Part shown: piece by piece, positions 1-33,290 of the stretch
Layout of the letters: each line of letters opens with the position of its first letter
Position numbering within the stretch: position 1 is the first letter of the stretch
NCBI GenBank assembly: GCA_030840515.1
Contig: JAVEEJ010000323.1
Coordinates: 1-33,290, forward strand
Reading direction: 5' to 3'
Source of the DNA: Frankiaceae bacterium
Lineage (GTDB): Bacteria > Actinomycetota > Actinomycetes > JAVEEJ01
DNA length: 33,290 nucleotides
Made by a program: the position numbers and the translations under genes
The notes under the pieces: generated by a model
The model's database searches: none
What the model saw: the letters and a program-made list of their open reading frames with translations, nothing else
What the model was told of the DNA's origin: nothing

Positions 1-2
1 CG

Positions 3-479
3 ACCTGGCCGCTGAACGTCGGGCAGGTCTACACGACGCTCGCCCGGCTCGAACGCGACGGCCTGGTGGCGGGTGAGCCCGGTGAGGACGCGGGTACGAC
101 GACCTATCGCATCACCCGCGCGGGCCAAGCCGAGGTGCGCTCCTGGTTCGCCACCCCGGTGACGCGGGAGAGCCGGCCGCGCGACGAGCTGGCCATCAAG
201 CTCGCGCTCGCGGTCACCTCCCCCGGCGTGGACGTGCAGGCCGTGGTGCAGGCGCAGCGCACCGACACGGTGCGGGCGCTTCAGGAGTACACCCGGCTGA
301 AGGCACGCGCCACCGAGGATGACCTGGCCTGGTTGCTCGTGCTGGACAACATGGTGTTCCAGGCCGAGGCCGAGGTGCGCTGGCTGGACCACTGCGAGAC
401 GCGCTTGGTGCGCAGCGAGAAGCAGCCTCGACCTGCCGCTGCCCCCGTGCTCTCGCGGCTGAAGGTCGGTCGGCGATGA
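3..479 (+). CDS. PadR-family transcriptional regulator, 5' end truncated by the window edge
   Basis: Frame is open from base 3 and reads TWPLNVGQVYTTLARLERDGLV...YRITRAGQAEVRSWF (PadR winged helix), then RDELAIKLALA...AEVRWLDHCE (C-terminal helical domain). Stop overlaps the next ATG (ATGA). Confidence 0.9.
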   Translation, partial: TWPLNVGQVYTTLARLERDGLVAGEPGEDAGTTTYRITRAGQAEVRSWFATPVTRESRPRDELAIKLALAVTSPGVDVQAVVQAQRTDTVRALQEYTRLKARATEDDLAWLLVLDNMVFQAEAEVRWLDHCETRLVRSEKQPRPAAAPVLSRLKVGRR

Positions 480-1195
480 ACCCGGTCCTGGAGCTGCGCA
501 ACGTGTCGCGGGTGCACGGGCAAGGCGATGCCGCCGTACACGCCCTGCGTGGTGTCTCGCTGACCGTCCAGCCCGGCGAGCTCGTCGCCGTCATGGGCCC
601 GAGCGGGTCCGGCAAGTCGACCCTGCTCACCATCGCCGGTGGGTTGGATGCCGCCACCGAGGGCGCTGTCCTGGTGGAAGGAGTCGAGCTCGGACCACTG
701 CCGGCCAAGGCTCGCGCGGCACTGCGACGGCGGGCCGTGGGATACGTCTTCCAGGATCTCAACCTCGTGCCGGCGCTGACCGCCGCGGAGAACGTCGCGC
801 TCCCCCGGGAGCTCGACGGCGTTCCCGGGCGCCAGGCCCGAGCCGACGCGCTGGCGGTTCTCGCGGAGGTCGACGTGCTCGAGCTCGCCGACCGCTTCCC
901 TGACGAGATGTCGGGTGGACAGCAGCAGCGCGTGGCGATCGCCCGCGCGTTGGTGGGCGAGCGCCGGCTGGTCCTGGCCGACGAGCCGACCGGCGCGCTC
1001 GACAGCGTGACCGGCGAGGCCGTGCTGAGGCTGCTGCGCAGCCGTTGCGACGCAGGGGCCGCCGGGGTTCTTGTCACGCACGAGGCGCGGCACGCCGGAT
1101 GGGCAGACCGGGTCGTCTTCCTTCGCGACGGCATCGTCGTCGACGAGACCGGGCCGAGCCCTCAACCGGAGCAGCTGCTCGGTAGCCGTTCATGA
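476..1195 (+). CDS. ABC transporter ATP-binding protein (LolD/MacB-like)
   Basis: Walker A GPSGSGKST, Q-loop VFQ, signature MSGGQQQRV, Walker B LADEPTGALD, H-loop VTH. Confidence 0.95.
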   Translation: MNPVLELRNVSRVHGQGDAAVHALRGVSLTVQPGELVAVMGPSGSGKSTLLTIAGGLDAATEGAVLVEGVELGPLPAKARAALRRRAVGYVFQDLNLVPALTAAENVALPRELDGVPGRQARADALAVLAEVDVLELADRFPDEMSGGQQQRVAIARALVGERRLVLADEPTGALDSVTGEAVLRLLRSRCDAGAAGVLVTHEARHAGWADRVVFLRDGIVVDETGPSPQPEQLLGSRS

Positions 1196-3795
1196 GCGCG
1201 CTACGCGCGTGCCTGCGGATCGCGAGGCGCGACGCGCGGCGAGCACCGGGCCGAAGCGCGCTGGTGCTGGCCATGATCGCGCTGCCCGTCATCGGCATGA
1301 CCAGCGCCGACATCCTGTTCCGCTCCGCGCAGCTCGATCCGAAGGAGACGGTCAGCCGCGACCTCGGGACCGCCGACGCCGTCTTGACCTCGGCCTTCGA
1401 CAGCCGGCAGACGGTGGTGCAGAACGTGGACGCCTCCAGCGTCGGCACCACGTCTGACGGGCCGAGCACCCGCCCGACCCGGCCACGCACGGCGGCGGAG
1501 CTCGCGGGCCTCGTGCCCGACGTCGAGCGCTACATCGTGGAGCACGTCACACTCACCAGCGCCATCACGCACACCGGCGGGCAGCACGAGTTCCAGTGGC
1601 ACGAGTTCCCTTACGGCGACCCGCTGGCGACGGGCACCTACCGTCAGCTCGAGGGACATGCTCCCCAGACGGCGGGCGAGGTCGCCGTCACGGAGGCCCT
1701 CGCCAAGTCGCTGGGAGTCCGTGTCGGTGAGAGCTTCCAGCTGACTTCTGGGACAACCGTCCGGGTGACGGCCATCGTGCTGGACCCCCACTCGCTGCGA
1801 GCGCAGACGGCGCTGGGGATTGCCGGCTCCGCGCCACCGGTGAAGCCCGACGCTCGGGACACGGGGCTCCCCGACCGGGTGTTTCTCCGCACCCGGACGC
1901 CGGTGACCTGGCCAGAGGTGCTCGGGCTCAACGCACACGGCGTGATCGCGGTCTCGCGCCAGGCCGTGCTCAACCCTCCCCCGAACTCCGAAGTTCCCGG
2001 GTACGACGCGGCCTACCAGCGGAGCGTGCGATTGGCCATCGCGGGCGTCATCTTGCTCATCGTCGGACTCGCGACACTCGAGGTCGTCCTCCTCGCCGGC
2101 GCCGCCTTCGCCGTGGGAGCGCGTCGGCAGGCCCGCGCCCTCGCGCTGGTGTCGGTGGCCGGCGGCGAGCCTCGCCACGTGAGAAGGATCGTGCTCGCGG
2201 CCGGCCTCCTGCTCGGGACGGCGGGGGCCGCACTCGGTGCAGTGCTCGGCACAGTTGCTGCCGCACTGGCGCGCTCCTGGTTCGAGCAGAAGCAGGGCAA
2301 GCTCCTCGGCCACTTCGACCTGCGCCCGTTGGAGATCCTGGCCGTCCTGGCGCTGGGCGCCGGAACAGGGTTGCTGGCGGCCGTCGTGCCGGCTCGGGGC
2401 GCCGCACGGTCCGATGTGGTCGCCGTACTCGCCGGCCGCGCCGGCACCCGGACCACTCCGCTTCGGATCCCCGCACTTGGTGTGGTGCTCGTAGGCGTCG
2501 GCATCTTCCTCGCCGGTGTCGGCGAGGCCGCCCAATCCGCGCTGGGGAGCGCCAAGTGGATCCTGGCCGGCACCGCGCTGGTTCAGATCGGGGCGTTGAT
2601 CCTCACCCCGGCCATCGTCGGGCTCTCCGGACGCCTCGGTCGCCGGCTGCCGCTCACCCCCCGCTTGGCTGTCCGTGACGCCGCACGCCACCGGGGCAGG
2701 ACAGCACCGGCCGTGGGAGCCGTCATGGCTGCGGTGGCCGGCAGCACGGCGCTCGCGGTCTACCTCGTGAGCGACGCTGCCCACACGAAGCGGTTCTACC
2801 TTCCGTCGACCCGGGTCGGCACGGCCTACGTGCAGTTCGCGGAGCGCCCCGACCTGCGCGCATTGCCCGAGCTGCGCGATGCGGTCGCGCGCGAGCTGCC
2901 GACTCGGTCCGCCGCGCTCGTGGGGGTGGTGGGCTGCAACTCGGCGTTCGACGACCGGTGCACCGACTACATCAGCGTGGTCGTCCCCTCCCCCACGTGT
3001 GACGCCGGCTCATCGTGCGGGTCCTCGGCGATTGCGTCGGCGCCGCTGGTCGGCGACAAGGACACCCTGCGCGCGCTGATCGGGCATCGGGATGGCCGGC
3101 TCGAGACGGCACTTGCCGCTGGCAAGGCCATCGTGTTCGTGCCCGGCGGGACAGCGCAGGGGAAGGCCACCATCGAGCGCAGTGACGCCAACGGTGAGGG
3201 CCGCCAGTCCACCGTCCCCGCCGTCGAAGCGCCCGACCTGCCGGGCGTCCAGGCCCTGTTCCCAACGGCCCTCGCAGCACGCTTCGGGGGATCCACCCCA
3301 TCGGGCATCTTCATCGACACCACCCGGATGCCCAGCCAGGGCGAGGAGGACCGCGCGCGGGCCGCGCTCGCCGGTCACAGTGCAGCGTTCCTGAACGTCG
3401 AACGCGGTCCGCAGCCGCCTCACTCAGGCATCCTGCTCGCGCTGCTGCTGGGCACGACCATCGTCACGCTGGGCGCGGCCGGTATCGCCACTGGACTCGC
3501 CGCGGCCGACGGGCGAGCCGACATGGCGACGCTGTCGGCGATCGGTGCCGCCCCGCGCACCCGGCGCCGCCTCGCGGGCGCGCAAGCCCTCACCGTTGCA
3601 GCGCTCGGCACGGTCCTCGGCGTCGCGGTCGGCTTCGTGCCGGCGATCGCCTACATCCACCGGTTGCCGGGGTACTCGATCCAGGTGCCCTGGTCGACGC
3701 TGCTGACGCTCGTGGTCGCGGTTCCGCTCAGCGCGGCGGTGCTGGCGATGGGCGTCACCAGGAGCCGACTTCCGCTGGTTCGCCGCGCCGCCTAG
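1192..3795 (+). CDS. ABC transporter permease (FtsX/MacB-like, two permease repeats)
   Basis: N-terminal IARRDARRAPGRSALVLAMIALP and internal AVRDAARHRGRTAPA repeats. FtsX-like segments ARRQARALALVSVAGG and RADMATLSAIGA. Two large extracytoplasmic domains. Translationally coupled to the ATPase gene. Confidence 0.9.
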   Translation: MSALRACLRIARRDARRAPGRSALVLAMIALPVIGMTSADILFRSAQLDPKETVSRDLGTADAVLTSAFDSRQTVVQNVDASSVGTTSDGPSTRPTRPRTAAELAGLVPDVERYIVEHVTLTSAITHTGGQHEFQWHEFPYGDPLATGTYRQLEGHAPQTAGEVAVTEALAKSLGVRVGESFQLTSGTTVRVTAIVLDPHSLRAQTALGIAGSAPPVKPDARDTGLPDRVFLRTRTPVTWPEVLGLNAHGVIAVSRQAVLNPPPNSEVPGYDAAYQRSVRLAIAGVILLIVGLATLEVVLLAGAAFAVGARRQARALALVSVAGGEPRHVRRIVLAAGLLLGTAGAALGAVLGTVAAALARSWFEQKQGKLLGHFDLRPLEILAVLALGAGTGLLAAVVPARGAARSDVVAVLAGRAGTRTTPLRIPALGVVLVGVGIFLAGVGEAAQSALGSAKWILAGTALVQIGALILTPAIVGLSGRLGRRLPLTPRLAVRDAARHRGRTAPAVGAVMAAVAGSTALAVYLVSDAAHTKRFYLPSTRVGTAYVQFAERPDLRALPELRDAVARELPTRSAALVGVVGCNSAFDDRCTDYISVVVPSPTCDAGSSCGSSAIASAPLVGDKDTLRALIGHRDGRLETALAAGKAIVFVPGGTAQGKATIERSDANGEGRQSTVPAVEAPDLPGVQALFPTALAARFGGSTPSGIFIDTTRMPSQGEEDRARAALAGHSAAFLNVERGPQPPHSGILLALLLGTTIVTLGAAGIATGLAAADGRADMATLSAIGAAPRTRRRLAGAQALTVAALGTVLGVAVGFVPAIAYIHRLPGYSIQVPWSTLLTLVVAVPLSAAVLAMGVTRSRLPLVRRAA

Positions 3796-6188
3796 TCCGC
3801 GCGGTTGCTCCCGTGACGCATCCAGGCGGCGGCGAGCAGCAGGAGCAGCAACCCTGCCAGCGGCAGCGCGGCGGGAGAGCCGGTCGTAGGCAGCCCCGGG
3901 CTGTCCACCGGCCTGGGTGCGGTTGGCACCTCGACGAGCTGGACCACATGTGTGCCCTGCGGGAGCGCGACGACGAAGCCGCGGGCGCCCGCCGAGATGA
4001 CGCCGGTGTCACGGCCGTCGACGAGCCGGTGGGCGCGCCCTGTGGTTCCGGGCAGGGTGAGCGCGAGCACGGTGCTCGTGGTGGAGCGGATGGTGAGCCG
4101 ACGACGCGGGTCGACGTAGCTGCCGGCGTCCCAGTCGCCGCGCCCGAGACGTGCCGAGGCTGAGCTGACACCGGTGGTCCGCACCGTGATCGTGCCGGCC
4201 AGGTAGTCGGCGTACTCGCTCGCCGGTGTCGTCACGAACAGCTCCCCGCGTGACCGCATGGTGGGGCCCTGCTCGTCGACCATCGTGTCGCTGTGCGTCG
4301 CCTTGGCGGCGTCGGTCGTCGGGTGATAGACCGCCATCCGCTCGACGGTGATGGTGGGCCGGGTCACGCCCGGGGCCGGCTCGACGTCACGCAACCACCA
4401 CGCCCCGTCGTAGCGCTCCCCCAGCTTCGGGTTGTCCTGGCCGACCGGTCGGGTCCAGCTCACGACCGCCGGATCGGCCGGACGCTTGTGCGCGGCGAAG
4501 AAAGCGAGCAGCCGCGGGATGGTGTCGTAGATCGAGCTGTACTCGTGGATCTTCAGCTGGTAGTCGAGCAGCGTCGCGTCATAGCCGTCCGCAGCGAGCA
4601 GCGAGTAGAGCGCCTTCGCGTTCTTCGCCTGGAAGTCGAGGTCCTCCTCCGCCGTCATCTCCAACCACGGCGTGTTACGCAGGTTCGCGTGCAGGTCCGA
4701 CGAGTCGGTGCCTTCGGCGGGCGCCACGGCGGCGAATAGGTCCGGGTGGTGCATCGCGACGTTGTTGGTGCCGTACCCGCCCATCGAGTGGCCCATCAGG
4801 TACACCCGGTCGGGGTCGACGTTGTAGCGCCGCTTCACGTCGGCGAGCACCTCGAGCACGTCGGCGTCGCCGGGTGTGCCACCCCGGTAGAACCAGTCCC
4901 CGCGACCGAGTGCGCTCGCGAACAGCCAACCCTTCGCATCGACCGCCGGCACCAGGCCCGTCGGATTGCGGAAGGGCTCCTCCGGAAGGCCGGTGAACCC
5001 GTGCAGGTAGAGCACGAGCGGTGTCTTCCTGGTCCCGTCATAGGACGCCGGCACGTGCATCGCGTAGTCCTGCAACGAGCCGTCGTAGTAGTAGTTGACG
5101 TTGAAGCCGGGGTTGGGGATCGGTGGCTGGAAGTCCGGCGGAGGACCGGTCCCGAGCGCCCCGGAGGTGTCCTGCGTAATTCCGTCCTTCTTCCCCCACT
5201 GCGAGTGCAGCAGCCGCGAGAACGTCCCTTGCTGCAGCGAGGCCGGGGACGAGTACGCCGACGCGAGCAGTGCCGGGTCGACGCTCTCGCTCGCAGCAAC
5301 CGTGCCTGCGGTGAGCTGGCGTGACTGGCTGAGCTCGTCGAAGCTCCACGGGTCGTCGGTCGCGAAGAGCAGATCCCACACGTTGGTCGGCGCAATGGGG
5401 CCCCCACTACCCGGTTGCTGGTCGGAGGCCTCACCGAGGGGGACCGTCCAGAAGGTATTGGGCGAGCTGGGGTCCGACAGGCCAGCGCCGCCCTGCAGCA
5501 CCCACGGTCTAGGCGGGAGGGCCGAGAGCGGCACCCTCGCCTCCGTGACGTGGTTGTCGGCGTGGGCGGCCATGTTGGTGACGGTTGAACCGCCGGAGTC
5601 CGGGACGGTCAGGTCCGCTCCTGTCCCCCACACGGTCAGCGCCGCGACGTAGCGGCCGGTGAGGTTGGCGCCGTGCGGCCATGGCTGCTCGTCGCTCTGC
5701 GGGTCGCCGAAGGTGAGCACGGCGACCTGCGCGTCGGACCGCGGCATCGCATTCCACAGGAAGCGCACGTAGAGGTCAGGGCCGACGACCTTGAGCCGGA
5801 CCTCGGCAAGGTCGGCCGTGCCGGCAGGCCAGCTCGCGTCGTCCATGGGGAGCTGATAGTCGCCGTTGTGCGCAGCCCGGTGCGATCCGAAGAAGTCGTA
5901 GGTCAGCGCGTTGTAGAGGTCGTCGGTGATGTGCGTCGGGTCGTTCGGCGCGACATGAAAGGCGGAGTAGTAGTCGGTGCGCTCCAGGGCGTCGGCGTTG
6001 GCGCCACGTGCCTGTCGCAGCCCGTTCGTGTAGACCCACTCGCCGTTGCTGTAGTGCCCGGTCCTGAAGGTGTCGGTCGGGACACCGCTCCACGTCGGCC
6101 AGCTGACCGGAGCGGTGCCGTGCGCACCGACAGCTGCGACGGGTCCGGTCAGCAGCAGCGTGGCACCGATCAGCAGCCGTCTGATCAC
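3792..6188 (-). CDS. Secreted, probably sortase-anchored alpha/beta hydrolase (esterase/PHB-depolymerase/S9-like) with an N-terminal DOMON-like domain
   Basis: Signal peptide MIRRLLIGATLLLTGPVAAVGA. PLVLYLHG, VDPDRVYLMGHSMGGYG nucleophile elbow and HPDLFAAVAP. C-terminus LPTTG + hydrophobic stretch + RH..R. Confidence 0.8.
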   Translation of the reverse strand: MIRRLLIGATLLLTGPVAAVGAHGTAPVSWPTWSGVPTDTFRTGHYSNGEWVYTNGLRQARGANADALERTDYYSAFHVAPNDPTHITDDLYNALTYDFFGSHRAAHNGDYQLPMDDASWPAGTADLAEVRLKVVGPDLYVRFLWNAMPRSDAQVAVLTFGDPQSDEQPWPHGANLTGRYVAALTVWGTGADLTVPDSGGSTVTNMAAHADNHVTEARVPLSALPPRPWVLQGGAGLSDPSSPNTFWTVPLGEASDQQPGSGGPIAPTNVWDLLFATDDPWSFDELSQSRQLTAGTVAASESVDPALLASAYSSPASLQQGTFSRLLHSQWGKKDGITQDTSGALGTGPPPDFQPPIPNPGFNVNYYYDGSLQDYAMHVPASYDGTRKTPLVLYLHGFTGLPEEPFRNPTGLVPAVDAKGWLFASALGRGDWFYRGGTPGDADVLEVLADVKRRYNVDPDRVYLMGHSMGGYGTNNVAMHHPDLFAAVAPAEGTDSSDLHANLRNTPWLEMTAEEDLDFQAKNAKALYSLLAADGYDATLLDYQLKIHEYSSIYDTIPRLLAFFAAHKRPADPAVVSWTRPVGQDNPKLGERYDGAWWLRDVEPAPGVTRPTITVERMAVYHPTTDAAKATHSDTMVDEQGPTMRSRGELFVTTPASEYADYLAGTITVRTTGVSSASARLGRGDWDAGSYVDPRRRLTIRSTTSTVLALTLPGTTGRAHRLVDGRDTGVISAGARGFVVALPQGTHVVQLVEVPTAPRPVDSPGLPTTGSPAALPLAGLLLLLLAAAWMRHGSNRAD

Positions 6189-6481
6189 CCCGCGCGCACC
6201 GATGCGGTCGTGCGGCGCTCCACATAGAACGACAGGAAGGGCACAGTGCCGGCGAGCATCACGCCGACCATGCGCACCAACGACCAGCGGAGCCGGCGCG
6301 CCAGGTCCAACGCCGCCACGAGGTAGACCATGTAGAGGAAACCGTGGATCGGGCCGACCACCTTGACCAGGCCGGGCGAGTCAGCCGCGTACTTCAACGG
6401 CATCGCCACGAGTACGAGCAGCAGCAGCCAGCAGCCCACGACCCACGCCATCACCCGGTAGCGGGTGAGTGCCGCGCCCAT
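6185..6481 (-). CDS. DUF3817-family small membrane protein
   Basis: LTRYRVMAWVVG...GPIHGFLYMVYL...LAGTVPFLSFYVERR is the typical pattern of this family. About three TM segments. Confidence 0.85.
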   Translation of the reverse strand: MGAALTRYRVMAWVVGCWLLLLVLVAMPLKYAADSPGLVKVVGPIHGFLYMVYLVAALDLARRLRWSLVRMVGVMLAGTVPFLSFYVERRTTASVRAG

Positions 6482-6834
6482 CAGCGCCCCTCATCGAGTG
6501 ACGCCAGGTAGGCGTTGTAGGCCGCGAGCTCAGGGTCGTCGCTGTCGTCCACATCAGCAGCGGTCACCCTGGTCTGCCCGGTGGGGAGGTCGTCGTCGTA
6601 CACGGGCGTTCGGTCGCTCGCCGGCTTCAGCTCATCGCGACAGCTGCGCCACCACAGGTAGAGCGTGAACCCGGCGAAGATCGGCCACTGGATCGCATAC
6701 CCGAGGTTCTGGACCCCGCCTGTTCCCTCGGCGCGGTGCCACTGCCACAGCCCGAGCCGCAGCTGCACGGCGATGAGCGCGAGCACCGCGAGGTGGATCA
6801 CGACCCACCGCGGCGAGGTCAGCAGCTGGCGCAC
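6481..6834 (-). CDS. Small two-TM membrane protein with SURF1-like terminal motifs
   Basis: RLGLWQWHRA and NLGYAIQWPIF motifs, acidic tail DDPELAAYNAYLASL. TACCGT -10 lies 7 nt before the GTG. Confidence 0.7.
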   Translation of the reverse strand: MRQLLTSPRWVVIHLAVLALIAVQLRLGLWQWHRAEGTGGVQNLGYAIQWPIFAGFTLYLWWRSCRDELKPASDRTPVYDDDLPTGQTRVTAADVDDSDDPELAAYNAYLASLDEGR

Positions 6835-6856
6835 AGCCGCAACGGTAACCGGCCGC

Positions 6857-8110
6857 TCATGGCGCGCTCGGGAGCGGTTCGGGGACGGCCGGTGGGGCGC
6901 TCGCCCGCTCGGCGACTTCGGCCAGCTCGGCAGTCGGCCACCACGCCGAGAGCACCGACATCACGACCAGTCCTCCGACGGCGGCCCAGGCCACGGCCGC
7001 GGCCGGGTCGAGCGCCGACGCGACGAGCCCACCACCTGCGATCGCGATCGTCTGCGTGAGCCCCAGCCCGCCGGCTGCCAGCCCGTTCGCGCGCCCGCGC
7101 ACAGCGGCGGGGACCGCGAGGTTGAAGGCGCCGATCACCGGGACCAGGTTGGCCTGGAAGGCGCCGGAGACGAACCACAGGACGACGACGACGGGCACCG
7201 GCGGGCGCAACGCGGTGAGCAGCAGGGGCACGTGGGCGAAGATCGCCAGCCGCAGCACCATCGGGAACTGGCGTGGTCCCGGGGCGATCTTGTTGAGCAC
7301 CAGCAAGCCGGTGGTGAAGCCGGCCGGGATCGCGGCGACGAGGAGCCCGGCCGCGGTGCCGCCATAGCCGGCCTCGGTCGCGTAGACCACGCCCACACCC
7401 TCGGGGACGACGCAGAACAACCCGCACGACCAGCCCAGCATCACCAGCGCGCGGGGCAGCGGCTGGCGGAAGACGATGCGGCCGCCCTCCTTGATGTCCT
7501 GGAGGAATCCGCGGATCCCCGGCGCGACCTCGACGCGCGGCGCGGGGCGTGACTGGACGGTGGCGAGTACGACGACGAAGGACACCAGGAACGTCAGCGA
7601 GTCGGCGAGCAGCGCCCCTCGCGGATGGAGCAGGGCGAGCACGACACCGCCGATGACCAGGCCGAGGGCCTGGTTCACCTGGTCGAGCAGCCGCGCCAAC
7701 GACAGGCCGGACAGGTAGGCCGGACCGGGCAGCACCTCGGGCAGCAGGGCACTGCGTGCTGCGGCGAACGGCGTCGTGAACAACGCCGCCACGAGCAGCA
7801 GCACCAGAAGGGGCGCGGTGCCGATGGGCAACGCCATGCAGCCGATGAGGACGGCTCGCACCAGGTCGCAGGTCAGCATCAGAGACCGTCTCGGCAGCCG
7901 GTCCGCATATGCGCCGAGCAGCGGGCCACCGATGACGTCGGGCAGGTAGGTGGTGGCGAACGCGAGTGACGCGAGGAAGGCGCTGTTGGTCCCCTGGTAG
8001 ACGAGGAGGGCAAGGGCGAGCCGGGCCAGCTGGTCCCCCCACTGCGAAGCCACCTGGGCGACGATCAGCCCGCGGTACTCGCGGTTGCTCAACGCCTCCC
8101 GATAACTCAC
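6857..8110 (-). CDS. MFS transporter (about 12 TM). Real start is GTG 8110, not 8311
   Basis: VSYREALSNREYRGL...SQWGDQLARLALA and motif A GAYADRLPRRSLM. GTGA overlap with the upstream hydrolase stop. Confidence 0.9.
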   Translation of the reverse strand: MSYREALSNREYRGLIVAQVASQWGDQLARLALALLVYQGTNSAFLASLAFATTYLPDVIGGPLLGAYADRLPRRSLMLTCDLVRAVLIGCMALPIGTAPLLVLLLVAALFTTPFAAARSALLPEVLPGPAYLSGLSLARLLDQVNQALGLVIGGVVLALLHPRGALLADSLTFLVSFVVVLATVQSRPAPRVEVAPGIRGFLQDIKEGGRIVFRQPLPRALVMLGWSCGLFCVVPEGVGVVYATEAGYGGTAAGLLVAAIPAGFTTGLLVLNKIAPGPRQFPMVLRLAIFAHVPLLLTALRPPVPVVVVLWFVSGAFQANLVPVIGAFNLAVPAAVRGRANGLAAGGLGLTQTIAIAGGGLVASALDPAAAVAWAAVGGLVVMSVLSAWWPTAELAEVAERASAPPAVPEPLPSAP

Positions 8111-9057
8111 GAGTCGGCTCGCAGCCGCTGCGGCGAGCGCTCTCCGCGCAGGAATGAAGCGATCGCGGGTACGACGAGCGCTGGGTTCTCCTCGACGGCG
8201 AAGTGACCCGATCCCTCCACGACGAGCAGCTCCGCGCCGAGGTCGCGTGCCACGTTCTCTCCGATGCGCAGCGGGAACGCGGGGTCGCGATCGCCCCACA
8301 CGACGAGGCACTCCTGCGGCTTGGCGCGTGCTGGCGCTATCCGCCGGCCGAGCCTGCGCCGGAGCGCGCGCTTCGGCAACGCCCTGACCCTGGGTCGCAC
8401 CGTGCCGCGGTAGTAGGCGAGCGTCGCGCTGACCCGCGCCCGGTCGTCGTACGCGTCGAGGTAGTGCTCGCGCAGCTCATCAGCGAGCTCCGCCGGACCG
8501 TGCCACGCGTGGTCGAACACCATGCCCCAGAACTGGCGGCCAGCGGTCGCGAGCATCACCTCCGGCACGACCGGAAGGGCGAACAGCGCCATGTGCCAGG
8601 CGTAGCGCAGGTCGACCTCGCGGTAGGGCGCGTTCACCACGACGAGCCGCTCGACGAGGTCCGGTCTGGCGGCCGTCAACGCGATCGCCAGCGCACCGCC
8701 CCAGTCGTGCCCGACGACGTCCACCGGTCCGGCGTACTCGCCCTCCACCAAGGCGGCCAGCTCAGCAACCAGCGTGGGGATGTCGTAGGGGCCTTGCACC
8801 TGCGACTGGCCCATGCCCTTGAGGTCGGGGGCCAGCACAGCCCGGTCGCGGGCCAGCTCGGGCATGAGGTCGCGCCAGACCAGCGCCGTCTGCGGGACAC
8901 CGTGCAGCAGCAGGGCAGGACGCGCGGTCGGCCGGGCAGGACCGCTCGCGCGCAGCACCGAGAACCGCACCCCGGCGGCGGTGAGGTCCTCGCGACCAAC
9001 GCCGGGCGGCAGGTCAGGCTCGCGTCGCGCAGTCGCCCGCTGCGCTGGTGAGGTCAT
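8107..9057 (-). CDS. Alpha/beta hydrolase, epoxide hydrolase/dehalogenase-like. Start ATG 9057
   Basis: LLLHGVPQ, APDLKGMGQS, VVGHDWGG (Asp nucleophile), VVWGDRD and GSGHF. ATGA overlap with the glnE stop. Confidence 0.88.
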   Translation of the reverse strand: MTSPAQRATARREPDLPPGVGREDLTAAGVRFSVLRASGPARPTARPALLLHGVPQTALVWRDLMPELARDRAVLAPDLKGMGQSQVQGPYDIPTLVAELAALVEGEYAGPVDVVGHDWGGALAIALTAARPDLVERLVVVNAPYREVDLRYAWHMALFALPVVPEVMLATAGRQFWGMVFDHAWHGPAELADELREHYLDAYDDRARVSATLAYYRGTVRPRVRALPKRALRRRLGRRIAPARAKPQECLVVWGDRDPAFPLRIGENVARDLGAELLVVEGSGHFAVEENPALVVPAIASFLRGERSPQRLRADS

Positions 9058-12002
9058 GCGTAGAAGACCCTCTCGACCACGGCCCTCGCGCGCCGAGTCG
9101 CCCTGCGGTAGTCCTCGAGCAGGTCGGCCACGCGTCCCGCAGGGTAGCCGACAGCGCGGGCTACGGCCGCGAGCTCCCGGACATCGGTGGGCAGGCTGTC
9201 CCCCGGGCGGCCGCGGCTGAGCATGATCCCGTCGCGCACCCGGGACGCCAGCCGCCACGCCTGCTCCAGTGCCTCCGCGTCCGGCGGCGAGACCAGCCCG
9301 GCGTCACGCGCGGCGTGCAGCGCCCGCAGGGTGCCGGTGGTGCGCAGGCCCTCGACCTCATGGGCGTGGCGCAGCTGCAGCAGCTGCACCGTCCACTCGA
9401 CGTCGGCAAGCCCGCCGCGGCCGAGCTTGGTGTGCAAGGAAGGGTCGGCGCCACGCGGGAGCCGCTCCGCCTCGACCCGAGCCTTGATCCGGCGCACCTC
9501 ACGCACGTCGACCTCGGCGAGACCGCCTTCCGGGTAGCGCAGCGGGTCGATCAGCCTGACGAACGCGCGACCGAGGTCGTCGTCGCCGGCCACCGGCGCG
9601 GCACGCAGCAGTGCCTGCGCCTCCCACACCAGGGACCAGCGCGCGTAGTACTGACCGTAGGAGGCGAGGCTCCGCGTCAGCGGCCCCTGCTTGCCTTCGG
9701 GGCGCAGGTCCGCATCGACGACCAGCGCCGGGTCGGGCGCCGGAAGGGCGAGCAACCGCCGCAGCTCGTTCGCGACGTCGTGCGCTGCCTGGGCAGCAAC
9801 GTCGTCGGTCACACCCTCCAGCGGGTCGTGCACGAACAGCACGTCGGCGTCGGACCCGTAGCCCTGCTCCGCTCCCCCGAGCCGACCCATGGCGATCACG
9901 GCGAGCCGGCAGGGAAGCGGCGACCGCCGCTCGACCTCCACCTTGCGCACCGCCACGCGCAGCGCCGCCGCGATCGCAGTCGTCGTCACGTCCGTCAGGG
10001 CTGCGCGGACCTCGTCCTGCGCTCTCAAGCCGAGCAGGTCGGCGGCGGCCGTGCGCACGAGCTCGCGGCGCCGGATCCCGCGCACCGTGAGGACCGCGGC
10101 CTCCCAGTCGTCACGGCGACGCACGGCGGCCAGTGCCTCACCGAGTAGCGCTGCGCCGGACCGGGGTCGCAGATCGCTGTCCTTCGCGAGCATCGCCACC
10201 GCTTCGGGTGCGCGGGTGAGCAGGTCGGCGGCGTAGCGGCTGCCCGCCAGCACGCGCGCGAGCCGCTCCGCCGCGGCTCCCTCGTCGCGCAGCAGACGCA
10301 GGTACCACGGGGTCGCGCCGAGCTCGTCGGAGAGCCGGCGGAACGCGAGCAGGCCGGCGTCGGCGTCGACGGCATCGGCGAACCAGCCGAGCATCACCGG
10401 GAGCAGCGTGCGCTGGATCGCCGCGCGTCGTGAGACACCGGAGGTGAGCGCCTCGATGTGGCGCAGCGCACCGGCAGGGTCGACGTACCCGAGCGCTTGC
10501 AGCCGCGCGCCGGCTTGCTCCGGAGTGAGCCGCGCCTCGTCGGTCCTCAACCTCGCGACTGCAGCCAGCAGCGGTCGGTAGAACAGCTTCTCGTGCAGCC
10601 GTCGCACCTCAACCGCGTGCCGTGCTCTGGCCTTCTCCAGCTCGACAGCGGGATCGCCGCCGAGTCCCATCGCGCGACCGAGCCGGCGCAGGTCCACCGG
10701 GTCGTCGGGCATGACGTGGGTGCGACGCAGCCGGTGCAGCTGGATCCGGTGCTCGAGGGTGCGCAGGAACCGGTAGGCCGCACCGAGCCCCCGCGCGTCC
10801 TCGCGTCCGACGTACCCCCCGCTCGCCAGCGCCTCGAGCGCGACGAGAGTGGTGCCGCTGTGCAGGGACTCGTCACTGCGGCCGTGCACGAGCTGCAGCA
10901 GCTGCACGGCAAACTCGACGTCCCGCAGTCCGCCGGGGCCGAGCTTCAGCTCGCGATCCGCGGCGTCGGCGGGCAAGGTGCCTTCGACCCGACGCCGCAT
11001 CGCCTGCACGTCCTCGACGAAGTTGGGCCGTCCGCCAGCAGTCCAGACAAGCGGAGCGAGCCGCTCGACGTACGCGTTCCCTAGCTCTTGGTCGCCTGCC
11101 ACGGGACGCGCCTTGAGCAGTGCCTGGAACTCCCAGGTGTGCGCCCAGCGGCGGTAGTAGGCCTCGTGGCTGGCGAGCGTGCGCACCAGCGGACCGGCCT
11201 TGCCCTCAGGCCGAAGTGCTGCGTCCACCGGCCAGATGGTGCCCTCCGGCGTCGCTGCCGAGCAGGCCTCCATCAACGCACTCGCAAGGGCAGTCGCGGT
11301 GCGCAGCGCAGCCGCTTCGTCGCCGCCCTCCACGGGCTCAGCCACGAAGACCACGTCGACGTCGCTGACGTAGTTGAGCTCGCGGCCGCCGCACTTGCCG
11401 AGCCCGATGACCGCCAACCTGCAGTCGGCGCTCGCCGCGGGCAGCTCGGCCCGTGCGATGACGAGGGCGGCTTCCAGGGTCGCCCCGGCCAGGTCGGCGA
11501 GCTCGGCCGCGACCTCGTCGAGCTCGACCGTGCCGGACAGGTCGCGTGCGGCGAGCCCCAACAGGTGCCGGCGGTAGGCCACTCGCAGCGCGTCCCTCGC
11601 CTCGACGCCACGACGTCCCTCGACCGCGCGGGTCATCGACGTGCGCAGGCCGTAGGCAGAGGGCCGGGTCAGGGCCACCGCGTCGTCGGTCAGCGCGCCG
11701 AGCTGCTCGGGGTGGCGGACGAGGTGGTCGGCGAGGGCGGGGCTGGAGGCGAGTACGGCGACCAGCCGCGCCCTGGCCTCCGGGCCGACCGCCAGCACGT
11801 GCGGACTGACCTCGAGGAGGGCGGCGAGGCCGGCCAACGCCCGGTCGGGGTCGGCGGACTCGGCGACGACCAGCAACCACTCGTCGTCGAGCGCGATCCG
11901 ATCGATGACGGCCGCGGCGGAGCTCGCGTCGGCGAAGCCGAGCCGCACCAGTCGGGCACGGTCGGTGGCGCGACCGGGACGCGGGTGCTCGCCGACGGTC
12001 AC
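9054..12002 (-). CDS. glnE: Bifunctional glutamine synthetase adenylyltransferase/adenylyl-removing enzyme
   Basis: Two nucleotidyltransferase domains: LAVIGLGKCGGRELNYVSDVDVVFV...VDAALRPEGKAG and LAVIAMGRLGGAEQGYGSDADVLF...VDADLRPEGKQG. Also KLGPGGLRDVEF and KLGRGGLADVEW. Confidence 0.97.
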   Translation of the reverse strand: MTVGEHPRPGRATDRARLVRLGFADASSAAAVIDRIALDDEWLLVVAESADPDRALAGLAALLEVSPHVLAVGPEARARLVAVLASSPALADHLVRHPEQLGALTDDAVALTRPSAYGLRTSMTRAVEGRRGVEARDALRVAYRRHLLGLAARDLSGTVELDEVAAELADLAGATLEAALVIARAELPAASADCRLAVIGLGKCGGRELNYVSDVDVVFVAEPVEGGDEAAALRTATALASALMEACSAATPEGTIWPVDAALRPEGKAGPLVRTLASHEAYYRRWAHTWEFQALLKARPVAGDQELGNAYVERLAPLVWTAGGRPNFVEDVQAMRRRVEGTLPADAADRELKLGPGGLRDVEFAVQLLQLVHGRSDESLHSGTTLVALEALASGGYVGREDARGLGAAYRFLRTLEHRIQLHRLRRTHVMPDDPVDLRRLGRAMGLGGDPAVELEKARARHAVEVRRLHEKLFYRPLLAAVARLRTDEARLTPEQAGARLQALGYVDPAGALRHIEALTSGVSRRAAIQRTLLPVMLGWFADAVDADAGLLAFRRLSDELGATPWYLRLLRDEGAAAERLARVLAGSRYAADLLTRAPEAVAMLAKDSDLRPRSGAALLGEALAAVRRRDDWEAAVLTVRGIRRRELVRTAAADLLGLRAQDEVRAALTDVTTTAIAAALRVAVRKVEVERRSPLPCRLAVIAMGRLGGAEQGYGSDADVLFVHDPLEGVTDDVAAQAAHDVANELRRLLALPAPDPALVVDADLRPEGKQGPLTRSLASYGQYYARWSLVWEAQALLRAAPVAGDDDLGRAFVRLIDPLRYPEGGLAEVDVREVRRIKARVEAERLPRGADPSLHTKLGRGGLADVEWTVQLLQLRHAHEVEGLRTTGTLRALHAARDAGLVSPPDAEALEQAWRLASRVRDGIMLSRGRPGDSLPTDVRELAAVARAVGYPAGRVADLLEDYRRATRRARAVVERVFYA

Positions 12003-12008
12003 CTGCTC

Positions 12009-12014
12009 ACGCTA
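12009..12014 (-). promoter_or_regulatory. Housekeeping-sigma -10 (TAGCGT) 6 nt before the glnE GTG, probably a leaderless mRNA
   Basis: Minus strand reads gcTAGCGTgagcagGTG with no strong Shine-Dalgarno. Confidence 0.6.
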
Positions 12015-12042
12015 GCGGCGGGCAAGCCCTCACCCGCTCACG

Positions 12043-14793
12043 TCAGCGGCGACGGATCCACGCGGGCTCGGGCCGTGCTGCGAGCTGCGCGCGGTGCCGG
12101 CGCATCATGGCCAACCCGGCGATGGACGTCGAGGCCATTGCCGCGGCGAGCAAGGCGAGCGCGACCCGCTCGTCGACCTGGCGGGCGGACATCGCCTGCT
12201 GGGTGACCTTCTCCTCGTCGTCGTCGACCATGAAGATGCCGATCTGCGCGAGGGCGAGCTGCAGCTGCTCCTGCTCCTGCGCAGCGCCGCCCACCTGCGG
12301 GTTGATCTGCACCTGCGGCTGAGCCTGCGCCTGGGTCACGGGCTGGGCCGGCAGCGGTGCCGGCGGCGGGGGCGGCGGCTGGCCGGGCGGGTTCTGCGTC
12401 ACTGGGATCGGGTCGGTCTTGGTGATGGGCGGGACCACCGAGATGCCACAGGTGATCGTGGCCACGGTGCTCGCCACCTTGTAGCCGCGCAGGTAGGCGT
12501 CCAAGGCCACCGGGTAGCTGCCCGGGTTGACGCCCGCGCAGGAGTAGGTGACCGAGAAGGTCCCGTCGAATGGCGCCTTCACGTTGACCCGCTTGAAGCC
12601 GCTCACCGTCGCGCCACGGAAGACCGGACTCGTCTTGCTCGGCGTCAGCTGCACGTCCTGCAGGTCGGTCAGCGAAGCGAGCAGTCGCTCGATGACCCGG
12701 CTGAAGCCGTCCTGGTTCTCGCACACGACCGGCTGCCCAGCCGGGATCACCTTGCCGTAGTCGCCGTAGTCGCACTTGAGGCCGCCCGCAGGGGCGACCG
12801 CTCCGGTCAGCTTGGCCATCTGGCGGAGGTCCGTGCGCGAGACCGGGTCGTTGCCGGTCAACCCCAGCACCTGGATGCCGTGCTGCCTGAGCAACGCGGC
12901 GACTCCGGCGATGTCGGGCTTGCCGTTCTTCACCGGCGTGCCAGGCGGCATCCGGAACCGCTCGTTGGTGGCGAGCACGATCACGCGGCGCGCGTTGCCG
13001 TCCTGGCGGAAGCCCGCGGCCTGACCGGGCAGCACGGGGTTGGTGAGCTCGATGTTGTTGACGCCGTAGCCGGTGACCGATTGCTGGAGCCCGATGAGCT
13101 GACCCTCGATGTGCTTGTCGCACTCGTTGGCGTCGGGATGGGTGTCCACGTCACACGGGGCATCCGGCTGGAGGTAGTACTCCTCCTGCAAGCGGTCCAC
13201 GGCCTTGAAGAAGTTGCTGTTCACCCGCCCGACGGGCGCCCACTGCCGGTAGAGCACCGGCTGGTGGTAGGGCTTGGAGGTGCAAAAGTTCGTTTGCCCG
13301 GCTCGGCACTCGCCGGGGTTGGTCGGCGGGTCAGGCGCTTCGCCGATCCTCGTGTACGGCGCGGTGCCGATCGCGCCGACACCCTCGTTGACGTCGATGC
13401 CGTCGCGCTTGAGGTCGATGCCGATGGCCTTCGCGTTGTGCTTGAGGTCGTCGATGACGTCACCCATCGAAGCGGACACATCGATGAGGTAGTAGACGTC
13501 GATCGGCGTCGCGTTCTTGGGCAGGTGCAGCCGGTAGTTGACCGTGCGCGTGCCCCCCGGGCGCAGCGTGAGGTTGACCGTCCGCGGCGAGATCGACCCA
13601 GGCAGCGGCTTGTAAGCAACACGGGTGTTGTCGAAGCCCGGCGGCTGCTTGCCCGGGTTGTAGCTGTCGAACCAGCGGTAGAGGTAGCGGCCGGCGGCGA
13701 TGTAGTAGGCGTCGCCCCCGAAGGTCTCGGACCTGACAACCGGCGTGCTGCCGGAGTATCCGATCGGCGTCACGTCGTGCGAGACGCCGCGCAGGGTGAC
13801 CTGGTGCACGTGCGAGCTGCCGGCGAGCATGAAGTTGGCGTCGGTCGAGCGCCAGGCGCCCGCGCGAACATCGGAGACCGCTCGGATGCCGGCATAGCTG
13901 CGACCGAAGTCGGAGGAGATGCCTGCGAATCCCGAGCCGAAGATGCCGAGTCCGTTTCCGAGCGTGGGCACGATGGCGCTCGGCGTACTCGCCACGCTGG
14001 ATCGCCGGAAGGTGGCGCCGCGGTCGTAGGAGTACCAGACCTTGCCGGCGGCGACGGCGGCGACGTTGCTGGCGCCGAAGCGGTCGGCCGCGATCTGCGT
14101 GATCGCCTGCGCGCCACCGAGGTCGGCCGAGGTGGCGCCGGCCGTCCAGGTGGCGCCGTCGCCGCTGCGGTAGAACAGGGCCGGAACCTGGCCGGTGGGG
14201 TCCGTCGGTCCGCCACCCGGGAGGCCGCCGATGCCACCGGTGACGTCACTGCCGAACTGGGCCATGCCGATGACGAAGCCGACCAGTCCGGCGGCCAGCG
14301 TGCGCGGCTCACCGACGCTGGGCAGGCCGCTGTCGGTCGTGGTCCACGTGCCGCGCAGGCCGTTGCGGCTGCTGATCACGTGCGGCACCGCCTGCGCGCC
14401 GACGCCCTCGGAGACTGTGGCGATCGCGCGCCCGTTGAAGTTGAAGGCGACGTCGATGATGTTGCTGGACGCAGAGGAGTAGCCGGCGTCCTGGGCGAGC
14501 GTGTCGAGCTGAACAGCCGTGACCCAGGAGCAGCCGCGGTCGTCGCTCACGTAGATGGTCTTGGCGCTCGAGACGATCATGCGGTTCGGCTGCAGGTAGT
14601 CCAGCGCGTACCCCGTCGGGTCCGAGACCGGCAGCCTGGTCTTCTGCCAGTGCAGGCCGGCGGTGCTCGCCGCCCTGCAGCCGATCGGCTGGCTCGCGTT
14701 GGCCAGCATGACCGGCGCGGTCGCCAGCACCACGGGCAGCGCAAGAAGCGCCACCCGTCGGCGGGCGGAGGCCGTCAGACGTTGCACGATCAA
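12043..14793 (-). CDS. Membrane-anchored surface protein: signal peptide, Asp-box/BNR beta-propeller, integrin-beta-like hybrid + VWA(betaI) module, Pro/Gln linker, C-terminal TM
   Basis: Asp-boxes SDDRGCSW, SGDGATW, SYDRGATF, SSDFGRSY. MIDAS PIDVYYLIDVSAS. PPPPPAP linker, then TM VALALLAAAMASTSIAGLAMM and RRHR. Start is TTG 14793 (overlaps the ftsH stop) or GTG 14787. Confidence 0.8.
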   Translation of the reverse strand: MIVQRLTASARRRVALLALPVVLATAPVMLANASQPIGCRAASTAGLHWQKTRLPVSDPTGYALDYLQPNRMIVSSAKTIYVSDDRGCSWVTAVQLDTLAQDAGYSSASSNIIDVAFNFNGRAIATVSEGVGAQAVPHVISSRNGLRGTWTTTDSGLPSVGEPRTLAAGLVGFVIGMAQFGSDVTGGIGGLPGGGPTDPTGQVPALFYRSGDGATWTAGATSADLGGAQAITQIAADRFGASNVAAVAAGKVWYSYDRGATFRRSSVASTPSAIVPTLGNGLGIFGSGFAGISSDFGRSYAGIRAVSDVRAGAWRSTDANFMLAGSSHVHQVTLRGVSHDVTPIGYSGSTPVVRSETFGGDAYYIAAGRYLYRWFDSYNPGKQPPGFDNTRVAYKPLPGSISPRTVNLTLRPGGTRTVNYRLHLPKNATPIDVYYLIDVSASMGDVIDDLKHNAKAIGIDLKRDGIDVNEGVGAIGTAPYTRIGEAPDPPTNPGECRAGQTNFCTSKPYHQPVLYRQWAPVGRVNSNFFKAVDRLQEEYYLQPDAPCDVDTHPDANECDKHIEGQLIGLQQSVTGYGVNNIELTNPVLPGQAAGFRQDGNARRVIVLATNERFRMPPGTPVKNGKPDIAGVAALLRQHGIQVLGLTGNDPVSRTDLRQMAKLTGAVAPAGGLKCDYGDYGKVIPAGQPVVCENQDGFSRVIERLLASLTDLQDVQLTPSKTSPVFRGATVSGFKRVNVKAPFDGTFSVTYSCAGVNPGSYPVALDAYLRGYKVASTVATITCGISVVPPITKTDPIPVTQNPPGQPPPPPPAPLPAQPVTQAQAQPQVQINPQVGGAAQEQEQLQLALAQIGIFMVDDDEEKVTQQAMSARQVDERVALALLAAAMASTSIAGLAMMRRHRAQLAARPEPAWIRRR

Positions 14794-16952
14794 CTCTTGA
14801 CCGAGGCCCGCTTCTTGGCGGCGCCGTTCTTGCTCGGGCTGGTCCTCGCGGATGTGGACTTGGCCCGTCCGTTGCTCGACACCGCAGCGCGGGCGCGGGT
14901 GCCCGATCCGTTGCGGGCCGCCTCGACGCTGCGCAGGAGTGGCGCGAGCGCCTCCTCGAGGACGGTGTCCTCCAGGGTCTCCTCCTCTTCCAGGCGCGCG
15001 GTCAGGTCGTCGAGCTCGCGACGGTGGGCGCGCAGGATGCGCGTCGCCTCAACCTGCGCGTCCTCGACCAGGGTGCGGATCTCTGCCTCGACTGCCTGCC
15101 GCGTCTCCGGGGACAGCTCAGCGAGCGGGGTCTCGTCGCCGAGGAAGCCCTCGCCGCCCTTGGCCATGTAGCGCACCATCCCGAGCGCGTCGCTCATGCC
15201 GTAGCGCGCCACCATGTCGCGCGCCAGGTCGGTCGCGTGCTCCACGTCCTGCTCGGCGCCGGTCGACCCCTCGCCGAAGATCAGCTGCTCGGCGGCGACG
15301 CCTCCGAGTGTGGCGACGAGCTGACCACGCAGCTCGGTGCGCGTCAGCAGCGACGCATCACGGTCGCCGAACGTGGCGGCCGCGATGGTGCGGCCGCGAG
15401 CCAGCACCGACACCCGGTGCAGGTCCTCGGTGCGGCCGAGCGCGGCAGCCACGACCACGTGGCCGATCTCGTGGTAGGCCGCGCGACGGCGCTCCTCCTC
15501 GGTCAGCACCCGGCCACGGCGCTGCGGGCCGTCGAGGACGCGCTGCACGGCCTCGTCGAGCTCCGGGACGTGAACGACGGACTTGCCGCGCCTGATGGTG
15601 AGCAGCGTGGCCTCGTTGACGACGTTCGCCAGGTCGGCGCCGGTGAACCCTGGGGTCTTGCGGGCGATCTTGGCGAAGTCGACCTCGGGAGCGATCGGCT
15701 TGCCGACCGCGTGGATCTTGATGATGCGCTCGCGACCGACGGCGTCCGGCCGGTCGATCGTGATGTGCCGGTCGAAGCGGCCGGGACGCATCAGGGCGGG
15801 GTCGAGGATGTCGGGGCGGTTGGTTGCACCCATGACGACGATCCCGCTCGAGGCGTCGAAGCCGTCGATCTCGACGAGGAGCTGGTTGAGCGTCTGCTCG
15901 CGCTCGTCCGAGCCACCACCGCCACCGCCCGCGCCGCGCTTGCGGCCGGCGGCGTCGAGCTCGTCGATGAACACGATCGCCGGCGCGACGGCGCGCACAC
16001 GGCGGAACAGGTCACGGACGCGGGCCGCGCCGACGCCGACGAGCGACTCGACGAACTCGGCACCGGCAACGGAGAAGAACGGCACTCCGGCCTCGCCTGC
16101 GACGGCCTTGGCGAGCAGCGTCTTGCCGGTCCCGGGAGGACCGAACAGCAGCACGCCCTTCGGCGGCGCGGCACCGAGTCGCGTGTACTTCTCCGGATCG
16201 CGCAGGTAGTCCCGAACTTCCTTGAGCTCCTCCACCGCCTCGTCGGCGCCGCCGACGTCGTTGAAGGTCACACCGGTGCCGCCCGTCTCGCTGTCGGCGA
16301 TGGCACCGAAGGAGACCACCTCACCGATCGCGCCGCCGCCGCTGCCCTTGGCCGTGAACAGCAGGCCGAACAACGTGGCGAGGATGAGGATGGGAAGCAG
16401 GAACTCAGAGACGATCCTGACGTTCTTCTTCGCCACCTGCTGATCGACGGTGACGCTGGCGCCGCTGTTCTGCAGCGCGTTGATCAGGTCCTTGGTGATG
16501 GTGCCGTTGTCCGGCAGGGCGACCCAGAACTTGCCGCTGCCTGACGGGACGTCGGTGAGCACGCTGGGCGCGGGCGTCGGGACCGCACTCGGCTTGGGCA
16601 CGGGCTTGCCCGAGGCGGCAGGGGCCGGCACGACGGGGGCGGGTGCGGCCGCCTCGGTGTAGGTCGCCTGGACCCGGGAGTCCTCGGCGAGCACGGTGGC
16701 GGTGGTGATCCGGCCGTCGGCAGCGAGGGCCGCGACCTGGTCGAGGGAGAGCTTGGTTCCCTCGGTGTGTGGGGCGAGGTAGCGCAGCGAGAGTCCGAAG
16801 GTCAGGAAGAGCAGCGCCAGGATGCCGGCGAGGATGGCGGGCAGGATCCGGCGCTTGGCCTTGGTGGCCACCCGGTGTCGGCGGCGCTTCTCGAGGAACG
16901 CGAGCACGCGCTTGATGGGGCTCGCCGAGCTCTCGGGGGTCTCGCTGGGCAC
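14790..16952 (-). CDS. ftsH: FtsH-family membrane AAA+ zinc metalloprotease (divergent paralog)
   Basis: Two N-terminal TMs, [29 protein letters not shown], Walker [39 protein letters not shown] zinc motif, TGAEQD third ligand. RBS GAGGAGG before the GTG. Confidence 0.93.
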
Positions 16953-17063
16953 GGGGGGTCCTCCTCGCCGGGGTCACCGGCTCACGGGTAGTGCGGGGGG
17001 TCACACAGGATTACTGCCGCGACGCCGGAGGCGTAACGCGACGGGGGGCCTACCTCTCATTAT

Positions 17064-17089
17064 TACGACGCGGCGCACGAGAGTCCTGC
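17064..17089 (-). promoter_or_regulatory. Putative sigmaH(Spo0H)-like promoter of the ftsH/integrin-like operon
   Basis: Minus strand reads GCAGGA-ctctcgtgcgccgc(14)-GTCGTA. The same motif occurs upstream of three other genes in the window. Confidence 0.55.
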
Positions 17090-17281
17090 CGGTGTCACAT
17101 ACCGGCCGCCCGGCGCCCCTCAACTGTAGGCGGGTCTCGCGCCTGCGTCAGGTCCGCGCCGATAACGATCCCGCCGCTGGCGCTTCAGCACCGATCCCGC
17201 CGTACTCGCCTCATTGATGATCTTGGACAAGCGCACCCTCGACCTGCCGTCCGCCCGGTGCCTTCTCCATGATCACCGCGG

Positions 17282-18622
17282 TCAGAGCAGCGGCAGATGC
17301 CGGTCCACCTCGAAGGGGGTCACCTGCTTGCGGTACTCCTCCCACTCCGCGCGCTTGTTGCGCAAGAAGAAGTCGAACACGTGCTCCCCCAGCGTCTCCG
17401 CGACCAGCTCGGAGCGCTCCATCGCCGTGATCGCGTCGGCGAGCGAACCGGGCAGCGGCTCGATCCCCAAGGCTCGCCGCTCGGCGTCCGTCAACGCCCA
17501 CACGTCGTCCTCGGCGCCCTCGGGCAGCTCGTAGCCCTCCTCGATGCCCTTGAGACCGGCGGCGAGGAGTACGGCGAACGCGAGGTAGGGGTTGCATGCG
17601 CTGTCCGGGGAGCGGACCTCGATCCGGGTCGACTGGCCCTTGGCCGGCTTGTACATCGGCACCCGGACCATGGCCGAGCGGTTGTTGTGACCCCAGCAGA
17701 CGTAGGACGGTGCCTCGCCCCCACCCCAGAGCCGCTTGTAGCTGTTCACCCACTGGTTGGTCACGGCCGTCATCTCCGGCGCGTGGGTGAGCAGGCCCGC
17801 GATGAACGCCCGGCCCGTCTTGGACAGCTGGTAGGCCGACCCGGCCTCGTAGAAGGCGTTGGTGTCGCCCTCGAACAGGGACAGGTGGGTGTGCATCGCC
17901 GAGCCCGGGTGCTCTGCGAAGGGCTTGGGCATGAACGTCGCGTAGACGCCCGCTCCCTGCGCGACCTCCTTCATGACCAGCCGGAAGGTCATGAGGTTGT
18001 CGGCTGTGGTGAGCGCGTCGGCGTAGCGCAGGTCGATCTCCTGCTGCCCCGGGCCGACCTCGTGGTGGCTGAACTCGACGCTGATCCCCATCGCCTCGAG
18101 CGTGGTGATGGCCTGCCGTCGGAAGTCGTGTGCCACCGCATGGGGGCTGTGGTCGAAGTAGCCACCGCGGTCGATCGGCTTCGGGACGTCGCCCGGGCCT
18201 TCCGGCGCCCGGTCGAGCAGGAAGAACTCGACCTCGGGGGGGGTGTAGAAGGTGAAGCCGAGGTCAGCCGCCTTGCCCAGGGCGCGCTTGAGCACCGCTC
18301 GCGGGTCCGCCCAGGACGGCGTCCCGTCAGGCATGAGGATGTCGCAGAACATGCGCGCCGTGCCTGGGTGCTCGCCACGCCAAGGGAGCAGCTGGAACGT
18401 GGCCGGGTCGGGACGTGCGAGCATGTCGCTCTCGCTGACCCGGGCAAACCCCTCGATAGCGGACCCGTCGAAGCCGATCCCCTCGAGAAACGCACCCTCG
18501 AGCTCGGCCGGGGCGACCGCGACGGACTTGAGGAAGCCCAGCACGTCGGGGAACCACAACCGAACAAAACGGATGTCGCGCTCCTCGATGGTGCGGAGCA
18601 CGAACTCCTGCTGCTTGTCCAC
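17282..18622 (-). CDS. glnA: Glutamine synthetase family protein, actinobacterial GlnA2 (GSI-alpha) type. Start GTG 18622
   Basis: MDKQQEFVLRTIEERDIRFVRLWF..., GIGFDGSAIEGF, SHHEVGPGQQEI, ATFMPKP...GSAMHTHLSL, NSYKRL..GGEAP, NRSAMVRVP, RIEVRSPDSACNPY. Linked to glnE as is usual for glnA2. Confidence 0.93.
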   Translation of the reverse strand: MDKQQEFVLRTIEERDIRFVRLWFPDVLGFLKSVAVAPAELEGAFLEGIGFDGSAIEGFARVSESDMLARPDPATFQLLPWRGEHPGTARMFCDILMPDGTPSWADPRAVLKRALGKAADLGFTFYTPPEVEFFLLDRAPEGPGDVPKPIDRGGYFDHSPHAVAHDFRRQAITTLEAMGISVEFSHHEVGPGQQEIDLRYADALTTADNLMTFRLVMKEVAQGAGVYATFMPKPFAEHPGSAMHTHLSLFEGDTNAFYEAGSAYQLSKTGRAFIAGLLTHAPEMTAVTNQWVNSYKRLWGGGEAPSYVCWGHNNRSAMVRVPMYKPAKGQSTRIEVRSPDSACNPYLAFAVLLAAGLKGIEEGYELPEGAEDDVWALTDAERRALGIEPLPGSLADAITAMERSELVAETLGEHVFDFFLRNKRAEWEEYRKQVTPFEVDRHLPLL

Positions 18623-18644
18623 GTGTCCATCCTCAGGGGGGCGT

Positions 18645-18660
18645 GTTTCCAGCACGTTAC
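18645..18660 (-). promoter_or_regulatory. GlnR box upstream of glnA
   Basis: Minus strand GTAAC-gtgctg-GAAAC matches the actinobacterial GlnR consensus GTnAC-n6-GAAAC, 22 nt upstream of the start codon. Confidence 0.75.
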
Positions 18661-18706
18661 GAGGCCGACGCCGCAACGCGCGGCAGCTCAAGTCGTTAGG
18701 GGTGTT

Positions 18707-20326
18707 ATGTCAGGGGGGCCGAGTCGCCGTGCCGTGCTCTCGGGCGCGGCCGTGGGGATCGCGGCGGCCGGTCTGCGCGGCAGCGCGTCGGCCTCGGCGG
18801 CGGGTGGCAGCGACCGAGACGGGGACGAGTACGACGGGACTGGGCTCGACCCGACCCTCGCGGCACCGCCCCTCCCCGTCCCGGCGAACTCCGCGCTGCA
18901 CCTGCTGCGCCGGGTCACCCATGGACCGGCGCCGGTCGACTGGGAGGCGCTGACTCAGGCCGGCGGTCTCACTGAGTACCTCGACGCCCAGCTCGCCGAC
19001 ATGCCCGACGTGATCACCGACGCGCAGGTGCGCACCCGCTTCCCCTACGCCGAGCTGCCGCCCGCCGCGGTGCACGCCGCACTCGGACCCAACTGGGATC
19101 CCACGGCGATGCGACAGGTCGCGCTGGCGCACACGTTCCGGCAGCTCGTCTCGTCACGGCAGCTCTATGAGCAGGTCGTCGACGTCTTCTACAACCGGCT
19201 CAACGTTCCGGCGAACGGCGAGGACGGGCCGTGGTCGCTGCCGGACTACTACGCGCAGGTGATCCGCAAGCACGCTTATGGCAAGTACGCCGACATGGTG
19301 CTGGCTTCCGCGACGCACGGCGCGATGCTCGACTACCTGTCGGCCTCGGAGTCCACCAAGCACAACCCGAACGAGAACCTGGGCCGGGAGCTGCTCGAGC
19401 TGCACACCGTGGGACTCGGCGCGCGCTACACGGAGACCGACGTCAAGAAGGCGGCGCTTGCGCTGACCGGGCTGACCACCGCCGCCGACGGGTCGATGAC
19501 GTACTACGCGGCATCGCACTACGTCGGCGGGCTGCGCGTGCTGCGCTGGGCCCACCCGAACAAGACCGCTGCCGGTGGGCAGGCCGTCGTCGCGAGCCTC
19601 GTCAACTACCTCACCCGGCACTCCGCGTGCGCGCGGCGGGTCGCGTCGGCCCTGGCCACCCGATTCGTCTGCGACAAGCCCCCGCGTGACCTGCTGGACG
19701 CGATGCAGCACGCCTACCTGGCCAACGACACGGCCATCGTGCCCACGCTTCGCGCGATGTTCGCGCACAAGGCCTTCGAGCAGTGGAAGGGCCGCAAGCT
19801 GCGTCGGCCGCATCAGCAGGCGCTGGCCGCCGCCCGCTGCCTGAGCGTGGGCGCCGACCCGGCGCAGCCCACCGGGACCGACGGCACGTCCAGGCTCTGG
19901 TTCAGCATGGGCTCGCTCGGCGACGCGCCACTGACCCATGCGGCGCCCGACGGCCACCCCGACCTCGCGATGTGGTGGCTGTCGACCTCGAGCCGGCTGG
20001 CCGCCCCGCGGTGGTCGGTCCTGGCGACCGGTGGCTGGGGCGCCGGCCTGTCCAACCCCGACGCCGCAGTGCTTCGGCCGACGGACTCTTACGCGACGCA
20101 GGGTGCCGTGTGGTCGCCGGCCACGTCCGTGACACCGCGCCAGCTGGTCCAGGCCTGCGCCCGCCGGATGCTCGGCCAGTCCCTGCCTTCGGCCCAGGTC
20201 GACATCGTGGTCAAGGGCGTGGGGCTGTCGCCCACTGCCCCACCCGCGCTGTTGATCAGCTACGACGCCGCGCTGGAGGCGATCTACGCCCTGCTCGCCT
20301 CGCACCCGCAGCACACGGTGCGCTGA
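18707..20326 (+). CDS. DUF1800-family protein with Tat signal. Start ATG 18707
   Basis: MSGGPSRRAVLSGAAVGIAAAG Tat signal. HLLRRVTHG, RQLYEQVVDVFYNRLNV, AMLDYL...NPNENLGRELLELHTVG and YTETDVKKAALALTG hallmarks. Confidence 0.88.
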   Translation: MSGGPSRRAVLSGAAVGIAAAGLRGSASASAAGGSDRDGDEYDGTGLDPTLAAPPLPVPANSALHLLRRVTHGPAPVDWEALTQAGGLTEYLDAQLADMPDVITDAQVRTRFPYAELPPAAVHAALGPNWDPTAMRQVALAHTFRQLVSSRQLYEQVVDVFYNRLNVPANGEDGPWSLPDYYAQVIRKHAYGKYADMVLASATHGAMLDYLSASESTKHNPNENLGRELLELHTVGLGARYTETDVKKAALALTGLTTAADGSMTYYAASHYVGGLRVLRWAHPNKTAAGGQAVVASLVNYLTRHSACARRVASALATRFVCDKPPRDLLDAMQHAYLANDTAIVPTLRAMFAHKAFEQWKGRKLRRPHQQALAAARCLSVGADPAQPTGTDGTSRLWFSMGSLGDAPLTHAAPDGHPDLAMWWLSTSSRLAAPRWSVLATGGWGAGLSNPDAAVLRPTDSYATQGAVWSPATSVTPRQLVQACARRMLGQSLPSAQVDIVVKGVGLSPTAPPALLISYDAALEAIYALLASHPQHTVR

Positions 20327-20372
20327 CATGACGGACATGGTTGACATGACGGACATAGCTGAGATCACCGAC
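20325..20372 (+). repeat. Degenerate 18-bp tandem repeat at the DUF1800/DUF1501 junction
   Basis: gacatgacggacatggtt / gacatgacggacatagct / gagatcaccgac, encoding MTDMVD-MTDIAE-ITD. Confidence 0.7.
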
Positions 20373-21725
20373 GCGGGGCTGAACGACGACCTGGTTGACC
20401 TGACCCCGGAGCCCGCCGAAGGCACGTTCCTGCCCCGGGACGACGACACACCGGCACCCGTGGTGACCGCTGGCTCCGATGTGCCGGCACTGTCAGCCAT
20501 CGCGGCGGGCAACGGCCTTGACCGGCGCAACGTGCTCGGGGGCCTCGCGGCGGCGGCCGCGGCCGGCCTGGTGTCGTCGGCACTGCCCGGCCGGCTCGCG
20601 TTCGCCGGGACCCCGGGTGACTCGATCGTCGTGTTGTTCCTCCGCGGCGCGTACGACGGGATGTCGTTGCTCGCGCCCATCGGCGACCCCCACTACAAGA
20701 AGGCTCGTCCGCGACTGGCGCTGCCAGCCTCGATCGGTCTGCCGGCAGACCGGATGTTCGCCTGGAACCCGCAGGCGGTTCAGCTGCACAACCTCTTTCA
20801 GCGGGGACAGCTCGCGCCGATTGTCGGTGTCGCCTCCCCGGCCGCCACCCGCTCGCACTTCGAGGCGATGGAGCGGATGGAGTCGTGCTCCTATGCCGCC
20901 AGCCCGCAGCGCAGCGGGTGGCTCGACCGCTACGCCGAAGGGATCGGCGCCCGGCAGGTGTTCTCCTCGGTCGCGCTCGGCGGTCTCGTCCCCCGCTCGA
21001 TGACGGGAGCAGCGCCGGAGCTGACGATGCGCAGCCTTGACGCGTTCGACGTCTCGGTCGTGGGGCAGCGCAAGCGGTTCCTCAACGCGGTGCGCGGACT
21101 GCAGCACGCCAGTCGCGGCCCTGCCGCCAACGCGATGCTCGCGGGCCTCGCCGCGGTCGACCGCGTCGACCCGCTCAAGGGACGCCGCTCGGTCGGCTAC
21201 CCCGACACCTCTCTGGGCCGTGCGCTGCACGATGTCGCGACCCTGGTGCGCGCCAACCTCGGACTGCGAGTCGCGACGGTCGACGCCGGCGGCTGGGACA
21301 TGCACGTGGGGCTCGGTAACAGCGCCGGGAACAACGGGGGCAGCTTCGGGCGTCAGGCCGCCGACCTGTCGCTGTCGATCGGCGCCTTCGTCAAGGACCT
21401 GGGCGCGGCATGGCAGCGCACCACGCTGGTGGTGATGAGCGAGTTCGGACGACGGGTGGCGGAGAACGGCAGCGGCGGCCTGGACCACGGGCACGGGAAC
21501 ATGTGGCTGGTCGCCGGCGGCCGGATCCGCGGCGGCAAGGTCTACGGGCGTTGGCCCGGCCTGGCGCCGAGCCGGTTGGATGACGGTGACCTCGCGGGCC
21601 GCGTCGACCACCGGTCGGTGCTGGCCGAGGTGATCTCTCGGCGCGGCGGTGCGTCAGCCCGCACAGTTGGGGCCGCGCTTCCTGGGGCTCCGTCCACGCG
21701 GTTGGGCTTCACCGACCCTCGGTAG
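20328..21725 (+). CDS. DUF1501-family protein with Tat signal
   Basis: LDRRNVLGG Tat motif, VVLFLRGAYDGMSLLAP, TRSHFEAM, GGWDMH, SEFGRRVAENGSGGLDHGHG. Follows DUF1800 as usual. Exact start is uncertain. Confidence 0.88.
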   Translation: MTDMVDMTDIAEITDAGLNDDLVDLTPEPAEGTFLPRDDDTPAPVVTAGSDVPALSAIAAGNGLDRRNVLGGLAAAAAAGLVSSALPGRLAFAGTPGDSIVVLFLRGAYDGMSLLAPIGDPHYKKARPRLALPASIGLPADRMFAWNPQAVQLHNLFQRGQLAPIVGVASPAATRSHFEAMERMESCSYAASPQRSGWLDRYAEGIGARQVFSSVALGGLVPRSMTGAAPELTMRSLDAFDVSVVGQRKRFLNAVRGLQHASRGPAANAMLAGLAAVDRVDPLKGRRSVGYPDTSLGRALHDVATLVRANLGLRVATVDAGGWDMHVGLGNSAGNNGGSFGRQAADLSLSIGAFVKDLGAAWQRTTLVVMSEFGRRVAENGSGGLDHGHGNMWLVAGGRIRGGKVYGRWPGLAPSRLDDGDLAGRVDHRSVLAEVISRRGGASARTVGAALPGAPSTRLGFTDPR

Positions 21726-21736
21726 ATCTGCGTGCG

Positions 21737-22600
21737 TCAGATCGTGAAGGTCGTCTCGGGCTGAGTCTGCTTCTCCGAGGCCTGGCTGATGACGCGAAGC
21801 CTGTAGTCACCCGCGGGCAGCGGTCGGCCTCGCGCGTCCACGTCGGTCCAGGATGCGGTCCACTGCCAGCAGTGGTCGGTCTCGGCAACAAGTTCGTGCG
21901 GCTGATGGTCCGCCGGGTGGTCCGCAGACCAGCGCCAGACGACTTCCGTGCCTCTCATGACCAGCAGTTCGACCTCGCGGCTAGTGCTGAAGATGAGCTT
22001 GCTGCCCGAGGTGCCGTCGCGGCAGAGTTCGTCGGTGAGTTCATGACCATGCGCGGTCTTCTTGACGATCGCGCTGTGACACCAGTTGACCGTGGAGTGG
22101 GTGTTGTCCCCCACGTCCGATGACGCGCCCTGGCAGAACGACGTACCGCTCCCCAAGGGTGCTGGCCGGGCAAAGTAGTTCCGAACCAAGTCCGGTGTCC
22201 GGTACCCGTCGACCGCGGGTCCCGGTCCCGTCGTGGCTGCCGGCTCCGCTGTCGCCTCGGGTCCAGCCGCGGCATTGGGAGACGAGGTCGCGCCCGGCTG
22301 CTGTCCGGACGCGCTGTCATTAGTGGCTCCAGGAACGGGAGCACGCGACGGCACATCTGACGCGGACGCTGAAGGCGCCGGTGTCGCACCGTCCGGGTGG
22401 CCCGTGACCCGCAGACTGTCCTGGCCGCCCAGGGAAGAGGAGCCGATGATGGCGAGTACGACGGCGACCGCACCGGCGCCCGTCGTACTCGCAGCCGTCG
22501 CCTTCAACCGCCGACGACGCCGGCCCGCCCGCCGTGCCTCGGCGAACCCACCGTCCGGTGGGCTGAGCTCGGTGAAGGGACGGCGCGGGAGGTCGCTCAT
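21737..22600 (-). CDS. Putative membrane anti-sigma factor with a C-terminal BsuPI-like Ig domain. Start ATG 22600
   Basis: Short cytoplasmic part ending ARRAGRRRRR, one TM, P/S/A/T linker, then FSTSREVELLV..VVWRWS..WTASW...GRPLPAGDYRL. ATGA overlap with the sigma stop. Confidence 0.7.
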   Translation of the reverse strand: MSDLPRRPFTELSPPDGGFAEARRAGRRRRRLKATAASTTGAGAVAVVLAIIGSSSLGGQDSLRVTGHPDGATPAPSASASDVPSRAPVPGATNDSASGQQPGATSSPNAAAGPEATAEPAATTGPGPAVDGYRTPDLVRNYFARPAPLGSGTSFCQGASSDVGDNTHSTVNWCHSAIVKKTAHGHELTDELCRDGTSGSKLIFSTSREVELLVMRGTEVVWRWSADHPADHQPHELVAETDHCWQWTASWTDVDARGRPLPAGDYRLRVISQASEKQTQPETTFTI

Positions 22601-23127
22601 CGCGCGTCCCCCATCTCTCCGGCCAGCACGAGGCGGGCCTCGTGAAGGCGACGCTTGACCGTGCCGACCGGGCGGTGGGTCAGGCGAGCGACCTCTTCGA
22701 CCGGCAGGTCGGCGTAGTAGTGCAGCAGCACCGCCTCTCGGAGCCGCTCCGGGAGTCGCTGCACCAAGTCGCGCAGCCATGGGTCGTGGGCCGGCGCGGT
22801 CGCGACGATGGCTCGCGCCGACTCGCGCGCGAGCACCCGGTCCTTGGTGGTCTGCCGCCAGTGGTCGCGGGCGATGTTGGTGGCGACGAAGAACAGCCAG
22901 GCCCGCGGGTCACAGACACTGCGCCAGCGTGCGAGCAGCCGGGTGAACGCCTCCTGGGCGATGTCCACGGCTGCTCCCTGGTCTCCGACGATGGCGAGCG
23001 CGTAGCCGGACAAGGGTCCGAAGTGCTCGGCGTACAACGCCTCGAACTGCTCCGCCTGGGACGGGGCGTCGACGGACTGAGCGGGAGGCGGCACGGGGTG
23101 TCTCAGTGCCCCCACCTCCGTCGTCAC
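22597..23127 (-). CDS. ECF (sigma70-family) RNA polymerase sigma factor
   Basis: Region 2 FEALYAEH...AVDIAQEAFTRL...AWLFFVATNIARDHWR. Region 4 LPERLREAVLLHYYADLPVEEVA...GTVKRRLHEAR. RBS AGGAGG. Confidence 0.93.
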   Translation of the reverse strand: MTTEVGALRHPVPPPAQSVDAPSQAEQFEALYAEHFGPLSGYALAIVGDQGAAVDIAQEAFTRLLARWRSVCDPRAWLFFVATNIARDHWRQTTKDRVLARESARAIVATAPAHDPWLRDLVQRLPERLREAVLLHYYADLPVEEVARLTHRPVGTVKRRLHEARLVLAGEMGDAR

Positions 23128-23158
23128 TCCTGTCCTCCTGATCAGTGTGCGTCGGGTC

Positions 23159-23218
23159 GTAGACGGAGCAGACGGCGGGAAGGTTCGGCCGAACCTGAGC
23201 GGGTTTCCACCCGTCTAC
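23159..23218. promoter_or_regulatory. Back-to-back divergent ECF-type promoters GAACC-N16-CGTCTAC
   Basis: Plus strand: GAACC 23191-23195, 16 nt, CGTCTAC 23212-23218. Minus strand: mirror copy ending at 23159. Central 16-bp palindrome AGGTTCGGCCGAACCT at 23181-23196. Confidence 0.75.
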
Positions 23219-23250
23219 GGCCTGTCAGCCCGCCCAGCCAGGAGGAACGC

Positions 23251-23829
23251 ATGAACGCCCGGACCGTCACCGCACTCCTCTGCGCCGCCGCGCTCGGCGC
23301 GCTCGCCCCGACAGCGACGGCCGCCCCTGTCGAGCAGCGCCGGATCGCCACGACCGAGCTCCACCTGGGTCTGGCCGGCGGACGCACCCTCGACGTCCAG
23401 CTGCGGTTGCTCACCGGGCCCAGCGGGAGCACGCTACGGGTCGAGACCGCGCGCTGCGACGCCAACGGCTGCGACGCCGCATCGGACTACGCCGGGCCAG
23501 TGAGCGGCGCTTCCATCTCGGGCACCGATGCGCGGGCGACCCTGCACTCCGTCGTCGGAGGGCTGGCGCTCTCCCTCACGTGGACACCGTCGGGCGAGCA
23601 GGCGCACGAGCTCGGCGGCCTGCGGGGCAGCGGCAACGGCGGCGAGGACGACCTGAGCGTCTACTCCGGCAGCCCCGCGCTGGTGGCCGCCCAGGTCGAG
23701 TCTGTGGCGTGCCACCTGACCGGTGTCGTCGGTGACGAGGTGCACGTCTCCGACTCCAGCGGTCCTGCCGCGGGTGTGCGCCCGCTCACCGCGCTGAACC
23801 TGCCTCGCCGGGCGACTGTCATCTGCTGA
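23251..23829 (+). CDS. Secreted hypothetical protein (192 aa, beta-rich, Cys-containing). Start ATG 23251
   Basis: RBS GGAGGA, signal peptide MNARTVTALLCAAALGALAPTATA, CDANGC loop. Divergent from the ECF sigma gene. Confidence 0.75.
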   Translation: MNARTVTALLCAAALGALAPTATAAPVEQRRIATTELHLGLAGGRTLDVQLRLLTGPSGSTLRVETARCDANGCDAASDYAGPVSGASISGTDARATLHSVVGGLALSLTWTPSGEQAHELGGLRGSGNGGEDDLSVYSGSPALVAAQVESVACHLTGVVGDEVHVSDSSGPAAGVRPLTALNLPRRATVIC

Positions 23830-23857
23830 GTCGCCGTACTCGTCCCTGGGTCGCCGG

Positions 23858-25231
23858 CTACAGCTCGATCGCGACGGCCGGGCTGGAGTGCCCGTCAGTC
23901 TTGGTCGCGGGGACCGTGTCGAGCTTCTTGTAGTCGGGCGTGGTCGAGTCGTCGAAGGACGCCGCGATCTTGCCGTCGGGGAAGACGGTCACGCTGCAGA
24001 AGTCGAAGCGGTTGCTGGTCGTGCCCACGCCGATGCCGGTGTTGATGTCGCCCTTGCCCAGGTAGTAGGTGCGCAGCAGCCGCGGCTGCGCGCGCTTGAC
24101 GTCGACCACGAAGACCATGTCCTGGCCGCGGCCCGCTGAGTCGTCTGCGCGCACCGAGATCGCCGCGATCCCGGCCTTGCCGTTGACCTTCACGTCGTGC
24201 AGCGGGTCGCTGCCGCCCTCGAGCCTGCGGCCCTCGGGCACGGTGATGTCGATGCTCTTCCACGCCTTCCCACCATCGGTGGACAGGGCAAGCGAGAGGC
24301 TCTGCGCGCTCGGAACAACCTCGGTGAGCCAGCCGCGGGAGTCCTGGCGCACGGTGCCGCGGGGGATCCACGGCAAGCGGACGCAGCCCCACTTGGCCGT
24401 GGTCTGGTCCAGCCGCGCGGCCACGCAGGGGAAGTCGTCGTCGCCGTTCTTGAACAGCAGCACCCCGCCCGCGTTGAGCGGCAAGGTGTAGGTGCCGGGG
24501 TTGGGCTGCCAGAAGTCAGCGTCTGGGTTCTTCACGACGCGCGGGCGGAACAGCGGGAACTCGCTGCCCGTCGCCTCCTGGCTCGGGATCGACGGAGTCG
24601 AGTAGTCCAGGCCGTCACCGCTGATCACCTCGAGCGACTTGGTGACCCCGCCGCCGCGGATGATGGTGGCGAACGGGTACTTCGTGCCACCGATCGTGAA
24701 CGGGCCCTTGGCGTAGGTGACCCACTCGCGGTCGAAGAACGGCGACTTCAGCGGGACCTCGGACACCTCCCACGCCGCCGAGCTCTTGGTGTAGCGGAAG
24801 CCCTGCAGATGGTCGCCGGTGTAGGCATCCCACCCGGCGCCGTACACGTTGCCGCCCGGTCCGGCGACGAGCGCGCCCTCGCCGTTGTAGAGCGGCGTGG
24901 TGGGCGTGACCTTCCACCAGGACTTGCCGCGGTCGTCGGAGTAGTAGGGCACGACCCCGCCGAACTCGAGCAGCCGTCCGGTCGCGGTCGCGGCGACGTA
25001 GGTCTCGCAGCAGTCCCCTCCGACGTCGCTCCAGCGCCAGGTCTTGGAGCCGATCTTGCGGCCGCGGGCGTCGAAGACCGGGTAGCTGGCGACGTGCACA
25101 CCGGCGGCGTACTTCTGCACGCTCGCCGGAGTGACCGCCGCCGGGCCGGCGGGGGTAGGCCCGGCCACCGCGGCCGAGACGGCGAGAGCGAGGGCGGCGA
25201 CGGAAAGGACAACGGGGGGCGTTCGGCGCAT
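23858..25231 (-). CDS. Secreted Asp-box (sialidase-like) beta-propeller protein with a GGDCCE motif, paralog 1
   Basis: Signal peptide, Asp-boxes SDDRGKSW and STDGGKAW, colinear with the neighbouring gene. Start 25231 is preferred over 25237 because it matches the promoter spacing of paralog 2. Confidence 0.78.
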   Translation of the reverse strand: MRRTPPVVLSVAALALAVSAAVAGPTPAGPAAVTPASVQKYAAGVHVASYPVFDARGRKIGSKTWRWSDVGGDCCETYVAATATGRLLEFGGVVPYYSDDRGKSWWKVTPTTPLYNGEGALVAGPGGNVYGAGWDAYTGDHLQGFRYTKSSAAWEVSEVPLKSPFFDREWVTYAKGPFTIGGTKYPFATIIRGGGVTKSLEVISGDGLDYSTPSIPSQEATGSEFPLFRPRVVKNPDADFWQPNPGTYTLPLNAGGVLLFKNGDDDFPCVAARLDQTTAKWGCVRLPWIPRGTVRQDSRGWLTEVVPSAQSLSLALSTDGGKAWKSIDITVPEGRRLEGGSDPLHDVKVNGKAGIAAISVRADDSAGRGQDMVFVVDVKRAQPRLLRTYYLGKGDINTGIGVGTTSNRFDFCSVTVFPDGKIAASFDDSTTPDYKKLDTVPATKTDGHSSPAVAIEL

Positions 25232-25240
25232 GGTCATGCG

Positions 25241-25267
25241 TTCGACGTCCGCGGCGCAGAGTCCTTC
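25241..25267 (-). promoter_or_regulatory. Putative sigmaH-like promoter of paralog 1
   Basis: GAAGGA-ctctgcgccgcggac(15)-GTCGAA, then 9 nt, then ATG. Confidence 0.6.
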
Positions 25268-25292
25268 CCGGACGAGTACGACGACCTAGCGG

Positions 25293-26684
25293 CTAGACCG
25301 CGATCGCCAGCTGCGGGGAGCCCTTGCCTGCCTTGTCGTCGAACGACGCCACCAGCTTGCCGTCCGGCAGGAAGGCGATCGTCATGTAGTCCATGCGGTC
25401 GCCGCTGGCCCCGCTCACCGCGTCGTTGGCGGTCACGAGGTTGCCGTCACCGACGAGGTCGGTCTCCACCAGCCTGGGCTTGCCCTTGCTCACGTCGATG
25501 AGGAAGACCATGTCCTGGCCTGGCTTGCCCTTCACCTTGTCGAAGCGCGTGATCAACGCCGCCTTGCCGAGCTTGCCGTTCACCTTCAGGTCATGCAGCG
25601 GGTTGCTGGTGTTGACGGCGTCGGACGTCGGCAGCCAGCCCTCGATGGTGCCGCCGACGGGGGACTTCACGGTGACGCCGGACCAGTGCCGGCCACCGTC
25701 GGTGGAGATCTCCACCCGCCAGCCCTTGCCGTCGGTCGACGGGTAGGCCTGCGTGAGCCAACCGCGCGAGTCTTGCCGCACGACGGTGCCGCGCAGACTG
25801 GCCGGGGCCTTGACGCAGTGCCAGGTGGCGTCCGACGTGCGCATGAGCGTGACCTCGCAGCCGGGCGCGTCGAGGTCATCGGCCTTGCGGTAGTGCAACG
25901 CGCCGCCGGCGTTGAGTGTGGTGGCGTGCGCCGCGGGAACGTCCTGGTTCCAGTCGGCGGTGGCGTCCTTCTTCACCGGCACGTAGTAGGTGGCCGACTC
26001 GGCGTTGTCGCCCGCGCTGTCGACCGGCGGGACCGTGAGCACGTCGTAGTGGAGCCCGTCAGCCGACAGGTACTCCACGTCCTTGCTCGGGTAGGCGCCG
26101 CGCACCAGGGTCGCGTAGGGCACGGTCTTGCCGCCGATGGTGATCGGCCCCTTCACGATCGAGACCCAGGGCCGGTCGAAGAACGGCCCGTGCAGCGGCG
26201 TGAAGGCGGTCTCGAACTTCTTCGTGGCGGCGGTGTACTTGTAGCCGGTCAGCACGTCGCCGCTGTAGGGGTCCCAAGTGATGCCGACGATGTCGCCGTT
26301 CGGGGCCACCGTCACCGCGCCCTCGCCGTTCGGCAGGACTCCTGGCGGCAGCGCGTAGGTGACCTGCTTCCAGGTCACCCCACGGTCATCGCTGAAGAAC
26401 AGGTAGGTGCCGCCGAACTCGTAGATGCGCCCGGCCTGCGTGGTGTGGCCGTACACCTCACAGCAGTCGCCGCCCGCGTCGGTCCGGCGCCAGCTCTTGG
26501 TCCCGATGCGCTTGCCCGCTGCGTTGTAGCGGTCCCAGGTCACGACCTCGTTGTGGGTCCGCACGCTCGTCACGACACCTGGCTGGGCGGGCACGTCGTT
26601 CGGGACGGGCGTGGTCGCGACCGCGACGCCGGCAAGAAGGGCGGCGGACGCCAGGAGCGGGAGGACGGTTCTGCGCAGCTGCAT
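25293..26684 (-). CDS. Secreted Asp-box beta-propeller protein with a GGDCCE motif, paralog 2. Start ATG 26684
   Basis: MQLRRTVLPLLASAALLAGVAVA signal peptide, SDDRGVTW, STDGGRHW. Shares NGEGA, WD.YxGD, PFFDR.WV, VRQDSRGWLT, LHD.KVNGK and GQDMVF with paralog 1. Confidence 0.8.
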   Translation of the reverse strand: MQLRRTVLPLLASAALLAGVAVATTPVPNDVPAQPGVVTSVRTHNEVVTWDRYNAAGKRIGTKSWRRTDAGGDCCEVYGHTTQAGRIYEFGGTYLFFSDDRGVTWKQVTYALPPGVLPNGEGAVTVAPNGDIVGITWDPYSGDVLTGYKYTAATKKFETAFTPLHGPFFDRPWVSIVKGPITIGGKTVPYATLVRGAYPSKDVEYLSADGLHYDVLTVPPVDSAGDNAESATYYVPVKKDATADWNQDVPAAHATTLNAGGALHYRKADDLDAPGCEVTLMRTSDATWHCVKAPASLRGTVVRQDSRGWLTQAYPSTDGKGWRVEISTDGGRHWSGVTVKSPVGGTIEGWLPTSDAVNTSNPLHDLKVNGKLGKAALITRFDKVKGKPGQDMVFLIDVSKGKPRLVETDLVGDGNLVTANDAVSGASGDRMDYMTIAFLPDGKLVASFDDKAGKGSPQLAIAV

Positions 26685-26693
26685 GGGGATCGC

Positions 26694-26719
26694 TTCGACA
26701 GCCGAGGGCGGAGTCCTGC
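26694..26719 (-). promoter_or_regulatory. Putative sigmaH-like promoter of paralog 2
   Basis: GCAGGA-ctccgccctcggct(14)-GTCGAA, then 9 nt, then ATG. Confidence 0.6.
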
Positions 26720-26747
26720 CGGCCGGCGCGCTCCGTAGGCTGGTGTT

Positions 26748-28502
26748 GTGCCTTCGCTTCGGCTCGCCCTGGCTCAGGTCAACGCGACGGTCGGCGACCT
26801 CGAGGGCAACGCGTCGCTGGTCCTGCGGTGGGCCGAGCACGCCCAGCAGCGCGGCGCCCACCTCGCCGTCTTCCCCGAGGGCGTCATCACCGGTTACCCG
26901 GCGGAGGACCTCGTGTTGCGGGAGTCCTTCGTCGCTGCCTCCATCGACACTGTCGTCCGGTTGGCGCAGCAGCTCGCCGCCGCCGGGCTCGGAGAGCTGC
27001 CGGTGGTGCTCGGGTACGTCGACAGCGCCCCCCGCGGCCGCCCCTTCAACGCGGCCGCCGTGCTGCACCGCGGCGGGGTGGTCACCACCTACGCGAAGCA
27101 CCACCTCCCGAACTACGGCGTCTTCGACGAAGCGCGCTACTTCACCCCTGGCGAGCGGTTCCCGGTGGTGCGGGTGCGCGGCATCGACGTCGCACTGACG
27201 ATCTGCGAAGACCTGTGGCAGGACGGGGGGCCCATCGCGGCTGCGCGCACGGCCGGCGTCGGCCTGGTGCTGACCATCAACGGCTCGCCGTACGAGCGCG
27301 ACAAGGACGACTTCCGGCTCGCGCTGGCCCAGCGCCGCGCGGCCGAGGCGGGCGCGACCTTGGCCTACGTCAACCTCGTAGGCGGTCAGGACGAGCTGGT
27401 CTTCGACGGCGACTCCCTCGTCGTCGCGCCCGACGGAACCCTGCTGGCCCGAGCCCCGCAGTTCGAGGAGGGCCTGCTCGTCGCGGACCTCGAGCTGCCC
27501 GCGGCGTCGGACGACCGCTGGGGTGCCGTGCCGGTCGGTGACGGTGGCCAGATGGTGGTGGAGCGGGTGACGGTCTCGGCAGAGCCGTTGCCCGAGTGGG
27601 CGCTGCTTCCCAGCGGGATAGCGGCGCGCCTGGACGACACAGCGGAGGTGTGGCGCGCACTGGTCCTCGGCACCCGTGACTACGTCCGCAAGAACGGCTT
27701 CAGCTCAGTGGTGCTCGGTCTGTCCGGCGGGATCGACTCCGCAGTGGTCGCCGTACTCGCAGCCGACGCACTCGGCCCCAGCGCGGTGCACGCCGTGGGG
27801 ATGCCGTCGCGGCACTCGAGTCCGGGGTCCCTCACCGATGCCGAGGAGCTGACCCACCGGGTCGGGGTCAACTGGGAGGTGATCCCGATCGACCCCGTCG
27901 TGCGCGGGTTCGAGGGCGCGGTCGAGCTGCACGGGCTGGCCGCCGAGAACCTGCAGGCGCGGGTACGGGGCACCCTGCTGATGGCGTTGTCCAACGAGCG
28001 CGGGCACCTGGTCCTCGCCACCGGCAACAAGAGCGAGCTCGCGACCGGCTACTCGACGCTCTACGGGGACGCGGTCGGTGGCTACGCGCCGATCAAGGAC
28101 GTGCCCAAGACGGACGTGTGGGCGCTCGCCCGGTGGCGCAACGCCTGGGCAAGCGAGCGAGGCGAGACACCGCCGATCCCGGAGGCTTCCATCAGCAAGC
28201 CTCCCTCCGCGGAGCTGCGCCCCGGACAGCAGGACAGTGACTCGCTGCCGCCCTATGAGGCGCTCGACGCAGTGCTGGACGACTACGTCGAACGCGACCT
28301 CGGTCGGGCCGCGCTGCTGCGCGCCGGTCACGACGAGGGGCTGGTGGACCGGGTGATGCGGCTGGTCGACCACGCCGAGTACAAGCGCCGGCAGTACCCA
28401 CCGGGCCCGAAGGTCTCGTCGCGCAACTTCGGCCGCGACCGCCGACTTCCCATCACGTCGCGCTGGCGCGAGGGGCCCGCCGCTGACCCCGCCCAGGGGT
28501 AG
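26748..28502 (+). CDS. nadE: Glutamine-dependent NAD+ synthetase
   Basis: Nitrilase domain VFPEG / YAKHHLPNYGVFDEARYF / TICEDLW. Synthetase domain GLSGGIDS, ENLQARVRG, TGNKSE..GYSTLYGD, KPPSAEL, AEYKRRQ. TAGGCT -10 at 26736-26741 lies 6 nt before the GTG. Confidence 0.97.
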   Translation: MPSLRLALAQVNATVGDLEGNASLVLRWAEHAQQRGAHLAVFPEGVITGYPAEDLVLRESFVAASIDTVVRLAQQLAAAGLGELPVVLGYVDSAPRGRPFNAAAVLHRGGVVTTYAKHHLPNYGVFDEARYFTPGERFPVVRVRGIDVALTICEDLWQDGGPIAAARTAGVGLVLTINGSPYERDKDDFRLALAQRRAAEAGATLAYVNLVGGQDELVFDGDSLVVAPDGTLLARAPQFEEGLLVADLELPAASDDRWGAVPVGDGGQMVVERVTVSAEPLPEWALLPSGIAARLDDTAEVWRALVLGTRDYVRKNGFSSVVLGLSGGIDSAVVAVLAADALGPSAVHAVGMPSRHSSPGSLTDAEELTHRVGVNWEVIPIDPVVRGFEGAVELHGLAAENLQARVRGTLLMALSNERGHLVLATGNKSELATGYSTLYGDAVGGYAPIKDVPKTDVWALARWRNAWASERGETPPIPEASISKPPSAELRPGQQDSDSLPPYEALDAVLDDYVERDLGRAALLRAGHDEGLVDRVMRLVDHAEYKRRQYPPGPKVSSRNFGRDRRLPITSRWREGPAADPAQG

Positions 28503-28583
28503 CCGGCGCCGCCCCGCCCGCGTCGTGTCACGATGGTGCTGCCCGGGGACGCCGTGTGGTGCCTCGAGGCGTGGGAGGCAGCC

Positions 28584-29423
28584 ATGGCTACCGAGGCCAT
28601 CAGCTTGTACGGCGGGTCCGGGAACGGCCGCCGCGTCACGGTCCGCGACATCGCCGCCGCCAAAGAGCGAGGCGAGCGTTGGCCGATGCTCACCGCCTAC
28701 GACGCCCTCACCGCGGGGCTCTTCGACGAGGCCGGGATCCCGGTGCTGCTCGTCGGCGACTCCGCGGCGATGGTGGTCTACGGCTACGACACCACCTTGC
28801 CGGTCCGGGTCGATGACCTGATCCCGCTCGTCGCGGCGGTGGTGCGCGGGTCGAAGCGGGCCATGGTGGTGGCCGACCTGCCGTTCGGCAGCTATCAGGC
28901 CAGCGCCGCGCAGGCGCTCGAGACCGGGGCGCGCTTCCTCAAGGAGGGCGGCGCGCACGCGGTCAAGCTCGAAGGCGGCGCCCGCGTGCTGCCCCAGGTC
29001 GACGCACTGGTGGCCGCCGGGGTGCCGGTGATGGGTCACCTGGGGCTGACGCCGCAGAGCGTGAACGCGATCGGCGGCTACCGCGTGCAAGGCCGAGGTG
29101 GGGCGGACGAGCAGCTGCTCGCCGACGCGAAGGCGCTGGAGGCCGCGGGCGCCTTCTCCCTGGTGCTCGAGGCCGTGCCCGCCGAGCTCGCCGAGCGCAT
29201 CACGGCGTCACTGGCCATCCCGACCATCGGGATCGGCGCGGGCAACGCGTGCGACGGGCAGGTGCTCGTCTGGCAGGACCTCGCCGGCCTGACGCCGTCC
29301 CCCGGGCCGAAGTTCGTCAAGCGCTACGCCGATCTGCGCGGCGTCCTCACCTCCGCCGTGCAGGAGTTCGCGGCCGAGGTCGCGGACGGGAGCTATCCGG
29401 GTCCGGAGCACAGCTACCACTGA
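28584..29423 (+). CDS. panB: 3-methyl-2-oxobutanoate hydroxymethyltransferase. Start ATG 28584
   Basis: [63 protein letters not shown]. Confidence 0.96.
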
Positions 29424-29440
29424 CCGCTGCGCCACCTCGC

Positions 29441-30115
29441 TCAGATGTCGGTGACCCGGATGCCGGCATGCGCCTTGTAGCGGCGGTTCACCGAGATCAG
29501 GTTCGCGGTGAGCGCCTCGACCTGCCGGCAGTTGCGCAGCCGCCCGGCGTACACCCCGCGCATCCCTGGGATCCCCGCGACGATGTCTTGGACAAGGTCG
29601 GTGGCGGCACGGTCATCGCCGAGCACGAGGACATCGGTGTCGAGTACGGCGATCTCCGGGTCGAGCAGCAACACGGCCGAGACGTGGTGGAACGCCCCCA
29701 CCACGGTCGAGTCCGGCAGCGCAGCGGCGGCCTCCTGCGCCGCCGACCCCTCGGGAACCGCCAGCGCGAAGGCTCCCTGGGCGTCGAAGCCGAGCGGGTT
29801 CACGCAGTCGACGACGACCTTGCCCGCCAGCTCGGCAGCCAGCGACTCGAGCAGTGCCCGGTGCCCGTCATAGGGAACGGCGACGACGACGAGGTCCGCC
29901 GCCGCGGCGTCGGCGTTGCCCGCGCCCGTGACCCGCTCCAGACCGAGATCGGCCGCCGCCGTGACAGCCCGGCCCGGGTCCCGAGAGCCGAGCACCACGC
30001 TGTGGCCTGCGAGGGCGAGGCGCCGGGCCAAGCCTCGGCCCTGCTCACCCGTGCCACCGAGAACCCCGATGCTCATGAGTCGCTGGGCGGAGGGGTCGCC
30101 GGGCTCTACGGTCAT
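29441..30115 (-). CDS. npdG: NADPH-dependent F420 reductase. Start ATG 30115
   Basis: IGVLGGTGEQGRGLA, LGSRD, VVAVPY, VDCVNPL, VVGAFHHVSA, VEALTANLISVNRRYK. CATGAT -10 lies 6 nt before the ATG. Confidence 0.92.
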   Translation of the reverse strand: MTVEPGDPSAQRLMSIGVLGGTGEQGRGLARRLALAGHSVVLGSRDPGRAVTAAADLGLERVTGAGNADAAAADLVVVAVPYDGHRALLESLAAELAGKVVVDCVNPLGFDAQGAFALAVPEGSAAQEAAAALPDSTVVGAFHHVSAVLLLDPEIAVLDTDVLVLGDDRAATDLVQDIVAGIPGMRGVYAGRLRNCRQVEALTANLISVNRRYKAHAGIRVTDI

Positions 30116-30208
30116 GCCGCGATCATGCCCAGGGCTGTCGAGGGTTGTGGCGAGGGGTCCGGGGAACGGTGCCCCCCAGATGACCGCTCCGGAACTGTGT
30201 CCGTCTTG

Positions 30209-30234
30209 GGAGGATTCCCAGGGGGGGCGGCGAA
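30209..30234 (+). promoter_or_regulatory. Putative sigmaH-like promoter of the 30295 gene
   Basis: GGAGGA-ttcccagggggggc(14)-GGCGAA. Confidence 0.5.
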
Positions 30235-30294
30235 CCCAGGGGCGATAAGCAGGACCGAGGTAGCCAGGCACGAGCGGCGGCAGGAGGTGGCGGC

Positions 30295-31170
30295 ATGGAC
30301 GAGCAGTCCGAGCGCGGCCCCCTCGAGCCCACGCCCGGCGGCGTCGAGCGGCTCCTCGCAGAGCTCGCTGACCTGCGGCTTCTCCTCGACAGCGACCTGA
30401 CGATCGCGGCCGCCGCCCTCGACGCGGACGCCCCGCAGATGGCCTCTCAGGTCCTCGACGACGAGCACGAGCGGCTCAACTCCCTGCAGGCCCGGATCCT
30501 GCGCGGCGTCACCCCGGAGCCTGCGCGAGTGGCACCGGCACCGATCGAGCTGCCCCAGCCGCGATCGCGGCGCTTGGCCCGCCTGCCCGGCGGTGCCGCT
30601 GCTGCCCTGGCCGCGGCCGCCGTGGCAGCCGCCGTACTCGGGGCCTCCATGGTCCCGAGCATGCACAGCAGCCATCCGGCCCTGGCCTCGGACGTGGCGA
30701 CCGCAACGGACAGCTATGACGCCTTCAGTCGCATCGCCACCAGCAAGTCCGGCGACGCGGCCGACGTCCAGGCCGCCGCGGCCGCGCTGCACGCCTCGCT
30801 CCAGCCCCTGATCGACGCGGCCGACAGCAGTCCGGAGAGCGCTCAGCGGGCCCTCGAGCTGCTGCAGGCAGAGCAGCTGCTCCTGCTGCAGTCCAAGCCG
30901 GCCGGGGCCAACGCGATCCTGCGTGAGGCACACCGGCTGGTCCTGCGGCTGCGCAAGCAGGCCCCTTCGGTGGTCCCGCCCGCGGCGACCAAGCCGCTGG
31001 CGACGAGCAGCCCCAAGTCGACCAGCAGCGCCAAGCCGGTGGCGAAGCCCTCGCCCTCGCCGACCACGTCGCCTACCCCTTCGCACAAGCCGAGCCCCAA
31101 GCCCAGCCCCTCCGGGTCACCCTCCTCGAGCCCCTCACCGAGCTCGACAGGCATCATCCCCGGGCTCTAA
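30295..31170 (+). CDS. Hypothetical single-pass membrane protein with a Pro/Ser/Thr-rich C-terminal tail
   Basis: RBS AGGAGG. Acidic helical N-domain, RSRRLAR + hydrophobic Ala-rich segment, helical outer domain, KPSPSPTTSPTPS tail. Confidence 0.75.
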   Translation: MDEQSERGPLEPTPGGVERLLAELADLRLLLDSDLTIAAAALDADAPQMASQVLDDEHERLNSLQARILRGVTPEPARVAPAPIELPQPRSRRLARLPGGAAAALAAAAVAAAVLGASMVPSMHSSHPALASDVATATDSYDAFSRIATSKSGDAADVQAAAAALHASLQPLIDAADSSPESAQRALELLQAEQLLLLQSKPAGANAILREAHRLVLRLRKQAPSVVPPAATKPLATSSPKSTSSAKPVAKPSPSPTTSPTPSHKPSPKPSPSGSPSSSPSPSSTGIIPGL

Positions 31171-31199
31171 GAGCCCGCGCGCCGTTCGAAGCGGTGCGC
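31161..31199 (+). terminator. Possible hairpins at the end of the 30295 gene
   Basis: CGGGCTC-taa-GAGCCCG followed by GCGCGCCGTT-cga-AGCGGTGCGC. No U-tract. Confidence 0.3.
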
Positions 31200-31221
31200 C
31201 CACCTCGGGCACGATGACCGC

Positions 31222-31815
31222 ATGGATCGCTCCAGCGCGCAGGCGTTGCGCGAGCTCCTCGCCTCCACGGCGCTGGTGGACCGCACGTTGTCCTTCGGCC
31301 GGGCCCTTCGGCGTACCCGGGTCGGTCGCTCCCCCGGTGGGCTGCTCGTCGTCGGCACCGCCGAGGAAGAGCCGTGGCACTTCACCGCCCACCTTCAGGA
31401 CGAGGCTGAGTGGGCCGGAGCTCCGGAGCTGACGCCGACGCTCATTCGCTGGTCACCACCAGACGATGCGCCCGCACACTTGGCTGTCGACCTGTCGCGT
31501 CTCGAGCAGGCGAAGCGCGGGGAGTCACTGCTCGTCGTTGCGCCGGGGAGAGCCACCGATCCGCTTCTCGAACGGGTCGATGACGCGCGCCACCGCGGTG
31601 CCAGCGTCTTCGCCGTCGCGAGCGCCGACCGCGAGTTGGAGGCGCTGGCCGATGAGGCCCTCGTCATGGAAGACCAGACCGTCGCGAAGTCCGTCGACTT
31701 CGACGCGGTCACGCACCTGATCTCCCTGGCAACCGGCGAAGCGCTGCCCGCTCGCGGCGGCGTGCGTCCGAGGTTGGCGCGGCTTCTCGATGTGTTGGCG
31801 GGTCCGCGCGACTGA
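31222..31815 (+). CDS. Conserved actinobacterial hypothetical protein, SIS-like fold suspected
   Basis: GGLLVVGTAEEEPWHFTAHL, SLLVVAP...LLERVDDARHRGASVFAV. CACGAT -10 lies 6 nt before the ATG. Confidence 0.7.
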   Translation: MDRSSAQALRELLASTALVDRTLSFGRALRRTRVGRSPGGLLVVGTAEEEPWHFTAHLQDEAEWAGAPELTPTLIRWSPPDDAPAHLAVDLSRLEQAKRGESLLVVAPGRATDPLLERVDDARHRGASVFAVASADRELEALADEALVMEDQTVAKSVDFDAVTHLISLATGEALPARGGVRPRLARLLDVLAGPRD

Positions 31816-31821
31816 CAGCCG

Positions 31822-32433
31822 TTAGTCGGCGCGAGCTCGATGACGCCGCATGACAATCACGATCGCGCCCACGCACGCCACGACCCCAAGTGCGATGAGC
31901 CCCGCGGTCGAGAGCTGTCGGTGCAGTCGTTCCCAGCTCGAGCCCGCGAGATAGCCCAGGACGACACATCCACCGGCCCACACGACGGCGCCCGCGACGT
32001 TCCACAACAGGAACCGTCCGTAGGGCATGCGGGCCATTCCGCACATGCCGGGGACAAGAACTCTCAGCGCAGCAGTGAACCGTCCGACGAACACCGCCTT
32101 GCCTCCGAGACGGTTCACCGCCTTCTTGCTTCGCTCGACGTGTTCGGGCTTCAACAGGCGCTTGGGCACGTGCGACAACAGCGCCTCGCCGTAGCGCCGA
32201 CCCACGGCATAACCGATGCTGTCACCGACGATGGCCCCGCTGACAGCCGCGACAATCGCTGCCCACAAAGGGATTTTCCCTTGATGCGCGAGTACGCCGC
32301 CGAGCAGCGCAGCGATCTCGCCGGGAAACACGAAGCCAACGAACGCCGATGCTTCGAGTGCCGGTAGCAAGAAGACGAAGAGCAGCGCGACAGCCGCGGG
32401 CAAGTCGAGAATCGCCTTCGCGAGCGCTGTCAC
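31822..32433 (-). CDS. DedA-family membrane protein. Start GTG 32433
   Basis: ALEASAFVGFVFPGEIA, GAIVGDSIGYAVGRRYG, AVFVGRF...VPGMCGMARMPYGRFLLWN. CAAGAT -10 lies 6 nt before the GTG. Confidence 0.92.
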   Translation of the reverse strand: MTALAKAILDLPAAVALLFVFLLPALEASAFVGFVFPGEIAALLGGVLAHQGKIPLWAAIVAAVSGAIVGDSIGYAVGRRYGEALLSHVPKRLLKPEHVERSKKAVNRLGGKAVFVGRFTAALRVLVPGMCGMARMPYGRFLLWNVAGAVVWAGGCVVLGYLAGSSWERLHRQLSTAGLIALGVVACVGAIVIVMRRHRARAD

Positions 32434-32568
32434 ACATGCATCTTGCCCGGCGCCCACTTCGCGACACGCATCGACGCAGCAGGCGTGATGCTGGTAACAG
32501 TGGGGCATTGGTGTCATCGTGATCACGCAAGCCGGTCGACCGACCGGTCGAATGGCCAGGAGGTAGCA

Positions 32569-33288
32569 GTGCCAGCGAGGTTCGTGTTGAAGCGAGGAGC
32601 GAGCGGAAAGTTTCGCTTCAACCTTCGCGCGAACAACGGTGAGGTCATCGCGACCTCAGAGGCGTACAACTCGAAAGCCTCGGCACTCACCGGAATCCAA
32701 GCCGTTCAGACTGCAGCGGGAGGAGCAGCAGTGGTAGACGAGACGAAGCCGGCGGCGAAGAAGGCTCCGGCCAGAAAGGCCGCCAAGAAGACCGCGAAGC
32801 GGTCCACGGCCAAGAAGGCCACCACCAAGCGGACAGCCGCGAAGAAGTCGACAGCCAAGAAGTCGACGACCAAGCGCACCGCCGCCAAGAAGTCGACCGC
32901 CAAGAAGTCGACCGCCAAGAAGTCCACGGCGAAGAAGTCGACCGCCAAGAAGACCGCGAAGAAGTCGACTGCGAAGAAGACCGCGAAGCGGGCTCCGGCG
33001 AAGAAGTCGGCCGCCAAGAAGTCGACTGCCAAGAAGTCGACTGCGAAGAAGTCGACTGCCAAGAAGACCGCCAAGAAGTCCACTGCCAAGAAGTCCACGG
33101 CGAAGAAGTCGGCCGCCAAGAAGACCGCGAAGAAGTCGACTGCCAAGAAGACCGCGAAGCGGGCTCCGGCGAAGAAGTCGGCCGCCAAGAAGACCGCGAA
33201 GAAGTCGACTGCCAAGAAGACCGCGAAGCGGGCTCCGGCGAAGCGGACGGCCAAGAAGTCGACCGCCAAGCGCGCGGCGAAGAAGTAG
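32569..33288 (+). CDS. YegP/DUF1508-domain protein fused to a histone-H1-like Lys/Ala-rich tail. Start GTG 32569
   Basis: [54 protein letters not shown] is the YegP pattern, followed by about 180 aa of [14 protein letters not shown] repeats. Confidence 0.85.
32750..33285 (+). repeat. Coding tandem repeats (12- and 15-bp units, higher-order 69-bp unit)
   Basis: gccaagaagtcgact/acc units. [23 protein letters not shown] occurs twice in tandem, with a near copy earlier. Confidence 0.9.
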
Positions 33289-33290
33289 CG

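Follow-up and report, generated by a model that had tools for sequence, protein, structure and literature searches.

The window, by which we mean the whole 33,290-nucleotide stretch of DNA analysed, carries on its reverse strand an accessory ftsH gene that runs into the gene of a surface protein, hereafter the partner (Table 1); the accessory ftsH lies between glnA and glnE. The two genes share a TTGA overlap (junction GAGTTGATCGTG), as stated in the original prediction of translational coupling, and the partner start on which that overlap depends is ambiguous: a database gene call (P0003, 914 aa) begins two codons later, at a GTG with AAGAG 6 nt upstream. With the GTG start the genes are separated by 2 nt and coupling still holds. 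The N-terminus of the partner includes a segment resembling a signal peptide. A promoter and terminator scan of positions 11800-17500 found none.

Table 1 Features of the accessory ftsH and partner genes in the window.
Feature	Position	Strand	Values or basis
Gene of partner surface protein; 916 aa with the TTG start, 914 aa with the GTG start at 14787	12043..14793	-	
Conserved C-terminal module of partner	12043..12447	-	
Predicted integrin-beta head, betaI/VWA inserted in hybrid Ig domain, ~residues 400-782	12448..13596	-	
MIDAS DVSAS of partner head	13468-13482	-	
Predicted 7-bladed beta-propeller, partner residues 45-379	13657..14661	-	Z 25.8, rmsd 2.6, 272 aligned
Accessory ftsH, SLVG-type, 720 aa: TM1, ectodomain, TM2, AAA+, M41 zinc protease	14790..16952	-	
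EQDVE with Asp569 as third zinc ligand	15240..15254	-	alignment
LGGVAAE in place of LGGRAAE	15288..15308	-	
RGRTIAA (canonical RGRALG)	15378..15398	-	
HEIGH zinc-binding motif, residues 494-498	15459..15473	-	
SRH (second region of homology) with Arg fingers	15768..15824	-	
Pore-2 region, Gly/Ser only, Ser in place of canonical His	15897..15929	-	
Walker B VFIDE	15960..15974	-	
Pore-1 loop FVESLVGVG, canonical Phe replaced by Leu304 (CTC, 16041-16043)	16029..16055	-	
Walker A GPPGTGKT	16119..16142	-	
TM2, predicted, ~residues 180-200; FLLPLLIL is the subfamily consensus	16353..16415	-	
Pro/Ala-rich insert in ectodomain, variable length	16533..16658	-	
TM1, predicted, ~residues 35-57	16782..16850	-	sequence inspection; aligned hydrophobic segment
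AGGAGG ribosome-binding site, GTG start 7 nt downstream	16960..16965	-	

The accessory FtsH passes the TIGR01241 equivalog cut-off (648.4 bits against 600) and contains AAA, AAA_lid_3, and Peptidase_M41 domains. Both N-terminal hydrophobic segments align over 46 subfamily members, indicating a membrane anchor and an ectodomain, and PF06480 is annotated on several members of the subfamily. Walker A, Walker B, the SRH, HEIGH, and the downstream Asp ligand, all predicted to be intact, were located in the 720-aa open reading frame, which shares these motifs and the layout of two TMs, ectodomain, AAA+, and M41 with canonical FtsH (TIGR01241; M41; 7tdo_A, 2ce7_A, 7vhp_A). The three altered motifs FVESLVGVG, RGRTIAA, and LGGVAAE are likewise present. 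Leu304 of pore-1 aligns opposite the Phe of LFVG in 7tdo_A, the best-scoring solved FtsH chain; all 30 canonical actinobacterial FtsH proteins collected read MF here, whereas the accessory FtsH reads SL and lacks the aromatic. A further departure, overlooked in the earlier reading, is the pore-2 region, which is GGGHDERE in 29/30 canonical actinobacterial proteins and in the accessory FtsH consists of Gly and Ser, without the His. Loss of the Gly in RGRTIAA is common to the clade of the query, the canonical Arg of LGGRAAE is retained by only 4% of 72 subfamily members, and the membrane-cytoplasm linker also differs from that of canonical FtsH. The Pro/Ala insert reported in the outer domain is present; some members of the subfamily lack it and in others it reaches several tens of residues, and with its length not conserved we rejected it as a functional hallmark.

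The original prediction had made its case depend on a second ftsH in the genome, and one is present: a canonical copy with FVEMFVGVG lies beside hpt and tilS on contig C168, and its C-terminal half lies on C294 beside folE and folP. Because the canonical ftsH sits at these other sites, the gene in the window is an accessory paralog, outside the tilS/hpt/folE locus and apart from canonical FtsH on the tree, where a branch of 1.04 with SH-like support of 100 divides the two. SLVG-type FtsH forms a distinct, putatively monophyletic subfamily that keeps the zinc site, with HExxH in 72/72 subfamily members and in 116/117 full-length members. A search with a profile limited to the N-terminal region recovered FVESLVGVG in 119/120 proteins among the matches listed. 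The subfamily comprises at least 120 loci in Actinomycetota and Ca. Dormiibacterota, and these counts are lower bounds, as the exact pore pattern misses FVESLVGIG variants; one genome (G000) has three SL/AL-type paralogs. Annotation pipelines label SLVG-type proteins as ordinary FtsH, so that the subfamily is hidden. Plastid FtsHi proteins are also extra FtsH proteins of altered activity; they are proteolytically inactive, and the SLVG-type subfamily differs from them in keeping HEXXH. Another such additional copy, its activity altered or narrower, is Pseudomonas PaFtsH2, and the accessible part of its source describes no pairing with a surface-protein tail (10.1101/2023.06.19.545564).

The neighbouring gene had been described as integrin-like, and its AF2 model bears this out, with a predicted propeller followed by a head for which the best Foldseek matches are integrin beta chains (E 1.7e-15, ~430 columns). 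As in the animal integrin beta head, a betaI domain with a MIDAS lies inside a hybrid domain; DxSxS and DxTxS variants of the MIDAS occur within the partner family. Unlike an animal integrin beta subunit, the partner carries its own N-terminal propeller in the same chain, has no PSI domain, EGF legs, or separate alpha chain, shares 12-18% identity, and ends in a disordered tail that is modelled with low confidence. It contains 10 Cys. We also considered the MoxR-vWA FtsH ternary systems, in which an FtsH-type AAA+ gene likewise lies near a vWA gene in actinobacteria, and rejected this assignment: those systems, in the portion of the source available, have tandem AAA+ domains of which the first is inactive, and their partner is a MoxR protein (PMC7159879), whereas the accessory FtsH is an M41 protease of the membrane and its neighbour is exported.

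The partner ends in a conserved module that the earlier reading had also overlooked. A Pro-rich spacer with Q-repeats (residues 783-835) leads into the GAAQEQEQLQLALA helix (836-852), an acidic linker, AMS (867-869), a weak TM (~877-897), and an Arg-rich cytoplasmic end. Across the family the module spans ~130 residues and reads Pro-rich spacer, (P-Q/N) repeats, QEQEQxQLAxA, acidic linker, ELAMS, a weak membrane helix of Ala/Gly type, and Arg tail; the logo of 147 independent representatives has the signature motif, TM helix, and Arg cluster that make up the layout of a C-terminal sorting signal. ELAMS and QLALA, both outside the membrane, may resemble ssrA-type degrons. The module has 405 matches among 50% clusters, lies near the C-terminus in 150/150 of the matches listed, and ends bodies as varied as propeller plus integrin head, double propeller plus Ig, proteins of 1,300-1,500 aa, and Kelch/Calx-beta proteins, with several tail-bearing proteins in one genome (4 in G000, 4 in G019, 5 in G041, 4 in G172). 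What unites the partners is this C-terminal tail rather than the integrin head.

The LPXTG/sortase, PEP-CTERM/exosortase, GlyGly-CTERM/rhombosortase, and MYXO-CTERM/myxosortase systems, as far as the available text of 10.1101/2023.06.07.544157 describes them, similarly place a signature motif, TM, and Arg cluster at the end of varied bodies, with several targets per genome and a protease, in the present case a candidate one, that co-occurs with and neighbours them. The present tail differs from the signals of all four systems in its ~130-aa length, two motifs, long spacer, and lack of an invariant residue. No invariant column was found across the tail families (alignment A2), which speaks against likeness to a sorting signal, and QLAxA lies ~31 residues ahead of the TM, unlike the signature of known sorting signals, which has invariant residues at or near the TM. 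When 28 tails were scanned with the sorting signals of NCBIfam 20.0, none scored above cut-off; the best match, GVDTG_CTERM, was found in 3/28 tails at E 0.01 or weaker, and the query tail reached 14.2 bits, below the cut-off of 29. The TM is less hydrophobic (KD17 1.85, n=147) than those of LPXTG anchors (2.29, n=24; p 6e-7). We rejected the tail as a sortase substrate, given that no LPXTG-like motif lies beside the TM and true LPXTG anchors from the same data set have stronger TMs. Between the last folded strand and QLAxA, 75 proteins have a spacer of no fewer than 56 residues (median 65); in seven proteins with other bodies it is 60-88 residues, and these lengths are near a rough estimate of 55-68. 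The argument for a molecular ruler is nevertheless weak, because the SD of the spacer, 8.0, is no smaller than that of other loops of the same proteins (5.2-9.3).

Orthologues had been expected to lie beside surface-protein genes, and such linkage was found for 10/11 members of the query's clade, for 12 of the 22 paralog genes in a sample of 300 genomes, and, searching from the surface protein, at 3/4 informative loci; a metagenome search from the surface protein confirmed 5 loci out of 257 candidates. Paralogs abut tail genes in 2/3 cases in G000, in 2/2 in G019, and likewise in G021. The adjacency is seen with either gene first, across several subclades and in two phyla, with ectodomains that differ and the tail alone in common. 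Among the 300 sampled Actinomycetota genomes, 13 have tail and paralog (two of them, G049 and G122, also supplied a training tail), 4 a paralog without a tail, 3 a tail without a paralog, and 280 neither; the same classes in family f47 number 9, 0, 2, and 10 (Fisher p 2e-4, kin not being independent). On rechecking the tail-only cases, G116 and G237 were found to carry the FVESLVGIG variant and the match in G290 to be an LPXTG-type anchor, so that the paralog is present in each of the 15 genomes with a genuine tail. Rechecking reconciled most of the discordant genomes. The paralog also occurs in genomes without a detected tail; two large tail-like genes (G063, G150) had been overlooked in gene calling.

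In a survey of 79 flanked loci, for which 23 of 26 tail calls were already in the training alignment, there were 24 at which the 3-5 kb to each side contained neither a tail gene nor a homolog, and 18 of these 24 belong to Solirubrobacterales/Gaiellales. No tail match was found in G345 and G348, genomes with tail-less loci, or in G227, and one paralog (G000, contig C15) is unlinked to a tail gene. The link between paralog and tail is thus not universal, and the two-gene system originally proposed stands as a linkage but not as a strict pair, since a genome may hold several tail proteins, some of them unlinked, in a many-to-one relation. An S8 peptidase was rejected as processing enzyme, its motif occurring at only 3/38 tail loci and at G000 C251. 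A complex prediction with three copies of the FtsH N-terminal region and the tail scored 0.00, with the partner poorly folded, and weighs neither for nor against an interaction.

The reading we prefer, though we hold it at somewhat less than an even chance, is that the accessory FtsH is a dedicated processing protease that releases tail-bearing ectodomains; here we infer the substrate relation, the direction of pulling, the stalling, and the release. The paralog would grip the short Arg-rich cytoplasmic end of the tail, and the weakly hydrophobic anchor would be drawn inward from the membrane and cleaved off until the folded ectodomain reached the outer face, where the paralog would stall and the ectodomain be set free. 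With a Leu pore loop acting on the polar (P-Q/N)n stretch, the grip may be too weak to unfold the ectodomain, and cutting would therefore end near QLAxA. Such a tail would be a sorting-like signal with an ATP-driven protease as its cognate enzyme. There are precedents in the accessible parts of the sources: m-AAA processes MrpL32 by stall and release with ~35 residues (PMC5438985), E. coli FtsH halts at periplasmic PhoA (10.1101/2025.10.03.679995), and ClpX grips polar side chains poorly (PMC6677533). Pulling, stalling at a folded domain, and release of a product after dislocation of weak TM helices are also described, as far as those texts go, for m-AAA on MrpL32 and Ccp1 (PMC5438985) and for the proteasome on ER-anchored Mga2 (10.64898/2026.08.31.748402); those products remain on the protease side of the membrane, whereas the product predicted here would be on the far side, and its protease would be dedicated to one signal. 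The 24 tail-less loci count against a processing role, as does the pore loop: because translocation can disappear together with the pore aromatic, as in YME1 Y354A, and p97 D1, which lacks it, does not pull, the motor of the paralog may be feeble. It is possible, although we doubt it rather more, that the pair represents a new class of sorting system, in which the FtsH paralog serves a portable C-terminal signal, pulls the anchor inward, measures ~60 residues against the membrane, and sheds propeller and single-chain integrin-like adhesins from the cell surface; the candidate enzyme would then be an ATP-driven processive protease, neither transpeptidase nor intramembrane protease. If true, soil actinobacteria would have an energy-controlled means of detachment.

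Degrading membrane proteins is the ordinary job of FtsH, and the paralog might recognise the same tail for dedicated turnover or quality control, degrading in full any tail protein with an unfolded, unassembled, or unneeded ectodomain and leaving folded copies anchored. We consider this rather unlikely. It accounts for the same linkage and co-occurrence and for the intact protease, and a weak grip would spare folded, Cys-containing ectodomains such as that of the partner; a pure degron, however, needs only the cytoplasmic end and TM, whereas the best-conserved motifs, QEQEQxQLAxA and ELAMS, are extramembrane, as is the spacer of 56 residues or more. Also unlikely, by our estimate, is a general envelope protease of surface-gene clusters that acts on assorted exported substrates, with linkage reflecting shared islands and the tail serving as an anchoring or oligomerisation module on which another enzyme, or none, acts. 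Other exported neighbours are indeed common (PstS-like, HYR/beta-helix, and BNR proteins with plain anchors), as are ECF sigma factor pairs, the tail-less loci fit such a role, and inheritance alone makes linked genes co-occur. Yet the adjacency recurs across gene orders, subclades, and phyla with only the tail shared, the paralog is present in every genuine tail genome sampled, and no other enzyme steadily adjoins the tail genes, the S8-peptidase motif included.

Integrin beta heads are force-switched in animals, and the betaI-in-hybrid arrangement of the partner head invites a role for the hexamer as a motor that does not cut, tugging the tail for tension, for opening and closing of the integrin-like head, or for adhesin retraction, with the protease incidental. 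Dislocation without cutting has a parallel in Ccp1, which m-AAA dislocates uncut in the accessible text of PMC5438985. We regard this as improbable: HExxH is retained almost throughout the subfamily, many partners lack the integrin head, and a Leu pore loop is ill suited to generating force.

A literature search that covered few subscription papers found no description of the subfamily, the pair, or the tail. New here is that partners with different ectodomains end in one uncatalogued C-terminal tail. The enzymes catalogued for sorting signals are, in the available portion of 10.1101/2023.06.07.544157, either sortases or proteases of the intramembrane type. If an AAA+ protease served a single surface-protein tail, adhesin release would be controlled in a new way. 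With its non-aromatic pore loop, the paralog would also offer a natural experiment on the extent of translocation, and the partner a bacterial setting for integrin-like heads. The pair occurs as well in Blastococcus saxobsidens DSM 44509 (L098) and Solirubrobacter deserti (L047), named strains in which it is directly testable.

The window ftsH is an accessory paralog, and its product falls within the FtsH family but outside the housekeeping type. The protein scored 648 bits against TIGR01241 and so passed the cut-off of 600, every motif ascribed to it in the original prediction was located where it had been placed, and the proposed replacement of the pore-1 aromatic was borne out by alignment of Leu304 with the pore-1 Phe of 7tdo_A, the top-scoring solved FtsH chain. 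The TTGA overlap with the gene of its partner, the surface protein encoded directly downstream, stood in part: the ftsH stop overlaps a TTG start, but the database start is a GTG two codons later, leaving a 2-nt gap. The pair sits between glnA and glnE, a placement repeated in G019, a genome of the same class, and at two other loci. Among six M41 matches in the window's own genome (G000; 75.9% complete) is the canonical copy expected elsewhere, split over contig C168 (after hpt/tilS, with pore FVEMFVGVG) and contig C294 (before folE/folP). SL or AL pore loops were found in three copies, on C237 (the window), C251 and C15, and one additional divergent FtsH type on C244; M41 matches scoring like the latter (E about 1e-26 to 1e-32) occur, by score alone, in about half of 40 same-class genomes.

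Coordinates of the genes discussed (C, contigs of G000; L, other loci)
Sequence	Position	Strand	Feature
Window	3792-6188	-	esterase/PHB-depolymerase-like, with LPTTG, TM and a basic stretch at its C-terminus; ordinary sortase substrate
Window	16952-14790	-	SLVG-type FtsH, 720 aa
Window	~18760-21725	+	DUF1800 and DUF1501 gene pair
Window	21737-23127	-	ECF sigma factor (SigE-like), then membrane protein with weak BsuPI match
Window	23858-25237	-	exported protein, BNR-like motifs
Window	25293-27104	-	similar tandem exported protein, BNR-like motifs
Window	32443-33288	+	fusion of a DUF1508 domain with a long Lys/Ala repeat resembling histone H1 (HC2)
C15	13485-15518		FtsH grouping with those having NPNPNP-type-tail neighbors (L042, L051, L100)
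C234	2924-5617		unlinked tail gene of NPNPNP type
C244	4409-6544		divergent FtsH, pore FQSMFYG or FQSSFYG, AAA+ inserts
L028 (G019)	7964-9988		divergent FtsH, as on C244
C251	11119-12330		S8 subtilase gene adjoining a tail gene
L025	8954-11200		two-domain AAA+ ATPase (~750 aa) directly after SLVG ftsH
L060	8557-10461		second FtsH-like gene, at most 3 genes from SLVG ftsH
L206	6387-7500		second FtsH-like gene, as in L060

The paralog belongs to an FtsH subfamily, the SLVG type, that is associated with a portable tail of surface proteins; the association is real and conserved, and no source searched was found to describe it. Searching with the pore motif as an exact pattern gave at least 120 stretches, of which 80 titled ones came from Frankiaceae/Mycobacteriales, Solirubrobacterales, Acidimicrobiia, Gaiellaceae and other Actinomycetota, plus three from Ca. 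Dormiibacterota and one at a contig edge in Acetobacteraceae. When a profile of the N-terminal region alone was used, leaving out the pore, 478 proteins were retrieved; among the matches listed, FVESLVGVG was present in 119 of 120 proteins and HExxH was kept in 116 of 117 full-length ones, as it was in 72/72 of our own subfamily set. Across the subfamily the pore-2 His and the Arg of GGRAAE are lost and the membrane-cytoplasm linker differs. The canonical reference set takes in sequences of unpublished genomes G034, G029 and G006. In a FastTree phylogeny of 72 SLVG-type and 10 canonical proteins, built with no outside outgroup, a branch of 1.04 (SH-like support 100) separates the canonical proteins from the rest. 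The two-domain ATPase gene of L025 recurs in the same subclade (L055, L058, L066, L081, L103), L066 has two divergently arranged SLVG ftsH genes with a small NTPase gene between, and anchored BNR/NHL proteins lie between the two FtsH-like genes of L060 and L206.

The AlphaFold2 model of the partner (30-row alignment, mean pLDDT 76) predicts a 7-bladed propeller at residues 45-379 (Z 25.8, rmsd 2.6, 272 aligned), and the best Foldseek matches of the modeled region ~400-782 are integrin beta heads (E 1.7e-15, ~430 columns, 12-18% identity); beyond residue 782 confidence is low except for helices 836-852 and 862-906. Similar C-terminal ends were found on ftsH neighbors of different builds, including propeller plus integrin head, double propeller plus Ig (C251), 1,300-1,500-aa proteins and one Kelch/Calx-beta protein. 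As a profile, the 28-row tail alignment matched 405 proteins (E ≤0.001) among 1.84 billion representatives; the match was C-terminus-proximal in all 150 listed, and the top-ranked full-length proteins are approximately one body family (94/95 clustered, query included). The logo of 147 listed matches reads (P-Q/N)n, [AG]G[AFM]AxQE[QE]EQxQLA[LF]A, then an acidic linker and E[LY]AMS; after these come a spacer rich in Arg, a TM rich in Ala/Gly (47% A+G) and a terminal Arg segment of ~15 residues. The TM is weaker than those of LPXTG-type anchors in the same data (n=24; KD17 1.85 vs 2.29, p 6e-7), and no NCBIfam sorting model came near its cut-off against the tail. Both anchor types, LPTTG and tail, coexist in the window. 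From the hybrid domain's last Cys to QLAxA, the spacer in 75 proteins has a minimum of 56 and a median of 65 residues, with a CV of 0.12 vs 0.17-0.51 for four other loops of the same proteins, the absolute spread being similar; spacers of 60-88 residues occur in 7 proteins built on other bodies.

Linkage of orthologs to surface proteins held in the clade of the query (support 99): of its 11 rows, 10 adjoin a partner-family gene, the other being C15. After removal of one duplicate, 79 loci with flanks remained. A tail gene is present at 26 of them; at 12 there is a homolog of a tail-bearing body whose tail was truncated or not visible; neither occurs in the full flanks of 24; flanks were short at 15, and 2 lacked a usable ORF. 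The tally is descriptive, since the training alignment already contained 23 of the 26 tail loci; a tail or homolog was present at 19/22 Actinomycetes-labeled loci vs 10/36 Solirubrobacterales/Gaiellales loci. Three tests were less circular. Searching from the surface protein, FtsH lay directly upstream in 3 of 4 informative metagenome loci (one unlinked, one cut). The pattern occurred in 2 of 40 same-class genomes (G019, G021), each time beside tail genes. Among 300 Actinomycetota genomes, with scoring limited to 17 candidates apiece, the pattern was found in 17 and a tail match in 16: 13 genomes had both, 4 the pattern alone, 3 the tail alone and 280 neither. Of these genomes, G041 and G086 are unpublished, and G049 and G122 supplied training tails. 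For 12 of 22 pattern matches the tail match was ≤4.2 kb away on the same strand. Within families, whose members as kin are not independent, the same four counts were 9/0/2/10 in f47 (p 2e-4) and 4/3/0/7 in f55 (p 0.07). Among the 7 discordant genomes, G116 and G237 have an FVESLVGIG paralog followed by an exported-protein gene, the tail match of G290 proved to be an anchor of the LPXTG type, large adjacent genes with divergent tails are present in G063 and G150, and G190 has a tail match elsewhere in the genome (E 5e-5); follow-up of G227 gave no tail match, nor did a tail search of two Solirubrobacterales-type genomes. The tail therefore implies the paralog, and the paralog does not imply the tail.

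FtsH carries its motor and protease on the cytoplasmic side and starts on membrane substrates at a cytoplasmic end; 10-12 residues span the bilayer. According to the accessible text of the cited sources, FtsH can run in both directions and stops on reaching periplasmic PhoA (10.1101/2025.10.03.679995), grip on the substrate comes from the pore-1 aromatic (YME1 Y354; 10.1101/189316), polar side chains offer poor hold (PMC6677533), and m-AAA stalling on MrpL32 leaves ~35 residues (PMC5438985). Our tentatively preferred reading, held at somewhat less than an even chance, is that the paralog pulls on the tail, cuts it, stalls and lets the ectodomain go. It would take the tail by its short Arg end, with a weak TM in its path, and because an aromatic normally provides the grip and polar side chains are held poorly, the Leu loop would slip on (P-Q/N)n before the ectodomain unfolds. 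Stall length, a membrane-to-pore distance taken as 30-45 Å and the bilayer together require ~55-68 residues, a rough estimate that may double-count; it matches the spacer, and the last cut would fall near QLAxA.

Whole turnover of the substrate by the paralog is an unlikely alternative to this arrested release, and a general envelope protease is slightly less probable again. A motor that does not cut seems improbable; HExxH is retained almost throughout the subfamily. C-terminal sorting systems are alike in layout, multiplicity and gene linkage to the extent covered by the available part of the Haft preprint, but the tail here fails the short-invariant-signature test and the candidate enzyme is of a different kind. 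The pair is also not the MoxR-vWA FtsH system, as far as the consulted part of PMC7159879 describes it. No description of the subfamily, pair or tail was found in the literature searched, a scope outside which most subscription papers fell.

The C15 paralog and the C234 tail gene may work together in trans as a pair that has come apart. PstS-like binding-protein genes, with a cluster of 14, recur within or close to many clusters of SLVG ftsH (L065, with a PBP_like_2 match, L049, L038, L209, L062, L092). By sequence inspection, ECF-sigma-like genes follow the SLVG ftsH at several Solirubrobacterales loci (L030, L072, L074, L084, L089, L061), where the substrate may be an anti-sigma. In one subclade that lacks tail genes (L046, L048, L053, L070, L087, L102), ftsH is arranged divergently to genes for exported HYR/beta-helix proteins of ~700 aa, whose last strand is a conserved GxYxKTITLTLSTTTP, with a periplasmic binding protein gene close by. 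S8 subtilase genes adjoin some tail genes, at 3/38 loci (L027, L031, L213) and on C251. Elsewhere in the window, the tandem BNR-like proteins have no C-terminal anchor and almost no Pfam/NCBIfam matches, the membrane protein after the SigE-like factor is likely an anti-sigma, and the true DUF1800 start is much later than 17297, since the ORF called from there overlaps glnA on the opposite strand.

Follow-up and report, generated by a model that had tools for sequence, protein, structure and literature searches.

Work on sigma-H has so far treated it as a factor for sporulation or competence in Firmicutes. The sigma-H consensus is given in the accessible part of one report as RNAGGAWWW / RNNGAATWW (PMC8510167), and the mapped SigH promoters of C. 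difficile, read by eye from Table 3 of PMC7438776, show AGGA, a 14–15 nt gap and, in three rows, GTCGAA, after which 9–11 bases are printed. According to the portion of PMC3364868 available to us, Firmicute sigH lies in a cysS-nusG context, and the same sigma family serves the non-sporulating Lactobacillus sakei, Staphylococcus aureus and streptococci. In the window, by which we mean the whole 33,290-nucleotide stretch analyzed here, four sites have the AGGA –35 and, at 14–15 nt, the GNNGAA-type –10 box by which a sigma-H promoter is recognized. They very probably belong to a genome-wide motif that is read by a Spo0H-type SigH and precedes about 50 units, most of them with predicted secreted products.

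The likeness to the sigma-H systems of Bacillus and C. difficile includes the protein itself (60% identity to a Bacillus SigH), a cysS-rlmB locus and the two-box geometry, and the regulon is similar in size to that of C. difficile (about 50 loci here, 41 promoters in PMC7438776). In C. difficile the promoter listed for sigH is of the SigA type, and here too there is no sign of autoregulation, which we reject because a site lies ahead of only 1 of 108 sigH loci. The differences concern host, boxes and targets. Our host is an actinomycete with 71% G+C in whose genome, 76% complete, Spo0A was not found (best match 67 bits, cut-off 200). The boxes are shifted towards G+C and lack the trailing A/T run, and the targets are mostly secreted proteins, whereas those of Bacillus and C. 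difficile are sporulation, division and translation genes. A Pfam scan of the 52 first genes behind sites, to which the search for competence families was confined, found neither sporulation nor competence families. As far as this incomplete genome goes, the regulon thus lacks the marks of Firmicute sporulation initiation (Spo0A, sporulation targets) and, among the 52 first genes, those of a SigH/ComX competence regulon. The SigH-like and ComX factors of non-sporulating Firmicutes are highly diverged and activate competence genes, whereas the protein found here is Bacillus-like. The ECF-type SigH of mycobacteria and corynebacteria and the SigB-type SigH of Streptomyces belong to different families and share only the name.

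Coordinates, strands and spacings of the four sites were as given in the original prediction, and each lies between called genes and faces the next gene (Table 1); site 3 sits inside a 63-nt gap divergent from nadE. The strict pattern from which the prediction started matches 4 times in the window, compared with 0 times in 300 dinucleotide-type resamplings, and 9 times in the genome, in every case upstream-intergenic, with 5 of these matches outside the window. No sigma-70 consensus promoter was found in 16800–31300.

Table 1. Predicted promoters and genes discussed in the text (window positions, except for sigH)
Feature	Position	Strand	Remarks
Site 1, predicted sigma-H promoter	17064..17089	-	-35 GCAGGA, 14 nt, -10 GTCGTA; 21.5 bits
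Site 2, predicted sigma-H promoter	25241..25267	-	GAAGGA, 15 nt, GTCGAA; 20.3 bits
Site 3, predicted sigma-H promoter	26694..26719	-	GCAGGA, 14 nt, GTCGAA; 21.5 bits
Site 4, predicted sigma-H promoter	30209..30234	+	GGAGGA, 14 nt, GGCGAA; 22.5 bits
FtsH paralog, first gene after site 1	14790..16952	-	TIGR01241 648 bits, above cut-off
Propeller and integrin-beta-like VWA surface protein	12043..14793	-	PF00362 weak, below cut-off
Secreted BNR-type beta-propeller copy 1, likely leaderless	23858..25231	-	Behind site 2
Secreted BNR-type beta-propeller copy 2, likely leaderless	25293..26684	-	Behind site 3; PF02012 weak
Single-pass membrane protein, helical conserved N-terminal part	30295..31170	+	Behind site 4
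ECF sigma factor with downstream membrane protein	22597..23127	-	Absent from the original prediction
Spo0H-type SigH	G000:C61:13393-13971		Outside the window; NCBIfam profiles

Genome-wide, using our own heuristic gene calls, the consensus is G(C/G)AGGA-N14-G(T/G)CGAA, with 52 upstream sites at 14 bits or more, so that the set is far larger than the four loci first proposed. Enrichment depends on the exact spacer: outside the window, 25 of 27 matches at N14 lie upstream of a gene (base rate 4.1%), compared with only 5/101 at 13 other spacers, and a held-out test by contig placed 42 of 45 matches upstream. The intergenic enrichment on which the original prediction had staked itself is therefore present. 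Outside the two boxes, the only information is a weak peak of A at +11/+12. The "ctc" after AGGA, at first taken as part of the motif, falls at positions that vary and is not in the consensus.

Distances from motif to start codon are bimodal, either 9–10 nt or 25 nt and more. In 12 genes an in-frame ATG, always preceded by C and followed by a signal-peptide-like N-terminus, stands 9–10 nt past the motif, and these genes are therefore likely leaderless. Both window propellers are of this kind, with the ATGs at 25231 and 26684 lying, as predicted, 9 nt past GTCGAA without an SD sequence; at site 2 an additional in-frame ATG occurs 3 nt past the motif, upstream of the predicted transcription start. 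By this reading about a quarter of the regulon's mRNAs would be translated without a leader, in contrast to C. difficile, with 15 potentially leaderless genes genome-wide. The FtsH paralog represents the other class: it starts at a GTG 111 nt from site 1 with an SD-like GAGGAGG ahead, and the VWA gene is likely co-transcribed with it because its start overlaps the ftsH stop. Twelve N-terminally matching ftsH paralogs were found in relatives, 3 of them behind a strong site and 2 behind a weak one. Homologs of propeller copy 1 occur in 4 of 5 sigH-positive genomes, all four with the motif upstream and two with the ATG at 9 and 10 nt. The Atlas neighbours of copy 2 are BNR/sialidase-like clusters (0.92–0.94).

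The most conserved target found is the membrane-protein gene whose ATG lies 60 nt past site 4. The motif is upstream of 7/7 orthologs, and the gene is present in 7/8 sigH-positive genomes of the class compared with 0/5 of their sigH-negative kin. It was not found in three carriers of sigH (G171, G401 and G346) and is therefore no universal partner. The protein has no Pfam family and no credible PDB match; it retrieved 364 clusters at E≤0.001, and an Atlas search gave a top score of 0.86, which serves as a lead only. We regard it as a candidate feedback regulator.

Products of the first genes behind sites were called secreted in 39 of 52 cases, compared with 256 of 2424 other genes, by a signal-peptide heuristic of our own. 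Only 39 of the 217 secreted genes that stand first in a unit have the motif, which therefore covers part of the secretome. The targets span the families S8, S15, M19 and M28, penicillin amidase, PNGase A, CAP, phosphoesterase and FtsH. A surface/secretome programme, as originally proposed, is thus supported in that the products are mostly predicted to be secreted; exported hydrolases and beta-propellers predominate among them, not structural proteins of the envelope.

The sigma factor that had been predicted to lie outside the window is encoded behind cysS-rlmB on contig C61. It passes three NCBIfam cut-offs, NF006148 (293; cut-off 208), NF006145 (285; 212) and NF006147 (242; 212), falls narrowly short for TIGR02859 (282.8; 294.8) and is below cut-off for NF006146. 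TIGR02947 was not one of its 25 best-matching families, and SigB/F/G reached only 36 bits. Compared with the Bacillus protein, the putative recognition helices, which we take to lie in regions 2.4 and 4.2, are nearly unchanged, and the segments FAELCITRQIITAIKTATR and VKSIDNALQR are identical. A PDB search returned only a SigH structure (3mzy). The gene was found in 100 of 250 sampled Actinomycetota genomes and in 25 of 300 of this class, where rlmB is directly upstream at 26 of 28 loci, both exceptions being second copies. Recent transfer from Firmicutes is unsupported: in an unrooted tree, from which 20 near-duplicates of 107 rows were omitted, the 34 class rows and the 25 Bacillota-like rows (four with other phylum labels) each make up one side of a 100/99 branch.

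Motif and sigH also co-occur across genomes, in comparisons whose P values are overstated because related genomes are not independent. Within the class, at least 4 strict matches were found in 10 of 25 sigH-positive but only 1 of 275 sigH-negative genomes. The 25 sigH-positive genomes have 303 matches at N14 and 101 at N17, compared with 138 and 119 in 25 sigH-negative kin. In other classes, at least 15 matches occur in 14/50 sigH-positive and 0/60 sigH-negative genomes. Signal peptides were called downstream of 27 of 40 sites in sigH-positive and 0 of 20 in sigH-negative genomes, and of 13 of 20 in another class. Against this, the excess over the control spacer is below 10 in 14 of the 25 class genomes with sigH and in 36 of the 50 from other classes. 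One genome (G119) has the motif at full strength (24 vs 6) with no sigH detected; rlmB is absent too, which makes an assembly gap likely.

ECF sigma factors often drive their own genes, and an ECF gene on contig C113 lies 30 nt behind a 22-bit site. The motif might thus be read by that ECF, by the one in the window or by another. Most motif-rich genomes have relatives of the window ECF, the motif without detected sigH in G119 fits such a reader, and only two ECFs were tested among the 31 sigma-70-family matches in the genome. These two are, however, ruled out as readers by their distribution. C113-type ECFs were found in 24 of the 300 genomes, none of which is among the 10 sigH-positive genomes with at least 4 strict matches; window-type ECFs were not found in the motif carriers G122, G039 and G065 and are present in 17 of 20 genomes of a family (f17) with at most one strict match each. 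The window ECF also has no site before its own gene (best upstream score –1.4 bits), and the motif has the published sigma-H geometry, which makes an ECF reader very unlikely. Still less credible, and highly improbable in our estimate, is an operator bound by a DNA-binding regulator. Two half-sites would likewise produce fixed spacing and upstream placement, but the motif is neither palindrome nor direct repeat, it is strictly sense-oriented, with only 1 of 52 matches of at least 16 bits in other intergenic DNA, and the 9–10 nt starts are those expected of leaderless transcripts.

SigH might instead read these promoters with the target set reflecting duplication of secreted-protein genes along with their promoters, and no regulated secretome programme. 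Several targets are indeed paralogs (the two window propellers, 42% identical, two S8 proteins and about ten BNR propellers), and the window has 4 sites against an expected 0.65. We consider this improbable, although less so than an ECF reader, since many target families are unrelated, spacers and flanks are unconserved, and secreted targets of unrelated kinds turn up again in other families and in another class. That the sites arose by chance or are left over from a repeat element is almost certainly wrong. Taken alone, GTCGAA and GGCGAA are frequent and show no enrichment in intergenic DNA (6.6% vs 8.4%), but exact-spacer enrichment and the held-out test refute such an origin; conserved flanks or spacers are lacking, no Rfam family matched within the window, and repeats around the four sites are short and two-copy only. 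Co-regulation by an alternative sigma factor, as first suggested, is supported by the spacer enrichment, the co-occurrence with sigH and the mostly secreted targets, with SigH as the predicted regulator.

In the SigH-dependent scheme we favor, SigH-RNA polymerase would bind AGGA as –35 and G(T/G)CGAA as –10, and transcription would start 10–12 nt past the last A of the –10 box; both recognition and start positions are inferred from sequence. In the window, the predicted starts are 26684 and 25231, the A of the respective ATG, and about 17054–17052 and 30244–30246. The output would comprise exported peptidases, esterases and amidases together with propellers of the BNR and LVIVD types and two propeller-VWA proteins at the surface, and a WhiB-like regulator and an ECF sigma would act on a second tier. 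By analogy with SigH as a transition-phase factor, the likeliest purpose is a programme for scavenging nutrients and for the surface as cells enter stationary phase, unlinked to endospores, a proposal to which we give about even odds. A bolder version, which we consider unlikely, makes sigma-H the ancient master switch of actinobacterial protein export, passed down vertically throughout the phylum, directing a leaderless-rich secretome and adhesin programme in several classes, lost along with that programme from most lineages in culture, and restrained in this class by the site 4 membrane protein as a sigma-H-induced anti-sigma. We know of no such control by an induced membrane protein for Firmicute sigma-H, and a literature search, with most subscription journals outside its reach, found nothing on anti-sigma control of sigma-H.

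Further searches of this literature found no actinobacterial Spo0H-type regulon, nor did the accessible parts of PMC3533761, PMC8090866 and PMC4255298 contain one; the sigma family is known, and the regulon is apparently undescribed. The sigH gene is common in Actinomycetota, and a defined promoter with about 50 targets makes its role there testable. The results suggest a third role for sigma-H, control of the secretome, with implications for what the factor was doing before there were endospores. The motif may also help to pick out co-regulated secreted enzymes, most of them unannotated, in uncultured soil-type actinobacteria, and it would place the integrin-like protein and its FtsH partner within the secretome programme.

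The four sequences of the original prediction are present in the window, each intergenic and directed at the next gene (Table). Genes were called with our own codon model, which gave 2778 genes in the 2.68-Mb genome (G000; 76% complete, 71% G+C), whose nearest kin among the genomes compared are at class level, none closer. The window corresponds to contig C237 of G000. The strict pattern of the original prediction matched four times in the window versus none in 300 resamplings; genome-wide it matched nine times, 9/9 upstream-intergenic. Site density in the window is above average (4 versus 0.65 expected, P = 0.004).

Coordinates of sites and genes (window positions unless a contig of G000 is named)
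Feature	Location	Remark
Site 1	17064..17089 (-)	before FtsH paralog
Site 2	25241..25267 (-)	before propeller
Site 3	26694..26719 (-)	before propeller
Site 4	30209..30234 (+)	before 30295 gene
30295 gene	30295..31170 (+)	single-pass membrane protein
FtsH paralog	14790..16952 (-)	followed by integrin-like gene
Integrin-like gene	12043..14793 (-)	propeller-VWA
ftsH-VWA insertion	9054-18622	between glnA and glnE
DUF1800-DUF1501 pair	18734-21725	N-termini look twin-arginine-like by eye; lacks a sigma-H site
ECF module	21737-23829	ECF sigma, then single-pass membrane protein with weak BsuPI-like C-terminal match; no sigma-H site
Window ECF sigma	22597-23127 (-)	divergent from next row
Small secreted-type gene	23251-23829	
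DUF1508 gene	32443-33288	long Lys/Ala-rich histone-H1-like tail; lower G+C, strong A skew
sigH	C61:13393-13971	Spo0H-type, single copy; behind cysS and rlmB
WhiB-family gene (L042)	C278:3-257	strong site upstream
C113 ECF sigma (L054)	C113:2390-2917	strong site upstream; overlaps membrane gene
Propeller + VWA gene (L081)	C234:2924-5617	weak SIBA integrin-beta-like match; 17.5-bit site upstream; no ftsH in front
Divergent motif pair	C163 4686/4743	back-to-back; serves two secreted-type genes
Divergent motif pair	C181 1827/1930	back-to-back; serves two secreted-type genes

An iterated matrix gave 52 upstream sites in G000 at ≥14 bits, with the consensus G(C/G)AGGA-N14-G(T/G)CGAA; at 16 bits, 49/52 matches were upstream and in sense orientation, a class comprising 4% of positions. 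Because matrix training was partly circular, two independent tests were run. With boxes from the four window sites alone, the window left out and spacers of 8 to 21 nt compared, 25 of 27 matches with the 14-nt spacer were upstream versus 5/101 with the 13 others; training on half of the contigs placed 42 of 45 matches in the remainder upstream. The motif is enriched genome-wide, and the idea of a co-regulated set gains support, enlarged from four loci to the 52 sites. Information content is confined to the boxes (G/A)G(C/G)AGG(A/G)N(T/C) and (G/A)CG(T/G)CGAA, the spacer being neutral. A weak A peak lies 11–12 nt downstream of the motif, and the -10 box by itself showed no enrichment in G000.

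The alternative sigma factor gene expected outside the window was found on contig C61. Its product scores above the cut-offs of NF006148, NF006145 and NF006147 and narrowly below that of TIGR02859, is 60% identical to a Bacillus SigH with putative recognition helices almost the same, and has its nearest relatives in MAGs labelled Mycobacteriales and Frankiaceae. No Spo0A was found in this 76%-complete genome. Both the sigma family and the promoter type are known: the reported sigma-H consensus is RNAGGAWWW and RNNGAATWW (PMC8510167), and the mapped C. difficile spo0A, ssuA and lplA promoters read, counted by eye, AGGA, 14–15 nt, GTCGAA, with 9–11 further bases printed (PMC7438776); the row end presumably represents the transcription start, which the text does not mark. 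Firmicute SigH-like factors and their genomic context have been described, non-sporulating ones being tied to competence (PMC3364868). In the literature searched, mostly open-access main texts (including PMC3533761, PMC8090866 and PMC4255298), we found no description of an actinobacterial regulon of Spo0H type.

sigH was found in 25/300 class genomes and 100/250 phylum genomes (including unpublished G311 and G355). At least four strict matches were found in 10 of 25 sigH-positive versus 1 of 275 sigH-negative class genomes. Scored against a same-phase control spacer, a looser pattern gave 303 versus 101 matches in the 25 positives and 138 versus 119 in 25 chosen negative kin, or 114 versus 113 without G119, a genome also lacking rlmB, which points to an assembly gap. 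In other classes, at least 15 matches were seen in 14/50 chosen sigH-positive versus 0/60 sigH-negative genomes (including unpublished G392 and G422), the latter as raw counts without control spacer. Related genomes in these counts are not independent. Sites are kept upstream of orthologs of the 30295 gene (7/7) and the propeller (4/4), and are strong in 3 and weak in 2 of 12 FtsH paralog orthologs; random windows gave 1/300. Among chosen subsets of the listed sites, the downstream gene was called secreted at 27/40 in five sigH-positive genomes versus 0/20 in sigH-negative ones, and at 13/20 in three genomes of another class.

In the unrooted SigH tree, all 34 class rows share one side of a 100/99 branch, and the Bacillota-like rows include none from actinobacteria, consistent with vertical inheritance and loss. 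Four loci grouping with Bacillota rows (L139, L155, L162 and L185; labels Caulobacteraceae, Calditrichales, Ignavibacteriales and Deltaproteobacteria) are possibly misbinned contigs. Single families (f33 and f20) contain genomes having sigH and many sites, sigH and few sites, or rlmB followed by other genes and no motif excess (G101, G062), a pattern that would fit shrinkage of the regulon ahead of sigH loss.

Overall, SigH very probably reads the motif. Counting against this, 14/25 sigH-positive class genomes and 36/50 in other classes show little motif excess. The C113 and window ECF factors were rejected as readers, their distribution across 300 genomes not following the motif; the search, which scored only 11 candidates in each genome, may have missed some, and the comparison covered these two of G000's sigma genes, besides which about 28 remain. 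The window ECF and its neighbors look like a separate sigma/anti-sigma module. That the motif is instead an operator is unlikely given its asymmetry, its strict orientation and a class of 12 genes with an in-frame ATG, each preceded by C, 9–10 nt past it. Gene duplication accounts for part of the target set but does not explain how diverse it is.

The programme originally proposed, surface and secreted proteins including the integrin-like system, gained support: 39/52 first genes directly downstream of sites are secreted by heuristic versus 256/2424 other genes, the FtsH–integrin-like pair lies behind a site, and several first genes missed by the heuristic show evident signal peptides if begun at the motif-proximal ATG. 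With the motif at 39/217 first-in-unit secreted genes, it marks a subset of these. Besides the FtsH pair, window targets are two propellers (42% identity) and one single-pass protein belonging to no known family. For the 48 first genes lying elsewhere in the genome, Pfam searches returned BNR and LVIVD propellers, S8, S15, M19 and M28 peptidases, esterases, penicillin amidase, PNGase A, CAP, phosphoesterase, a second propeller-VWA protein, WhiB, ECF sigma and GNAT, with no match for 22. glnA also precedes the FtsH paralog in four relatives, and glnE could be reached by readthrough from site 1 across a 40-nt gap. The N-terminal part of the FtsH paralog finds six or more long matches in relative G183; the motif precedes one of five FtsH-like loci scanned there (L277, L280, L283, L285, L287).

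The motif, its geometry, sigH, the targets as read from sequence and the co-occurrence of motif and sigH across genomes are observed; from these, and the pyrimidine–purine rule for transcription start, SigH holoenzyme would initiate 10–12 nt past the last A of the motif. The two propeller mRNAs would then be leaderless, with leaders of ~100 nt for ftsH and ~50 nt for the 30295 gene; an SD-like word occurs in 28 of 38 leadered genes. The 30295 gene tracks sigH (7/8 sigH-positive versus 0/5 sigH-negative class genomes). Its product belongs to a family of 364 clusters, has no Pfam and no credible PDB match, and in alignments carries a conserved helical N-terminal part ahead of the membrane segment. 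This anatomy resembles the typical anti-sigma layout, and as a guess by analogy the protein is a candidate anti-sigma factor. By analogy with SigH as a transition-phase factor, the trigger may, with about equal chances either way, be nutrient limitation. The sites before the WhiB and ECF genes suggest a second regulatory tier.
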